Origin: an uncultured Sulfuricurvum sp.
Lineage (GTDB): Bacteria; Campylobacterota; Campylobacteria; Campylobacterales; Sulfurimonadaceae
DNA: 64,000 nucleotides
Direction: 5' to 3'
NCBI GenBank assembly: GCA_964495485.1
Contig: CAZBVJ010000011.1
Span: forward strand, 11,328-75,327
The translations under genes were made by a program, and so were the position numbers. Under the pieces are notes generated by a model, which worked only from the letters and a program-made list of their open reading frames with translations, did no database searches and was not told the origin of the DNA. Below, in pieces: positions 1 through 64,000 of the stretch. Every line of letters starts with the position of its first letter. Position 1 is the first letter of the stretch.

Positions 1-892
1 TATAGGGGGCGATCAGGGATGAGAGGTTCGTCCCCTCTTTGGCATCGACGATCACGATAGGCTTGAGTGATCCCGTAATATGGCTTTTTTCCGCTTCGTT
101 GATCGCGGCATAGGTTTCGAGATGCTCCAATGAGCCGAACATCACCGCCAGCGGTTTGGCACGTCGATGTTTACGCAATCGCAATTCGGCTACGGCGGCA
201 TCCGAAGTAGCATTACACATCAGATGAAATCCCCCCAACCCTTTGAGGGCAATGATCTTCCCAGCTTTGAGCATCTCAACTGCCAAATCGATCGGGTTGC
301 CCACGATCTCAATGCCCTTATTATCCAAAAATTTTAACTGCGGACCGCAATTCGGGCAACTGATCGGCTCCGCATGATAACGGCGGGAAGCAGGGTCGTT
401 GTATTCCTCTAAACACGCCGAACACATCGTAAAATGTTTCATCGAGGTGCGGACGCGATCATACGGAGGAGTTTGAATGATGGTGTAGCGGGGACCGCAA
501 TCGGTACAGTTGATAAACGGATAACGGTATCGGCGATTGTGCGGATCGTCCATCTCAGCTTGACACGCCGAACAGAGAGCTGTGTCGAGAGGGATGGCGA
601 CACTGCTTTTACCCAAAGCACTCTCACGGATCTCGAAATCAGCGTACTCCGTCGCTTCGCACTCTTCTACGCTTATCGAATCAATACGGGCACGCTCAGG
701 GGGATTTTCTCGCAAAGCACGGATAAATAGTTCACACTGATCACCCTGTGCTTCAATCACGACCCCATCGGGAGTGTTACAGACAAATCCACGGATACCG
801 TAACGGATCGCTTCGCGGTAGACAAACGGGCGGAATCCAACCCCTTGCACGATCCCTTTTACCAAGATTTTATAAGAAATTACCGCCGACAA
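1..892 (-). CDS. hypF: Carbamoyltransferase HypF, N-terminal part (runs off the window edge)
   Basis: Manual translation from TTG at 892 gives KGIVQGVGFRPFVYR (acylphosphatase domain) and zinc fingers CSAC..RYRYPFINCTDCGPRY and CSAC..RRYHAEPISCPNCGP. Not in the ORF track because it is truncated. Confidence 0.93.
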   Translation of the reverse strand, partial: MSAVISYKILVKGIVQGVGFRPFVYREAIRYGIRGFVCNTPDGVVIEAQGDQCELFIRALRENPPERARIDSISVEECEATEYADFEIRESALGKSSVAIPLDTALCSACQAEMDDPHNRRYRYPFINCTDCGPRYTIIQTPPYDRVRTSMKHFTMCSACLEEYNDPASRRYHAEPISCPNCGPQLKFLDNKGIEIVGNPIDLAVEMLKAGKIIALKGLGGFHLMCNATSDAAVAELRLRKHRRAKPLAVMFGSLEHLETYAAINEAEKSHITGSLKPIVIVDAKEGTNLSSLIAPY

Positions 893-2792
893 CGCAATTT
901 TCCTTCCCGATCGGATAGCTCTGATTCATCAATACCGGCGTATTTTTCAAATTTCTCTGAATACGGCTAAAAAGCGACTGTCCCGCAAAATATGACCCGC
1001 AAAGGATAATCTCTGTTGCCTTGGTTTTCCCTTTGATCTCGGTGAGGAGTTCACTGAAATAGTCTCCGAAAGATTCGAAGATCGAATAGCTCAAATAGAT
1101 CGAATCGACACCTGCAAGGCAATAACTAATGATGCTCGCCAAAAAGGCGACATGATCAAATCGGTTATCGTTCACCTTGGTATCGATTTGGAGTCCCCCT
1201 TTGCCGATGAACTTCAGCGCCTCTTTCATTACCCCTTTGTAGCTCTCCTCATTCAACCCCAAAATCATCGCCGTTGCTTCAAATAACGTCACGTCGTTTT
1301 GTTCAATACGGAGCAAAATACCAAACAAGTCAGGATGATTTTTTTCGACATTGTCGATCAGTCTATCCGATCCCTCACGCAGTGTGCGAATTGCCTCGAT
1401 GATCCCAACACCGCTGAAATGTTTGGGAGGGACGACACGGATCACTTTTTTCCCATCGTAGTACAAAAATGAGGGTTCCCCGTCGAAATAGGCTCCGACC
1501 GCTTTGGTTCCGAATTTATTATGTTCGGCAATCACCGACATAAATGATGCTTCATCGGCACTGATCGTATGGAAATTTGCCGATTCAACCGCAGGGGTCT
1601 CGGTTTCAAGCTGATTGACTTTGAGAGTCGATGCGGAGGCAAACCGCCCCATCTGATCGAACAAGACACCCCGTTCGTCTTTGATCCCGACAAGACCGTG
1701 AGCGATACTGAGGGTATCGGTACCGTACGCCAGCCGCGCGGGAAACGAGACCCTCTCCCCCGACGCGATAAAGCGGATATCTTTGTTAATGAACAGCCGT
1801 ATATCGCTTTGATAGTTGAGTTCCAAATCAAAATCCATCACAAAATCAGCTTCACAAGGCTCTTGAAGCGCTTCATAGACGATATAGTCGATCCCTAACA
1901 TTGTGAGTTCTTTGGCCAGGAGTATCGAAAATCCCTCATCGGGATATTTGACATCGACCGATGCACCGAACGTCTCTCGAAGAGCTTCGTCTTTGAGGGC
2001 CACATGCAAAATCGGACGCTCGATACTGAGCAATGCGTTAAACTCATCATTGATAAGCGAACAATAGTGTGTGATTTTCATCGCATTAACGAGCATTAAT
2101 ACCGATTGGGGCTTCAAACTCTCAGCGCGGTAAAAATAACGATACCCCATCGTCGTTTTTACCAACAATGTTTTACCGTCGCGCAGCGCTTTCGCGGCAA
2201 CTTCAAACAACGTTCTAAAACTCCCTGCATCGTTGGCATAGCGTTCTTTATCTTTGTGGAGCAACTTGACCGGTATTCCGCACGTGTGACAGGAATTCAA
2301 TACCTGTTTTTCACGCCGTCCGACGTTTTGGGATTCCGCTTCACATGCAGGGCATGATTTGACATATTTGAGTACCGTATTGTCACGGGTGTACGGATAC
2401 TTTTCAAAAAACGAATACTGCCCTCCGCAATGGGTGCATTGGGTAAAAGGGTAATAGTACCGTTTAGAGGAGGGATCGAACATCTCTTTTTGACACGAAG
2501 GGCATAATCCAAGCGCAACCGGGTATTCGACCTCAAAATCGGGGACCGATTCTATCTCCCCCTCTAGCTCATAGTGCTGCGAGCCGTTCATGAAACAGGA
2601 CGCGGGAAGTGTCTGTGCAATCTGTTCCAAACACGCTTGCAGTTTCTGATCACTACTGTCAAACGCGCAAATAATTTTGTTTTTTTGCTGATGAACCACC
2701 GCTTTGAGTCCAAATGAGCGGATAATCGAGATAATATAATTTTTAATGGTGGGTTGGGTAAATGAGGTTATCACCTCGAATGCGAATGCCAT
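870..2792 (-). CDS. hydE: HydE, HypF-like hydrogenase accessory protein of Campylobacterota
   Basis: HypF-type zinc fingers (CPSC..RYYYPFTQCTHCG; CPAC..CHTC) with a degenerate remainder; lies between hydC and hypF. Confidence 0.8.
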   Translation of the reverse strand: MAFAFEVITSFTQPTIKNYIISIIRSFGLKAVVHQQKNKIICAFDSSDQKLQACLEQIAQTLPASCFMNGSQHYELEGEIESVPDFEVEYPVALGLCPSCQKEMFDPSSKRYYYPFTQCTHCGGQYSFFEKYPYTRDNTVLKYVKSCPACEAESQNVGRREKQVLNSCHTCGIPVKLLHKDKERYANDAGSFRTLFEVAAKALRDGKTLLVKTTMGYRYFYRAESLKPQSVLMLVNAMKITHYCSLINDEFNALLSIERPILHVALKDEALRETFGASVDVKYPDEGFSILLAKELTMLGIDYIVYEALQEPCEADFVMDFDLELNYQSDIRLFINKDIRFIASGERVSFPARLAYGTDTLSIAHGLVGIKDERGVLFDQMGRFASASTLKVNQLETETPAVESANFHTISADEASFMSVIAEHNKFGTKAVGAYFDGEPSFLYYDGKKVIRVVPPKHFSGVGIIEAIRTLREGSDRLIDNVEKNHPDLFGILLRIEQNDVTLFEATAMILGLNEESYKGVMKEALKFIGKGGLQIDTKVNDNRFDHVAFLASIISYCLAGVDSIYLSYSIFESFGDYFSELLTEIKGKTKATEIILCGSYFAGQSLFSRIQRNLKNTPVLMNQSYPIGKENCVVGGNFL

Positions 2793-2813
2793 AGCCGTCC
2801 TTTGCTCTCTTTA

Positions 2814-2866
2814 CTCACCCTCTCGCAAGAGAGTGAGCACAAAGAGTCACGGACAAATGTCCGTGA
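2814..2866. other. Two intergenic hairpins between hydC and hydE
   Basis: CTCAC-CC-TCTC/GCAA/GAGA-GTGAG (2814-2837) and the perfect inverted repeat TCACGGACA-AA-TGTCCGTGA (2847-2866). Confidence 0.55.
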
Positions 2867-2871
2867 ACGCT

Positions 2872-3570
2872 CTATTCTTTGACGAATTTTGATCCGCCGA
2901 TAACGATCGCAATATCTGCCTCTTTCCAGAAAATTGTTCTCCAGATTTGATAATAGATATGAAATGCGACCCAGCACAAAATCAACCACATGGTCAAATG
3001 GTGCGAAATACGGACATCCATCAACGTCCCTCCGCACACCGGAATTGTCCAATCCGTCACCAGATGGAGCATCCACGGCCACCATGCGCCGATCGAACTT
3101 GTCCCAGACCCCAACCCGTGTACGTACATTTGTAGCCCCGTGAGAAGCATCCAAATCAGTAAAAGATGAAAAATCGTAAAATAGACGGTATTGAAACTGT
3201 CCGCATGGGCTGAGTCAAACTCTTTTTTACGGTTGAGGGTCAATAGATTGACCAATACCGCTTTAAACTCACTCACGTTTTGAGCATTAGGAATCAATTT
3301 TTTGTACGGTTTTTCAAAACGGCTGAAAAAGTACAAATACGCGATAATGACTGATGTTACATCAAAAATAATCGCGATAATAAAGTGCCCGTAACGGTTC
3401 CACGCCATCACGTATTTATCGACTGCCGGATCGGCAATAAATGTCTGATAATACGGATGACCGATATAAAGCCCCGTTGCAATGGCACCAATCATACAAA
3501 TCGCATTCACCCAGTGGATGATGCGCATTGCGGGTGTCATACGTTTGACTTGTTTGTACCCTTGTTTCAT
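2872..3570 (-). CDS. hydC: [NiFe]-hydrogenase cytochrome b subunit
   Basis: RIIHWVNA, TGLYIG, RYGH, HHLTMW..FHIY haem-ligand His pattern; directly downstream of the large subunit. Confidence 0.95.
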   Translation of the reverse strand: MKQGYKQVKRMTPAMRIIHWVNAICMIGAIATGLYIGHPYYQTFIADPAVDKYVMAWNRYGHFIIAIIFDVTSVIIAYLYFFSRFEKPYKKLIPNAQNVSEFKAVLVNLLTLNRKKEFDSAHADSFNTVYFTIFHLLLIWMLLTGLQMYVHGLGSGTSSIGAWWPWMLHLVTDWTIPVCGGTLMDVRISHHLTMWLILCWVAFHIYYQIWRTIFWKEADIAIVIGGSKFVKE

Positions 3571-3580
3571 ATTTAGCTCC

Positions 3581-5356
3581 TTAAATACTACAAGAAGTAT
3601 CGACTTTGTAAACAGCTAGCTCTTTACCTTTGGTATCGACGACGTGAACCGCACACGCGATACATGGGTCAAAACTGTGAATAGTACGGATGATCTCCAG
3701 CGGTTGTTCTGGATTGGCCACTTTCGTACCGATCAAACTCGCTTCATACGCACCCATACGGTTTTTATAATCACGCGGAGCCGCATTCCAGGTCGATGGG
3801 ACGATCGCTTGGTAATTGGCTACTTTGCCGTTTTCAACACGTACCCAGTGACCGAGTGCTCCACGAGGAGCTTCAGCCATACCGTGCCCTTTTGCGCTCA
3901 CGCTTACCGCGTCGAAATCAAACTCTGTCCAAGTGCTTTTATCCCCGGCAAGAACGTTCGCTGCAAGCTCATCGATCCATTCGACCATCACGTCAGCCAT
4001 AAGCTCAGTTTCGATAGCCCGCGCCGCCGTACGTCCGATCGTACTGAAAAGTACTGTTACCGGAAGCTTACCGCGCTCCAAAAAGGTCGTGACGTATTTG
4101 CTGATACGCGGATCTTTTGCCGCAACACCGATCACCATACGTGCCAAAGGTCCCACTTCCATACGCTCATCGTTGTAAAGCGGAGATTTAATCCAGCTGT
4201 ATTTCTCTTTGGTTTTGAGATAAGCGTCTCCGTTTTCACGACGGTCAAGCCCTGTGTATTCCGGAACAGTTTCCCCTTCATACGGATGAAGCGGTTTGTC
4301 ACCTTTATACCATGCGTGAGAAACGTCCTCGGCAATTTTTGCCTGATCGAGAGGGATCACTTTTGAGATATCACCGTTCAACACTACGCCGCTTGGGAAA
4401 AGGAGTGCCGATTTGTAAAAACCGGTATCATCCAAACGGAAATCACCGTAACTCATGAAATTCAAGAGTCCGCCACCGGTACCGCCGACCCCTTTACCGC
4501 CAACGAGGTTGCTATACGTTGCCGATGCATCGGTTGCTTCGCCCGCATACATCGTTCCCGCCATATAAACGTCCGGCAAGTACGCTTGTTTGACAAAACG
4601 GCGTGCTTCAAGCAACAACGATTTAAAGAGTGCCAAACGGGCAGGATTGATAATGTCTTGAACACACGTCACCCCACCAACGACGATGCTTTGCGGATGC
4701 GGGTTTTTACCCCCGAAAATCGCCTGCATTTTCGCCATATCACGTTGAAGATCAAGTGCACGGAGATAGTGCGCTACCCCGATGAGATTTTGTTCCGGAG
4801 AAAGTTTATAGTGCGGATTACCCCAATAACCGTTTCCGAAAATTCCCAAACGCCCTTGTTTGACAAATTTCGCGACACGCTCTTGGATCGCTTTAAACTC
4901 GCTCTCACCATCCATAAACGGACTCTCAGCTGCGACAGAAGCCCATTTGCGTGCTTCTGCTGCCGTTTTAGCCGGATCAGCCGAGAGGGCAGAGACGACA
5001 TCGACAAAATCGAGTGCGTGCAAATGATAGAAGTGAACCACGTGGTCATGGACGTACAACGCCCCTTGGATCAAGTTACGAACAATACGGGCGTTTTTCG
5101 GAATAGTGATTTTAAACGCATCTTCCACCGCTTCGATAGAGCGCTGATAGTGAGTCCCCGTACAAACACCACAGATACGCATTGCCAAAAGACCACAGTC
5201 ACGTGGATCACGCCCTTGTAAAATCGTCTCAATACCACGGAACATTGTCGATGCACTGTAGGCATCGACAATCGTGTTGTTATCGTCAATAACCGCCTCG
5301 ATACGTAAATGCCCTTCGATACGGGTAATTGGGTCAACTACAATGTGCTTACTCAT
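3581..5356 (-). CDS. hydB: Group 1 (1b-like) respiratory uptake [NiFe]-hydrogenase large subunit
   Basis: DPITRIEGH, RICGVC (L1), SFDPCIACAVH (L2) plus a cleavable C-terminal tail. Start set at MSKHIVVDP (ATG 5356, AGGAG RBS). Confidence 0.96.
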   Translation of the reverse strand: MSKHIVVDPITRIEGHLRIEAVIDDNNTIVDAYSASTMFRGIETILQGRDPRDCGLLAMRICGVCTGTHYQRSIEAVEDAFKITIPKNARIVRNLIQGALYVHDHVVHFYHLHALDFVDVVSALSADPAKTAAEARKWASVAAESPFMDGESEFKAIQERVAKFVKQGRLGIFGNGYWGNPHYKLSPEQNLIGVAHYLRALDLQRDMAKMQAIFGGKNPHPQSIVVGGVTCVQDIINPARLALFKSLLLEARRFVKQAYLPDVYMAGTMYAGEATDASATYSNLVGGKGVGGTGGGLLNFMSYGDFRLDDTGFYKSALLFPSGVVLNGDISKVIPLDQAKIAEDVSHAWYKGDKPLHPYEGETVPEYTGLDRRENGDAYLKTKEKYSWIKSPLYNDERMEVGPLARMVIGVAAKDPRISKYVTTFLERGKLPVTVLFSTIGRTAARAIETELMADVMVEWIDELAANVLAGDKSTWTEFDFDAVSVSAKGHGMAEAPRGALGHWVRVENGKVANYQAIVPSTWNAAPRDYKNRMGAYEASLIGTKVANPEQPLEIIRTIHSFDPCIACAVHVVDTKGKELAVYKVDTSCSI

Positions 5357-6587
5357 GATTCTCTCCTGAAGTTTCTCGTTTGCCTGCTGCTGCGCTGGCT
5401 GCTGCATGGATCGCGATACCGATTCCGGCTGCGGTTAGCATGCCCAAACCGAATTCGTCCACAGTTTTTTCGACTCCACCTGTCGGTGCTTTAATCTTGG
5501 CATCCGCCATCGGACGCTCATACGCGTATTTATCCCAAAAATCGGGTTCTGAACAACCGATACATCCACGACCGACACCGATTGGCCAGTTGACCGCTTC
5601 ATTATATCGAACGATAGAACAGTTGTTGAACGTCATAGGCCCTTTACATCCCATTTTGTAGAGACAGAAATTGTTTTGCGCTCCTACATCACCCCATTCT
5701 TCAACGTATTCACCCGCATCGAAGTGAGCACGGCGTTCACAGTTATCGTGGATACGATATCCGAATGCAAATTTCGGACGAAGCAATGAATCAAGCTCTG
5801 GCACTTGTCCCGTCAAGACATAATGCAAGATTACACCCACCATGTTGGCAGGGTTTGCCGGACAGGCCGGGATATTGATGAGCGGTTTGTTTTTGACAAC
5901 ATCCATAACCCCAACGGCACCGGTAGGATTCGGAGCCGCTGCCGGAATACCACCGAACGTCGCACAACTTCCTACCGCGATAACGGCTGCCGCATTTTCG
6001 GCACAGCGTACAAGGTGATCATGGAAGGTTTCACCTTTGATCCCGATCGTACCGTACTGACCGTCCATACCCATAGGGATAGCACCCTCGACAAAAAGGA
6101 GATATTTCCCTTTGAAATGCTCCATTGCCTCTTCAAGCTGTTTCTCTGCTTGATGTCCGGCAGCCGCTTGAAGCGTTTCATGGAACTCCAAAGAGATGAT
6201 ATCAAGAACAATCTCATCGATTTTCGGTCCGTCAGCACGTAAGAGTGCTTCAGAGTTACCCGCACAATCTTGGAGCTCAAGCCAAATGACCGGAGCACGG
6301 TTCATCATTACGGCGGCATCGGCAACCAACGGTGTAAACATTGGAGGGAGCATCAACATCGCTGTCGTTGCACTCGCCCATTTCATGAACTCACGACGGT
6401 CAATCCCGTTCTCTTCCAACAACTCGCTAAAATCAAGTTTATTAGCCGGTGTTTGAGCGCGCATCTCATTCAAACGCGCTTCACATTTTGCGAATAAGTC
6501 TTGATAATACGACTCACCCTTGTTCGTCTCAACGCGCGAACTTTTCGAAGTGAACAGTTTTTTAACCGCTTCTACTTTATCGGACAT
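5349..6587 (-). CDS. hydA: Group 1 [NiFe]-hydrogenase small subunit, Tat-exported, with C-terminal membrane anchor
   Basis: DRREFMK twin-arginine motif; WLELQDCAGNSE, GSCA, PACP, HDNCERR, CLYKMGCKGP, GCIGC; hydrophobic C-terminal helix. Confidence 0.96.
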   Translation of the reverse strand: MSDKVEAVKKLFTSKSSRVETNKGESYYQDLFAKCEARLNEMRAQTPANKLDFSELLEENGIDRREFMKWASATTAMLMLPPMFTPLVADAAVMMNRAPVIWLELQDCAGNSEALLRADGPKIDEIVLDIISLEFHETLQAAAGHQAEKQLEEAMEHFKGKYLLFVEGAIPMGMDGQYGTIGIKGETFHDHLVRCAENAAAVIAVGSCATFGGIPAAAPNPTGAVGVMDVVKNKPLINIPACPANPANMVGVILHYVLTGQVPELDSLLRPKFAFGYRIHDNCERRAHFDAGEYVEEWGDVGAQNNFCLYKMGCKGPMTFNNCSIVRYNEAVNWPIGVGRGCIGCSEPDFWDKYAYERPMADAKIKAPTGGVEKTVDEFGLGMLTAAGIGIAIHAAASAAAGKRETSGENHE

Positions 6588-6608
6588 AATCCCCTCCTCA
6601 AATATTAA

Positions 6609-6630
6609 TGAACAATCATTCAGTATTGTA
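6609..6630 (-). promoter_or_regulatory. hydA -10 box (TACAAT) with an adjacent palindromic operator candidate TGAAC-AATC-ATTCA
   Basis: ATTGTA at 6625-6630 reads TACAAT on the minus strand; an imperfect palindrome at 6609-6622 covers the expected start site. Confidence 0.5.
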
Positions 6631-6806
6631 CGTCTGAATAACTTAAACGAATATTTAAAGGATAAAAATCATTTTAAAAAATTAACTTCTTGGTTATTTT
6701 TAGGACTATAGCAGGTATTTTTTACTTGTCGTAGTAATAAATAAATATTATTTTCATTCTAATCGATAGATTTTGAAAAAGTTATTCTATAAAGAGATAG
6801 CTATCT

Positions 6807-7406
6807 TCAATCTACCAGTACAATCCCCATCGATTCGAGTAAAAAGAGCGCTTCGTAGCGGCTGAAGATCGCCCCCTTTAGGTAGTTCGAGCGAAGATCG
6901 ATCGAGGTGTTGGAGGCGTCGGTAAAGTTGGCCTCCTCCAGATGGGTGTTGCCGAACAGCGCCCCTTTGAAATCGCTCAGGGAAAAGTCGGCTTTTATAA
7001 AACTTCCGTTGCGAAAATCGACCTCTTTGGCACGGCACTCCAGCATCACCAGCCCCTCGATGTTCAGACCGAAAAAGTTGCTGTCGTTGAGGATGCATTC
7101 GCGAAAGCGGATCGGATCAGCATTCAGCAAACTCTTCCAATCCGCCATCGTCCAGTCGATCCCGACCATCTTGCACGAGACAAAATCGACATCGCTCATT
7201 TTGGTATTGGTCAGCTTCATGAGGCTCAAGTTGCAGTTTTCGAAATGGCATTCGGTGAATTTGCAGGAGGAGAAAAAGGTTTCGCTGAAATCGCAGGAGA
7301 CGAAGGTGCAGTCGTCAAATTCGGCTTTGGTGATCTTTTTACCGTGGAGATCGATACCCTCGAATTTCTCGGCGAATACGTCCATGTTGTCGGTGAGGAG
7401 AATCAT
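6807..7406 (-). CDS. Pentapeptide-repeat protein
   Basis: Continuous 5-residue periodicity (AEFDD CTFVS CDFSE TFFSS CKFTE CHFEN...). Confidence 0.9.
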   Translation of the reverse strand: MILLTDNMDVFAEKFEGIDLHGKKITKAEFDDCTFVSCDFSETFFSSCKFTECHFENCNLSLMKLTNTKMSDVDFVSCKMVGIDWTMADWKSLLNADPIRFRECILNDSNFFGLNIEGLVMLECRAKEVDFRNGSFIKADFSLSDFKGALFGNTHLEEANFTDASNTSIDLRSNYLKGAIFSRYEALFLLESMGIVLVD

Positions 7407-7999
7407 TCCAAAGTAACTTTTTTTGTGTTTAGCATATCTTCTAATTCATCTGGATTACTCAAATACATTTTCATTAAATCATGTGTATTTAAACCTTTAT
7501 TACTTAAACCAATATCTTCACGTATTGCTCTATATAAGTTATCTAATGCTGTAAATAAATTACCATTTTCCCTTGCAACTTTTTCATATTCTAATTGCCT
7601 TTTAATAACCAAAGGCGAACCCCACAATAATAATTCAGTTTTAAACTCAACTAGATAATCAATTAATTCCTGATCTGTCATACCTTTTTTAGATACTTTT
7701 TCATTATGATTTGCCATCAGCCCTGATATAGTGTCAAGAAATTTTTTATAAATTTCAACTTTTTTGGGTCGATGTGATTCTTCAATATCTCTTTGTTTCG
7801 ATTGTCTTTGAGTAATAATTACAGCAGCTATTCCTGCAAATACTGTAGCTACAGCTCCTATCAGAGCCGCCAGTATTTCTTTTTGTAGCTTGAAAAGCCA
7901 TGCTGCTACATCTACAACAGTCAAATACAATAGATATGAAAGAACTATAATAATCAAAAAGCCAAATGCTACCTGTCCTATTTTTATTATTGTTTTCAT
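7403..7999 (-). CDS. Hypothetical membrane protein (two N-terminal TM helices), AT-rich
   Basis: 198-aa ORF with two hydrophobic segments; markedly more AT-rich than its neighbours. Confidence 0.75.
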   Translation of the reverse strand: MKTIIKIGQVAFGFLIIIVLSYLLYLTVVDVAAWLFKLQKEILAALIGAVATVFAGIAAVIITQRQSKQRDIEESHRPKKVEIYKKFLDTISGLMANHNEKVSKKGMTDQELIDYLVEFKTELLLWGSPLVIKRQLEYEKVARENGNLFTALDNLYRAIREDIGLSNKGLNTHDLMKMYLSNPDELEDMLNTKKVTLE

Positions 8000-8066
8000 A
8001 TTATTTTCCCGTCCTCATCTATTTCCCTCTTCAACACCTCATTTTCCACTATCTCATCAATAAACA

Positions 8067-8345
8067 TCACGGCAAATTCTCCCGATACAGTGTCAATATC
8101 CAAATCTGATCTTTCTCAACGGTATAGATGATCGAATACCCTTGATAGACAAGTTTACGCGAACCGCTAATCAACTCTTCCGAACTTCGTCCCGCATAGG
8201 GAAAAGCACTCAATGTGCTCACAATAAATTCATGAAGACGTTGCAAATACTCTCGTGTGAGTTTTTTGGATTTTGTTTGCTCGTAGATATATTCGGCGAT
8301 CATCTCCAAACGATGATGCGCTTTGGGTGAAAAATCAATCCGCAT
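8067..8345 (-). CDS. RelE/ParE-family type II toxin
   Basis: 92 aa; MRIDFSPKA..IAEYI, L..FPYAGR, RKLV..GYSIIY pattern; overlaps the antitoxin. Confidence 0.85.
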   Translation of the reverse strand: MRIDFSPKAHHRLEMIAEYIYEQTKSKKLTREYLQRLHEFIVSTLSAFPYAGRSSEELISGSRKLVYQGYSIIYTVEKDQIWILTLYRENLP

Positions 8346-8589
8346 ATTTCGCGATTACACGATCAAATGCTTCATCTATCCCGATGTATTCGCCCCGCTC
8401 GATCTGCTCTTTTGCCTCTTTGAGTTCGCGTTTGAGCTGTGCATGGGTACGGTTGTATTCATCGAGGGACATGATGACGACACTCTTGTCGTTTTTGGTC
8501 GTGACAATCACCTCTTCGTTATTGTCACACACTTCATCGATGATCGATTTGAGCGAGTTACGTGCGGTAGTGTAGTTGAGTGCTTGCAT
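8335..8589 (-). CDS. Phd/YefM-family antitoxin
   Basis: MQALNYTTARNSLKSIIDEV..EEVIVT..VVIMSLDEY is the Phd/YefM signature. Start reassigned to ATG 8589. Confidence 0.88.
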   Translation of the reverse strand: MQALNYTTARNSLKSIIDEVCDNNEEVIVTTKNDKSVVIMSLDEYNRTHAQLKRELKEAKEQIERGEYIGIDEAFDRVIAKYAD

Positions 8590-8601
8590 CGGGTTGCCTT
8601 T

Positions 8602-8626
8602 ATGACAGCTTTCTGTCATTATAGCA
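8602..8626 (-). promoter_or_regulatory. Toxin-antitoxin operon promoter (extended -10) with palindromic autoregulatory operator
   Basis: Minus strand reads TGCTATAAT (8626-8618), overlapping the perfect palindrome ATGACAG-N4-CTGTCAT (8602-8619). Confidence 0.7.
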
Positions 8627-8636
8627 CTTTTTATCC

Positions 8637-9932
8637 CTAATGCGTCGTGCAAACCGAACAGACATCAAAGGTACGAAATATCAATGATGCTTTCGCGATC
8701 GATTCTGCTCCGATCATCGCCTTCTGCGCTACTCCGAGAGCGGAACCATCGCCGTTTCCAAGATTCCATTGCGTCGGGGTGATAATCGAGTACGAGGCGA
8801 TACGCCCTTTTTCGATACGGGCGCGGTGGATCAGTGACCCGCGCGGGGCTTCCACGATCCCTACCCCAGAGCCGCTGATACTCTCGATAGAAGAGGGGGT
8901 GATAAACGAGGGTTGCGAAAGATCCAGTGTACTCAAAAGATAACGGATCTCGGTGATCAAACTCACCATCTCATACACTCTGGCACTCAGCCGCGTCTGT
9001 GCACTATCCCCATAACGGTGATAGAGGGCACTTATCCCCTGAACATCTGCTATCAACGCGCGGGCAAGCGGTCCGGTTTCAAAAAACTTCCCATTGTAGA
9101 GGGCATTTTTGGCATGAGTATTTCCCCCTTGTGTAAACGTATGTGAATCATCCTCACTCACCAAAGCAGCGTCAGCATGTGAGCGCTCACCATTTTCCCA
9201 TACGCCGCGCCCCTCCCCTAAAACCAAAAATCGATCGTGACTTTTCCCGCTAGCGAGGAGATTTAAACGTTCAAACTGTCTCAACAGCGTTGAAAAATCC
9301 CCCTCCAGCATCCGATGGGAATCATTTTTGAGATGGAGTTCAAACTTCTCCAGCGGACACCCCAACACCTCTTTGGCAATAAACTGCTCCACTTCGCCAA
9401 GGATTTTCAGCGCCTGCATCACCTCGATATGGGTCGGATCGCACGTCACCCCGCCCGGAAGAGCGTAAGAGCTATGCGGCCATTGTCCGCTGAAAAGGGC
9501 ACTGAGCTGATTGATCTGTGAGGTCATATAGAGGACTTTGAGAGAGAGGTTTGCCTCTTCACCCAAAAGCTTTGCGCTCTCGTGCAGCATCACGAGATAG
9601 AGCCATTTGATATGGTTTTGAAGCAGCTCGCATTTGAGGGTGATTTCTCGAATGGCATGAGCCTTTGGGGTGATCGTTAGGGAGAATCCTGCATCGATAT
9701 AAGCGTTCTCGATCATCCGAGCCGCCGCGATGAGATGGGAGTGTCCGCATATACCGCACACGCGTGGTGCAATCACGAGAGCATCAAGAGCGTTACGCCC
9801 CTCCAAGATCGCTTCCATCCCTCTAAAATGGACAAATCGGATGTCAGCTTCTTGAACGGCTCCTTTTTTGTCGGTTGTAAAATCGAGTACCGCTTCCCCC
9901 TCGATCCGCTCGATCAGTTCATGCGTTATCAT
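8637..9932 (-). CDS. Group 2 (2d-like) cytoplasmic [NiFe]-hydrogenase large subunit
   Basis: ERIEGE, APRVCGICGHSH, FDVCSVCTTH at the very C-terminus (no cleavable extension). Confidence 0.9.
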   Translation of the reverse strand: MITHELIERIEGEAVLDFTTDKKGAVQEADIRFVHFRGMEAILEGRNALDALVIAPRVCGICGHSHLIAAARMIENAYIDAGFSLTITPKAHAIREITLKCELLQNHIKWLYLVMLHESAKLLGEEANLSLKVLYMTSQINQLSALFSGQWPHSSYALPGGVTCDPTHIEVMQALKILGEVEQFIAKEVLGCPLEKFELHLKNDSHRMLEGDFSTLLRQFERLNLLASGKSHDRFLVLGEGRGVWENGERSHADAALVSEDDSHTFTQGGNTHAKNALYNGKFFETGPLARALIADVQGISALYHRYGDSAQTRLSARVYEMVSLITEIRYLLSTLDLSQPSFITPSSIESISGSGVGIVEAPRGSLIHRARIEKGRIASYSIITPTQWNLGNGDGSALGVAQKAMIGAESIAKASLIFRTFDVCSVCTTH

Positions 9933-10809
9933 CGATCAATCTCCCCTCAAGCCGTTTGATATGAAACGATTTCGCCGCCCCTGCGAGTGCAAGATAGCTC
10001 CGTTTCGGTACCCCCAGCGGCATCTCTGCGGGGATCGACATATAGGTTTTGGTTTTAAAGAGTTCCGTTTTTGGGAAGGAGGGTTCGGTGCAGCCGACAC
10101 ACGGTGTTCCCGCGCGGGTTTTGGAACTCACCTCGTTCCAGAGTATCTTGTTACAACTGCCGTGGGTATAAGGTCCCTGACACCCTTGGGCATAATACAA
10201 ACACCCCTCTTTGGTTCCGAAACGCTCACTGTCCACTTTCCACTCAAAATACTCATTACGCAAACAGCCGTTGTGGACGAGATAGCCGTACAGTTCTTTG
10301 GGGCGGCGGTACTCATCGAGATTGAGTTTTTTACCCTGAACGATCATATCGATCACAAAACTGAGCCATTTGGGATGGATAGGACATCCGCTGAGGGTAA
10401 TCACTTTTTTAGACAGATCTCGAAGCGGTCCGATAGGGCTCTCTTTGTCAAAAAGTATCCCGCTGATGTGTTCGGGATGAGCTTCTTTGAAAATCCCTCC
10501 GAAACTGGCACAGCTTCCCAATGCAATAATATGTTTGCTCTTAAGTGCCAAATTCATGAGAAGATTTTCCATTCGCATTTCTGCGCGCTCAAAATCAGCT
10601 CGATACGCTCCCTCGAAAATGAGAATATCCGATTTTGGGAGTTTCTTGACGAGTTCTTTGAGTGTCTTTTGGCAAGGGAGGAGCGGATGGTGGATAAATT
10701 CAATCGATTCCAAAAGGCTCCCCAATGAGGGGTCGTTGAGAAACGAGTGGGTGTTACCGTTGCAGGTGATCCCTTGCAGCCAAATGACTTTAACGGGTTT
10801 TGAGGGCAT
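9919..10809 (-). CDS. Group 2 [NiFe]-hydrogenase small subunit (no Tat signal)
   Basis: WLQGITCNGN, GSCASFGGI, SGCPIHP, HNGCLRNEYFE, GCL..QGCQGP, PCVGCTEP. Probable start MPSKPV at 10809. Confidence 0.9.
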   Translation of the reverse strand: MPSKPVKVIWLQGITCNGNTHSFLNDPSLGSLLESIEFIHHPLLPCQKTLKELVKKLPKSDILIFEGAYRADFERAEMRMENLLMNLALKSKHIIALGSCASFGGIFKEAHPEHISGILFDKESPIGPLRDLSKKVITLSGCPIHPKWLSFVIDMIVQGKKLNLDEYRRPKELYGYLVHNGCLRNEYFEWKVDSERFGTKEGCLYYAQGCQGPYTHGSCNKILWNEVSSKTRAGTPCVGCTEPSFPKTELFKTKTYMSIPAEMPLGVPKRSYLALAGAAKSFHIKRLEGRLIDDNA

Positions 10810-11383
10810 AATAGATATTTTCGGCGATGGTGTGTTCATACTCTTCTAAGGGCTTAGGGAGGATATTTTCACCGTGGATAAATACCATTCCCCCCAAATA
10901 TCCCATAAACAGACCGAACGCACTGAAAAAGTCCTGATCTCTCAGATCCCCGCATCGTACCCCCTCTTCGAAGAAGATCATCATCTCGGTCACAAATGCG
11001 GAGACGCAGATCATCCCCTCACAACTGTTTTGAAACACTTCGCGGTTGGAGAGATACACGCGCAAAAAATACTCAATCGTCTCAGGACGATCTTTGGCGA
11101 TACGAAAATACATATGAACAATCGCTTCAATCTTCTCTTGAGTCGTACGATCACTTTCGTTAATAGCACGAATCTCTTCACCCAAAATGTTGGCGATATA
11201 GAGGATGAGATCTTTGGCCAGCATCTCTTTGGAGGTGAAATAGTTGTAGAGGTTCCCCACACTCATCCCGATTTTCTCGGCAATGGTAGGCATCGTTGTT
11301 TGGTAAAATCCCTCTTTGGAAAAAAGCTCCAGCGCTTTAGTCATGATCGAGATTTTACGTTCTTCTTTGGTGGGGCGTGCCAA
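10790..11383 (-). CDS. TetR/AcrR-family transcriptional regulator
   Basis: ALELFSKEGFYQTTMPTIAEKIGMSVGNLYNYFTSKE helix-turn-helix; overlaps the group 2 small-subunit gene. Confidence 0.93.
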   Translation of the reverse strand: MARPTKEERKISIMTKALELFSKEGFYQTTMPTIAEKIGMSVGNLYNYFTSKEMLAKDLILYIANILGEEIRAINESDRTTQEKIEAIVHMYFRIAKDRPETIEYFLRVYLSNREVFQNSCEGMICVSAFVTEMMIFFEEGVRCGDLRDQDFFSAFGLFMGYLGGMVFIHGENILPKPLEEYEHTIAENIYYALKTR

Positions 11384-11415
11384 TTCATTTACCTCATAAA
11401 AAATTCATTTTTACA

Positions 11416-11436
11416 ATTATACCGAACAACTGTTCA
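11416..11436 (-). promoter_or_regulatory. tetR -10 box (TATAAT) with adjacent palindrome GAAC-AACT-GTTC
   Basis: ATTATA at 11416-11421; palindrome at 11423-11436 resembles the one at the hydA promoter. Confidence 0.5.
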
Positions 11437-11610
11437 TTATTTTATAATGTGATAATTCTTTTCTTTTGGCATCGACAAAATCATTCATTCCATGAATAAG
11501 CATATATTCAATACGTCACTTTTAACAAAATAGTGGCTCTTACTTACTAATTAATTAAACATATTTAAATAAAAAGATACAATAAGCACCAAAATAATAG
11601 GAAGTAAATA

Positions 11611-12900
11611 ATGAATACAACGATAGCTATTATCCTAGTAATTTTAGCAATATGTTTTCAGGGTTGTTCTATAAATCTTGACAAATCAGGAGAGTTTGAA
11701 ACAAAAAAAAACGATATGTATCACAAAGATCCAGATACATTTCATGTTGAAATAGGAGAAATATGGCATCCGTATCTCAATGAAAACAAGGTGAAGTCAG
11801 CAATGCCGGAGATATTAAAATCAGCCAAAGCAACTTTTACTTTCCTCCCTATAGATGGTAAAGATTCGGCTACAAGACATTTTAGCGGAATAGATTTTTA
11901 TGCTTTTACACCCGGTGGAGGTGGGATGGGAGGGACATCACAAGGACCTTCGTTTCATATTCGTACTGATGTCATTGAAAAAACATTTACAGTTCCCTTG
12001 AAACTTCAACAAGAAAACAATACAACGATTCTCAGCTGCGATTTCCCCAAAGTAAATGATCCTCGATACACCTTGGCAACATTGCTTATTAGCTTCGATA
12101 TTGAAAAAGATGCTAGACATTTCATCAATTTTGATACTAATGATGTGAATGGCACAAATCATTTTTATGTTAAATATTGCAGCATGAGAGATCCCAATGA
12201 AGATGCACCCATCGTCTCATTGAAAGCCTATACGCAAAAACACGGACTAGAAAAACAATTTATCTCAATCGGTTCCGAAGAGAAGATGATTAGTGATACT
12301 CAAAATGGAAAAATACCTGCTAAATATAAAAAATTGCATAAAAAAGTAAACGACATTGTTTCACAACGTATGGATATTATTCTTCCAAAAGAGACAAAAC
12401 GATGGGGTCAAGACAAGGCTAGTGTCGAAATCGTGAGATGGGATAAAGGAGATGTATCCCAAATAACAATTACCGATACTCTCAGTAAAACAAGAAGTTG
12501 TAGTGGATTCAAGCTTTATAGTAGTGAAACTTGGCTTTTTACGGATAGAGAAATTCTAAACTACACAGGATCAATGGAATATGTAAGAAACACTTACAAT
12601 GGACAACAAGCATATGCACAAACACTGGAAACTGAGATAGAGGAACGTAATTTTCAAAAAATGAAATCTTATGCTTGGGAAATTGATTACAATAGTGAAG
12701 ATACAGATCATATCTATTTAAACAACAAACCCTATATAAAAAACAGACCTTTTTCTGATGGAAATACAATGGATGAATGTTCTAAAAAAAATATGCTCGA
12801 TGTAATTTCTCGCATTGATCGAAATAAAGAAGCTATTGAAAATGAAGGGCTCTATTATCTTGATTTGCTCAATCGAATGTCAAGCGCGGAGTTAAAATAG
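11611..12900 (+). CDS. Hypothetical lipoprotein, AT-rich
   Basis: Hydrophobic signal ending in lipobox FQGC; the only substantial plus-strand gene in the hydrogenase island. Confidence 0.75.
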   Translation: MNTTIAIILVILAICFQGCSINLDKSGEFETKKNDMYHKDPDTFHVEIGEIWHPYLNENKVKSAMPEILKSAKATFTFLPIDGKDSATRHFSGIDFYAFTPGGGGMGGTSQGPSFHIRTDVIEKTFTVPLKLQQENNTTILSCDFPKVNDPRYTLATLLISFDIEKDARHFINFDTNDVNGTNHFYVKYCSMRDPNEDAPIVSLKAYTQKHGLEKQFISIGSEEKMISDTQNGKIPAKYKKLHKKVNDIVSQRMDIILPKETKRWGQDKASVEIVRWDKGDVSQITITDTLSKTRSCSGFKLYSSETWLFTDREILNYTGSMEYVRNTYNGQQAYAQTLETEIEERNFQKMKSYAWEIDYNSEDTDHIYLNNKPYIKNRPFSDGNTMDECSKKNMLDVISRIDRNKEAIENEGLYYLDLLNRMSSAELK

Positions 12901-12927
12901 AGCTGGATTCACCCAAAGAGCACTTCG

Positions 12928-12949
12928 CCCGATCAAGTCGGGAATGACG
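12928..12949 (-). repeat. CGTC-tagged REP-like palindrome
   Basis: Minus strand reads CGTCATTCCCGACTTGATCGGG, a CGTC tag followed by a CCCGA..TCGGG stem. Confidence 0.5.
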
Positions 12950-12964
12950 AAAATATTTCCCTAA

Positions 12965-14659
12965 TTATAGCGAACAAGCATTCATTATTTTATACTGTGA
13001 TAACTCTTTTCCCTTTGCATCGATCACATGCACCGCACATGCCAGACACGGATCGAATGAGTGGACGGCACGTAAAACCTCCAACGGGGCGGCAGGATCG
13101 GCGAGCTTCAACCCGATCAACGACTCCTCATACGCTCCGCGCCCCTCTTTCACTCCCTTAGGGGATGCGTTCCATGTGGTCGGAACAACCGCTTGGTAAT
13201 TAGCGATTTTGGCATCCTCGATACGGACGAAATGACCCAAAACACCGCGCGGTACTTCAAAGATACCGGCACCTTTCGCTTCGCGAGGAAGCTCTTCAAA
13301 CACGTATTTTGTCCACGTACTCTCATCGTAGTATTTGATGTTTTCGATCAGATCGCTCATCGTATCAAAGAGATAATCGCAGCAGATTTGCGCTTCGACA
13401 GCACGCGCGGCATTACGCCCGATGGTGGTGGAAAAATCGATGAGTTCCATACCGGATCGTTTCATAAACCGTTCCATATAGGGGCGCACCACATCCGAGT
13501 GTGAAACATATCCGACAATCATCCGTGCCAAAGGTCCCACTTCCATCACGTCACCTTCATACCGCGGTGCTTTGATCCAGCTGTATTTCCCCTCGGTTTT
13601 GAGGCTTCCGTCTTCATTGAGATCGGTATAAAACGGCGTCGTATCCCCCTCATACGGAGAGAGAGGTTCATCGTTTTCATACCATGAGCGGGATGCCTCT
13701 TCGGTGATTTTACTCGCATCAAACGGCTCGATGTGCTCAAAGTCATGTCCTCGGATTACACCACTTGCAAAAAGGTGTTGATCTTTTCCGATACGGTATC
13801 CGCCGCAACACATGAAATTCCCGACTGCACGACCATCTCCTGCTTTGATCTCATCACGGTATGCGTTGATAATCATCAACATATCGGGAATATAGGCACG
13901 TTCGATAAAATCACGGGTCTCTTTGATGATAAAGAGAAAATCGTTCAGCCGTTGTGGATTGAGCATATCGGCAACGCTCGTAACCCCTCCGACAACCAGA
14001 TTTTGGGGATGGGGAGTTTTCCCCGCAAAAATCGCCACCGCTTTGGAAAGCTCACGCTGTATTCTCAACGCTTCGAGATAGTGGTTCATGTGTACCAAAT
14101 TCTCTTCAGGGCTAAGCCGATAGGCACTGTGCCCCCAGTAACCGTTGGCAAAGAGTCCCAACCGTCCCGCTTTGACAAAACTCTCCAGTTTCTCTTTCAC
14201 CGCTTCGAGATGACCATCAGAGTTGCGATACGGATGATCCGACCAAATCTCCGCCTCTTCCGAAGCTTGGGTACAGTCCGCCCGTAGCGCTCCCGTAATG
14301 TCGACAAAATCGAGCGAATGGAGGTGATAGTAGTGGACGATATGATCTTGGACAAACAGCGAAAGGGTGACAAGGTTGCGGATAATTTCGGCGTTGTGAG
14401 GGATTTCAATACCGTACGCCGCTTCCACGGCACTGATCGAGGCACGATAGTGAACGTTTGTACATACCCCGCAAATACGCTGAGCGATCAATCCCGAATC
14501 GCGAGGATCACGCCCGCGCAAAATCGTCTCAATCCCCCGAAAGAGCTGACCCGATGCCCATGCTTCGGTGACGACGTTGTTCTCATCAATTTCTACCTCG
14601 ATCCGCAGATGACCCTCGATGCGGGTAATCGGGTCTATAACGATTTTTTTAGTGCTCAT
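12965..14659 (-). CDS. Second group 1-type [NiFe]-hydrogenase large subunit
   Basis: DPITRIEGH, QRICGVC, SFDPCLACAVH plus C-terminal tail. Start MSTKKIVIDP at 14659. Confidence 0.94.
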   Translation of the reverse strand: MSTKKIVIDPITRIEGHLRIEVEIDENNVVTEAWASGQLFRGIETILRGRDPRDSGLIAQRICGVCTNVHYRASISAVEAAYGIEIPHNAEIIRNLVTLSLFVQDHIVHYYHLHSLDFVDITGALRADCTQASEEAEIWSDHPYRNSDGHLEAVKEKLESFVKAGRLGLFANGYWGHSAYRLSPEENLVHMNHYLEALRIQRELSKAVAIFAGKTPHPQNLVVGGVTSVADMLNPQRLNDFLFIIKETRDFIERAYIPDMLMIINAYRDEIKAGDGRAVGNFMCCGGYRIGKDQHLFASGVIRGHDFEHIEPFDASKITEEASRSWYENDEPLSPYEGDTTPFYTDLNEDGSLKTEGKYSWIKAPRYEGDVMEVGPLARMIVGYVSHSDVVRPYMERFMKRSGMELIDFSTTIGRNAARAVEAQICCDYLFDTMSDLIENIKYYDESTWTKYVFEELPREAKGAGIFEVPRGVLGHFVRIEDAKIANYQAVVPTTWNASPKGVKEGRGAYEESLIGLKLADPAAPLEVLRAVHSFDPCLACAVHVIDAKGKELSQYKIMNACSL

Positions 14660-17078
14660 GTTCACCCTCCGGTAATTTGCGGTTATTGGCATACAGATCA
14701 AATGCGATTTTTCCCTGACCGCAGCCGAAACATCCATGTCCCGCCTGCACCGGCCAACTCGTCCCCTCGTTGAATTTCACGAGTGAGCAGTTGAGATCGG
14801 CGTAAGGCCCTTTGCATCCCATCTGAAAGAGACACCACCCCTTCTTCGCCCCCTCATCGCCCCATTCGAGGACGAACTCTTCCGCATCATAGTGCCCTCG
14901 GCGCTCACAGTTGTCATGAACGCGAAACCCATACGCCCATTCGGGACGGTTGTGGCTGTCGAGCTTCGGAAACTCATCGAACATCAGATACTGCAACAAC
15001 GTTCCGACAATATTGATCGGATTGGTCGGACATCCGGGGAGGTTAATGATGTCCTCTCTTCCCAGCGCTTCGGCTACCCCGACTGCTCCCGTCGGATTTG
15101 GTGCTGCCGCTACCACACCGCCATCGTAGGCACACGATCCCACCGCGATCACCGCAGCCGCATTTGCGCTCACACGGCGCAACAAATCAACTCCCGTCTC
15201 ACCCTTAGGTCCGATCCGTAAAAATTTACCGTCCATCCCCAATGGAACTGCCCCCTCGACAATCAAGACGTATTTGCCGCTATCGTTGTGGAGGATACTC
15301 TCCAGCGCCGATTCGGAATTATCCCCCGAAGCCGCCATCAGCAATTCGTGATAATCGAGTGAAATGTATTTGAGAATCAGATCATCCACCTTTGGATGAG
15401 AGGTTTTGATAAACGCCTCGGAATTTCCCGTACAATCGGAGAGTTCGAGCCAGATAATGGGGATTTTATTGAGGTTCGTGACCCCCTCTTCCACGACGCT
15501 CTCAAAGCGTGGATGCAAATGCATCGATGCGGTGATCATCGAAACCCAGCGGTTAAACTCGCGGCTCATCTCGAACGATTCCAACGCCTCGTGAAAATTC
15601 TCACTGCTGAGCTGATTTGCAGGATGGAGACGGTTGTATTTCTCGATCCGAGCACGCACTTTTTCCAGTTCCGCCGCCTGCGCCGCATCAAGTTTTTCTT
15701 GACGCAAGCGTGCCGCTTCAACAGGATCGACGGGCGTTGCACTGATAATCGTACAAATATCCTGTTTACACCGTCCGCAGGTACGTCCCGCTTTGGAATG
15801 TTCTTTGAGCTCACCGAACGACGTTACGGCATTCTCTTTGATGATATTGACCAACTCTAATTCATGCACCCCTTCACAGCTGCAAACGAGTCTTCCGTAT
15901 TCGGACATCAGACGATTGGAGTAGAGATACGCCGGATCAATCGGCGCATCGGTTTCGATCAGCCGTTTCAATGCCAAAAGATCGATGTTGGTGTTGATCC
16001 CGATAAAGCGTTTCAGTCGGTCATTCTTGACGATATACTGATCGATCCGATCTTTGTGGGTGATCAAAATCGTCTCATTTTCGGCATCTTTGGGATCAAA
16101 ATCGGTCGCCGTCACATCGGCGAACAAAAACGATCCCACTTTGAGCCCGTCAAGGGAGACCTCTTCTTTGAACGATGCATCTGTATCTCCGAGCAGATGC
16201 GCAATCGCCACATCGGCTTCGAGGGTACACTCTTTCACCCGTCCTGCGATAAAGCCCCCCGTCCGAAGCTGTGCCGCTTCACCGACACAGTAGATATCCG
16301 GATTCGAGGTAAGCAGATGTTCATCGACCAAAACCCCATTGTCACACTCAAGAGCTTCTCGTGCAAAAGGGATATTCGGATCGATCCCGACCCCGAAAAT
16401 GAGAAACGGATTCTCGATCTCCCCTTTCTGGGTGATTAGTTTGGTGATCGTATTGCCCGAAATCTCTTTGTCCGTAATCTGGTCGTTAAACTGAATGCGA
16501 ACCCGTTTATCCGCTTCGAAAATCCCCTGAACCAGCGCCAACCCCTCACGGCTGATCACTTCGGAATAGAGATAGTTTTTACGCACCAGCAAGGTGATAC
16601 TTTTGGGTGCATCGCTGCGCGTGAGGGTATCGAGCAACTCCAACGCGATAGGTCCTGCCCCGACGATCACGACATTACGTCCTATCATCCCCTGCGCAAT
16701 CTGTTCGCAATCGCTCTGACTCCGAAACGTCGCCGCATTCTCAATGCCTGCAATATCAAAAAGCGATTTGGGAATCGATCCCGTCGCAATAATGAGTTTA
16801 TCGTAATGAAACGCGGCGTGTTGGCTCAATACCCGCTGGCTGTTAGGGTCGATGGAGAGAATCTTTTGATCCAGTTCCAGTTTCACTTTCGGGTTCAGTT
16901 CCAACTCGATGGAGTCCACACAATTGCAATCCTCTACCAGTTTGCACAGATGGATCCGATCATAGGGGGGATGCTTCTCATCCGAAACGATCACCACCTC
17001 GGACTCCGGAGCCTTCTCCATCAGAGAATTGGCGATATAGACGGCGGCTATTCCGCCTCCGACGATAACAATGCGCAT
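14649..17078 (-). CDS. Fusion: NirB-like FAD/NAD(P) oxidoreductase + BFD [2Fe-2S] + [NiFe]-hydrogenase small subunit
   Basis: IVIVGGGIAA, YDRIHL, IIATGS, VVIVGAGPIALE, TSNPDIYCVGE; C-x-C-x32-C-x2-C; then WLELSDCTGNSE, GSCA, PGCP, HDNCERR, CLFQMGCKGP, HGCFGC. Confidence 0.92.
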   Translation of the reverse strand: MRIVIVGGGIAAVYIANSLMEKAPESEVVIVSDEKHPPYDRIHLCKLVEDCNCVDSIELELNPKVKLELDQKILSIDPNSQRVLSQHAAFHYDKLIIATGSIPKSLFDIAGIENAATFRSQSDCEQIAQGMIGRNVVIVGAGPIALELLDTLTRSDAPKSITLLVRKNYLYSEVISREGLALVQGIFEADKRVRIQFNDQITDKEISGNTITKLITQKGEIENPFLIFGVGIDPNIPFAREALECDNGVLVDEHLLTSNPDIYCVGEAAQLRTGGFIAGRVKECTLEADVAIAHLLGDTDASFKEEVSLDGLKVGSFLFADVTATDFDPKDAENETILITHKDRIDQYIVKNDRLKRFIGINTNIDLLALKRLIETDAPIDPAYLYSNRLMSEYGRLVCSCEGVHELELVNIIKENAVTSFGELKEHSKAGRTCGRCKQDICTIISATPVDPVEAARLRQEKLDAAQAAELEKVRARIEKYNRLHPANQLSSENFHEALESFEMSREFNRWVSMITASMHLHPRFESVVEEGVTNLNKIPIIWLELSDCTGNSEAFIKTSHPKVDDLILKYISLDYHELLMAASGDNSESALESILHNDSGKYVLIVEGAVPLGMDGKFLRIGPKGETGVDLLRRVSANAAAVIAVGSCAYDGGVVAAAPNPTGAVGVAEALGREDIINLPGCPTNPINIVGTLLQYLMFDEFPKLDSHNRPEWAYGFRVHDNCERRGHYDAEEFVLEWGDEGAKKGWCLFQMGCKGPYADLNCSLVKFNEGTSWPVQAGHGCFGCGQGKIAFDLYANNRKLPEGEHEH

Positions 17079-17081
17079 GGT

Positions 17082-17513
17082 CTACTCCTCACTCTTGTTT
17101 TGAATTTTAGCCGATTTTTTGGCCGCTGCGTAGCTTTCGCGGCTTTGGAGGCACGCTGCTTCATACACAAACCACTCCGTGTTTACCTCATCTTCACTCA
17201 CGGCACTGCTCTGTTTTTTCTCGCTTTGCCACAACGCTTCTTCGGGTTTCGGGCAGGCACGGACACATTCGCCGCAGTAGATGCAGAGCCACGGATTATA
17301 GCGATACGTTTTTGAGCCGTCTTCATGTTGGAAAAAGAGGATTGCTCCGGGGGGGCACACTTTTTCGCATTTATCACAGTAGATACACGCCTCATGATCG
17401 TGTTCAATCAACCCTCGATACCCACTCGGTAAAACAATTGCTTCGGTAGGGTATTTGTGCGTTCGGATTGGTCTAAAAAGGTTCAAAAATGCTTCAATCA
17501 TCGATTTAAACAT
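17082..17513 (-). CDS. echF: Ech-type hydrogenase 2x[4Fe-4S] subunit (EchF/NuoI-like)
   Basis: THKYP..YRG, CIYCDKCEKVCP and CIYCGECVRACP. Confidence 0.85.
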   Translation of the reverse strand: MFKSMIEAFLNLFRPIRTHKYPTEAIVLPSGYRGLIEHDHEACIYCDKCEKVCPPGAILFFQHEDGSKTYRYNPWLCIYCGECVRACPKPEEALWQSEKKQSSAVSEDEVNTEWFVYEAACLQSRESYAAAKKSAKIQNKSEE

Positions 17514-17522
17514 CTGAGCCTC

Positions 17523-18608
17523 CTACTTCGCCGTACACGACATACACGGATCGAACGACGCGAGGATGGCGGGGGCATCGGCATATTCGCTCCCTTTGAA
17601 TACCTCCATCATCGCAGGAATAGATGAAAAGGTCGGTGTCTTGATCCGCACTCGCTCCAACATATTTTGACCGCTCCCCCGCACCAGATAAAAGAGCTCT
17701 CCGCGCGGCGCTTCGACACGCACTACCGCTTCGCCGTTTGGTTTACCTTTGGTCTTCTCCTGTATCTCTCCCGCAGGAAGATTCTCCACGATGTTTCGGC
17801 ACATCTCTATCGAGTTCACGATCTCCCGCAGACGGACAAAATTGCGCGCATGAATGTCTCCGCTTGATTCGAGCATCATCCGATACCCTATCTCTTCGTA
17901 GGGAAAATCGCTCGTCTCGGCGCGCACGTCGGTTGCCAGTCCCGCCGCACGAGCCAAGGGTCCGAGCGCATTATAGGTATAGGCATCCTCCAAACTCAGC
18001 ACCCCCACCCCTTTGTATTTGAGCGAGAGCGACCAGTTGTTGTCGAAAAGCCCGATCAACGTATCGATTTTTTCAGACAGTATCCCCAAATTTTTACGCA
18101 CCAACTCGGAGAGCTCGGGAGTCAAATCACGGTTTACTCCGCCGATCGAGATAAAATCAAACTGCACGCGGTTCCCGCTGATCGCTTCTTGCAGCTCCAT
18201 CACCAGTTCACGATCTCCCATGATCTGCATAAAGAGGGCTTCAAATCCCGCATTTTCCGCCGTATGCGCTAGACAGAGCATGTGCGAGTGGATACGATCC
18301 AACTCCACCATCAACATCCGTAGGTATTTGATCCGATCATTAGCCACATACCCTAGCAACTTCTCGGCGGCGAGAGTATACGAGAGCGAGTGGGTGATCG
18401 CGCACAGCCCGCACACGCGAGCCACGACATACCCCACCTGTTTGAACTCAAAACTGCGAGTACACGCCAATTCCACCCCCCGATGGACGAATCCCACATC
18501 GGCATCGACTCCGATAATCTTTTCGTTTTCGCACTCAAATTTGAACCGTATCGGCTCCAGTAGCGAGATATGCTGTGATCCCAAAGGGATATGGATCGTT
18601 TTTTTCAT
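17523..18608 (-). CDS. echE: Group 4 (Ech-type) [NiFe]-hydrogenase large subunit
   Basis: GFVHRGVE, ARVCGLCAITH, ELDRIHSH, EAPRGE, FDPCMSCTAK at the C-terminus. Confidence 0.9.
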   Translation of the reverse strand: MKKTIHIPLGSQHISLLEPIRFKFECENEKIIGVDADVGFVHRGVELACTRSFEFKQVGYVVARVCGLCAITHSLSYTLAAEKLLGYVANDRIKYLRMLMVELDRIHSHMLCLAHTAENAGFEALFMQIMGDRELVMELQEAISGNRVQFDFISIGGVNRDLTPELSELVRKNLGILSEKIDTLIGLFDNNWSLSLKYKGVGVLSLEDAYTYNALGPLARAAGLATDVRAETSDFPYEEIGYRMMLESSGDIHARNFVRLREIVNSIEMCRNIVENLPAGEIQEKTKGKPNGEAVVRVEAPRGELFYLVRGSGQNMLERVRIKTPTFSSIPAMMEVFKGSEYADAPAILASFDPCMSCTAK

Positions 18609-18949
18609 GATTCCCTCCGTAACGGATGGGGCTGTGAATCCTCATCGAGATAAAGCCCTCGCTCCGCACCCTCGACGCTAAGACCGAACATATCCACAAT
18701 CTCCCGCTCCCCCATGTAAGCTGAGGGGATCAGGCTCACGAGCGATGGGACAGGGGTCTCATAATCACTGAGAGCATAATAGATCACGATCTCATCTTTA
18801 ACCCCATAGCGGGAAAAGATCCATTGCAGCTCAATTTTCCCCTCTCCCAGATCGACCCCGTTAACGCTCAAAAAGTGCCATTCTCGGGGAACATAAAACG
18901 CTGTGATGTCGCCCAGTAGCGTTGCTAATGTTGTCTCAATCTTTCTCAT
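18605..18949 (-). CDS. echD: EchD/NuoC-like small subunit
   Basis: VPSL..LIPSAYMGEREIVDMFGL NuoC-like motif; operon position. Confidence 0.82.
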   Translation of the reverse strand: MRKIETTLATLLGDITAFYVPREWHFLSVNGVDLGEGKIELQWIFSRYGVKDEIVIYYALSDYETPVPSLVSLIPSAYMGEREIVDMFGLSVEGAERGLYLDEDSQPHPLRRES

Positions 18950-19466
18950 GGTATCCCACCTTTGTTGCCATCTTCAATCGGCTGAGTTTATGACCGATCG
19001 TCTCAATCGCACCGAAGAGCTTGTAAGGTTTCTCGATTGCTTTGCTTTTGGCTTCCAAAATATCCAAGGCTTTCACGACCCCATCGATGATGAGCTGAGG
19101 AGTGGAAGCGCATCCGGGGACATAGACATCGACGGGGATATAACGATCAATCCCGTCCTCAACATTCACCATCCCCCGAAACACGCCCCCCGTTGTTGTA
19201 CACGATCCCACCGCTACGACTACTTTGGGTTCGGGGATTTGGGAGTAAAGTTCGACGAGCCGCTCACGGGAGCGGTAGGTCACGGGACCGGTGACGAGAA
19301 AAATATCCGATTGCTTCGGATTTCCCGTGTTGATTACCCCGAAACGCTCCAGATCGTATTTTGGGGCGAGGGAGGCGAGGATTTCGATGTCGCATCCGTT
19401 GCAGCTCCCCGCATTGTAATGAAGCACCCACGGCGATTTTTTCCTAAAAGAGCTAAAAAACTTCAT
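18936..19466 (-). CDS. echC: Group 4 hydrogenase small subunit (EchC/NuoB-like)
   Basis: GSCNGCDIE, LVTGPVT, VGSC, DVYVPGC. Confidence 0.9.
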   Translation of the reverse strand: MKFFSSFRKKSPWVLHYNAGSCNGCDIEILASLAPKYDLERFGVINTGNPKQSDIFLVTGPVTYRSRERLVELYSQIPEPKVVVAVGSCTTTGGVFRGMVNVEDGIDRYIPVDVYVPGCASTPQLIIDGVVKALDILEAKSKAIEKPYKLFGAIETIGHKLSRLKMATKVGYHEKD

Positions 19467-20281
19467 AACACCACCCCTGCGAGGTTGAGTACCGCCAGAG
19501 CCATCGCCACCGTATAGATAATTTTTACCACCTGAGCAGGTCTGACCCGTGCGGTCGCGTTATCGATGAGATTGACGAGCAAAAAGACCCCCGCGACCAA
19601 CAGCGCCCCCATCCAATGCGACTCTCCGCCGAAGAGGTAGACAAAGCTGTAGATAAAGATATATTCGAGAAAGCGTGACATATACAAAAACTCGTAAAAC
19701 ACCCCGCTGTATTCGATCTCGACCCCTCCGACGATCTCCTGATGCGCTTCACCGACATCAAACGGCGATTTTTTCACCTTGATCGGGACGATCATCAACA
19801 GTGCGATAAACAATAGTAGCAATGTCGGCAAATAGCCGCCGCTTCGGAGTATCTGCGAAATATCGAAACTCCCGCTCACGAGGTACAACCCCACCGCCAC
19901 CAAAACGAGGATCGGCTCATACGCCACTACCATGAGCAATTCCCGATTCGATCCCAGATGCGAATAGACCGAGCGGACACTGTATCCCGCTACGATGAGG
20001 AGGAGTTGGGCAAAGAGGTGCAAGAAAATGATATAGAGGAGATTCCATCCCAAAAAGATCGCCGCAACGGCAAACCACAATACGGCGAAATGGGCGATGG
20101 CAAGGAGAGCATGGGGAGCATGAACGATCAACGTCCGTTTATCCAGAAGCTTGAACATATCGTAAAACGGCTGCAACAAGGGCGGACCCAGACGCCGCTG
20201 CATCCGCGCACGCATCACCCGCTCAAACCCATACACCAAACCGCCCAACACGGGAGCAAGCACAATCCAAACCCAGATCAT
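19463..20281 (-). CDS. echB: EchB/NuoH-like membrane subunit
   Basis: ERVMRARMQRRLGPPLLQPFYDMFKL, PFD..EAHQEIVGGVEIEYSG. Start at 20281 with an ATGA overlap. Confidence 0.88.
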   Translation of the reverse strand: MIWVWIVLAPVLGGLVYGFERVMRARMQRRLGPPLLQPFYDMFKLLDKRTLIVHAPHALLAIAHFAVLWFAVAAIFLGWNLLYIIFLHLFAQLLLIVAGYSVRSVYSHLGSNRELLMVVAYEPILVLVAVGLYLVSGSFDISQILRSGGYLPTLLLLFIALLMIVPIKVKKSPFDVGEAHQEIVGGVEIEYSGVFYEFLYMSRFLEYIFIYSFVYLFGGESHWMGALLVAGVFLLVNLIDNATARVRPAQVVKIIYTVAMALAVLNLAGVVL

Positions 20282-22041
20282 GAGAGCACCCCGATAATTG
20301 CTACGGCGACAAAGAGGATACCGAAAACCCAATACACAATACTCAACATTCTCTCTGATGGCTCATAATAGACCAATGCCGCATCAAAAGGCTCTTTTTC
20401 TCCGCAATGGTAGGGCTGTGACCGGTCATACCGATCGAGGCGCCGAATGAGTGCGGGAAGTGCAAAGACAAAGAGCATCGGCAATGCCATCAAAACAACA
20501 AAAATATTGTGCTGCATCATCACATACCCCAGTGCCCCGATGACGATCAAAAAACTAAGCAGCATTAAGGGAGCACTAAAACCGCTTGGAATAGCAACCG
20601 CTTCGGAGGGTTCAACATCGCTCGGTGCGGATAGCAGTGCCGACGCGACTTTAAAATAGAGCAATACCATCAATGCGCTTCCGACGATCAGGGATAAAAG
20701 GACGATAAGCGTGAGAGGGTGTTCTTTGAGCAATGCGGCAACGGAGCTAATCGCAAAGAGTTTCCCCATAAACAATCCAAACGGCGGAAGAGTCAGCGAG
20801 ACAAACCCAAAGAGGATAAACCCGATGGTTTTCGGTGATTTTCTCACCATCCCTTTCATCTCTTCGATGTTTTTGGCATGGTGCAATCGTTCAAGTACCC
20901 CCGCCGAGAGAAACAGCAACGCTTTGGAGAGAGCATGAAAGAGCATCAATGCCATAGCGAGATTCATGCTCTCTTCGGTACCGATTGCCGCCAACGCCAT
21001 CATGAGTCCCAACAATGCCACCGTCGAGTACCCCAGTATCTCTTTGAGCACCGAGCGCGATAGTGCCAGATACGACGCCGCAACAAATACGAGCGACCCG
21101 ATAATCGATATGAGACTCCCCACCGCACTCATCGCCAACACAGGGGAGAGTTTGAGGATCAGGTACGGAGCGATTTTGACCATCGTCGCCGAGTGGAGCA
21201 TCGCACTCACGGGAGTCGGTGCGACCATTGCCCCGAGCAACCACCCCTCGAACGGAATCGATGCCCCTTTGACCAGTGCCGCCATCGAGAGGAGCGCCAC
21301 CGCCAAGAGGATCATCCCACCCGAACTTTCCATCAACGTATCGAACATCACGCTCTTAAAGCCGATGATCGCGACCAACGCCCCGAGTAATATCACCACT
21401 CCGCCAATCTGATTCATCCACAATGCTTTGAGGGCATTGGAGCGGCTCACCTCATCGTCTCTAAAAGCGATCAACAGATACGATGCGAGGGTCGTCATCT
21501 CAAAAAGGAAGAAGAAAAGGAGGATCGAGTTAGCGATCACGATCAGATTCATCACCGAGAGAAAAACGAACATCCCCCCGATAAAAAGCTGCTTTTTGAG
21601 CGGTGTGGTCGGTTCATCTTCCATGTATTTGATCGAATAGAGGACGATAATCCCCCCAACCATGTTGATAATCAAAAACATAAATCTCGAGAGATTATCA
21701 ACCACGATATCCGCCGATCCCGATGCAGGAGCAATCATCTCGATATATCCGTATAACGCCAATTGCACCGCCGCCAATGCCATTACTTTGGGGTGGTTAA
21801 AAACTCTACCTTGATAGAGGAAATAGAGAAGCAGTCCGATATCGGCCATCATCAGGAGGGGATGGATCATCGGAGGAAAAGTGTATGTCGTTACACCCCC
21901 TATCGATTGATACAAATAAAGGGAAAAGAAACTCAAACCTGCTAGGAGTGTACCGCTAATGGCATAATGAGCCTGACGAGAAGGGATGATCAGTATCAAC
22001 AACGCGGCGAGTATAGGAAACACAAAAAGAATCACTACCAT
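20278..22041 (-). CDS. echA: EchA/NuoL-like antiporter-type proton-translocating subunit
   Basis: Many TM helices; FEMTTLASYLLI, WLLGAMVAPTPVSAMLHSATMVK, HALSKALLFL. Confidence 0.9.
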   Translation of the reverse strand: MVVILFVFPILAALLILIIPSRQAHYAISGTLLAGLSFFSLYLYQSIGGVTTYTFPPMIHPLLMMADIGLLLYFLYQGRVFNHPKVMALAAVQLALYGYIEMIAPASGSADIVVDNLSRFMFLIINMVGGIIVLYSIKYMEDEPTTPLKKQLFIGGMFVFLSVMNLIVIANSILLFFFLFEMTTLASYLLIAFRDDEVSRSNALKALWMNQIGGVVILLGALVAIIGFKSVMFDTLMESSGGMILLAVALLSMAALVKGASIPFEGWLLGAMVAPTPVSAMLHSATMVKIAPYLILKLSPVLAMSAVGSLISIIGSLVFVAASYLALSRSVLKEILGYSTVALLGLMMALAAIGTEESMNLAMALMLFHALSKALLFLSAGVLERLHHAKNIEEMKGMVRKSPKTIGFILFGFVSLTLPPFGLFMGKLFAISSVAALLKEHPLTLIVLLSLIVGSALMVLLYFKVASALLSAPSDVEPSEAVAIPSGFSAPLMLLSFLIVIGALGYVMMQHNIFVVLMALPMLFVFALPALIRRLDRYDRSQPYHCGEKEPFDAALVYYEPSERMLSIVYWVFGILFVAVAIIGVLS

Positions 22042-22128
22042 CTTTTCCCTCCATCGTCTGGAATGAAAAGATTATAGCACGAAGAGAATACAAAAAATTA
22101 CTAAATGTTCTGAAAAAAAACGTTCTAC

Positions 22129-22593
22129 TTAGCGAATCCATTGCGGGGAGATTCCCCAATCAATTTTGGGTATTGCGGCAAAAATTGATTTGAGGATCGT
22201 CCGTAACAGCGGAGCGGTGAGAGTAGAGACAACCTGATGTTGCTCTGTTTTAAAAACAAGCGAAAATTGCTGTGCCTCTTTGTGATAGGTAATATCAACC
22301 GTGTGAACTAAAAAACCCTCTTTTTCGGTCATAGAGAGTGTGGGGGCATCAGTTTTGCTTTGAGCTTTTTGCTCCGTTTTTTGCTGCACTTCTGAATTTG
22401 CGGGAGTAGTATCATATTGATCGAGACAATCTTCGATCGTCGGGATCAATTTGAGTAAAAACGCACGGGTTAGCCACAAATCGATACGGTTGTTATAATC
22501 GGCGTAATTAATGACGAGGCGAATACGATCTTCGCTTTGAGAGTACATCGGAGTAAACGTCAAAGCTTTAACGACAGAGGGAATTGAACTCAT
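22129..22593 (-). CDS. Hypothetical protein
   Basis: 154-aa ORF containing YSQSEDRIRL..LWLTR; no family assigned. Confidence 0.7.
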   Translation of the reverse strand: MSSIPSVVKALTFTPMYSQSEDRIRLVINYADYNNRIDLWLTRAFLLKLIPTIEDCLDQYDTTPANSEVQQKTEQKAQSKTDAPTLSMTEKEGFLVHTVDITYHKEAQQFSLVFKTEQHQVVSTLTAPLLRTILKSIFAAIPKIDWGISPQWIR

Positions 22594-22671
22594 ATAGTAT
22601 CTTTGCTTCCTAATATTAAATCATACGTGTTATTGTACTCTAGAATCTTAGTTCCTTTCTCTTATCGATGG

Positions 22672-24219
22672 CTAATTGTAAAACTCCAATCTATTAAAAT
22701 TAACAATAGTATCCGGTTCGATTGCCATCACATGGGGGGAATACGACAAATTTTTATGATTGTTAATGCCGCCGATGTATTGAACGATAGAACTAAAATT
22801 CTCCAGATTAAAATACCCTTTTTTATTATCACGATAGATTTCGTCCAAACGCGGGTTGGGTACATTGCTGTAGATGACAAACGGCACGCTGTACTCGTCT
22901 TTAAACGAAGGGAGAAACCCGTGTCCGTTGTTCTCTAGATTAATGTTTTCTCCATGATCGGAGAGATAGACCAAAAGCAATCTCTCATTTTTAAACCGCT
23001 CATAAATCTGACCCAAAACATAATCGGTATAATGGATCGTATTATCATACTCCTCGACCCTATTTTTAGGATGCTTGAACAACGCTTTTGCTTTGTCATA
23101 GCGGTTCACATAGTCCGAATGTGATCCCATCAAATGGATCATAAACAGCTCTTTTTGTGAATTTTTTTCCATTTTACCCAGATAATCGATCAGAACCTCG
23201 TCCAATGCGGCATCAAGATAGTTCAGATTGGCGAAAAATGTCGTATCGGCTTCATACGCCATAGAAGCAATCGTCGAATCGTTTTTCCCCGCGCGACCCT
23301 GATTGGAAATCCAGTACGTCTCATAACCATTGTGTTTAAAATAGGTAATCAACGATGCCGAACGCATGTAGCGATGTTCATAGTCACCGACTTTGGCCTC
23401 CGTCAAATCGATAGGAATAGAGTAGCGGGTCTGATTAGTAGGGGCGATAGCATCGAAAACATACAGACCGGAGCTGTGCCGTAGCGAGGTTAAAAATGGG
23501 GTTGTCGGAACGTTGTATCCATACAGCCCCATATGATATTTATTGACACTCTCACCCATCACGATAATAATCTTGTCGTACCGCTGATTTTTTGTTCCCG
23601 CTTTCTCTATTTTGAGATAACGTATGAATTTCGCCCGCTCCCGCAAAACGTGCTCTATCTGATTTTTATCTTCCATAACGCTGCACACTTCACATGGGAC
23701 ACTAAAAGGCTCGACCTCTTTGAGAGGATTGACATAAAAGCTCACGGCCAAAAGGATCGATACGCTAACCCCCAATCCGATCATACGAAATATTCTATAG
23801 GAATGGGTGTAATGCCGGAGAAATCTGTATAAAAGAAAAAGGACAAAACCGCAAAACGCGATCAGCAGAAAATCTCGATAATCGACGTAACTCGCCATAT
23901 ACTCTTGCGTCTCATACACGGGCGATAAAAAAGCCACTTCAATGCGAGGTTGAATATCCGGTAACGTATATCCCCAGTGCATGGCAATATGTCCGATCAG
24001 TACGTTACTGAGATTGATAAATATAACAAAAATCGAAAACAAAATTTTGCTGAACTTAGAGATCGTGATCAGTAAAACAAGCGTTAATAGCAAATAAACA
24101 GAGTGGGTAACATTAGGAGAAAAAAACAACTGAGGAATCATGCTCAGCACTGAGATCAAAGCACCGAAGTACAAATACGATTTATTGGTGTGAAACTCGG
24201 CTTCTATTTTTCTTTTCAC
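22672..24219 (-). CDS. Phosphoethanolamine transferase / sulfatase-like membrane protein (EptA superfamily)
   Basis: N-terminal TMs; IVMGES, YGY..PTTPFL, catalytic Thr region (PTNQT..SIP), HLMGSH, YDNTIHYTD, YLSDHGE. Confidence 0.85.
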   Translation of the reverse strand: MKRKIEAEFHTNKSYLYFGALISVLSMIPQLFFSPNVTHSVYLLLTLVLLITISKFSKILFSIFVIFINLSNVLIGHIAMHWGYTLPDIQPRIEVAFLSPVYETQEYMASYVDYRDFLLIAFCGFVLFLLYRFLRHYTHSYRIFRMIGLGVSVSILLAVSFYVNPLKEVEPFSVPCEVCSVMEDKNQIEHVLRERAKFIRYLKIEKAGTKNQRYDKIIIVMGESVNKYHMGLYGYNVPTTPFLTSLRHSSGLYVFDAIAPTNQTRYSIPIDLTEAKVGDYEHRYMRSASLITYFKHNGYETYWISNQGRAGKNDSTIASMAYEADTTFFANLNYLDAALDEVLIDYLGKMEKNSQKELFMIHLMGSHSDYVNRYDKAKALFKHPKNRVEEYDNTIHYTDYVLGQIYERFKNERLLLVYLSDHGENINLENNGHGFLPSFKDEYSVPFVIYSNVPNPRLDEIYRDNKKGYFNLENFSSIVQYIGGINNHKNLSYSPHVMAIEPDTIVNFNRLEFYN

Positions 24220-24297
24220 TGCGTACTTTCATGCTGTTTGTAAATTTGATTAGATTGAGTATAAAGGTTAATTTGGAAGACTAATTATATTTTAAGA

Positions 24298-24374
24298 TGG
24301 TGGCGGGGGGGGGACTCGAACCCCCGACCTCCGGCTTATGAGACCAGCGCTCTAACCAGCTGAGCTACCCAGCC
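24298..24374 (-). tRNA. tRNA with CAT anticodon, probably elongator tRNA-Met
   Basis: Minus strand GGCTGGGTAGCTCAGCTGGTTAGAGCGCTGGTCTCATAAGCCGGAGGTCGGGGGTTCGAGTCCCCCCCCCGCCACCA; cloverleaf with G1-C72 pair and encoded CCA. Confidence 0.9.
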
Positions 24375-24491
24375 ATCTTTTGGGAAGACCGGAATTATAA
24401 TGATGAAAAGCTTATCAAAAGCTTTAAAGGAGATATTTTTAGATAATGTTTATAGAAACTAAACTTTATAGCTTTTATTTAACTCACCATT

Positions 24492-24544
24492 ATTGAGTCA
24501 AATAGACTAAGACTATTGACATATTAGATAAACTCGTGTACAAT
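24492..24544 (+). promoter_or_regulatory. groESL sigma70 promoter with upstream HAIR-like (HspR) operator
   Basis: TTGACA (24516-21)-17 bp-TACAAT (24539-44); ATTGAGT-N7-ACTAAGA (24492-24512) resembles HAIR CTTGAGT-N7-ACTCAAG. Confidence 0.7.
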
Positions 24545-24580
24545 CCCCATCGTAAAAATCTCATTTAAAAGGAAACGCTT

Positions 24581-24841
24581 ATGAACTTCCAACCACTTGG
24601 AAACCGTGTATTGGTTGAACGTCTCGAAGAGGCTACCAAAACCGCTTCGGGAATCATCATCCCCGACAACGCAAAAGAGAAACCTTCTCAAGGAACTGTC
24701 GTTGCCGTAAGTTCTAAAGTCGAAAACGTTTCTACAGGTGATACCGTCGTTTTCGGAAAATATGCCGGCAGTGAACTCACTCTCGAAGGTAAGACGTATC
24801 TCGTCATTGACGCAGATGATCTACTCGGAATTATCAAATAA
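24581..24841 (+). CDS. groES: Co-chaperonin GroES
   Basis: [25 protein letters not shown]. Confidence 0.98.
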
Positions 24842-24861
24842 ATATTATTAAGGAGTAAATA

Positions 24862-26496
24862 ATGGCAAAAGAGATCCATTTTTCAGACGAAGCACGTAAC
24901 CGCCTCGCCGCTGGGGTGCAAAAACTCACCGATGCGGTAAAAGTCACCATGGGACCGCGTGGACGTAATGTCCTTATCCAACGCAGCTACGGCTCTCCGC
25001 TGATCACCAAAGACGGTGTTTCAGTTGCCAAAGAGATCGAACTTAAAGACGCTTTGGAAAACATGGGGGCACAGCTTGTTAAACAAGTGGCTTCAAACAC
25101 AGCGGATGAAGCGGGTGACGGTACTACTACCGCAACCGTTTTGGCAAATGCTATTTATCAAGAAGGTCTTCGCAACATCACAGCGGGTGCCAACCCTGTC
25201 GAAGTAAAACGGGGTATGGACAAAGCGCTAGAAGCGATTTTGGAAAACCTCAAAGCAACCTCACGTGTTATCAACGACAAAAAAGAGATTGCGCAAGTCG
25301 CTACGATCTCAGCAAACTCTGATGAGCGTATCGGTGCGATGATTGCTGAAGCGATGGAAAAAGTGGGACGTGACGGTGTTATCACTGTTGAAGAAGCCAA
25401 AGGGATCAATGACGAACTCGACGTGGTCGAGGGGATGCAATTCGATCGCGGTTACCTCAGCCCCTATTTCATCAACAATTCTGAGAAAATGACAGTTGAA
25501 CTCGATCATCCGTTCATCTTGTTGTTCGACCAAAAAATCTCGAACCTCAAAGATTTGCTTCCTGTATTGGAACAAGTCCAAAAAAGTTCACGCCCGCTTC
25601 TCATCATCGCTGAAGATGTCGAGGGTGAAGCGTTGGCAACATTGGTCGTCAACAAACTACGCGGTATCCTCAACATCACTGCGGTCAAAGCTCCGGGATT
25701 CGGTGATCGCCGTAAAGCGATGCTCCAAGATATCGCGATTCTCACGGGCGGTCAAGTGATCAGCGAGGAGATCGGACGTACTCTAGAGAGCGCAACAATC
25801 GCGGATTTGGGTAACGCATCACGTGTCGTTATCAGCAAAGACAACACCACGATCGTTGACGGTGCGGGTGACAAAGCGATGGTTGAGATGCGTATCAAAG
25901 AGATCCGCACCCAAATCGACGCGACCAGCAGCGAATACGACAAAGAGAAACTCCAAGAGCGTTTGGCGAAACTTGCCGGCGGTGTAGCGGTTATCAAAGT
26001 CGGCGCAGCGACCGAAACCGAAATGAAAGAGAAAAAAGACCGCGTAGACGATGCTCTCTCAGCGACCAAAGCAGCGGTTGAAGAGGGGATCGTTATCGGA
26101 GGCGGTGCGGCATTGATCCGTGCGGCGGCTGGTATCAATCTGAACGATCTTCCACACGATCAAAAAATCGGATGCGAAATCATCCTCCGTGCGATCAAAG
26201 CACCGGTCAAACAAATCGCAATCAATGCGGGATACGACGCAGGCGTTGTCGTTAACACGATCGCAACCGCTGAAAATCCAAATACCGGATTCAATGCAGC
26301 GACCGGTGAATACGTCGATATGTTCGAAGCGGGGATCATCGATCCGCTCAAAGTTGAGCGTGTTGCATTGACCAACGCTGTATCGGTTTCAAGTATGTTG
26401 CTCACAACCGAAGCAACCATCCACGAAATCAAAGAGGACAAACCTGCTGCAATGCCTGACATGGGCGGCATGGGCGGAATGCCTGGGATGATGTGA
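24862..26496 (+). CDS. groEL: Chaperonin GroEL
   Basis: [27 protein letters not shown]-terminal GGM repeats. Confidence 0.99.
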
Positions 26497-26549
26497 AGAC
26501 CGTAAAAACGTCCTAACGGGCGTTTTTAGGTCTTATCCCCCCTTTTTTT
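26496..26549 (+). terminator. Probable intrinsic terminator after groEL
   Basis: Hairpin AAGACC-G-TAAAAACGTCC/TAAC/GGGCGTTTTTA-GGTCTT followed by a T-run. Confidence 0.65.
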
Positions 26550-26597
26550 AACCCCTCCTTCGATACACTTTCTACAAACCATCAACGGAAAACAATT

Positions 26598-26876
26598 ATG
26601 GAACTCTCCCTAACCGACCTCATCGGCATTTTCGGTGTGGCACTCATTGTCATCGCCTATATTCTGCTTCAAGTCGAAAAAATGGACGCGAAAGATCTCA
26701 GTTTTTCTCTTTTCAATTCGATTGGGGCATTGATGATACTTATATCACTTTTATATGATTGGAATCTGGCATCATTTCTGATGGAGTTTATCTGGCTGAT
26801 GATCAGCCTATATGGAGTATTGAAATATTATAAATCACGGAGGAGTGCCATCCAAAATGACGGCAAAGAGGATTAG
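26598..26876 (+). CDS. Small membrane protein (CBU_0592-like)
   Basis: Three hydrophobic helices; IG..G..LI..AY.LLQ, N.IGA, FIWL.IS.YG pattern. Confidence 0.7.
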   Translation: MELSLTDLIGIFGVALIVIAYILLQVEKMDAKDLSFSLFNSIGALMILISLLYDWNLASFLMEFIWLMISLYGVLKYYKSRRSAIQNDGKED

Positions 26877-27853
26877 AGGTTTTCGTTCGCTTGTTTGTTT
26901 TCCCAGAGTGAGTGCAAAAAGGCGATCAATATGAGTCCGATACCGATCGTCCCTGTCACTATTTCACTGATATGCATATTGATTTTCATCAACATGATAA
27001 TGGCTAAAATACCGATCGCATAGTGGGCACCGTGTTCGAGATAACGAAAATGTGACAGTGTTTTGTGTTCGACAAAAAAGATTGTCATACTCCGCACAAA
27101 CATCGCTCCCACACCCAAACCGATCATGATGATAAAGATGTTGCTAGTCAGAGCAAACGCCCCGATGACGCCGTCAAAGCTGAAACTCGCATCCAATACC
27201 TCTAGATAGATGAACCCTGCAATCCCGCTTTTAACGGTATCGGAAGAGAGAAAATGATCCAGCATCCCTAACAAGGAGTGGAGCAAAACACCGTACATAA
27301 ACGCTTGGACAACCCCGAAATCCTGAGTCAAATGGCCCAAACCGATCCCTACCATAATCGCCGTAATCAACTCGATATTATTAACGGTAGAGGCTTTTTC
27401 CATAAATTTGGAACCCTCGACGAACGTGACCCATTTGATATCTTTCTCTTCAAAGAAAAAGTCCAAAAAGACCATCAACAAAAACGCTCCCCCGAACGCG
27501 AAGATCGTCGATTCGGTAGATTTAAGCACCTTTTCGTATTCATCGGGTTGATTCATCGCTACTTGGAGCGTCTCAATCATCCCCATCCCCGTCACAATCG
27601 AGACAATCGCGAGAGGAAAGACCAAACGCATCCCGAATACCGCAATAGGAATACCGAAGATAATAAACCGTTTTTGCCAGATCGGATCCATTGTCTCCAA
27701 CACTTTGGCATTGACAACCGCATTATCGAACGAAAGGGAAATTTCGAGGATAATCAGTAAAAAAGTGATGTAAATAGCGGCGAGTCCGCCCAAGAAATAC
27801 GCCGCGATTAGACCCATAACCATAATCGCAAACGAACTGTAAAAGTAGCGCAT
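26873..27853 (-). CDS. DUF475 / TerC-related integral membrane protein
   Basis: LEISLSFDNAVVNA, AVFGMRLVFP, YLEVLDASFSFDGVIGAFA, YLEHGAHYAI. Confidence 0.9.
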   Translation of the reverse strand: MRYFYSSFAIMVMGLIAAYFLGGLAAIYITFLLIILEISLSFDNAVVNAKVLETMDPIWQKRFIIFGIPIAVFGMRLVFPLAIVSIVTGMGMIETLQVAMNQPDEYEKVLKSTESTIFAFGGAFLLMVFLDFFFEEKDIKWVTFVEGSKFMEKASTVNNIELITAIMVGIGLGHLTQDFGVVQAFMYGVLLHSLLGMLDHFLSSDTVKSGIAGFIYLEVLDASFSFDGVIGAFALTSNIFIIMIGLGVGAMFVRSMTIFFVEHKTLSHFRYLEHGAHYAIGILAIIMLMKINMHISEIVTGTIGIGLILIAFLHSLWENKQANENL

Positions 27854-27908
27854 ATTTCGCCCTCCTAAAAAGATGCGAAATTATAGCGGATTAATCCCTA
27901 CTCATTGC

Positions 27909-28607
27909 CTATTGCGTTAAGGCATCATGCCATTGAACAAGGCTGAGACGAAATCCCTCTTTTACAGGGAGAACTTCGTGGGAGAAATAGGGATTGGATA
28001 AAAACACCACCATATCCCCCGCTTCAGGACGAAGGGTGATGGTATTGCCATGCTGATCGCATAGATAATTAAATAGGAGTTCTCCCCCACTGAAATGGTC
28101 TCTATCGGTCGGATGAGGGGTATAGGAGGTAGTAAATAACACAGTGGTGAGTTTGCGCTCAGGGGCTACCGTTTTATAGCCGACAATATTCCCCTCATGA
28201 TCTCGAAGTTCGCTTGCATCATCGGAGTGTTTAACGTAAAACGATCCGCTCTCATACCCCAATACCTGCACATCGGTTGCTTTGGTGAGAGAGAGGGCAA
28301 AAAACTCCTCTATTTCACGACGAACCGCTTCAAAACGGCGAGCATAGATGGCACGGTGTTCTGCACTGAGCGTATGGATATCAGTTTTTCGGATGGCAGT
28401 ATCGAGTGATTTGCCCCGAAGCTCCGCCTGCACTGCTTCTTTATCGGCAAGAGCCGCTTCCGTGATTGCACGGCACTCGGTGGGGCTAAGCACCCCTTCG
28501 AGTACCATATAGGGGAAATCGTGATAGGTATTCGGCAACCGCTTAGTGGGAATATCGAGTCGCAAAAGCTCATCGCGGGCGAAAACATAGTTACTGATTT
28601 GATGCAT
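27909..28607 (-). CDS. 2OG-Fe(II) oxygenase (prolyl-hydroxylase-like)
   Basis: Y..G.FYVKHSD, GGEL, HEVLPV..G.R.SLV.W. Confidence 0.85.
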   Translation of the reverse strand: MHQISNYVFARDELLRLDIPTKRLPNTYHDFPYMVLEGVLSPTECRAITEAALADKEAVQAELRGKSLDTAIRKTDIHTLSAEHRAIYARRFEAVRREIEEFFALSLTKATDVQVLGYESGSFYVKHSDDASELRDHEGNIVGYKTVAPERKLTTVLFTTSYTPHPTDRDHFSGGELLFNYLCDQHGNTITLRPEAGDMVVFLSNPYFSHEVLPVKEGFRLSLVQWHDALTQ

Positions 28608-28996
28608 TATTTTTTATCAGTCACAATATAGAGTTGTTCATGTCCGAGGCGTTTGAGGACATCCATGACACCGACGAAGTTTTTAAACTCCGCTTTTTCA
28701 TCACTGTAAAGAGCTACCGTCATCTCTTTGCCCCCTGCGATTACTCGCTGTTCAAATTCGGCCAACGTGATCGGTGTGTTCTCTTCTCCCACCATCAGCG
28801 TTCCGTCTTTTTGAATGGTAAGTTTCAGTTCACGGGGCTCATGTTCGGATGCCGCACTTTTTGACTCCGGCAGATCCACGGGGATCAGACCTGTTTTGAC
28901 GAACGTAGCGGTGGTGAGTACCATGACCAAAAGCACCAGCATAATATCGATAAAAGGGATGACGTTAATCGTATCGATTCGTTTCATTTTTTTCAT
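28607..28996 (-). CDS. exbD: Biopolymer transporter ExbD
   Basis: INVIPFIDIMLVLL, VDLPES, VMDVLK. Confidence 0.93.
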   Translation of the reverse strand: MKKMKRIDTINVIPFIDIMLVLLVMVLTTATFVKTGLIPVDLPESKSAASEHEPRELKLTIQKDGTLMVGEENTPITLAEFEQRVIAGGKEMTVALYSDEKAEFKNFVGVMDVLKRLGHEQLYIVTDKK

Positions 28997-29111
28997 TTTA
29001 TATCCTCGTTCTAGAAAAAATCAAACTTCCGTGATCCAACACCTAAAGCCGTTCCGGAGGCAGAAGTGCCGAGAGGAACGCAGCGTTCTTGGATCGCGCT
29101 ATGATCTTTTG

Positions 29112-29139
29112 GTACTTTTCTGGCTAAACAGAAAAGTAC
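29112..29139. other. Perfect 11-bp hairpin in the exbB-exbD spacer
   Basis: GTACTTTTCTG-GCTAAA-CAGAAAAGTAC. Confidence 0.6.
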
Positions 29140-29145
29140 AAAGCA

Positions 29146-29586
29146 TTATTTGTTTTTTATTTCCCACATCGTCACAATTCTCTCCATTTTACGGAGCAAG
29201 ATGTTATAAAAAATAATCGAAGGGATAGCGACTACTAATCCCATTGCGGTCGCTTTGAGTGCCAATGCCAATCCTGTCATAATCTTTTTGGGATCAACCG
29301 CCCCTACATCTCCGAGGCTGTAAAACGTGATCATAATCCCCAGTACGGTTCCGAGCAATCCTACATAGGGAGCATTTGATCCGATCGTTGCAATTGTAGA
29401 GACATGGTCTCCCAAATCGAGTTCGAGCTCCTCTTTGGTTTTATACTCATCTACTTTGATTGCCCCGTATGCCATTAGCCGTTCGATGAAGAGCCATAAT
29501 GAAACGATACTCATGAGGATCAAGATTCCGATGATTCCGTAATCGATCGCGCTGTGTGCCGCCTCTAGCCAGTTGCTGTTTTCCAT
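29146..29586 (-). CDS. exbB: TonB-system energizer ExbB
   Basis: IGSNAPYVGLLGTVLGIM, ALKATAMGLVVAIPS. Confidence 0.94.
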   Translation of the reverse strand: MENSNWLEAAHSAIDYGIIGILILMSIVSLWLFIERLMAYGAIKVDEYKTKEELELDLGDHVSTIATIGSNAPYVGLLGTVLGIMITFYSLGDVGAVDPKKIMTGLALALKATAMGLVVAIPSIIFYNILLRKMERIVTMWEIKNK

Positions 29587-30423
29587 TTAGTGTTCTCCTT
29601 TTTTAAATTCAAGTTTGACGCATGTCCCCTCTCCCAAGCGGGAAGAGACATGCAAATGTATCCGATTACGGTCACAGTAACGTTTGACCAAACTAAGCCC
29701 AATCCCATATCCCGCTACGGTTGAATCGTTCTGATAATAGCGATCATAAATATGCATCAAGGTGATCTCATCCATCCCGATCCCCTGATCGCAAATACTC
29801 AGGGTGTGATTGTACAATGAAATCGTAATCGAGGGGATTTCGGTAGAGTATTTCACCCCGTTTTCAATCACATTGTCAATCACTTTCCCCAAACCGATCC
29901 GATCGCAGGAGACGATATGGGGAGAAAATTCGAGATTCCAGACCACATTCGGATAAAGCGGGCGAAGAAATGCGATCCGTTCATCGATCAACTCGGAAAG
30001 TTCAAAGGTCTCCCTTTTCTCCCTCTCCGTCTGTTTTTTGATCATATAATCGAGTTCATTGTATCGCTCTTTGAGCATCTGTGTCGCCGTTTCGATCCGC
30101 TCCAACCGTTTGAGGGATTTTTCATCTCCATGATTTTTACGGAGCATCTCGACATTGGCGGTAATCGTATTGATCGGGAGATTCAACTCATGCAGCGTCT
30201 CTTTGGAAAACCGCTCCAAAAGTTCAAAATGTTCCCTCAAAGGGCGTATTGCGATATTGGCCAAAATTCCGCCGATTAAGAGTGTCAGAAGGAGGGATAC
30301 AAAAGCGATTATCCCCCACTGCTCCACCCCTAGCACCTGATGAACATAATAGATGCCAGCGATCAGAACCCCTGTTGTGGTGACATAGAGCGATGCCAAT
30401 GCAATCGTAAAGCTACGAAACAA
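29587..30423 (-). CDS. Sensor histidine kinase (two TMs, very short loop)
   Basis: H-box HELNLP, N-box ENGVKYS, DQGIG, GYGIGL. Confidence 0.92.
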   Translation of the reverse strand: MFRSFTIALASLYVTTTGVLIAGIYYVHQVLGVEQWGIIAFVSLLLTLLIGGILANIAIRPLREHFELLERFSKETLHELNLPINTITANVEMLRKNHGDEKSLKRLERIETATQMLKERYNELDYMIKKQTEREKRETFELSELIDERIAFLRPLYPNVVWNLEFSPHIVSCDRIGLGKVIDNVIENGVKYSTEIPSITISLYNHTLSICDQGIGMDEITLMHIYDRYYQNDSTVAGYGIGLSLVKRYCDRNRIHLHVSSRLGEGTCVKLEFKKGEH

Positions 30424-31075
30424 GACGATACCCTACTCCACGTATATTAACGATCGATTCGCTTCCTATCTCTTGTTTCAGACGGTTGATATAGACTCGA
30501 ATCGCCCCGTCGCTAATCATCTCAGAGGGATTCCATAACGTATCCATAATCATCTCTTTGGTGACGATTTCACCTGCATTACGGATAAAGAGTGCCATGA
30601 GCTGATACTCTTTGAGTGAAAACGGAACCTCTACCCCCCCTTTCAAAATACATTTATGGAGTTCATCGAGACACAACTCTCCGACGCACAAACGGTTTTT
30701 ACCCTTGTTGCGGCGCAGCAAGGCATGAATCCGAACCAATAACTCATCGGAGTTAAACGGCTTTTTGAGATAATCATCGGCTCCGATTTCAAACGCTTTG
30801 GAAAGGGTCTCGATCTCTTGATACGAGGTGAGATAAATCGCCGGAGTGGTATCGTTGGCACGACGAAGCTCCTGAAGAAGTGAGAGTCCGTCGATCAAAG
30901 GGACATTGATATCCAAAAGATAGAGATCAAAGTGATTTTTGTAGGTCTCATCAAGCGCTTCTTGACCGTTACGGCATAGAGTGATCTCGAACCCCTCCTC
31001 TTCGAGGAGATCGACAATCGATTCGCCAAAAAGCAAATCATCCTCCAGCAGTAAAATTTTAGTCAACACGCTCAA
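30413..31075 (-). CDS. OmpR-family response regulator
   Basis: LLEDD, LLDINVP, DDYLKKPF, NIRGVGY. Confidence 0.94.
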   Translation of the reverse strand: MSVLTKILLLEDDLLFGESIVDLLEEEGFEITLCRNGQEALDETYKNHFDLYLLDINVPLIDGLSLLQELRRANDTTPAIYLTSYQEIETLSKAFEIGADDYLKKPFNSDELLVRIHALLRRNKGKNRLCVGELCLDELHKCILKGGVEVPFSLKEYQLMALFIRNAGEIVTKEMIMDTLWNPSEMISDGAIRVYINRLKQEIGSESIVNIRGVGYRLVS

Positions 31076-32066
31076 TCGACCATTTCAAAATTTCGCCTGC
31101 ACGCATCGGTACAACACTCCCATACATCTCAGGAACCACAAAATCGTGTTTCACCAATACCACCTCTTTAAAATCGGGGCAGATACCGTAAATCCGCTGT
31201 GCGTTATCACTTACAAACGCTTGGAGATTATCCAAACACCCATTCGCCTCAAAAATCTCACACAGCAACTGCAATGCGATCGGAGCGGTGAATACCCCTG
31301 CTCCGCACCCACACGACTCTTTGGTGTGTTTCGGGTGAGGTGCGCTGTCAGAGCCGAACATCACTTTCGGATGGGCGGCAAGTGCTACTTTGAGAAGCGC
31401 ATCACGGTCATGAGGACGTTTGGCGATCGGCTTGCAGAACAGATGAGGGCGAAGCATCCCCCCCGCTACGTCATCGAGGGTAATCATCAAATGGTGCACC
31501 GTGATCGTCGCATAGAGATTTTCATACTTATCCAGCATCTCCACAGCTTCAGCGGTAGTGATATGTTCCATGATGATGTTGAGTTTCGGAAAATTGAGCG
31601 CCAGTTTTTCGTAAACGCTCATAAACTCCGCTTCGCGATCCATCACAAACCCCATCGTTTCACCGTGAACCGAGAGGATGATTCCTAAATCAGACATCGC
31701 TTGGAGCGTTTCACGCATCGGTTCGATATCAAAATTGACTACCCCCCCCTCGGAGTTGGTGGTGGCACCGCTGGGATAGATTTTGATTGCCGTGACATGA
31801 TCTTGTATACTCTCCAAAAACTCTCGGGAGTAGTTTTGGTAAAAGAGGGTCATATAGGGTTCGAAATCATCGCTCTCCATCGCCGCTTTGATACGGTTTC
31901 TATACCCTTTGACCATTTCCAGCGTCGTTACCGGAGGGACGAGGTTTGGCATCACGAGGGCACCGCTAAAGCTGTACGAGGTCAGGGGTGCAACGGTTTC
32001 GAGCATTTCACCATCACGCAGATGAACGTGCATATCCAGAGGCATTGTCAAAGTAATTGTTTTCAT
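31059..32066 (-). CDS. pyrC: Dihydroorotase (homodimeric type)
   Basis: DMHVHLRDG, VMPNL, EHITT, CKPIAK, GSDSAPH. Confidence 0.96.
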   Translation of the reverse strand: MKTITLTMPLDMHVHLRDGEMLETVAPLTSYSFSGALVMPNLVPPVTTLEMVKGYRNRIKAAMESDDFEPYMTLFYQNYSREFLESIQDHVTAIKIYPSGATTNSEGGVVNFDIEPMRETLQAMSDLGIILSVHGETMGFVMDREAEFMSVYEKLALNFPKLNIIMEHITTAEAVEMLDKYENLYATITVHHLMITLDDVAGGMLRPHLFCKPIAKRPHDRDALLKVALAAHPKVMFGSDSAPHPKHTKESCGCGAGVFTAPIALQLLCEIFEANGCLDNLQAFVSDNAQRIYGICPDFKEVVLVKHDFVVPEMYGSVVPMRAGEILKWSIERVD

Positions 32067-32067
32067 C

Positions 32068-33438
32068 TTAACCCTTTAGTGCATGTTGCGCTTGGATTAT
32101 CAAAGCGTTCAAAGACTCTTCGTAACGTTTTGCCTGTGCTTCATCGGTTGATTCGAACCGTGTTACCAATACCGGTGTAGTGTTGCTGGCACGTACCAAT
32201 CCCCACCCCTGATCGAAAATCACCCGTACTCCGTCCACATCGATGATCTCACGGATAGCGGGAAAATCGCTCGGCGGGTTTTGAAGCAACTCTTTCAGTT
32301 TTGCAATCAGAGGGAATTTCTCCTGCTCGGTGGTTTTGACTTTGATCTCTTCGGTCGAAAACACCTGCGGAAGTTTGGCAATCTCTGCGTCCAAATCTAC
32401 CCCATCATGCACCAATTCAAGCATCCGAAATGTCGCGTAAATCGCATCGTCATATCCGAAATAGCGATCCGCGAAAAAGACATGTCCGCTCACTTCACAC
32501 GCCAAATCAGCGTGAAGCTCTTTCATTTTCACTTTGAGATTTGAGTGACCCGTTTTGTACATCACGGCATTTGCCCCACGCTCACGGAGGGTATCGTACA
32601 TCACCTGCGAACATTTCACCTCCCCGATAACGGTCGGTTTCTCCATCTTCATCGCATACAAAAGGGCCATCATATCCCCTTTGATGTTGTTTTTATGTGT
32701 CAATACCGCAATCCGGTCGGAATCGCCATCATACGCAAACGCGATATCCCCCTCTTTGGACAAAAGCTCTTTCACATCTTCAAGATTGTGCTCTTCGCTA
32801 GGGTCGGGGTGGTGGTTTGGAAATGTGCCGTCGGGATCGGTATAGATCCCTTTGACATCGAGCTCAAGATCGCGGAAAATATCATCGATTGCTAATCCCG
32901 CCACTCCGTTGCCGCAGTCGTAGACGATTTTGGTTTTCATACCGCGAAGATGAGCGAATTCTTGAACCATATAGGCTTTATAACGGCTCAAGGCATCGAT
33001 CTCTATAACCTGACGCTCTACTTTTGCCGGAAATTCCGACGCATCGATTTTACGCCCAAGTGCGTAGATCTGCTCTCCGAAAAACGGAGACTTGTTGATG
33101 GTGATTTTAAACCCGTTGTATTCGCTTGGATTATGAGATCCGGTAATCATCACCGAAGCGCAAGCAGTTACCCCCTCAAATTCCTGATAATTGCAAAAAT
33201 AGTTGACAGGGGTCGGCACCATCCCCATCCCAAGCACTTTCATCCCTCCGGCATTGAGTCCGGCGGTAAGATATTCAAACAAAATCGGAGAGTGGCTGCG
33301 CGCATCGTAACCCACCGCAACGTATTCGCCGTAAGGTCTCATCTCCTCGGCAAGCGCATACCCCAAACGAGTAATCGTCTCTTCATTCAACTCTTTTTCA
33401 TAGATCCCACGGATATCATACTCACGATAAATAGACAT
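32068..33438 (-). CDS. Phosphomannomutase/phosphoglucomutase
   Basis: YDIRG, ITGSHNP, DGDSDR, RASNT. Confidence 0.95.
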   Translation of the reverse strand: MSIYREYDIRGIYEKELNEETITRLGYALAEEMRPYGEYVAVGYDARSHSPILFEYLTAGLNAGGMKVLGMGMVPTPVNYFCNYQEFEGVTACASVMITGSHNPSEYNGFKITINKSPFFGEQIYALGRKIDASEFPAKVERQVIEIDALSRYKAYMVQEFAHLRGMKTKIVYDCGNGVAGLAIDDIFRDLELDVKGIYTDPDGTFPNHHPDPSEEHNLEDVKELLSKEGDIAFAYDGDSDRIAVLTHKNNIKGDMMALLYAMKMEKPTVIGEVKCSQVMYDTLRERGANAVMYKTGHSNLKVKMKELHADLACEVSGHVFFADRYFGYDDAIYATFRMLELVHDGVDLDAEIAKLPQVFSTEEIKVKTTEQEKFPLIAKLKELLQNPPSDFPAIREIIDVDGVRVIFDQGWGLVRASNTTPVLVTRFESTDEAQAKRYEESLNALIIQAQHALKG

Positions 33439-33559
33439 AAAACCCTTTCAAATTAAACAATAACCAATTATACAACGCGGATAGTAAAAGAGTGATGTAT
33501 GGGGTCAAAAACCCCATTCGAAGAATAGTATAGAAGTGTTACAAAAGTGTTAAGTGAGG

Positions 33560-34738
33560 TTAAATCGCCCTTTTAAATTCGGGATACGCTTCAAGTCCGC
33601 ACTCACTGACATCCAGCCCTTGAACCTGCTCCTCATCGGATGCACGGAACGGGAATACTTTGTTGATCAAAAAGATAATACTAAAAGAAACGGTAAAAAC
33701 AAAAACAGCTATCACTCCGACACCTTTTAGTTGATTAAGGAACGTAACGCCGTTTGCCGGATCACTTGCGAAAATTCCGACCGCCAACGTCCCCCAAATA
33801 CCGTTTACCAAATGAACCGACAATGCCCCGACGGGATCATCAATCCGGAAACGGTCAAACAACGGTACGGCGAACACGACCAAAGCGCCTCCGATTCCCC
33901 CTACCGCAATCGCATCGAGCATCGTATACAAATGAGGACCTGCCGTAACCGCTACGAGTCCGCCGAGCGCACCGTTGAGAATCATCGTGATATCAAAGAG
34001 TTTGTAGCGTAAATAGATGAGAGCCCCCGCGACAATCGCCCCAGCAAGCCCCGCTGCATTGGTATTGAAAATCGTCAACGCAACACTGTCCGCTGATTCT
34101 TTGGTTGCGATCGATCCTACCGAACCGCCGTTAAAACCGAACCATCCAATCCACAAAAGCATCGCCCCCAACACCACAAGAGGAATGTTGGATGCGGGGA
34201 TAACACGGATCTGATTACCGCTATAACGCCCTTTACGCGCACCGATGATCAAAATCGCCGCGAGCAAAGCCCACCCCCCGGTGGAGTGGATCACGGTGGA
34301 ACCGGCCAAATCGACCATGTTCAAATCAAAAATCGTCTCTTTAATCCAGTCACTCCCCCAGCTGATATTGACCGCTGTGGGATAGATCAGCGCACCCATG
34401 ATGACCGTAAACAACGTCAATGGAAGCAATCGGGCACGTTCCCCTACCCCACCGCTCATAATGTTGATCGCTTTTCCGACAAACGCCATTTGAAACATAA
34501 AAAATGCCCATTGGCTCATTGTCGTGCTTTGAAAACTACCGAACGCCAGATGAAATCCGACCAAGATAAACGCCATCGACGCTACCGCATAGATCATGAC
34601 GTTCACCGTCAACACGCTGGAGACATTTTTCGTCCGGACCAAACCTGCTTCGAGCATCGCGAAACCGGGAACCATAAGAATAATCAATGTGATGGAAAAA
34701 AGGGCAAAGAGGGTATCGATAACATACGCAGAATCCAT
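33560..34738 (-). CDS. Ammonium transporter, second Amt paralogue
   Basis: GFAMLEAG, DLAGSTVIH, GWFGFNGGS, DDPVGALSVH, GLDVSECGLEAYPEF. Confidence 0.93.
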   Translation of the reverse strand: MDSAYVIDTLFALFSITLIILMVPGFAMLEAGLVRTKNVSSVLTVNVMIYAVASMAFILVGFHLAFGSFQSTTMSQWAFFMFQMAFVGKAINIMSGGVGERARLLPLTLFTVIMGALIYPTAVNISWGSDWIKETIFDLNMVDLAGSTVIHSTGGWALLAAILIIGARKGRYSGNQIRVIPASNIPLVVLGAMLLWIGWFGFNGGSVGSIATKESADSVALTIFNTNAAGLAGAIVAGALIYLRYKLFDITMILNGALGGLVAVTAGPHLYTMLDAIAVGGIGGALVVFAVPLFDRFRIDDPVGALSVHLVNGIWGTLAVGIFASDPANGVTFLNQLKGVGVIAVFVFTVSFSIIFLINKVFPFRASDEEQVQGLDVSECGLEAYPEFKRAI

Positions 34739-34803
34739 GCAACACCTTTAGTATAAGATAAAGGTGTGCATTATATATCCAATTAAATGGATTTAAGAAG
34801 AAC

Positions 34804-34826
34804 TATTGATTAAATTTTAATCAATA
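34804..34826. promoter_or_regulatory. Palindromic operator candidate upstream of the second amt
   Basis: Perfect palindrome TATTGATTAAA-T-TTTAATCAATA; its 17-bp core lies 31 bp from a minus-strand TATAAT at 34770-34775. Confidence 0.65.
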
Positions 34827-34828
34827 TA

Positions 34829-35170
<342 letters not shown>

Positions 35171-35177
35171 TTACTCC

Positions 35178-36509
35178 TTATAGGTTAAAGCCACGTTCAC
35201 CGTGTACAGACTCATCAAGCCCTTGGCTCTCTTGCTCTTCATTGACACGTGAACCGCCGGTCAATGCCATTGCGATGTAGTATACCACGATTGTACCGAC
35301 CAATGTGAACAATCCGACAACCAAAACAGATTCCGCTTGTACCATGATTTGTCCCATACGATCCCCTGCATCTTTCAACGGTCCAGCCCAAAGAAGTGCA
35401 TTGTCAGTGTTTGGTGTATACGCTGCGAAGATACCGGTTGCGATAGCACCCCAGAGACCTGCCAAGAAGTGAACCCCAAACGCATCCAATGAATCGTCGT
35501 AACCCAATTTTTTCTTGAGTGCCGTTACCCCGAAGAACGCGATCAACGCTCCCATGATACCGATGATAAATGCACCGTTAACCCCTACGAATCCCGCTGC
35601 AGGAGTAATTGCGACCAACCCTGCGATAGCACCTGTCGCTGCACCCAAAAGAGTCGGTTTTTTGAATACCATGTACTCAACCACAATCCAAGTAACCGTA
35701 GCTACCGCAGCCGCAATCGTTGTTGTCAAATAAGCCAAACCAGCGATAGCATTCGCACCAAAAGCCGATCCGCCGTTAAATCCGTACCAACCGAACCAAA
35801 GAAGTCCTGCACCGACAGCTGTCAAGATAACGCTTGCCGGTTTCATAGCCGTTTTCGGATAACCCGCACGTTTACCGATCAATAGAGCCAATACAAGACC
35901 AGCCAAACCACCGTTCATGTGAACAACCGTACCACCCGCAAAATCAAGTGCACCTTCGTTGAACAAATATCCGCCGCCCCATACCATGTGTGTAATCGGA
36001 GCATAAACTACGATCGTCCAAATGAATGCAAATACCATCCATGTTGAGAATTTCATACGCTCAATGACTGAACCCGCCGCAATCGCTACCGTAATCGCCG
36101 CAAACGTCCCTTGGAACACTACGAAAACGAGTTTAGGGTAGAGTTGACCCAAATCGACACTGGCAAATTCGGTCCAGCTGATACCGCTAAGCATAATGTG
36201 ATTGAATCCACCGATCACTTGGTTCATTGAACCCTCAGCCGTACCGAATGCAATTGAGAAGCCGGCAATAACCCATGCGATGAAAGAGACTGCAAATGCT
36301 CCGAAAACCATTGCATACGTATTAAGAACGTTTTTAGCACGTGTCATACCGCTGTAAAACAAAGCCAATCCGATTGGTGTCATCAACATAACAAGTGCTG
36401 TTGACATCATCATCCATGCAGTATCACCTGAGTTAAGTACAGGTGCCGCTGCTTCTTCAGCAAACGCTGAAACGCCGAGTAGCGAAAGAGCTAAAAGCCA
36501 CTTTTTCAT
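35178..36509 (-). CDS. amtB: Ammonium transporter AmtB
   Basis: Signal peptide, SGDTAW, DFAGGTVVH, WFGWYGFNGGS, DDSLDAFGVH, GLD..HGE. Confidence 0.96.
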   Translation of the reverse strand: MKKWLLALSLLGVSAFAEEAAAPVLNSGDTAWMMMSTALVMLMTPIGLALFYSGMTRAKNVLNTYAMVFGAFAVSFIAWVIAGFSIAFGTAEGSMNQVIGGFNHIMLSGISWTEFASVDLGQLYPKLVFVVFQGTFAAITVAIAAGSVIERMKFSTWMVFAFIWTIVVYAPITHMVWGGGYLFNEGALDFAGGTVVHMNGGLAGLVLALLIGKRAGYPKTAMKPASVILTAVGAGLLWFGWYGFNGGSAFGANAIAGLAYLTTTIAAAVATVTWIVVEYMVFKKPTLLGAATGAIAGLVAITPAAGFVGVNGAFIIGIMGALIAFFGVTALKKKLGYDDSLDAFGVHFLAGLWGAIATGIFAAYTPNTDNALLWAGPLKDAGDRMGQIMVQAESVLVVGLFTLVGTIVVYYIAMALTGGSRVNEEQESQGLDESVHGERGFNL

Positions 36510-36580
36510 TTTCTCTCCTTAATAACTTGAATGTCGAGTACCATTGTACAAAGTAATCCAAACGAGAGAGTGCAACAATA

Positions 36581-36597
36581 TGATTAAAATTTAATCA
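36581..36597. promoter_or_regulatory. Palindromic operator candidate upstream of amtB-glnK
   Basis: TGATTAAA-A-TTTAATCA, 32 bp from a minus-strand TACAAT at 36543-36548. Confidence 0.65.
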
Positions 36598-36660
36598 GTT
36601 TAGGATATTAAATAAAAAACACCGTATTTTTATATTATAAGGAAAGAGAATAAGGAGAGT

Positions 36661-36691
36661 CTTTTTACAAGGTACTATTCCTTGTAAAAAG
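36661..36691 (-). terminator. Hairpin downstream of glnB, probable terminator
   Basis: CTTTTTACAAGG-N7-CCTTGTAAAAAG, a perfect 12-bp stem 10 bp after the stop codon. Confidence 0.6.
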
Positions 36692-36701
36692 TGTTGAAAA
36701 A

Positions 36702-37082
<381 letters not shown>

Positions 37083-37175
37083 CTATTTGATTAATTTAGC
37101 AAATTGACCCCTCTTTTAGACTTTAAGGCACATTCGGATATAATCAGCCACTTTATCTTCAATCTTGGGGACTTC

Positions 37176-39668
37176 ATGAACGATTTGCTCGACAACAGCG
37201 AAATTAATGACATCAATATAGAAGACACACTCAAAAGCAGTTATCTCGATTACTCTATGAGTGTTATCATCGGACGGGCGCTTCCCGATGTCCGTGACGG
37301 TCTAAAACCGGTTCACCGCCGTATCCTCTATGCGATGGATAAACTCAACCTCTCCGCAGGGGCTAAATACAAAAAATCGGCCCGTATCGTCGGGGACGTT
37401 ATCGGTCAATACCATCCGCACGGTGACACCTCGGTCTATGATGCGCTGGTTCGTATGGCACAGCCGTTTGCAATGCGTGCACCTTTGGTTGACGGTCAGG
37501 GGAACTTCGGTTCGGTTGACGGTGACAACGCGGCGGCAATGCGTTATACTGAAGCCCGTATGACCCGCTATGCGGGAGAGCTTCTCAAAGATTTGGACAA
37601 AGACACCGTCGACATGGTGGACAACTACGACGGTACTACCCAAGAACCGGAAGTTCTTCCCACCCGTGTACCGAATCTTCTCATCAACGGTTCTGCGGGG
37701 ATCGCCGTCGGTATGGCGACCAATATCCCGCCGCATAATCCGAATGAAGTGCTCAGCGCTCTCGTTTATCTTGTCGACAATCCGAATGCGTCACTTGTTG
37801 ACATCATGCAATTCATTAAAGCTCCCGATTTCCCGACAGGGGGAACCATTTACGGGAAAAAAGGGATTTTGGATGCGTATGAGACCGGACGGGGACGTAT
37901 CCGAGTACGTGCAAAAACTCACATTGAGAAAAAATCAAACAAAGATGTCATCGTCATCGATGAACTCCCGTATCAAGTCAACAAAGCCCGTTTGATCGAA
38001 AATATCGCCGAACTGGTCAAAGACAAATTTATCGAGGGGATCTCTGAAATCCGTGACGAATCGGACCGTGAAGGGATCCGTGTCGTTATCGAGCTCAAAC
38101 GCGACGCGATGAGCGAAATCGTCCTCAACAACCTCTACAAATCGACCAATATGGAGACGACTTTCGGGATCATTATGCTCTCAGTCTTCAATCAAGAACC
38201 GAGAATTTTCACTCTTTTAGAGATGCTCGGACATTTTATCAACCATCGTAAAACGGTCATTATCCGCCGTACGATTTTCGATCTTGAAAAAGCCAAAGCC
38301 CGTGCCCACATTTTGGAAGGTTTGAAAAAAGCGCTCGATCATATCGAAGCGATCATCAAACTCATCCGCGCCAGTGCCGATGGTGAAACCGCTAAAAACG
38401 GTTTGATCTCTGAATTCGGATTTTCACCGATCCAAGCCCAAGCCATTTTGGACATGCGTCTCCAACGCCTTACCGGTTTGGAACGTGACAAAATCGAAAA
38501 CGAACTCAAAGAGATCTTGGCACACATCGAATACTTAGAGAGCATCCTCCGAAGTGAAGAAGTTCTCAAAGGGATTATCAAAGACGAATTCATCGAACTG
38601 GTAGAGCAATTCAACGCTCCGCGCGTCACCGATATCGAAGACAACTACGATGATATTAATATCGAAGATTTGATCCCGAATGAACCGATGGTCGTCACTA
38701 TTACCCATCGCGGTTACATCAAACGGGTTCCTCTCGCCGCCTATGAAAAACAGATGCGCGGCGGTAAAGGTAAAGTTGCCGTAACCACCTATGATGATGA
38801 CTTTATCGAGAAATTCTATACCTGTAATACCCACGATACATTAATGTTCGTGACCGATCGCGGACAACTCCACTGGCTGAAAGTGTATAAAATCCCTGAG
38901 GGTTCACGCACTGCCAAAGGTAAAGCGGTCGTTAATCTCATCAATCTCGAAGCCGATGAGAAAATCCGCTCCGTCATCCCGACGACCGATTTCGACGAAA
39001 ACAAATCGCTCGTATTCTTCACTCAAAACGGTATTGTCAAACGTACCGCATTAAACGAATTCTCTAATATCCGCAGTAACGGGGTTCGCGCCATCGTTCT
39101 GGATGAAGATGACACACTGATCACCGCCCATATTGCGACCGAAGAGACCAAATACCTCTTCATTGTTACCAAATATGCCCAATGTATCAAATTCGAAATT
39201 GAAAAAACCCGTGATCAAGGGCGTAGTACCCGTGGGGTTCGCGGTATCAAGTTCAAAATCGAAGGGGATGTCGTTGTTGATGCCAACATCATTAAAAGCG
39301 ATGAAGAAGAGATTTTGATGGTGAGTGAAAAAGGGATCGGAAAACGGACCACCGCCGAAGAGTACCGCCTCACGAACCGTGCCGGATCAGGTGTTATCGC
39401 GATGAAACTCAATGCGAAAACCGGAAGTACTGTTGTCGGATGTGTTATGGTCGATGAGACGATGGATCTTATGGCATTGACCAAAGCGGGTAAAATGATC
39501 CGTGTCGATATGCAGACCATCTCGAAATCGGGACGCAATACCAGCGGTGTCTATATCGTCAAAGGAGACGATGTCGCGAGTATCTCACGCTGCCCAAAAA
39601 ATGATGAAGAAGAGAATAACGATGAGTCTGAGGGGAGTGAACCGACTGGAACTTTAGAGTTGGAATAG
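37176..39668 (+). CDS. gyrA: DNA gyrase subunit A
   Basis: [30 protein letters not shown], GyrA-box QMRGGKG. Start ATG 37176. Confidence 0.98.
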
Positions 39669-39677
39669 TATTTGCTA
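39660..39677 (+). promoter_or_regulatory. sigma54 (-24/-12) promoter for flgP-flgQ
   Basis: TT-GG-AATAGTATTT-GC-TA has GG-N10-GC spacing and resembles Campylobacterota RpoN promoters. Confidence 0.7.
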
Positions 39678-39715
39678 TAAAGCTCTAACTATTCCAAATT
39701 CTAAGGAACCCTAAT

Positions 39716-40171
39716 ATGAGAATTGCAGCAGCTCTTGCACTTGCTCTCACTGTATCCGGACTTCATGCCGGTTTTTTTTCCAGTGACGAGCCAACCGCTC
39801 AGGTTAAATGTGTCTACAGCGGCACGGATGGTCACTGTGTCGAACCGATTTTAAAATCTCAAAATGAACTTGTTATTACCGTGGTTGGTCAAGGGGTAGC
39901 CCCTTCGGTAACCGCCTCCCCTGCTCAGGCCTACGCTCTTGCCAAACGTTCTGCCATTGTTGACGGATACCGCCAAATTGCTGAAAAAGTTCGCGGAGTA
40001 CATGTTGAGGGGCAAGATACCATCAAAAACCTCATGTTGACCAGCTCCAGTACCCGCACCTCCGTTGAAGCGCTTGTCCGTGGAGCCAACATTACCAATA
40101 CCACTTTCAAAGAGGGTCTGTGCGAAGTCGAAATGGAAATCGCCCTTTCATACTCACGCTTCTTACAGTAA
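39716..40171 (+). CDS. flgP: LPP20-family flagellar motor accessory protein FlgP
   Basis: G.GVAP..SPAQAYALAKRSAIVDGYRQIAEKV.GV.V..QDT.K; gyrA-flgP-flgQ-flgR-asd order as in Campylobacter. Confidence 0.75.
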   Translation: MRIAAALALALTVSGLHAGFFSSDEPTAQVKCVYSGTDGHCVEPILKSQNELVITVVGQGVAPSVTASPAQAYALAKRSAIVDGYRQIAEKVRGVHVEGQDTIKNLMLTSSSTRTSVEALVRGANITNTTFKEGLCEVEMEIALSYSRFLQ

Positions 40172-40527
40172 TCGCCTCATTAGTAGCGGCAGCCGATGAA
40201 TATTACATCGGCTACCGGCTTGTTGCTAAAAATGCCCAACCCATCAATGAAACCCTTGTCATTTCCAAAGCGATGCGTCCTTGTGTTAAAGCAACATCGT
40301 CATCCTCATTAAGACTGATTCGAAGTGCCGATGAATCGCTTGAATCGCTTCTTCAAAGAGAACAAACCGCCTTCTTGGAATTTGCCGCACTCCATGACGT
40401 TCATATCAAAAACAACGAAACAGTTTATCCGCTCTCGACACAAAGTATTAACGCCCTCACCCTCCCCACACGCTGTTATGCAGTCGACTTTAATGATGAG
40501 TTAGTTACAATCACCCCAACACAATAA
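40120..40527 (+). CDS. flgQ: FlgQ-like hypothetical protein
   Basis: Secreted-looking ORF between flgP and flgR; assigned mainly by synteny; start uncertain. Confidence 0.55.
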   Translation: MRSRNGNRPFILTLLTVIASLVAAADEYYIGYRLVAKNAQPINETLVISKAMRPCVKATSSSSLRLIRSADESLESLLQREQTAFLEFAALHDVHIKNNETVYPLSTQSINALTLPTRCYAVDFNDELVTITPTQ

Positions 40528-40539
40528 GGGATCTTTTTT

Positions 40540-41691
40540 ATGAAAATTGCGATAGTAGAAGACGATATCAATATGCGCAAATCGCTTGAAATAGCGATGA
40601 GTGATTACCCCTCCTATGAAGTCCATACCTTTAAAAACCCCAAAGATGCCCTTAAAAAACTGGATGATTCTTTTGAACTCATTATAAGCGACATTAATAT
40701 GCCGGGGATGGATGGACTCGAATTTGTCAAAATACTCGGTGGAAAATATGAAGTCATTATTATCACCGGCAATGCAACCCTCACCCGCGCCATCGAATCG
40801 ATCCAGCTCGGGGTCAAAGATTTTCTCCTCAAGCCATTTGAAATCGAAACCCTTGTTGCAGCGATTGAACGGACGGCAACCGTTGTCAAAAAAACCGCTT
40901 CCATCGCCTCATCATCACCTGCAAACGGCTCATTTTTAGGGAGTTCTCCCGCTTTGGAAAAACTTCTATCCCGTACGGCAAAAGCAGCCTCTACCGATGC
41001 AAGCATCATGCTTTTAGGGGAAAGCGGAGTCGGGAAAGAGGTTTTCGCCCGTCATATTCACGACGCTTCACCCCGTTCATCCAAACCGTTTATCGCCATC
41101 AACATGGCAGCTATCCCTGATAATTTGATTGAGAGTGAACTCTTCGGTTTCGAAAAAGGTTCCTTCACCGATGCAACCGAATCCAAAGCGGGGCAGTTCG
41201 AACTCGCCGAGGGGGGAACACTCTTTTTGGATGAGATCGGGGAAATGCCCTATCCGCTTCAGGCCAAACTTCTCCGCGTTCTTCAAGAGAGAGAAATACG
41301 ACGTTTAGGCGCCTCTAAAAATACCAAAATCGACGTTCGTATCATCACGGCGACCAATGCCGATTTGGATCAAAAAATCAAAGAGGGGCACTTTCGCGAA
41401 GATCTCTATTATCGGCTTAACACGATCCCACTTCACATACCTCCGCTTCGTGAGCGGCGAGAAGAGATTCTCTCGATTGCCAATGCGGCGCTGGAGCGCT
41501 ATTGCACCCAATACGGGTTTGAACCCAAATCGTTCTCATCCAATGCATGTAACGCATTGGAACACTACAATTGGCCGGGTAATATCCGAGAACTTATCTC
41601 CGTTGTCGAACGTGCCGCTATTTTGAGTGACGGAGAGATCATCGAGACTGATGATCTCTTTTTGGAAGCGAGAGGATTAGGGAGAATTTAG
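40540..41691 (+). CDS. flgR: sigma54-dependent response regulator FlgR (no C-terminal HTH)
   Basis: Receiver domain plus GESGVGKE, ESELFG.EKGSFT, LFLDEIGE, WPGNIREL; ends shortly after the AAA+ domain. Confidence 0.9.
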   Translation: MKIAIVEDDINMRKSLEIAMSDYPSYEVHTFKNPKDALKKLDDSFELIISDINMPGMDGLEFVKILGGKYEVIIITGNATLTRAIESIQLGVKDFLLKPFEIETLVAAIERTATVVKKTASIASSSPANGSFLGSSPALEKLLSRTAKAASTDASIMLLGESGVGKEVFARHIHDASPRSSKPFIAINMAAIPDNLIESELFGFEKGSFTDATESKAGQFELAEGGTLFLDEIGEMPYPLQAKLLRVLQEREIRRLGASKNTKIDVRIITATNADLDQKIKEGHFREDLYYRLNTIPLHIPPLRERREEILSIANAALERYCTQYGFEPKSFSSNACNALEHYNWPGNIRELISVVERAAILSDGEIIETDDLFLEARGLGRI

Positions 41692-41759
41692 CACCTATTC
41701 GCTATAATCGCGGGAAAATATTCACGGGTGATACCCCTCACCCTCAAGGAAAGCTTCCT

Positions 41760-42788
41760 ATGAAACGTTATAACGTTGCGATCGTCGGCGCAAGCGGTGC
41801 CGTCGGAGAAGAAATTTTACGCATTTTCGAAGAGATCGATTTCCCACTCAACAAACTTGTCCCTTTGGCCAGCGCACGCAGTGCCGGAACCACCGTATCG
41901 TTTAATAATAAAGATTTGGTCATCAAAGAGTTGACTCCAACAGTATTCACCGAAGAGGAGATTGAGATTGCCCTTTTCAGCGCGGGGGGAAGTGTTTCGG
42001 CAGAGTTCGCCCCTTATGCCGCCGAAGCGGGAGCCGTCGTCATCGATAATACCAGCCATTTCCGTATGTTTCCGGATGTACCGTTGGTCGTTCCAGAAGT
42101 GAATCCCGAAGACATCGCTCAATGGAAAAATACGGGTATTATTGCCAATCCAAACTGTTCTACCATCCAAATGGTTCAAGCGCTCAAACCTCTTGATGAT
42201 GCCTATGATCTTCAGCGTATCGATGTCAGCACCTATCAAGCGACATCGGGTGCCGGAAAATCGGCGATGGAAGAGTTAGTTGAACAAATGCAGGCGTTTT
42301 TTGCGTTTAAACTCGACGAAGTAGAACCGAAAAAATTTGCCCACCGCATCGCTCTCAATGCTATCCCGCAAATCGACTCGTTCACCGACAGCGGATACAC
42401 CAAAGAAGAGCTCAAAATGGTGAACGAAACCCAAAAAATCATGCACAAAAATATCGAAGTGAGCGCAACATGTGTCCGTATTCCGACATTGCGCGGTCAT
42501 GCCGAGACCCTCACCCTCACATTTGACGGTGCCGTGGATGCCGATGAAGCACGTGAACTGCTCTCAAAAGCACCGAACATTATCGTTTTGGATGAACCGG
42601 AAAAAAGCATATATCCGATGCCATCGCTCTGTATGGATCAAAACGAAACCTTCGTAGGACGTATCCGTAACGATCTTTACCGTGAAAACGTACTTCACCT
42701 ATGGGTTGTTGCCGATAACCTCCGTGTCGGTGCGGCAACTAATGCCGTCCGCATCGCCCAAAAATGGGTAGAGATGCAAGGGGAGTAA
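41760..42788 (+). CDS. asd: Aspartate-semialdehyde dehydrogenase
   Basis: GASGAVG, IIANPNCST, DNLRVGAATNAV. Confidence 0.97.
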   Translation: MKRYNVAIVGASGAVGEEILRIFEEIDFPLNKLVPLASARSAGTTVSFNNKDLVIKELTPTVFTEEEIEIALFSAGGSVSAEFAPYAAEAGAVVIDNTSHFRMFPDVPLVVPEVNPEDIAQWKNTGIIANPNCSTIQMVQALKPLDDAYDLQRIDVSTYQATSGAGKSAMEELVEQMQAFFAFKLDEVEPKKFAHRIALNAIPQIDSFTDSGYTKEELKMVNETQKIMHKNIEVSATCVRIPTLRGHAETLTLTFDGAVDADEARELLSKAPNIIVLDEPEKSIYPMPSLCMDQNETFVGRIRNDLYRENVLHLWVVADNLRVGAATNAVRIAQKWVEMQGE

Positions 42789-42789
42789 G

Positions 42790-43317
42790 ATGAATTTCAT
42801 CGAAAAACTCTTCGAAAATTCTCTGTGGAGTACCCGTTTTATCATCATTCTCGCCGTGCTATTCGGTCTTGTAGGGGCATTTGTCCTCTTCGCCGTTGCG
42901 AGCGTCGATGTTTATAACACCGCAGCCTATGTGATTCAAACCTACGCTACACATCAACACCCTGAACACTTCCACGAAGAGATTGTTGGTGGAATCATCG
43001 GTGCTGTCGATCTCTATTTGATCGGTGTGGTTATGATCATCTTCTCATTCGGATTGTACGAACTTTTCATCTCCGATATCGATCCCGCCAAAGACGAAAA
43101 CGGCACAGAGAACCAGCTTCTCGCCGTCCATTCTCTTGATCAACTCAAAGATAAAATCTCCAAAGTTATCGTCATGGTTCTTGTCGTCGGCTTTTTCCAA
43201 AAAGTGGGACATACCGTATTTACGGGTGCATTGGAGCTTCTCTATCTTGCCCTCTCGATTACAGCGGTAGCGGTAGGACTCTACTTCTTGAGCAAAGTCG
43301 GTCATCACGACCATTAA
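42790..43317 (+). CDS. YqhA/UPF0114 membrane protein
   Basis: GAVDLYL..FSFGLYELFIS, SLDQLKDKI. Confidence 0.88.
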   Translation: MNFIEKLFENSLWSTRFIIILAVLFGLVGAFVLFAVASVDVYNTAAYVIQTYATHQHPEHFHEEIVGGIIGAVDLYLIGVVMIIFSFGLYELFISDIDPAKDENGTENQLLAVHSLDQLKDKISKVIVMVLVVGFFQKVGHTVFTGALELLYLALSITAVAVGLYFLSKVGHHDH

Positions 43318-43341
43318 CATATTATTATTTAGGATTCACAT

Positions 43342-44382
43342 ATGAGCAAAATTTTCGTTGATGCCTGCTTTGGCAAAGAGACCCCTTACACTCCGGTATG
43401 GATGATGCGCCAAGCGGGACGATATCTTCCTGAATATATGGAAGTTCGCAAGCGTGCCGGAAATTTCCTCAACCTTTGCCATGCCCCCGATATGGCGGCA
43501 GAAGTAACGATCCAACCGCTCGATCTCGTCGGCGTCGATGCGGCCATTTTGTTCAGCGATATTTTGGTCGTTCCGAACGAAATGGGGATGAAACTCGACT
43601 TCATCAAAGGTGAGGGGCCCGTGTTCGATCATCCGATCGCATCCGAAGAGGATTTGGATCAACTCATCGGTGGTGAGGAAGCGGCTTCCAAACTCACCTA
43701 CGTTTACGATACCATCAAAATTTTGAGAAAACAGCTGGATGAGCGGGGCGACAACAAAGCACTCATCGGTTTCACGGGAGCACCGTGGACTCTTGCGACC
43801 TACATGATCGAGGGGCAGGGGACCAAAACCTATAACATCTGTAAAAAGATGATGTATTCCAACCCTGAACTTCTACACAAAATCCTTCGCAAAGTGACCG
43901 AGGTAGTCAAACTCTATATGGAGAAACAGATACAAGCCGGTATCGACGTCGTCCAAATCTTCGATAGCTGGGCGGCAGCAATTGAGCCGAGCCGATACGA
44001 TGAGTTCTCGTGGAGCTATATGGTGGAAATTGCCGAGTATCTCAAAGGCAAATATCCTCATATTCCTGTCATCATGTTCCCAAAAGGGATTCCGGCATTT
44101 TTGGATAAAGTGTACGGAAATTTCGACGTATTCGGTGTCGATTGGAGCACTCCGATGGCATTAGCAAAAGAAAAATTAGGGAGTCGATACGTCCTCCAAG
44201 GAAACATGGAGCCATGCCGTTTGTACTCCAAAGAGCAAACCACCGCATGTGTTGAGGCGATCCAAGAGATTATGGGCGGTAAACGCCATATTTTCAACCT
44301 CGGGCACGGAATTCTCCCGGATGTTCCGGTTGAGAACGCACAACACTTTGTCCGCGAATGCCAAAGAGTCAGTAAAAAATAA
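43342..44382 (+). CDS. hemE: Uroporphyrinogen decarboxylase
   Basis: [32 protein letters not shown]. Confidence 0.98.
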
Positions 44383-45320
44383 TGTCCACTATCTTCGGTC
44401 CCGTCTTTTCCCGCCGTTTCGGTGCGTCTCTCGGGATCGATCTCTCCTCATCCGCTAAACAATGCAACTTTGACTGTCTCTACTGCGAACTCGCCCCTGC
44501 CCCAGCAATGGCACACCAGCACACGATCACTCCGGTAGAGACGATCATCACTGATTTAAAAGAAGCACTCGCTAAACACCCCTCTATTGATGTGATCACC
44601 CTCACTGCTAACGGTGAACCGACAATGTACCCGCATCTCGATACCCTAGTTGAAAAGATAAACGGGATTAAAGGGACAATTGCGACGCTGATCCTCTCCA
44701 ATAGTGCTTGTTTGAGTGATCCAAACGTTTTCAATACTCTTTTAAAACTCGATCAGGTAAAACTCTCACTCGATGCCGCAACCCCAGATGTATTCAACAA
44801 AATAGATCGCCCTGCCAAAGGGATAGAGATCGAAACCATCATTGAAAGTATCCACCGTTTTTCTGAGGTGTTTCAAGGGAAGCTGTTTATAGAGATTTTG
44901 TTCGTCCAAGGGGTAAATGACTCAGAGTCTGAAATAGAGGCCCTTGAGCGCGCCCTACTCGGTCTCCACTGTACAAGGATCGATATCGGTACGATTGATC
45001 GTCCCCCGGCCTACGCCGTAAAAGGGCTCACCTTTCAAGAACTCTATGAGATCGCGCACCATTTTGATCCACACTTACCCATCCATATCGTTTCACGTAC
45101 ACACGCCCAAGCGGCTCCAAGCAGCTACAGTGATGATGAGATACTCTCTACCCTCGACAAGCGTCCTTTAACGATGGAAGATATTGACGCATTGTTTGAT
45201 CCGGACTCCAAAAAACGGTTTAATCGCCTATGTGATGAAGGGAAAATTGCTCAAATGGAGCGCTCAAACATCCACTTTTTTGTTCCAACTCAAAATATTG
45301 GTCGAAAACGCTCAAAATAA
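44382..45320 (+). CDS. Radical SAM protein
   Basis: FGPV.SRRFG.SLGIDL, CNFDCLYC, NGEPT. Confidence 0.9.
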   Translation: MSTIFGPVFSRRFGASLGIDLSSSAKQCNFDCLYCELAPAPAMAHQHTITPVETIITDLKEALAKHPSIDVITLTANGEPTMYPHLDTLVEKINGIKGTIATLILSNSACLSDPNVFNTLLKLDQVKLSLDAATPDVFNKIDRPAKGIEIETIIESIHRFSEVFQGKLFIEILFVQGVNDSESEIEALERALLGLHCTRIDIGTIDRPPAYAVKGLTFQELYEIAHHFDPHLPIHIVSRTHAQAAPSSYSDDEILSTLDKRPLTMEDIDALFDPDSKKRFNRLCDEGKIAQMERSNIHFFVPTQNIGRKRSK

Positions 45321-45331
45321 GCTCATTTTTA

Positions 45332-45360
45332 TTGACATTCGCCCCTTCATAACGTATAAT
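45332..45360 (+). promoter_or_regulatory. Consensus sigma70 promoter for the tRNA-Asn pair
   Basis: TTGACA (45332-37)-17 bp-TATAAT (45355-60). Confidence 0.85.
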
Positions 45361-45377
45361 TACGCCCTCATAAACAT

Positions 45378-45452
<75 letters not shown>

Positions 45453-45480
45453 TTTATGATTTTTTTTCTTCTTTTACTGT

Positions 45481-45555
<75 letters not shown>

Positions 45556-45682
45556 CCCTTTATAAACCCCTAAAATAGTCACATTTAAATGAAAAACTTT
45601 CAAAATTGTGCCCACTGTGTCCAAAAATAATCAAATTTTCAATTTAATACATCTTTGATAGGTTTACCTGTAAGATAGCTCT

Positions 45683-46702
45683 ATGGAAAAAACTTATGAA
45701 CATCAGAGCGTATCGGAAGCAGATTTCACACTTAACAATATTCTTGATATCTCCAATCAAGGATTTTGGGATTGGAATGCAATAACTGGCCATGTTCAGC
45801 GAAGTCCGGCGTGGTTTCGTATGCTTGGATATGATATTAATATTTTCAAAAATGACGTTTTTACATGGGAAAATGTTATTCACCCTGATGATTATGAACG
45901 AGTTATGAAACATTTTGAAGATTATATTAATGACAGAGTATCTGAATACAAAATTGAATATCGATGTAAAAAATATGATGATACTTATCTTTGGATTCAA
46001 GATACTGGCAAAGTTGTTCAAAGAATAGATGGGAATGTAGCTCGTATGATTGGAGCTCATACCAATATTGATGAAGAAAAACTATCCAAGGAAATGTTGC
46101 TTCAACAGAACAAAATGTTACTTAGTAACAATATAACCCTTGATAGCTTGGTGAAAGAACGTACTGAAGAATTGACAATCATTAATAAAAAGCTTCAAGA
46201 GCAAATCAATCAAGTACAAATGCTCGCATCACATGATGCACTTACGGGTTTATACAATCGAGGCAGTTTTCAAAAATTATTTGAGAAGGAAATGCATCGC
46301 TCCAAGCGTTATGCCTATCCTTTGAGTGCTGTATTGTTTGATATTGATGACTTTAAAAAAATCAATGATACTTATGGTCATTTAATTGGCGATGAAGTTC
46401 TAATCGGAATCTCTATATTAGTTTCAAAAATTATTCGCGATAGTGATATTGTAGCACGATGGGGTGGAGAAGAATTTATTATTATTTTTCCAGAATGTGA
46501 TCTAGAGAGTTCAAAAGCAAAGGCTGAAACCATTCGAGAAGCAATTGCAAATGAACTATTTCCAAGTTCAGTACATGTGACGTGTAGTTTTGGAGTTACA
46601 ACCTATTTGAAACAAGATACTGCTGATAGCCTTTTTATCCGATGTGATAATGCACTTTACAAAGCAAAAGCAAATGGAAAAAATAATGTTTACACTCTTT
46701 AA
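45683..46702 (+). CDS. PAS-GGDEF diguanylate cyclase
   Basis: PAS_3 (GFWDWN, W..IHPDD, EYR, RMIG.HTNI); HDALTGLYNR, DIDDFKKIND, RWGGEEF. Confidence 0.93.
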   Translation: MEKTYEHQSVSEADFTLNNILDISNQGFWDWNAITGHVQRSPAWFRMLGYDINIFKNDVFTWENVIHPDDYERVMKHFEDYINDRVSEYKIEYRCKKYDDTYLWIQDTGKVVQRIDGNVARMIGAHTNIDEEKLSKEMLLQQNKMLLSNNITLDSLVKERTEELTIINKKLQEQINQVQMLASHDALTGLYNRGSFQKLFEKEMHRSKRYAYPLSAVLFDIDDFKKINDTYGHLIGDEVLIGISILVSKIIRDSDIVARWGGEEFIIIFPECDLESSKAKAETIREAIANELFPSSVHVTCSFGVTTYLKQDTADSLFIRCDNALYKAKANGKNNVYTL

Positions 46703-46713
46703 TCACCTATTCA

Positions 46714-46723
46714 AGCCACCCTT
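46714..46723 (+). repeat. Direct repeat of the tRNA-Asn 3' end (att-like)
   Basis: AGCCACCCTT also occurs at 45551-45560; both copies have ATTC 1-2 nt upstream. Confidence 0.5.
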
Positions 46724-46724
46724 C

Positions 46725-48785
46725 TTAAAACCTTTTTTCATACGTCATTAGCCAATTTCGGCCTTCGCGATGTATTCCATTATGTTTAACATCATAAGAT
46801 GGATAAATGACCGATTCTTTGAACAAATTTTTTATACTAAGTGTCATACTGGACGTATTATCAATCTCATACACAATTGTCTCATCGACTACCATCGTAG
46901 CACCGTACGTTTCAGTTTGCCCATTTTGACGAATATATCCTTTTTTCGGACCACTGTAATACCAAGCTGTATTGAAATTCACATTCTCTGTAATCGGTAA
47001 TAAAAAATATCCCTTACTCAATATTTCAGATACTTCAGGGCTAGTATATTCTACTGGAGTAAAATAATCAGGTGAAAAATATTGGGTGCGTACATAGGAC
47101 AAATTATTCATCCATTCGGCACCGTTACCGAATCGATAGAGATATTCGAGTTCTATCCCCTTGGCATCACGTTTTTTATGGTTCATATAGTCATAAATAA
47201 AACCGGGTGGTTCATTTTCGACCCTGTCAATCACATCATTCATTATTGAGTAGAATAAATTACCTCGAAACGTTGCGACATCATTTTTATAGGTATAGGC
47301 TGCCTCATAAGTATCAATCCGTTCAGGGCTTAATGCCGGATTTCCATTTTTAAATCCATCTTGAGGAGCCTGAAATGCTTCAACATAAGCTGGGGAACGA
47401 TAAGAACGACCATACACTGCTTTTAAAACATTATGTTCATCAAGTCGATACACACTTCCTAAACGATAACTCAACATATTTCCGAATAACTGAGAATCAT
47501 CCGCTCTCACATTAAATGAAATATCCCAATAATCGTTTAGGTTCATAATATCTTGCATATAAACCGATTTAGTCCACTGATCATTATCTCCGGCCAACCA
47601 CCCGTATTGACCTTCCAAATAAACAAGAGTGTCACTGTAAATGACTGGACCACCCGTATCTTGATCACGAATCGTTGTTCCAAAAATATTTTTGATCGTA
47701 TCAATTTTTTGAGCACTTACCCCGACCATCCAGTAATGATCCTCGATATTCTCCCCTCTCAGATTCATTTCGGCATACGTATTTAATTGCTCGTATGTCG
47801 GATTAATACGCATTCTAATACCAAATCCTCCGTAGTTTTCATATACCGTTGAATCAAATGTAAAAGCGTAATAATTCAATCCGATTTTTGATTCTAAACT
47901 CAAATCACCCGCTACATTAGAGGTATTCCGTACTTCAAAAACACCACTTTGATTCTTCTGATATCCACCGCTTACCGGTTCCAAATCTTCACTCAATCCG
48001 TAGAAGTTATCGGTTGTTTCCGATTTGAAACGGGCAAGGATCTTCCACTCATCGTTTTGAATATTTACCCCAATTGAAAAGTCAGAAAAACTTTCCAAAC
48101 TATTATAATCGGAACGTAAATAGTCAGCCTCTCTTGAAGAGACAAACTCTTTTCCGGCAGGGAGCGTTTTATTGTTCGCCTGATAATAACTGTCAATTCC
48201 GATATTCCAGTCTCCGGCGCGAATATGTTTGACAAATCCCCCTTTCCCGTATTCATAGCTGCCGACTGAGGCAAAAATTTTATCCTCTTCGCCACTGATT
48301 GAACTTTTGGTAATGACATTAATCGCACCGCTAAACGCACCTGGACCGTAAACGGTCGAAGCCGAACCGCGCAATACCTCGATCCGATCGATCAGCTCCA
48401 CCGGAAAATCGAGATAATAATAACTTGTGCTGTACAAATCGCTCCCAATATCGACTCCGTCAATATAGAGTTTATATTTATCAAACACAAACGTATCGGG
48501 ATTATAAGCGCCTCGGATAATGACCTGTTTCCATCCGGTATGAAGTATCGAAGTTTCTACCCCCGGCAACAGCCCAAGCGCCTCGTGCAAATTGCGTATC
48601 CCAATTTTTTTGAGTTTGTCGGCATTTATAACGGAAACAGTAGAGGGTTGATAATCGATATTGAGTTTGGTTTTGGTGGCAATTTCACTCACTTCATCCA
48701 ATAATGAAGAAATATCTTTTTCTTCAGCATTGAGCGAATTTGTTGCCAACAATAACGCAATCAAAATGGCCGAATATCCACGCAT
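46725..48785 (-). CDS. TonB-dependent outer-membrane receptor
   Basis: Signal peptide; plug motif IDRIEVLRGSASTVYGPGAFSGAINVIT; C-terminal YEKRF. Confidence 0.92.
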   Translation of the reverse strand: MRGYSAILIALLLATNSLNAEEKDISSLLDEVSEIATKTKLNIDYQPSTVSVINADKLKKIGIRNLHEALGLLPGVETSILHTGWKQVIIRGAYNPDTFVFDKYKLYIDGVDIGSDLYSTSYYYLDFPVELIDRIEVLRGSASTVYGPGAFSGAINVITKSSISGEEDKIFASVGSYEYGKGGFVKHIRAGDWNIGIDSYYQANNKTLPAGKEFVSSREADYLRSDYNSLESFSDFSIGVNIQNDEWKILARFKSETTDNFYGLSEDLEPVSGGYQKNQSGVFEVRNTSNVAGDLSLESKIGLNYYAFTFDSTVYENYGGFGIRMRINPTYEQLNTYAEMNLRGENIEDHYWMVGVSAQKIDTIKNIFGTTIRDQDTGGPVIYSDTLVYLEGQYGWLAGDNDQWTKSVYMQDIMNLNDYWDISFNVRADDSQLFGNMLSYRLGSVYRLDEHNVLKAVYGRSYRSPAYVEAFQAPQDGFKNGNPALSPERIDTYEAAYTYKNDVATFRGNLFYSIMNDVIDRVENEPPGFIYDYMNHKKRDAKGIELEYLYRFGNGAEWMNNLSYVRTQYFSPDYFTPVEYTSPEVSEILSKGYFLLPITENVNFNTAWYYSGPKKGYIRQNGQTETYGATMVVDETIVYEIDNTSSMTLSIKNLFKESVIYPSYDVKHNGIHREGRNWLMTYEKRF

Positions 48786-48893
48786 TCAACTCTCCAAACA
48801 CTTAATCAATGCTACATTGTACCAAACTTTAAAGAAGTATTAACAAAAACTTATATAATATTGATTTATGTTATTCGGTATTGGATTATACTT

Positions 48894-50315
48894 ATGAACT
48901 CATTGATAGGCAAATTTGCCATCACATTTTGGCTTCTTTTCATCGCGGTTATCGCACCGATGGTGATTTTTAATCATATCAACTACTCTGATGTATTGGA
49001 ATCGGAAGAACATTCTAAAATCCAACTGGTGACCGAGACCCTACACCCTATGATCGAAACCTATCTCAGTTTTGAACAAGATGAGCTCCTCAGCGAAACA
49101 TTGGATATCTTTTTTCGGAATCGAAGTATCATCAGTGTTATCTTAACCGATATTTATGAGAAACCGCTCTATGAAAAGCATCGCTCATCTTCGGATACAA
49201 AAGGGTTAGTCACACTATCCAAAAGAGTGCAAGACCCGATTACCAAAAAGCCTTTGGGGACACTCTATATCCGCTATTCCAATGCTCATTCTCAAGAGTT
49301 AACCAATAAACTTTTCGATCGATTGGTTCTCCTCTCTCTGTTCGCCTTAATGCTTTTCTCGTTTGCCTTTCTCTACTTTCGAAAACAGTTCTTTGTACTG
49401 ACACAAATATCGGAATGGATAGGGGGATATTCATTTGACAAGACGACAAAGCCTTTCAAATACAGTAACCACAATCGTGAGATTCAAACCATAATCTCCT
49501 CAGCCAACAAAATGCTCGGAACCATCGAAAACTATAAAGAGCAAATGGAACATATCAATGCCAAACTCGAACAACGTATCGAAATCGAAGTTGCCCAACG
49601 ACGTCAAAAAGAGCAACTGCTGATACACCAGTCCAGACTTGCCGCCATGGGAGAGATGATCGAGAACATTGCCCATCAATGGCGACAACCTCTCAATGTC
49701 ATCGGATTGGCAATGAGCAATATCGATATGAAACGTCAGCTCGGAATTCTAGATGATGCGGAACTTCAAAATAACAGCGAAATAATAACGACCAATATCA
49801 CCTTTATGTCCAATACGATTGACGATTTCCGCAATTTTTTCAATCTCAATAAAGAACAAGTCGCTTTTAAGCCAATCAAACCGATCAGCGATATTTTTCA
49901 CCTCTTGAGTGAACAGCTCCATTATGCCAAAATCACCTACGCCGTGCACAACAACTGTGATGAAGAGATATATGGCGTTGTCAATGAATTCAAACAGGTG
50001 ATTCTTAACATCATCAACAATGCTAAAGATGCTATCATTACCCAAGAGGGGGGTGGGAAAATCGATGTTCATTTACGATGCGGAAAAAAACATCTCTTTA
50101 TCGATATTTCCGATACCGGAGGGGGAATTAACGCAGAGGTCATAACACGGATTTTTGAGCCCTATTTTACGACCAAATTTCAAAAACAGGGAACCGGAAT
50201 CGGACTCTATATGTCGAAAGTGATCATCGAACAACATTTCGGAGGGAAAATTAGCGTTTCCAATGATGAATTTGGTGCTGTATTTACGATTCAACTCCCA
50301 TTGAGACGATCATGA
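48894..50315 (+). CDS. Sensor histidine kinase with periplasmic domain
   Basis: Two TMs; QSRLAAMGEMIENIAHQWRQPL, NIINNAKDA, DTGGG, GTGIGLY. Confidence 0.93.
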   Translation: MNSLIGKFAITFWLLFIAVIAPMVIFNHINYSDVLESEEHSKIQLVTETLHPMIETYLSFEQDELLSETLDIFFRNRSIISVILTDIYEKPLYEKHRSSSDTKGLVTLSKRVQDPITKKPLGTLYIRYSNAHSQELTNKLFDRLVLLSLFALMLFSFAFLYFRKQFFVLTQISEWIGGYSFDKTTKPFKYSNHNREIQTIISSANKMLGTIENYKEQMEHINAKLEQRIEIEVAQRRQKEQLLIHQSRLAAMGEMIENIAHQWRQPLNVIGLAMSNIDMKRQLGILDDAELQNNSEIITTNITFMSNTIDDFRNFFNLNKEQVAFKPIKPISDIFHLLSEQLHYAKITYAVHNNCDEEIYGVVNEFKQVILNIINNAKDAIITQEGGGKIDVHLRCGKKHLFIDISDTGGGINAEVITRIFEPYFTTKFQKQGTGIGLYMSKVIIEQHFGGKISVSNDEFGAVFTIQLPLRRS

Positions 50316-50851
50316 AAAAACTGATTATCGTGTTATCATTTCTGATCCCTATAACCTTATTTGGAGGGTACTACGACACTTCGCTACTCCAAATCGGTGC
50401 AAAACTTTTTCCAAAAATCATATTTATCGAAAAAGGGACACTGGAGAGGATTCAAACATCGATCCATTTGGTAGTAGTAGCATCTTCTCAATATCAGGAG
50501 AATGGACGAAGCTTTTCAAAAATGCTCCAAACCCAATACCCCGAGGGGATCAATAACTATCCGATTCGTATCACACTAGCTACACCCAAAGAAGCTTTAC
50601 AAATAAAAAATGTTCATGCTTTTGTTTTGATGATGCCGCCCGAAGATCCCCAAACCCATTCAATTATCGCACACTCCTCTGAAAACAAAATTCTCACATT
50701 CTGTTTCGATCAAGCACTCTTGAAAAGCGGCGTTCTTCTCTCTCTACACATCGGCAAAAGCGTTAAACCCTACCTAAATATTACCACACTGAAAGAGGGA
50801 GGATATACCTTTGAGTATAGTTTTATCAAACTCTCTACCCTTTATGAATAA
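50312..50851 (+). CDS. Secreted YfiR/HmsC-like protein
   Basis: Signal peptide, about 180 aa, C-terminal G..LSL....VKPYLN...K.GY.F...IKL pattern; ATGA-coupled to the kinase. Confidence 0.55.
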   Translation: MKKLIIVLSFLIPITLFGGYYDTSLLQIGAKLFPKIIFIEKGTLERIQTSIHLVVVASSQYQENGRSFSKMLQTQYPEGINNYPIRITLATPKEALQIKNVHAFVLMMPPEDPQTHSIIAHSSENKILTFCFDQALLKSGVLLSLHIGKSVKPYLNITTLKEGGYTFEYSFIKLSTLYE

Positions 50852-50866
50852 CTGATTCAGAAGACT

Positions 50867-51268
50867 TTAGCCACCGATTTTATTCGTTTCCGGATCATAA
50901 TGGTCACACGAATAGCTGCGGAATCCATTAACCATGCGGATTATATTTTTAATCGGAGTGGGGTTAAAGAGCCGACGGATATTATGGTTATTGACACAAT
51001 CTTCGCACCGTTTCACCACACAATGGATCGCGATACTCACCACTAAAACCCCCTGCATTGAATCGATTGAGAGGATGTGATCGATACACTGCTGACCGTT
51101 TTCAATACCGTGATCGATGATCACTACATCGTATTTGTCTTTTTCGTAAGCAATAAATAGCTCACCCAATGTTGTTGCCGTATCTATCCCCTCTCCAAAT
51201 GCCTCTTCAAGTAACATCTTTCGAGTTTGGAGTTGAAATCCGCTATGATCAATCATTAATATTTTCAT
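50867..51268 (-). CDS. Atypical single-domain receiver protein with Cys-rich second half
   Basis: MKILMIDH, YDVVIIDHG; HC..KRCEDC and a later SCDHY. Confidence 0.7.
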   Translation of the reverse strand: MKILMIDHSGFQLQTRKMLLEEAFGEGIDTATTLGELFIAYEKDKYDVVIIDHGIENGQQCIDHILSIDSMQGVLVVSIAIHCVVKRCEDCVNNHNIRRLFNPTPIKNIIRMVNGFRSYSCDHYDPETNKIGG

Positions 51269-51354
51269 AAATGAAATTATTGCTAAAAGAACTTAAACAT
51301 AACAATCAATAAATAAAAATTTAGTTATAATTTTAAAAAATTTGATTATGGAAA

Positions 51355-52362
51355 ATGATGACAAGCAAACGAATTCTTATTATTCGTAGCGGTGCGCTAG
51401 GAGAGACAATTTTCGCACTGCCGGTTATTGAAGCCTTGCGCCGCCAATATGGTTCCGATATCATCATAGACTGGGTAGGCACACCTGCTGCTGCTGCTCT
51501 TTTCAAGCTCGATAAACGCATTCACCGAATATTCCACCTGCGTCATCGAAAACTCCCCATTTTTTTGAACAACGAAAAACGAGCAATTATCAAGCACTCC
51601 GAAAAACAACCTTACGATTTGTTAATCAATTTAGAATCCGGCCGTGTTTTTTTCTCGTTAGCAGAGAAAATAGCGGCAAAACATAAATTAGGAATGCCTT
51701 ACAACCAAATTCGCCCGCTCCCTTCACCACATGTTATTGATAGTCTAAAAACTATTTATGAAACGGTCATCGAGCCTTCCATACTGGAGAACGCTTATCC
51801 CGTGCTCTATGGTGATCCATCCGAAATGGTTCGTAATATGTTTCAATTACCAGAACACTATATCGTAATCAATCCAAGTACAAGTCATCATAAAAAATTT
51901 ACCCATAGAGCCTGGCCTACAGAACACTGGAAAGAACTTATTGATCGTTTAGCATCGAAATACCATTTGGTTGTCATAGGAGGCCAAGGCGAAGAGGCTT
52001 TTTTCAACCAATTACGTCCGTTTACTTCATCCGTCATCGATTTGGTCGGACAAACAAGTTTAACCCAATTAATAACAGTAATTCAAGAGGCTGATGCGAT
52101 TATTACTGCTGATACAGGGCCATCACACATAGCATCAGCTGTCAATACACGCACATTTGCCTTATTTGGTCCCTCTAATCCCAAAGGGACTGGTCCGTAC
52201 CAAACCCCTGATAATCATGTACATATTATCTCGATGAATTTGGAGTGCAGTCCCTGCAATGCGACTCCCCGTATCAAGGCATGCAGTGATAATCAATGCA
52301 TGAAACAAATAACACCTTTGATAGTTGAAACAACTATTGAGTCTTTTGTCACACAAAAATGA
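51355..52362 (+). CDS. GT9 family glycosyltransferase (heptosyltransferase-like)
   Basis: ILIIRSGALGE, RAWP.EHW, DLVGQTSL, DTGPSHIASA, ALFGPS. Confidence 0.9.
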   Translation: MMTSKRILIIRSGALGETIFALPVIEALRRQYGSDIIIDWVGTPAAAALFKLDKRIHRIFHLRHRKLPIFLNNEKRAIIKHSEKQPYDLLINLESGRVFFSLAEKIAAKHKLGMPYNQIRPLPSPHVIDSLKTIYETVIEPSILENAYPVLYGDPSEMVRNMFQLPEHYIVINPSTSHHKKFTHRAWPTEHWKELIDRLASKYHLVVIGGQGEEAFFNQLRPFTSSVIDLVGQTSLTQLITVIQEADAIITADTGPSHIASAVNTRTFALFGPSNPKGTGPYQTPDNHVHIISMNLECSPCNATPRIKACSDNQCMKQITPLIVETTIESFVTQK

Positions 52363-52405
52363 TAGAAATTTCCGACTATAAAGGGAAGTAGGCTATAATA
52401 TCATT

Positions 52406-53251
52406 ATGATTAAACCGCACAAAATATCCCTTATCATAGCCGTTTATAAAAACGTTGAAGCACTCAAAATTTTGCTCGATGCCCTATGCAATCAAACACT
52501 ATTGCCGGATGAAGTTATTATTGCAGAAGACGGCGAATATGAAGGTATGCGAACATTTCTGGAATCCCAAACGTTCCCGGGCCTGATTCATCTGACGCAG
52601 GAAGATACTGGCTGGCGTAAAGCTCGTTCTCTTAACAATGCTATCAAAAAAGCATCAGGTGACTATCTGATCATAATTGACGGCGACTGTATTCCGCATC
52701 CCCGTTTTATTGAAGGGCATATTGCATGCAGTGAACCTGGTAAAGTATGCTGCGGGAAACGTTCCGAACTGGGTGAGAAATATACGAAAATGATCTATGA
52801 TGGAAGCGTTTCGATTCAAAATCTCACTAAAAATTATCTCTTTAATGCCGTTTCTCATCACCGTGACGGTACCCGTCACTATGAAGAAGGGATATACATC
52901 CCCTACACGGGCTGGTTTTACCGTTTTCTCAAACAACGGCATGTACGCTATATCATCGGGTGCAACTATTCTTGCTATAAGCAAGACATGGTAGCTATTA
53001 ACGGTCTCGATGAAGACTACTCAAAACCATCTGTAGGCGAAGATATTGATTTGGGATGGCGTTTTAGAGGCCTTGGTATTGAATTGAAATCATGCAGAAA
53101 TGCTGCAAATGTTTACCATCTATACCATAAGAAAAATTTCAATTCGGATACACTGCGTGAAAACGATGCCATTTTAAAACGCAATTTCGACGTACAACGC
53201 TATGTCTGCCGAAACGGCCTTGAAAAATCAACCGATGAAAGGGATTCATGA
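52406..53251 (+). CDS. GT2 family glycosyltransferase
   Basis: SLIIAVY, IAEDG, IIDGDC, GEDIDL. Confidence 0.88.
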
Positions 53252-54135
53252 AAGGGATTATTTTAGCCGGTGGAAGCGGCACGCGACTTTACCCGATTAC
53301 AAAAGGGGTTAGCAAACAACTTGTCCCCATCTACGATAAGCCAATGATATACTACCCCCTCTCCGTTTTAATGCTTGCCGGTATTCGTGAGGTGCTTATC
53401 ATCTCTACTCCTACCGATCTTCCCCGTTTTGAGGAGCTTCTTGGGGACGGTTCTGATATCGGTATGCATTTCGAATATTGTGTTCAGCCTTCCCCAGACG
53501 GATTGGCGCAAGCCTTTATCCTCGGTGCTGATTTCATAGGATCGGATGATGTGTGTCTGGTACTCGGAGACAACATCTTCTACGGACATGGTCTGACCCA
53601 AATGCTTGCTCAATCGGTGCGCAATGTCACGAAAGAGAATAAAGCAACCGTATTTGGGTATTGGGTAAAAGATCCTGAACGTTACGGAGTAGCAGAGTTT
53701 GATGCACAGGGCAATGTCCTCTCGATTGAAGAGAAACCTGCCCAACCAAAAAGCTCGTATGCCGTAGTAGGTCTTTATTTTTATCCTAACAGTGTCGTGG
53801 GTATTGCTAAAAACGTCAAACCCTCCGATCGAGGCGAATTAGAGATCACCACTGTCAATCAAACCTATCTCGCACAAAATGCACTGAAAGTAGAACTCAT
53901 GGGGCGGGGATATGCATGGCTTGATACCGGTACCCATGAAAGTTTATTGGAAGCGAGTATGTTTATCCAAACCATTGAAAACCGACAAGGGCTCAAAGTT
54001 GCCTGTATCGAAGAGATAGCTTTTGAGATGGGATACATTTCCAAAGAGAAACTATTGGAACTCGCTCAACCTTTGAGTAAAAACCAATACGGTCAATACT
54101 TAATCCGCAGAGCACATGAAGGGAAAGCGCGCTAA
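53248..54135 (+). CDS. rfbA: Glucose-1-phosphate thymidylyltransferase
   Basis: [35 protein letters not shown]. Confidence 0.97.
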
Positions 54136-54707
54136 TGACGTTTACCCGTACCGATATCTCCGATGTCATCATCATCGATCCGGTCGTTCATGGAGATGAA
54201 CGAGGTTATTTTGTCGAAACGTTCCGTCATGACAAGCTCGAAGCGTTTGTGGGATTTACCATCCCTTTTTGTCAAGATAATGAGTCCAAAAGTTCATATG
54301 GGGTTCTACGCGGTTTGCACTATCAGCTTCCTCCTCATGCCCAAACCAAACTGGTTCGGGTCATTGAGGGTGAAGTGTTAGATGTAGCCGTTGATATCAG
54401 AGCAGGTTCCCCAACGTTCGGTCACCATGTAGCCATCAAACTCTCTGCTGAGAATAAACGTCAGCTTCTTATCCCCAGAGGATTTGCTCACGGATTTGTG
54501 GTTCTCTCTGAAACCTGTACTTTTGCCTACAAAGTGGACAACTATTACAGCCCTGAGTGTGATCGGGGAATTGCATTTGATGATCCCGCTTTAAAGATTG
54601 ATTGGATAGTACAGAAAGAGAAACTACAGCTCTCCGCCAAAGATACCAAACAACCGATTTTAAGCAATGCTGATTTGTTTGAGTATGGAGTCAACCTCTA
54701 TGTATAA
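54135..54707 (+). CDS. rfbC: dTDP-4-dehydrorhamnose 3,5-epimerase
   Basis: DERGYF.E, QDNES, LRGLHYQ, GFAHGF. Confidence 0.97.
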   Translation: MTFTRTDISDVIIIDPVVHGDERGYFVETFRHDKLEAFVGFTIPFCQDNESKSSYGVLRGLHYQLPPHAQTKLVRVIEGEVLDVAVDIRAGSPTFGHHVAIKLSAENKRQLLIPRGFAHGFVVLSETCTFAYKVDNYYSPECDRGIAFDDPALKIDWIVQKEKLQLSAKDTKQPILSNADLFEYGVNLYV

Positions 54708-55575
54708 CATACTGGTAACGGGAGCCAACGGTCAACTGGGTAGCGAACTCCGTCATCTCATTGCTACTCAATCGCTATCCGCTTATCACTTCTATTTCGT
54801 GACGAGAAATGAATTCGATCTCTCCAATCTCTCTACAATGGAAGATTTTTTCGAGGGGAAATGCTTTAATGCGATTATCAACTGTGCTGCCTATACCGCC
54901 GTGGACAAAGCTGAATCTGAAAATGACCTCGCCGATGCGATCAACCATCGATTTGTATCGATGCTCGCCAAAATGGCTAAACGGGATAATAGCGCGCTGA
55001 TTCACGTTTCAACCGATTATGTATATGATGGCAAAAATCACCGTCCTTATATCGAGAGTGATCCGACCGATCCGCAAGGAGTCTATGGACGCACTAAACG
55101 TGACGGAGAAAATGCTATTCTCGAAGTTTCTCCTGCAAATACTATCATTATCCGCACCTCATGGGTCTATTCCTCGTACGGTAATAACTTTGTAAAAACG
55201 ATGCTCCGTTTGGGCAAAGAGCGAGAAAGCCTCGGTGTTATCTTTGATCAGGTAGGAACTCCAACCTATGCACGAGATTTAGCCCAAACGATCTTGGAAA
55301 TTCTTCCTCTGATCCGTAATGAAAAACCTGAAATCTACCATTACTCCAATGAGGGAGCTGCAAGCTGGTACGACTTTGCCAAAGCGATTTTTGAACATAG
55401 CGGTATAGAATGCAATATCAATCCGATCACCACTGATCAATACCCTACACCAGCATCTCGTCCCCATTACAGTTTGCTCAATAAAGCCAAGATCAAAAAT
55501 GATTTTAACCTCTCGATACCTTACTGGCGTGATAGCCTCAAAGCATGTTTAGAACAATTAGGAGAAATGAAATGA
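54700..55575 (+). CDS. rfbD: dTDP-4-dehydrorhamnose reductase
   Basis: TGANGQLG, NCAAYTAVDKAE, STDYV, YGRTK. Start ATG 54700. Confidence 0.96.
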   Translation: MYNILVTGANGQLGSELRHLIATQSLSAYHFYFVTRNEFDLSNLSTMEDFFEGKCFNAIINCAAYTAVDKAESENDLADAINHRFVSMLAKMAKRDNSALIHVSTDYVYDGKNHRPYIESDPTDPQGVYGRTKRDGENAILEVSPANTIIIRTSWVYSSYGNNFVKTMLRLGKERESLGVIFDQVGTPTYARDLAQTILEILPLIRNEKPEIYHYSNEGAASWYDFAKAIFEHSGIECNINPITTDQYPTPASRPHYSLLNKAKIKNDFNLSIPYWRDSLKACLEQLGEMK

Positions 55576-56594
55576 AAACCATTTTAGTCACGGGATGCGC
55601 CGGATTTATCGGAAGCAATTTTGTCCCTTATTTTTTAGCCAAATATCCCGATACCCGTCTTATCAATCTCGATCTTTTAACCTATGCAGGGGATATGAAT
55701 AATCTCTCCGATGCACCGCAAAATGATCGTCATATCTTCGTCCAAGGGGATATCTGTGATCGTCCTCTTATCGAATCTCTTTTTGAAAAATATGATATCC
55801 GTGGTGTTATCCATTTTGCCGCAGAATCTCACGTCGACAACTCTATTAAAAATCCCGGTGTCTTTGTCCAAACGAATGTCAACGGTACTTTTACCCTTAT
55901 CGACGTTGCCTACAAAACGTGGATGGAAAAACCGTTTGTTTATAAAGCGGGATTTGAGGGGTGCCGTTTCCACCACATAAGTACCGATGAAGTGTACGGA
56001 ACCCTCACTGATGATCCGAATGATCTCTTTAGCGAATCGACCCCTTATGCTCCTAACTCGCCATATAGTGCGAGTAAAGCGGGATCGGATATGATCGTAC
56101 GTTCCTATCACCACACCTATGGGATGAATACCGTCATAACCAACTGCTCGAATAACTACGGACCGAAACAGCATAATGAAAAACTAATCCCGACCGTTAT
56201 CCGCAAAGCGCTTTCCGGAGAGAATATTCCCGTTTACGGTGATGGCAAAAACATCCGTGACTGGCTCTATGTGCTTGATCACTGCAAGGGGATTGATCTC
56301 GTCTATCACACCGGACGAAGCGGAGAGGTGTACAACATAGGCGGACGCAACGAGCGCAACAACAACCAAATTGTTGATCGTATCTGTACATTGCTTGACA
56401 CTATGAAACCGCGCGATGATAAGAAAAGCTATAAAGAGCTCATCACTTATGTCGAAGACCGTGCCGGACATGATCGACGTTATGCCATCGATGCCACCAA
56501 ACTCGAAACCGAACTGGGATGGAAAGCCGAAGAGACATTTGATACCGGGATTGTGAAAACGATCGAATGGTATTTAGGGAAGTACTGCGGATGA
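55572..56594 (+). CDS. rfbB: dTDP-glucose 4,6-dehydratase
   Basis: TGCAGFIGSNF, HFAAESHVD, STDEVYG, YSASKA. Start ATG 55572. Confidence 0.97.
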   Translation: MKTILVTGCAGFIGSNFVPYFLAKYPDTRLINLDLLTYAGDMNNLSDAPQNDRHIFVQGDICDRPLIESLFEKYDIRGVIHFAAESHVDNSIKNPGVFVQTNVNGTFTLIDVAYKTWMEKPFVYKAGFEGCRFHHISTDEVYGTLTDDPNDLFSESTPYAPNSPYSASKAGSDMIVRSYHHTYGMNTVITNCSNNYGPKQHNEKLIPTVIRKALSGENIPVYGDGKNIRDWLYVLDHCKGIDLVYHTGRSGEVYNIGGRNERNNNQIVDRICTLLDTMKPRDDKKSYKELITYVEDRAGHDRRYAIDATKLETELGWKAEETFDTGIVKTIEWYLGKYCG

Positions 56595-57379
56595 TTCCGA
56601 TCAATGTCAAGAGCATTGAAACATCCAAACTCTTTTCCGTATGTACACTTGTCACGAATATCAAAGAATACGAAGAAATGGTTGCTTCCTTCCATAAAGC
56701 AGGTTTTACGGATGAAAATTCGGAGTTTCTCTACGCCGACAACACGGCCAGAAACGAATACGACGGTTTTACCGGTGCACGTGCTTTTTTAACCAAATCA
56801 ACTGCACAATACGTAATTATTTGCCATCAGGACATTCTACTCTCCTACGATGGCTTCGAACGTCTAAGTGCTTGCGTGGAGGAGCTTGAAAAAACGGATC
56901 CGCATTGGGCGATAGCCGGCAACGCCGGATACGTTGATTCGAACCGCAAAGCGATCCGTATCAGCGATCCGTACGGAATGGATGTTGCCAAAGGTCCGTT
57001 CCCGGCAAAAGTCCGCAGTCTGGACGAGAACTTTCTGATTGTCAAAAGATCAAGCGGGCTGACCCCTTCGCACGATTTACGGGGTTTCCATTTCTACGCG
57101 ACCGACTTATGTTTGATCGCCGATATTCTGGGATACAACGCATACGTCATCGATTTTCATCTCTACCACAAAAGCGGCGGAAATTGCGATGAGAGTTTTT
57201 TCAGCGCCAAACAAAGACTGATTGACAAATACCGCCGTATTTTGCAAAGCCGTTTTGTCAGAACCACCTGCACACCCCTTTATTTGTCCGGGTGTTCTTT
57301 TCTCAATGCCCTGTTTAACCGAAAACTGATGTACAGCCTCAAAAAACGGATCGATTTTATCCATGCCAAACTCTCATAA
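56591..57379 (+). CDS. Glycosyltransferase-like protein (GT-A fold)
   Basis: FSVCTLV, ICHQD, GFHFYATDLC; within the LPS cluster. Confidence 0.65.
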   Translation: MIPINVKSIETSKLFSVCTLVTNIKEYEEMVASFHKAGFTDENSEFLYADNTARNEYDGFTGARAFLTKSTAQYVIICHQDILLSYDGFERLSACVEELEKTDPHWAIAGNAGYVDSNRKAIRISDPYGMDVAKGPFPAKVRSLDENFLIVKRSSGLTPSHDLRGFHFYATDLCLIADILGYNAYVIDFHLYHKSGGNCDESFFSAKQRLIDKYRRILQSRFVRTTCTPLYLSGCSFLNALFNRKLMYSLKKRIDFIHAKLS

Positions 57380-58328
57380 TCCGAATATTTCGATTGTAAT
57401 TGCAACCTACAACGGAGCAAAGTATCTTCCGGAACAACTCGATTCCATCGCGGCCCAAACGATGCCGGCGTACGAAATCATCATTCAGGACGACTGTTCC
57501 GAGGATGAAACGGTGGCGATTATCCAGAGCTATAGCTCAAAGCTGCCAATCAAATTGTTTCAAAATCCTCAAAATCTGGGGTATATACGGAATTTTGAAT
57601 CCGCCCTCTCCAAAGCACAGGGAGAATTTATCGCTCTGTGCGACCAGGACGATGTATGGAAACCCGAAAAGCTTGAGTGGCTTATGCAAACCATCGGGAC
57701 AAAATCACTCGCATACGCCGATTCGATGCTGATCGATTCAGACGGCAACCCGATAGGAAAAACCCTTTCTAAAAAGCTCCGCAACCGTTTTATCGAAGCT
57801 CCCTCACCGCTATGTTTTGTGTATGACAACTGCGTATCTGCACATGCGATCCTTTTGCGCCGTTCCCTTCTGGAGCACCTTTTCCCTTTTCCGAGATACC
57901 TTTATTTCGATGCGTGGATCGCGGCATGTGCTGCGTCGCATAAAGGGATAGGATATATTGACGAACCGTTGGTCGGATATCGTCAACATGCCTCGAATAC
58001 CCTGAGTATTCACCACAAGTCCAAACGCTCTTTTCTGGAAAAAATGTTTTCCAAAGTAGCCAAAAAACGTGAAGAGCATGTATCAAGGGCAGCAATCATC
58101 GGCGACCTCTTGCGTATTATGGAGCTTGACGAAACACAGCGGAACGTATTGATTCGATTGCAGCAGGCTCATGCTTCCTTTGACTCCCGATGGTTCAATC
58201 TAGGCATGTTTTTTCTCCTTGTACAATACCGCTCGTTGCTGTTTGCGATCACCCGCCGCAACTCTTTTGCTTTAGCGTTCAAAAAATCGATCGGATTGAA
58301 GCTGTACCGCTTCTTACCCTTCCTCTAA
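57363..58328 (+). CDS. GT2 glycosyltransferase (rhamnosyltransferase-like)
   Basis: ATYNGAKYL.EQL.SI, DDCSED, CDQDDVW, YRQH. Confidence 0.9.
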   Translation: MPNSHNPNISIVIATYNGAKYLPEQLDSIAAQTMPAYEIIIQDDCSEDETVAIIQSYSSKLPIKLFQNPQNLGYIRNFESALSKAQGEFIALCDQDDVWKPEKLEWLMQTIGTKSLAYADSMLIDSDGNPIGKTLSKKLRNRFIEAPSPLCFVYDNCVSAHAILLRRSLLEHLFPFPRYLYFDAWIAACAASHKGIGYIDEPLVGYRQHASNTLSIHHKSKRSFLEKMFSKVAKKREEHVSRAAIIGDLLRIMELDETQRNVLIRLQQAHASFDSRWFNLGMFFLLVQYRSLLFAITRRNSFALAFKKSIGLKLYRFLPFL

Positions 58329-58337
58329 AGGTTCCGG

Positions 58338-59252
58338 ATGCTTGTCTCCATTATCACGATCAACTACAATTCCGCCGAACATACCCGCCATATGGTCGAG
58401 TCGATCCGCGAGGCTGTGTCGGACACGTTCGAATATGAAATCATTGTCGTCGATAACGCCTCCGAAAAGGAGGATTTCGACCACCTACAAACGATCGCAT
58501 CCCACCCTCGCGTTCGCATCGTTCCCAGCCGCTTTAACGGTGGATTTGCGATGGGCAACATGCTCGGGGTACAGCACGCACAGGGACGGTATTATCTCTT
58601 TTTAAATAACGATACCCTGTTGCAAAACGATATCCTGAGCACCTTTTTTGCCTACGCCGAAAATCATCCCGACGCAGGCCTACTCAGCGCTCAGCTTTAT
58701 GATGAAAATGGCAGACGCAGCACCTCTTTCAAAACATTCCCGTCTCTTTCCAAACAGCTGCTGGGTTCAGGATTCGCGCGGTTCATCGGCGCCAACCGTT
58801 TTCCCGGAAACAAAACCGTCCTAACCAATCCCACCGAAGTCGGAGTCGTAAGCGGCTCCTGCATGTTTTTCCGTCGGGAGCTTTTCGATCGTATTGGCGG
58901 GTTTGATACGGCTTTTTTCCTCTATTGCGAAGAAGAAGATATTTCCAAACGGGTATGGGATGCAGGATCACAAGTTATTTCGCTCCCAAATGCCAAAATT
59001 ACCCATATCGCCGGTGCCAGTACGGGACGTAATCTTGCAATAGAAAAAGAGTTTTATATTTCTTACACTCTTTTGCTCAACAAACATTTCCCCTTTTGGC
59101 AATCTTCCCTAATGAAATTTTTGCAGATATTCAAACTTCTGCGCCGTTCATTACGGTCTACCGATAATCTTAGATTGTTGATTTTTATGCTTAGAGGGGC
59201 TCCGATGAAGGAGAGTTTGCGATATCGGCAATCCCTGAAGGAAAACCGATGA
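58338..59252 (+). CDS. GT2 glycosyltransferase (WbbL-like)
   Basis: IVVDNAS, N.GFA.GN, FLNND, GGFD..FFLY.EE.D. Confidence 0.9.
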   Translation: MLVSIITINYNSAEHTRHMVESIREAVSDTFEYEIIVVDNASEKEDFDHLQTIASHPRVRIVPSRFNGGFAMGNMLGVQHAQGRYYLFLNNDTLLQNDILSTFFAYAENHPDAGLLSAQLYDENGRRSTSFKTFPSLSKQLLGSGFARFIGANRFPGNKTVLTNPTEVGVVSGSCMFFRRELFDRIGGFDTAFFLYCEEEDISKRVWDAGSQVISLPNAKITHIAGASTGRNLAIEKEFYISYTLLLNKHFPFWQSSLMKFLQIFKLLRRSLRSTDNLRLLIFMLRGAPMKESLRYRQSLKENR

Positions 59253-60298
59253 TTCCTACGATACCGATTTCTCCGCGAAAATGGACGTTGATAGCCGTTG
59301 TCTTCATCGCCGTCATATTAAGTACCGTTTACAGTTTTAATACACTCATCGATCCCTTCGGAAGCCGGTCTTGGGTTGTTGAGCAACGTTTCAAACCCAT
59401 TGTAAAAGAACGGAGTGAAAAATACCATTATATTTTCAACCAGCAAAATATTCAAAAATTCGATTCTCTGATTATGGGCAGTTCACGTACGATGAAAATC
59501 GTTCCCTCCAACCATCCCCAAATGCAAAAGTGCTATAACTTTGCCGTCAGCATGGCATCCAATCGCGAAAAACTCTTTATTCTGAATGAATGGCTTCAAT
59601 ATAAAAAACCTCATACACTTTACCTCGGAGTTGATTTTCTAAATTTTCACCGCGATGTCGAGCACCCCGATCAACCGGTTGAAGCGCGTTTCATTCAAGG
59701 AAACGAAGGCAATTATCTCTCACACTACGCTCTTAAAATGGCGATTAAATCATTAAAAAATTCCATTCGCAACAAACCGGAAACGTTTTTCGAATCCGAC
59801 GGCTCCATCAATTATTACAGTGACGATCAAAAAATAGCCGCCAAACAATTCGATTTTTCCGCACAGCGGTATCAGAATATTGCCCGTTCAATTTATAAAG
59901 AACGGTTCATTGACCTTCCGTACGTATATACCCCAAAATCACTTGAATACCTGCGCGAAATAAAACACCTGTGCGATGTACATCATATCCGACTGATCGT
60001 ATTCATCCCTCCCGAACAATTGGAAGCAACAAAAATGATCATCAACAATCCGCAACTTAATCAATTTTATCAGCGCTACAAACGCGATATCGTCGCTTTA
60101 TTCGGCACAGTGTACGATTTCAGCGGCGGTTGGGAAGAAAACAAAGATCAGCGAAACTTTTATGATGTGTGGCACTATCGAAGTGTTCTCGGAGACAAAA
60201 TGGTGAGAAAATTCTACGGGGAAAACACTTTCGGAACCGTTCTGACGGAAGAAAACATTGATTCTTATCTGATACATTTCCACGAAAATATCCGGTAA
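59249..60298 (+). CDS. Membrane-anchored SGNH-like putative acyltransferase partner of an MBOAT
   Basis: N-terminal TM, IDPFG, GSSR, YNFAV, D..H (FYDVWHY); precedes an MBOAT gene. Confidence 0.6.
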   Translation: MIPTIPISPRKWTLIAVVFIAVILSTVYSFNTLIDPFGSRSWVVEQRFKPIVKERSEKYHYIFNQQNIQKFDSLIMGSSRTMKIVPSNHPQMQKCYNFAVSMASNREKLFILNEWLQYKKPHTLYLGVDFLNFHRDVEHPDQPVEARFIQGNEGNYLSHYALKMAIKSLKNSIRNKPETFFESDGSINYYSDDQKIAAKQFDFSAQRYQNIARSIYKERFIDLPYVYTPKSLEYLREIKHLCDVHHIRLIVFIPPEQLEATKMIINNPQLNQFYQRYKRDIVALFGTVYDFSGGWEENKDQRNFYDVWHYRSVLGDKMVRKFYGENTFGTVLTEENIDSYLIHFHENIR

Positions 60299-60305
60299 AA
60301 CTACG

Positions 60306-61775
60306 ATGTTATTCAACAGCTACGAGTTTATCTTTTTATTTTTGCCAATCACTTTTTTCGTCTATTTCTGGCTAAACAACAAACGTCTTACTCAGGCTTC
60401 GAAAGCGTGGATGGTATTTGCCTCCCTCTTCTTTTATTCGTGGTGGAACATTATCTATCTGCCGCTGATTCTCGGCTCGATCCTTTTTAACTTTGCCGTC
60501 GGCTCCACGATCACCAAGATGGGTTCTGCCGAATCTCCTAAAAAAGGGTTCTCTCGTAAAGCGGTGCTGGCCTTTGGTATCGTCTCCAACATCGCGTTGT
60601 TGGCCTATTACAAATACATGGACTTCTTCATTTCCAATGCCAACACCGTTCTAGGTACGCAGTGGGATCTGATGCACGTCGTCCTTCCTCTTGGTATCAG
60701 CTTCTTTACCTTTACCCAAATCGCTTATCTCGTTGATGCTTATCGTGATGAAGTCAAAGAGATGGATTATCTCAACTATACCCTCTTTGTCACGTTCTTT
60801 CCTCACCTCTTAGCAGGACCGATTCTGCACCACAAGGAGATGATGCCTCAGTTCGATTCGCTCAAGAGCAAGGTGATTAATTATCGCAATATCGCCGCAG
60901 GATTATTCCTCTTTTCAATCGGTATTTTCAAGAAAGTCGTCATCGCCGATACATTCGCTCAGTGGGCCAATGCCGGTTTTGAAACCACCCAGGCACTCAA
61001 CCTAATCGAAGCATGGGCCACCAGCCTTAGCTATACGTTCCAGCTTTATTTCGATTTCAGCGGCTATACCGATATGGCGCTGGGTGTTGCGCTGATGTTC
61101 AATATCAAGCTCCCCATCAATTTCAACAGCCCTTATAAAGCGCTCAATATCCAAGACTTCTGGAGACGTTGGCACATCACCCTCTCCCGTTTCCTGAGAG
61201 ACTACATCTATATTCCCCTCGGAGGTAACCGTAACGGTGAATTCCGAACCTACTCTAATCTCTTTACCGTCTTTCTCATCGGTGGACTTTGGCACGGTGC
61301 ATCATGGATGTTTGTCATCTGGGGAGCATTGCATGGCTTCGCCATCGTCCTCCATCGTGCATGGCAGCAAATGGGCCAAAAAATGAACACTATTCTCGCA
61401 TGGTTCATTACGTTCAATTTCATCAACATCACCTGGATCTTCTTCCGTGCAGAAAATTGGACTCAAGCCAAAAATATCCTCGCTGGTATGATCGGGGGCT
61501 CTCTCGTTTTGCCGCTAGGAAGCTTTTTAGAGCACTACGATCATTTGGGATTCATCTCCTTCAGCGACAGCTGGCTGGCTAATATCTATGCAGACAAATA
61601 TATGCTATGGTATCTAGGATTCGCGATGGGAATCACCTTCTTTCTACACAACTCCAGCGAATGGCTCCAGAAGATGAAACCCAATGGTATTTTTCTCATC
61701 GTTTTTATTCTCATGTTTGTAATCTCATTTTCTCATCTAAGTGGTGTGCATGAATTTCTATACTTCAATTTTTAA
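60306..61775 (+). CDS. MBOAT O-acyltransferase (AlgI/PatA/DltB-like)
   Basis: LPLGISFFTF, FFPHLLAGPI, YFDFSGY.DMA, FWRRWHITLS, GLWHGA, EFLYFNF. Confidence 0.95.
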   Translation: MLFNSYEFIFLFLPITFFVYFWLNNKRLTQASKAWMVFASLFFYSWWNIIYLPLILGSILFNFAVGSTITKMGSAESPKKGFSRKAVLAFGIVSNIALLAYYKYMDFFISNANTVLGTQWDLMHVVLPLGISFFTFTQIAYLVDAYRDEVKEMDYLNYTLFVTFFPHLLAGPILHHKEMMPQFDSLKSKVINYRNIAAGLFLFSIGIFKKVVIADTFAQWANAGFETTQALNLIEAWATSLSYTFQLYFDFSGYTDMALGVALMFNIKLPINFNSPYKALNIQDFWRRWHITLSRFLRDYIYIPLGGNRNGEFRTYSNLFTVFLIGGLWHGASWMFVIWGALHGFAIVLHRAWQQMGQKMNTILAWFITFNFINITWIFFRAENWTQAKNILAGMIGGSLVLPLGSFLEHYDHLGFISFSDSWLANIYADKYMLWYLGFAMGITFFLHNSSEWLQKMKPNGIFLIVFILMFVISFSHLSGVHEFLYFNF

Positions 61776-62778
61776 CTTACAATCTCCGAAAATCTGGGTT
61801 TGCAAAGGAATCACCGGTATTCTCCTACTTATCGGGGTCCTCTTTTCCTTTAACTACGTTATTGACCCGTACAATATGACCGGATGGAATCCGCTGAATA
61901 TCAAATATAAATTTGCCCGTGACGATCGGAGCGAAAAACTCAATTATTTTAAAACCCTTCCTGCTTTTGACACAATCATCATCGGAAGCAGTCGGGCATA
62001 CAGCATCAATCCACGTAAAGTTTCCGAACTTATAGGTGGAACAGCATACAATTTCGGCGTAGGCACTGCAACTGTCGAAGATCATCTTGGAATATTGCTT
62101 TACCTTGAAAAACAGAAAAAGTTACCAAAAAATCTGATTATCGGAGTGGATTTTTATACATTTAATCCCAATATTCCACCTAACAGCTATTTTCTACGAA
62201 ACAAAGACCTCAATTTCTTATCGTATGGCGAACAAAACGTTAATGAGTACTGGCCAAAATTTTTTTCCTTTGACGCCACCAGAGCATCAATAAAAACTTT
62301 GAAACATCACCTATTTCCTGATGCAACAGAAAAACCGCGCTTCGATTCTCTAGGATGGGGCCTATTTTACATTAATAATTCTACTCGGAATATGGAACAA
62401 GAAAAGATTATTACTCTTCAGGAAATTCGTCAGAACAAAACAATACTTTATTCAGATTATCAATATAGACATATTGATAAAAAGCGGATTGCCTATTATG
62501 AAAAGATCAGAAAAATATGTAAAAACTATAGTATCAACCTCTATATTTTTACTACTCCATTACACCCTTGGCTCCTGCAAGAATTGCACAATAACACAAA
62601 TACAACTCATGCTTTAAACGAATTTGTAACCTATTTATCGACTTATGAGAATTTCACTAATTTTTATACCGATGTTGAATTCACTTCTGATCTCTATAAT
62701 TTTGGCGGTGCGACTCATACAACAGGGAATGCAGGGGATATCATATTGAAAAAAATCCTTCTCAAACCAAAACCTTAA
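61750..62778 (+). CDS. Second SGNH-like MBOAT partner, paralogue of 59249-60298
   Basis: TM, IDPY, GSSR, YNFGV, IGVDF; C-terminal NFGGATH; start uncertain. Confidence 0.6.
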   Translation: MNFYTSIFNLQSPKIWVCKGITGILLLIGVLFSFNYVIDPYNMTGWNPLNIKYKFARDDRSEKLNYFKTLPAFDTIIIGSSRAYSINPRKVSELIGGTAYNFGVGTATVEDHLGILLYLEKQKKLPKNLIIGVDFYTFNPNIPPNSYFLRNKDLNFLSYGEQNVNEYWPKFFSFDATRASIKTLKHHLFPDATEKPRFDSLGWGLFYINNSTRNMEQEKIITLQEIRQNKTILYSDYQYRHIDKKRIAYYEKIRKICKNYSINLYIFTTPLHPWLLQELHNNTNTTHALNEFVTYLSTYENFTNFYTDVEFTSDLYNFGGATHTTGNAGDIILKKILLKPKP

Positions 62779-62826
62779 TGATAATTTGCTAAACTTCCAT
62801 ATAATGTATATATCTCAAGGATTGCG

Positions 62827-64000
62827 ATGTTATTCAACAGCTACGAGTTTATCTTTTTATTTTTGCCAATCACTTTTTTCGTCTATTTCTGGCTAAACAA
62901 CAAACGTCTTACTCAGGCTTCGAAAGCGTGGATGGTATTTGCCTCCCTCTTCTTTTATTCGTGGTGGAACATTATCTATCTGCCGCTGATTCTCGGCTCG
63001 ATCCTTTTTAACTTTGCCGTCGGCTCCACGATCACCAAGATGGGTTCTGCCGAATCTCCTAAAAAAGGGTTCTCTCGTAAAGCGGTGCTGGCCTTTGGTA
63101 TCGTCTCCAACATCGCGTTGTTGGCCTATTACAAATACATGGACTTCTTCATTTCCAATGCCAACACCGTTCTAGGTACGCAGTGGGATCTGATGCACGT
63201 CGTCCTTCCTCTTGGTATCAGCTTCTTTACCTTTACCCAAATCGCTTATCTCGTTGATGCTTATCGTGATGAAGTCAAAGAGATGGATTATCTCAACTAT
63301 ACCCTCTTTGTCACGTTCTTTCCTCACCTCTTAGCAGGACCGATTCTGCACCACAAGGAGATGATGCCTCAGTTCGATTCGCTCAAGAGCAAGGTGATTA
63401 ATTATCGCAATATCGCCGCAGGATTATTCCTCTTTTCAATCGGTATTTTCAAGAAAGTCGTCATCGCCGATACATTCGCTCAGTGGGCCAATGCCGGTTT
63501 TGAAACCACCCAGGCACTCAACCTAATCGAAGCATGGGCCACCAGCCTTAGCTATACGTTCCAGCTTTATTTCGATTTCAGCGGCTATACCGATATGGCG
63601 CTGGGTGTTGCGCTGATGTTCAATATCAAGCTCCCCATCAATTTCAACAGCCCTTATAAAGCGCTCAATATCCAAGACTTCTGGAGACGTTGGCACATCA
63701 CCCTCTCCCGTTTCCTGAGAGACTACATCTATATTCCCCTCGGAGGTAACCGTAACGGTGAATTCCGAACCTACTCTAATCTCTTTACCGTCTTTCTCAT
63801 CGGTGGACTTTGGCACGGTGCATCATGGATGTTTGTCATCTGGGGAGCATTGCATGGCTTCGCCATCGTCCTCCATCGTGCATGGCAGCAAATGGGCCAA
63901 AAAATGAACACTATTCTCGCATGGTTCATTACGTTCAATTTCATCAACATCACCTGGATCTTCTTCCGTGCAGAAAATTGGACTCAAGCCAAAAATATCC
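62827..64000 (+). CDS. MBOAT O-acyltransferase, second copy (truncated by the window end)
   Basis: Matches 60306 onward at a constant offset of 2521 bp. Confidence 0.92.
   Translation, partial: MLFNSYEFIFLFLPITFFVYFWLNNKRLTQASKAWMVFASLFFYSWWNIIYLPLILGSILFNFAVGSTITKMGSAESPKKGFSRKAVLAFGIVSNIALLAYYKYMDFFISNANTVLGTQWDLMHVVLPLGISFFTFTQIAYLVDAYRDEVKEMDYLNYTLFVTFFPHLLAGPILHHKEMMPQFDSLKSKVINYRNIAAGLFLFSIGIFKKVVIADTFAQWANAGFETTQALNLIEAWATSLSYTFQLYFDFSGYTDMALGVALMFNIKLPINFNSPYKALNIQDFWRRWHITLSRFLRDYIYIPLGGNRNGEFRTYSNLFTVFLIGGLWHGASWMFVIWGALHGFAIVLHRAWQQMGQKMNTILAWFITFNFINITWIFFRAENWTQAKNI

Follow-up and report, generated by a model that had tools for sequence, protein, structure and literature searches.

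A group 1b [NiFe] hydrogenase fused to an FAD-BFD reductase module in Sulfuricurvum: a candidate soluble H2:NADP+ oxidoreductase

In this work, a hydrogenase locus was analysed in a 64,000-nucleotide stretch of contig CAZBVJ010000011.1 (hereafter the window) from an uncultured Sulfuricurvum sp.; its features are given in Table 1. The fused small-subunit gene is a single frame free of internal stops, and in its 809-aa product Pfam recognised Pyr_redox_2 (1-269), Fer2_BFD (397-445), Oxidored_q6 (549-696), and NiFe_hyd_SSU_C (716-789), and no siroheme-[4Fe-4S] (NIR_SIR) domain. The top NCBIfam matches were hydA (505-788) and NirB (3-450), of which NirB scored 122.8 bits, far under the cut-off of 578. 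The initial annotation had described one ORF joining an FAD/NAD(P) module, a BFD domain, and a group 1 small subunit, which both the frame and the Pfam domains confirm, and the BFD cysteines have the spacing it gave (C399-x-C401-x32-C434-x2-C437). In the small-subunit domain, the Fe-S ligands are presumably C549/N552/C649/C683 (proximal), C764/C783/C786 (medial), and H721/C724/C749/C755 (distal), an assignment we take from known small-subunit structures.

Table 1. Genes and domains of the hydrogenase cluster, in window coordinates
Feature	Position	Strand	Remarks
Group 1b [NiFe] large subunit	12965..14659	-	564 aa from likely start 14659; longest ORF starts 14737
Fused small-subunit gene	14649..17078	-	809 aa; FAD/NAD(P) reductase + BFD [2Fe-2S] + linker + group 1b small subunit
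FAD/NAD(P)H reductase module	15909..17078	-	aa 1-390; NirB/NasA-C-terminal type
BFD-type [2Fe-2S] domain	15744..15890	-	aa 397-445; ligands C399, C401, C434, C437
Linker	15468..15728	-	aa 451-537; putative remnant of HydA-type precursor N-terminal extension and Tat signal
Small-subunit domain	14679..15467	-	aa 538-800; without C-terminal anchor
Ech-type (group 4) hydrogenase operon	17082..22041	-	six genes; ends 3 nt upstream of fusion
echA	20278-22041	-	
echB	19463-20281	-	
echC	18936-19466	-	
echD	18605-18949	-	
echE	17523-18608	-	both Ni-binding CxxC motifs
echF	17082-17513	-	
TetR regulator	10790-11383	-	
Group 2-type hydrogenase pair	9919-10839, 8637-9932	-	
Periplasmic hydABC	2872..6587	-	ordinary type with Tat signal, C-terminal anchor, cytochrome b; internal control

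The large subunit contains the L0, L1, and L2 motifs and a cleavable C-terminal extension; L1 and L2 fit group 1b, and the first His of L3 is replaced by Gln. A GGAGG lies upstream of the likely start, and homologues are about 552-566 aa long. Since the large subunit most likely begins at this position, the gene overlap reported initially does exist, but it likely measures 11 nt and not the 89 nt that follow from the longest ORF. The large subunit matched the group 1 model with an E value of 1e-158, as against 2e-28 for ShyA, and its best solved-structure relatives were Desulfovibrio group 1 enzymes. Fused-type large subunits formed a single clade in a quick tree (n=29, SH-aLRT 99), separate from HydB and about 50% identical to it, and the fused-type small subunits likewise formed a single clade (n=19, support 100, FastTree). 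The fragmented genome G262, in which the fusion lies at a contig end, yielded no large subunit. The proposed group 1 identity, with an origin independent of group 3, is thus supported by sequence, phylogeny, and fold. No NuoF/HoxF-type diaphorase domain (PF01512) was matched in the genome, which is 100% complete.

The initial annotation was right about the anatomy of the pair and overlooked the Ech operon 3 nt upstream. This operon, presumably of subgroup 4e, encodes two membrane subunits, a small subunit, a C-like subunit, a large subunit without C-terminal extension, and a ferredoxin-like protein; we also take the group 2-type pair of the window to be group 2d. An Ech operon adjoins the fused gene in seven of the 10 genomes that have both, and Ech genes abut the fused pair, on either side, in 26 of 69 judgeable loci, the other 43 being without a nearby Ech. 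An EchE match was not found in 17/27 carriers, and the idea of an obligate Ech partner was dropped on this ground. From the gene spacing, ech and the fusion may share a single transcript. A scan of positions 11300-22700 for promoters and terminators stayed at chance (11 found with 15.8 expected, and 9 with 11.8). Contigs from RNA libraries of relatives covered the operon in 28/30 bins (X19) and 11/30 bins (X20), although such contigs cannot show transcription; their low-cover stretch is a strain-specific insert and not a silent control.

The pair was said to have no Tat signal, no C-terminal anchor, and no adjacent cytochrome b, and the RRxF scan, the hydropathy, and the neighbouring genes bear this out. 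RRxF was absent from the first 70 aa of all 201 family sequences, and the final 60 aa of the fused small subunit reached a Kyte-Doolittle peak of 0.37, as against 1.64 in the anchored HydA of the window. No cytochrome b gene adjoins the pair, the only one in the window (2872..3570) coming after hydAB, and a HydC-like gene, detected solely by likeness to the HydC of the window, directly followed the large subunit in 0/94 loci. We predict a soluble enzyme in the cytoplasm, a location that sequence, phylogeny, and fold support. The linker resembles the N-terminus of the HydA precursor (30% identity over 88 aa, E 5e-10; an HMM test was also run), and on this likeness it appears to be the dead Tat signal of a HydA-type precursor whose twin arginine is gone. 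The best matches of aa 1-450 outside the family were NirB and nitrate reductase modules (25-29% identity over about 440 aa). We infer a single joining event that placed an FAD-BFD module of the nitrate/nitrite-reductase type ahead of a complete HydA-type precursor, the Tat signal of which would then have decayed into the linker. No second independent fusion was seen among the best 150 matches in a 50%-cluster library, which gave one full-length member and fragments, and within the genome the FAD-BFD module was found in a single copy only.

The family comprises 201 full-length fused sequences with 52-92% identity. It was found in 27 of 401 sampled Campylobacterota genomes, every one of the 27 matches lying in one open frame, and in 18/34 sampled genomes of the window's own family. 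The domain set was identical in 120/120 homologues among the matches listed. FAD motifs, the four BFD cysteines (201/201), and all 11 small-subunit ligand positions are kept in 200-201 of the 201 sequences. With dN/dS of 0.026-0.158 in every module across eight pairs, the fused gene is under strong purifying selection. Contigs of run X4, from another sample in the study to which the possible source runs belong, showed 0 differences over 15345-16016, 16309-16931, 14180-14770, and 16914-17982, which together bridge the two gene junctions and the region from the BFD domain through the linker to the small subunit. Copies also exist in finished genomes, where the literature passages give a fused small subunit of 813 aa. 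The two halves are therefore not separate genes, as the intact fusions in homologues and the spanned junctions show, and an assembly artefact was ruled out; chance read-through or misassembly of two genes has a negligible probability.

The cofactor site of the reductase module is of NADP type (V165-R166-K167). Arg166 occurs in 199/201 family sequences, and Asp or Glu at position 165 in none of the 201. Positions 165-167 align with BphA4 175-177; wild-type BphA4, which depends on NADH, carries Glu175 there, and mutants deposited for this site are E175A/C/Q, T176R, and Q177G. These mutations presumably switch BphA4 to NADPH. In a published passage on BphA4, E175 binds the NAD ribose. On this motif, NADP(H) would be a more likely cofactor than NAD(H), and an NADH-specific reading was dropped. 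Five of six nitrate/nitrite-reductase-type modules compared likewise have an Arg behind the second Rossmann strand, so this residue may be inherited and not selected in the fusion. A fold search with residues 1-397 found ferredoxin:NAD(P) reductases (Z 34-35, rmsd 2.6-2.8 A, 375-381 aligned). It also found 8c0z_E (Z 31.6, rmsd 3.0, 385 aligned), an Aromatoleum aldehyde oxidoreductase subunit that we take to reduce NAD+ from an Fe-S chain. Two AlphaFold models (pTM 0.56) were confident for the flavin module and poor for the C-terminal domain of the small subunit (pLDDT <50 over 715/719-809), and they leave the placement of the BFD domain on the distal cluster unfixed.

The novelty implied at first did not hold, as the architecture and the H2/NAD(H) inference are in print. 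[quoted passage not shown] The excerpts of PMC4584990 and PMC4674564 do not mention the fusion. On the other hand, a literature search found no purified enzyme of the fused type, in line with the stated lack of biochemical characterisation. The "cluster I" group 1b hydrogenase of Hydrogenovibrio (Thiomicrospira) crunogenus XCL-2 and SP-41 (Tcr2037-2038) shares the group 1b large subunit, a small subunit of about 810 aa that includes a pyridine nucleotide-disulfide oxidoreductase domain, and the missing Tat signal and cytochrome b. In contrast, the pair described here follows an Ech operon and shares its cluster with three other hydrogenases. Thiomicrorhabdus copy L084 (813 aa), a stand-in for XCL-2, is 60% identical over 1-802 and falls inside the fused clade. 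It was retrieved with the published XCL-2/SP-41 primer, and clade membership of the Thiomicrospira lineage is read through this proxy. The primer matched five stretches, of which only L084 is a fused locus. Of the other four, L082 is an ordinary group 1 locus, L083 has a distant large subunit, and no hydrogenase match was seen in L081 or L085. The S. kujiense copy is 88% identical. In the XCL-2 papers, as excerpted, the site is termed NADH-binding, the Fe-S sites are doubted, and the BFD domain and Tat remnant go unmentioned; the 2016 doubt about Fe-S conservation was dropped here, all ligands being present in the family alignment.

Among known systems, the periplasmic group 1b HydABC of Wolinella and other Campylobacterota, including that of the window, shares with the fused type the large-subunit motifs, the NiFe and small-subunit Fe-S ligands, Asn at the second proximal position, three Fe-S clusters, and a homologous precursor N-terminus, whereas the fused type lacks a working Tat signal, anchor, and cytochrome b and has the added FAD-BFD module. 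With group 3b/3d enzymes (HyhBGSL, HoxFUYH) it would share soluble reversible H2/NAD(P)H exchange, but its FAD module has the glutathione-reductase fold and is neither a NuoF-type FMN module nor HyhG, and it has group 1 catalytic subunits and two genes rather than four or five. The FAD-BFD modules at the NirB N-terminus and the C-terminus of fused assimilatory nitrate reductases have the same Pyr_redox_2 and BFD order and motifs; unlike these, the fused type is joined to a hydrogenase, is without a siroheme or molybdopterin domain, and contains two extra invariant cysteines.

We hypothesize, at about even probability, that the pair is a reversible soluble H2:NADP+ oxidoreductase. It would likely supply NADPH for CO2 fixation while H2 is plentiful. 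The source genome (100% complete) contains ATP-citrate lyase and NifH, PntB and G6PD were not found in it, and ATP-citrate lyase was above the cut-off in 23/26 other carriers. For an NADP pool at -320 to -370 mV, flow to NADP+ was computed to need about 7e-4 to 3e-2 atm H2. The reaction would lie near equilibrium, so net uptake would occur only above about 0.1-3% H2, and below this the enzyme could act as an NADPH valve. The H2 needed exceeds the content of many aquifers. Where Ech is encoded alongside, it would yield reduced ferredoxin, and the pair and Ech together could cover both reductants of the reverse TCA cycle. What counts against simple H2 uptake is its absence in XCL-2 and S. autotrophica, whose sole group 1 enzyme is the fused type. 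According to passages of PMC4744846, XCL-2 consumed no H2 in any condition tested, and neither of its fractions reduced methyl viologen. For S. autotrophica, Table 3 of PMC7952632 gives a single group 1 enzyme, which PMC4744846 has as fused, and the species showed neither growth on H2 nor uptake activity (PMC4584964 section 11). All physiological data found on carriers are negative as regards soluble uptake activity. It is also conceivable, although rather unlikely, that ech and the fused hydrogenase form one reductant-making unit with H2 as internal carrier (NADPH to H2 to ferredoxin via Ech). The fused enzyme would then make H2 from NADPH, or take up H2 from nitrogenase or from outside, and Ech, driven by the proton gradient, would use it to make the reduced ferredoxin needed by nitrogenase and the reverse TCA cycle. 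If true, this would be a hydrogen loop inside the cell that serves reverse electron transport in sulfur oxidisers, with net H2 uptake absent, and a third independently evolved, NADP-specific wiring of a NiFe hydrogenase to pyridine nucleotides.

The same enzyme might instead serve H2 evolution, as a valve reoxidising NAD(P)H at O2 or nitrate shortage (Scott 2006), which we regard as possible at roughly one chance in five. NirB/NasA-type modules normally send electrons out from NAD(P)H, the reaction is downhill under about 0.1-3% H2, and the carriers without net uptake fit this role, as does the finding that in 6/26 carriers no full-length group 1-type large subunit other than the fused type was found. 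Such a valve should, however, still reduce methyl viologen with H2, which the XCL-2 extracts did not; the homologous SP-41 gene had its highest expression when H2 was the only donor (PMC6501319 section 9), and the hosts are, judging by ATP-citrate lyase, mostly autotrophs that would be short of NADPH rather than rich in it. It is improbable that the main partner of the flavin is not NAD(P) but O2, polysulfide or persulfide, or rubredoxin- or flavodiiron-type proteins, perhaps via C45 and C284. Both cysteines are invariant (201/201) and absent from 6/6 related nitrate/nitrite-reductase modules, the Lys that binds the flavin in BphA4 (K53) is not kept at family position 46, and the same fold occurs in persulfide and CoA-disulfide reductases (Z 30-31). 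Yet C45 aligns with BphA4 S52 and presumably does not match the redox Cys of CoA-disulfide reductases, the top ranks of the fold search are taken by thiol-free ferredoxin reductases, and the near-invariance of the second Rossmann motif (G140-x-G142-P-x-(G/A)-x-E147) and Arg166 argues that the nucleotide site is not disused.

Docking on the inner membrane face, for instance on Ech or the cytochrome b of another hydrogenase, as part of a larger complex is about as improbable as another flavin partner. It would fit the membrane-fraction activity of Hydrogenovibrio strains carrying the fused type (H2 uptake of SP-41, TH-55, L-12, and MA-3 was located there in the excerpts of PMC4744846), the borrowed anchoring suggested in Gonnella 2019, and the abutting Ech genes. 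However, most judgeable loci and carriers are without Ech, as counted above, the fused small subunit has no hydrophobic C-terminal segment, and the ordinary group 1d enzyme that SP-41 also carries accounts for its membrane activity. A low-activity or regulatory protein (an H2 or redox sensor), or an enzyme unmatured in ordinary conditions, is more doubtful still. The inactivity of XCL-2 and S. autotrophica, a TetR gene after the large subunit in 16 loci, and separated subunit genes in 2/99 loci speak for it; against it, the catalytic motifs and cleavable C-terminus are all intact, selection is strongly purifying, a conserved kinase partner is absent, a maturation protease homologue (identified by eye) lies nearby in 34 loci, and the Thiomicrorhabdus copy is flanked by a full hyp set.

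New here are the NADP(H) prediction, the intact Fe-S ligands, the Tat-remnant linker, and the Ech adjacency; the surprise is limited because the architecture and basic inference were already published. If the prediction of a soluble H2:NADP+ oxidoreductase is true, group 1 hydrogenases gained NAD(P) coupling independently and with two structural genes, the smallest layout known, and the enzyme would be a candidate for H2-driven NADPH recycling. Surveys that, in the passages concerned (for example of PMC4584964 and PMC7952632), score all group 1b genes of Campylobacterota as respiratory uptake enzymes of the periplasm would then misread a share of them, the fused type being carried by 18/34 sampled genomes of the window's family and being the only group 1-type enzyme found in 6/26 carriers. 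The role of the XCL-2 enzyme, a 20-year-old question, becomes more testable with the stated predictions: NADP+ preferred over NAD+, intact clusters, and about zero net flux at the 1.5-2% H2 of several earlier growth tests.

The fusion of a flavoprotein to a group 1 small subunit is real, conserved and under selection. Its BFD cysteines have the spacing C-x-C-x32-C-x2-C described in the initial annotation, and the claimed lack of an N-terminal twin-arginine motif and of a hydrophobic tail was likewise borne out, the peak hydropathy of the last 60 residues being 0.37 vs 1.64 in the ordinary HydA of the window. A group 1 large-subunit gene does lie directly downstream, and the reported overlap is present, its size being 11 nt with the likely large-subunit start at 14659, which is preceded by GGAGG and gives a protein of 564 aa. 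The contigs of X4, a sequencing run that belongs to the study of the possible source runs without being marked as a source itself, showed no differences across the stretch running from the BFD domain through the linker to the small subunit, nor across either gene junction. The dN/dS values were 0.026-0.158 across all four modules (8 pairs, one value undefined). All PF00374 matches of the whole genome fall inside the window, in four genes, and both Ni-binding CxxC motifs are present in its EchE.

Hydrogenase features of the window and Pfam domains of the fused protein
Feature	Position	Strand	Evidence
Periplasmic hydABC and cytochrome b	2872-6587		
Group 2-type hydrogenase pair	8637-10839		
Fused small-subunit gene, 809 aa	14649..17078	-	open frame
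Pyr_redox_2	aa 1-269 of fusion		E 1e-38 (Pfam)
Fer2_BFD	aa 397-445 of fusion		Pfam
Oxidored_q6	aa 549-696 of fusion		Pfam
NiFe_hyd_SSU_C	aa 716-789 of fusion		Pfam
Six-gene Ech-type operon	17082-22041	-	

The window enzyme belongs to the XCL-2-type fused group 1b hydrogenases, and not to the canonical HydABC, group 3 or NirB types. The homologue search scored 7998 candidates, of which 645 passed E 1e-20, and the identical domain set was found in all 120 homologues whose domains were compared among the matches listed, with Sulfuricurvum as the closest named relatives. With residues 1-573 as query, the fusion occurred in 27 of 401 sampled Campylobacterota genomes, its own genome counted. All 27 matches proved to be single open frames, 26 spanning the whole query and one truncated by a contig end. 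By family, the carriers other than its own genome amounted to 18/34, 5/20, 2/23 and 1/4, and the two largest sampled families had none (0/118 and 0/158). In 99 fused loci, examined after removal of 7 duplicates, the large subunit stands directly 3' of the fusion in 94; in 3 a contig end cuts it off, and in 2 it is not adjacent. In locus L061, about 9 kb separate the fusion (10001-12421) from the large subunit (21248-22412), and in genome G232 the fused small subunit and the large subunit are on different contigs (C63 vs C62).

The large subunits of 29 fused loci formed a single clade (SH-aLRT 99), separate from two HydB clades, in a quick tree of a chosen subset (47 rows). The small-subunit cores of 19 fusions also formed one clade (support 100; FastTree, 97 rows), nested in a 40-row group with the Campylobacterota HydA types (support 97). 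The best 150 matches of the 50%-cluster library included one full-length member and some fragments, and no second independent fusion. In loci L018, L028, L039, L057, L060, L066 and L069, the fused pair is followed by another type of hydAB that shares about 50% identity with that of the window, an arrangement frequent in relatives. The titles of loci L079 (Helicobacter pylori) and L067 (Izemoplasmatales) conflict with gene content or tree position, and both appear to be MAG contigs that were mislabelled or misbinned. The protein P0128 is a stand-alone small subunit of 369 aa, sister to HydA, in which the twin-arginine motif has decayed and the tail is short and looks non-hydrophobic; it may be a further cytoplasmic derivative of group 1 that lacks the flavin module. 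Eleven rows of the P0140-P0167 subset are group 1 small subunits that lack RRxF and group together as a clade; several of them have a long extension at the C-terminus (480-810 aa), which in P0140, P0141, P0144 and P0161 gave no Pfam matches.

The linker between the modules (residues 451-540) matches residues 15-99 of the window's HydA precursor, a region made up of its N-terminal extension and Tat signal, with 30% identity across 88 aa (E 5e-10). In a scan of 175 proteins and 8933 genome ORFs at E < 0.01, the linker HMM gave 23 matches: five family members or fragments, 17 precursors carrying RRxF in register (three pairs being duplicates) and a single small subunit whose motif has decayed. 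E values below 1 did not occur among unrelated ORFs. None of the 201 aligned fusions has RR at the Tat-equivalent position. This resemblance to a Tat-bearing N-terminus, together with the loss of RR, argues that the fusion most likely arose by attachment of the flavin module to an entire precursor, the export signal of which would have decayed afterwards. Within the linker (15468-15728, minus strand), W511, S513, M514 and L521 are invariant in 201/201, so it has likely acquired a structural role.

These 201 non-identical full-length fusions are 52-92% identical to the window protein, and many, as close kin, do not count as independent. Conservation in 200-201 of them extends to the FAD motifs, to all four cysteines of the BFD domain and to the ligands of the small subunit (C549/N552/C649/C683; C764/C783/C786; H721/C724/C749/C755), which were assigned from known structures. 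P776, a marker of a [3Fe-4S] medial cluster, is invariant (88/88). The only ligand to deviate is the second proximal one, an Asn, which also occurs in HydA of the window and in 9 of 49 Tat-bearing small subunits. Because the ligands are kept in the family, the doubt whether clusters bind in the fused small subunit, raised in the accessible text of Hansen & Perner 2016 (PMC4744846), is answered. Residues 1-391 are predicted to fold like ferredoxin:NAD(P) reductases (Z 34-35), and the model is poor over the small-subunit C-terminal domain. Two cysteines of the flavin domain, C45 and C284, occur in every family member and in none of six related nitrate/nitrite-reductase modules.

Where the second Rossmann strand ends, no fusion has Asp or Glu at position 165 (0/201), and Arg166 is present in 199/201. 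This region aligns with BphA4 175-177, and the deposited mutants of BphA4 combine E175A/C/Q with T176R and Q177G; the study of these mutants reportedly found NADPH preferred. In the NADH-dependent wild type, Glu175 binds the NAD ribose, as stated in the available part of bioRxiv 10.64898/2026.08.07.743380. From the missing acid, the Arg and this correspondence, NADP(H) is a better prediction than NAD(H), with the caveat that the identical Arg occurs in 5 of 6 related nitrate/nitrite-reductase-type modules.

We propose that the window enzyme probably works like the group 3b/3d hydrogenases. Judged by homology, H2 would be split at the NiFe site, electrons would pass through three clusters and the BFD [2Fe-2S] to FAD, and FAD would deliver a hydride to NADP+. 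With the H+/H2 couple at -414 mV, the equilibrium H2 was calculated to be 7e-4, 7e-3 and 3e-2 atm for pools at -320, -350 and -370 mV, so that the H2 level should set the direction, as it does in the bidirectional enzymes of group 3. At high H2, NADPH would be made for the reverse TCA cycle in a host in which neither a transhydrogenase (PntB) nor glucose-6-phosphate dehydrogenase was matched (genome 100% complete, encoding ATP-citrate lyase and NifH, and likewise giving no match to NuoF/HoxF), and at low H2 the enzyme would act as a valve. That the group 1b fusion is a reversible soluble H2:NADP+ oxidoreductase has, in our judgement, an even chance of being correct. The fused kind itself was already known; what this analysis adds is the prediction of NADP, the finding that the ligands are intact, the fossil Tat linker, the link to Ech and the carrier count.

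The published carriers bear on this reading. A small subunit of two domains, bearing sites for FAD and NADH and lacking a twin-arginine leader, appears in the consulted sections of Scott et al. 2006 (PMC1635747). As far as its accessible text goes, PMC4744846 gives the fused small subunit a length of 813 aa, assigns the enzyme to group 1b, names S. kujiense, Sulfurovum sp. AR, S. autotrophica and A. nitrofigilis as further carriers of this small subunit, and reports that XCL-2 used no H2, neither as cells nor as extracts. Our comparison with the Thiomicrospira lineage was made via a Thiomicrorhabdus copy rather than XCL-2 itself; this protein of 813 aa, detected by means of the 2016 primer, shares 60% identity with the window protein and falls in its clade. 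S. autotrophica has a single group 1 enzyme (PMC7952632, in part) and, in the portion available of PMC4584964, no uptake activity. Near-equilibrium running could account for low net uptake at 1.5-2% H2, but it leaves the silent extracts unexplained. A sensor or an unmatured protein is a very unlikely alternative.

In SP-41, by the accessible part of Gonnella 2019 (PMC6501319), the gene is expressed, most highly with H2 as sole donor, and a second, ordinary hydrogenase is able to explain the membrane activity. A mainly H2-evolving role appears unlikely, though it deserves consideration. Docking of the fusion in a membrane complex is improbable, as is an acceptor for the flavin other than the predicted NADP+. 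The closest relatives of the flavin module are fused assimilatory nitrate reductases (C-terminal FAD-BFD part) and the NirB N-terminus, at 25-29% identity. The claim that no biochemical characterisation is known stands, as no purified fused-type enzyme was found in the literature searched, a scope that mostly excludes subscription papers.

Only 3 nt separate the stop of the last ech gene from the fusion start. EchE was matched in 25 of the 401 genomes, 10 of these being among the 27 carriers, and the two clusters are at most ~10 kb apart in 7 of the 10 genomes holding both. In the family of the window's genome, all six other Ech-bearing genomes carry the fusion, adjacent in five. Across the 99 loci, Ech is upstream in 23, downstream in 3 and absent in 43 with full flanks (the remaining 30 not being judgeable). 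Since two layouts were seen, a recurrent link is suggested, with the caveats that kin are not independent and that the majority of carriers have no Ech. Figure S5 of PMC4744846, which displays operons, may bear on this link, to judge by the accessible text. Upstream of ech in the window (22129-22593) is a 154-aa gene without Pfam or NCBIfam matches; in locus L011 this gene stands directly before the fusion and Ech is missing, a layout pointing to a putative gain or loss of the ech block.

On the other side of the fused pair, a lipoprotein-like ORF of 429 aa (11611-12900, plus strand), of lower G+C and on the opposite strand, lies between the large subunit and tetR; it gave no Pfam or NCBIfam matches and has no counterpart in the 80 loci compared. 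Just past the left end of the window, the genes recognized by eye comprise hyp genes, two that resemble proteases and a set resembling a nickel transporter. Between hupL and hydA (6807-8652, minus strand), the hydrogenase cluster is split by a pentapeptide-repeat-like ORF and a membrane ORF of 198 aa, and the same interval holds a small toxin-antitoxin-like pair, also recognized by eye.
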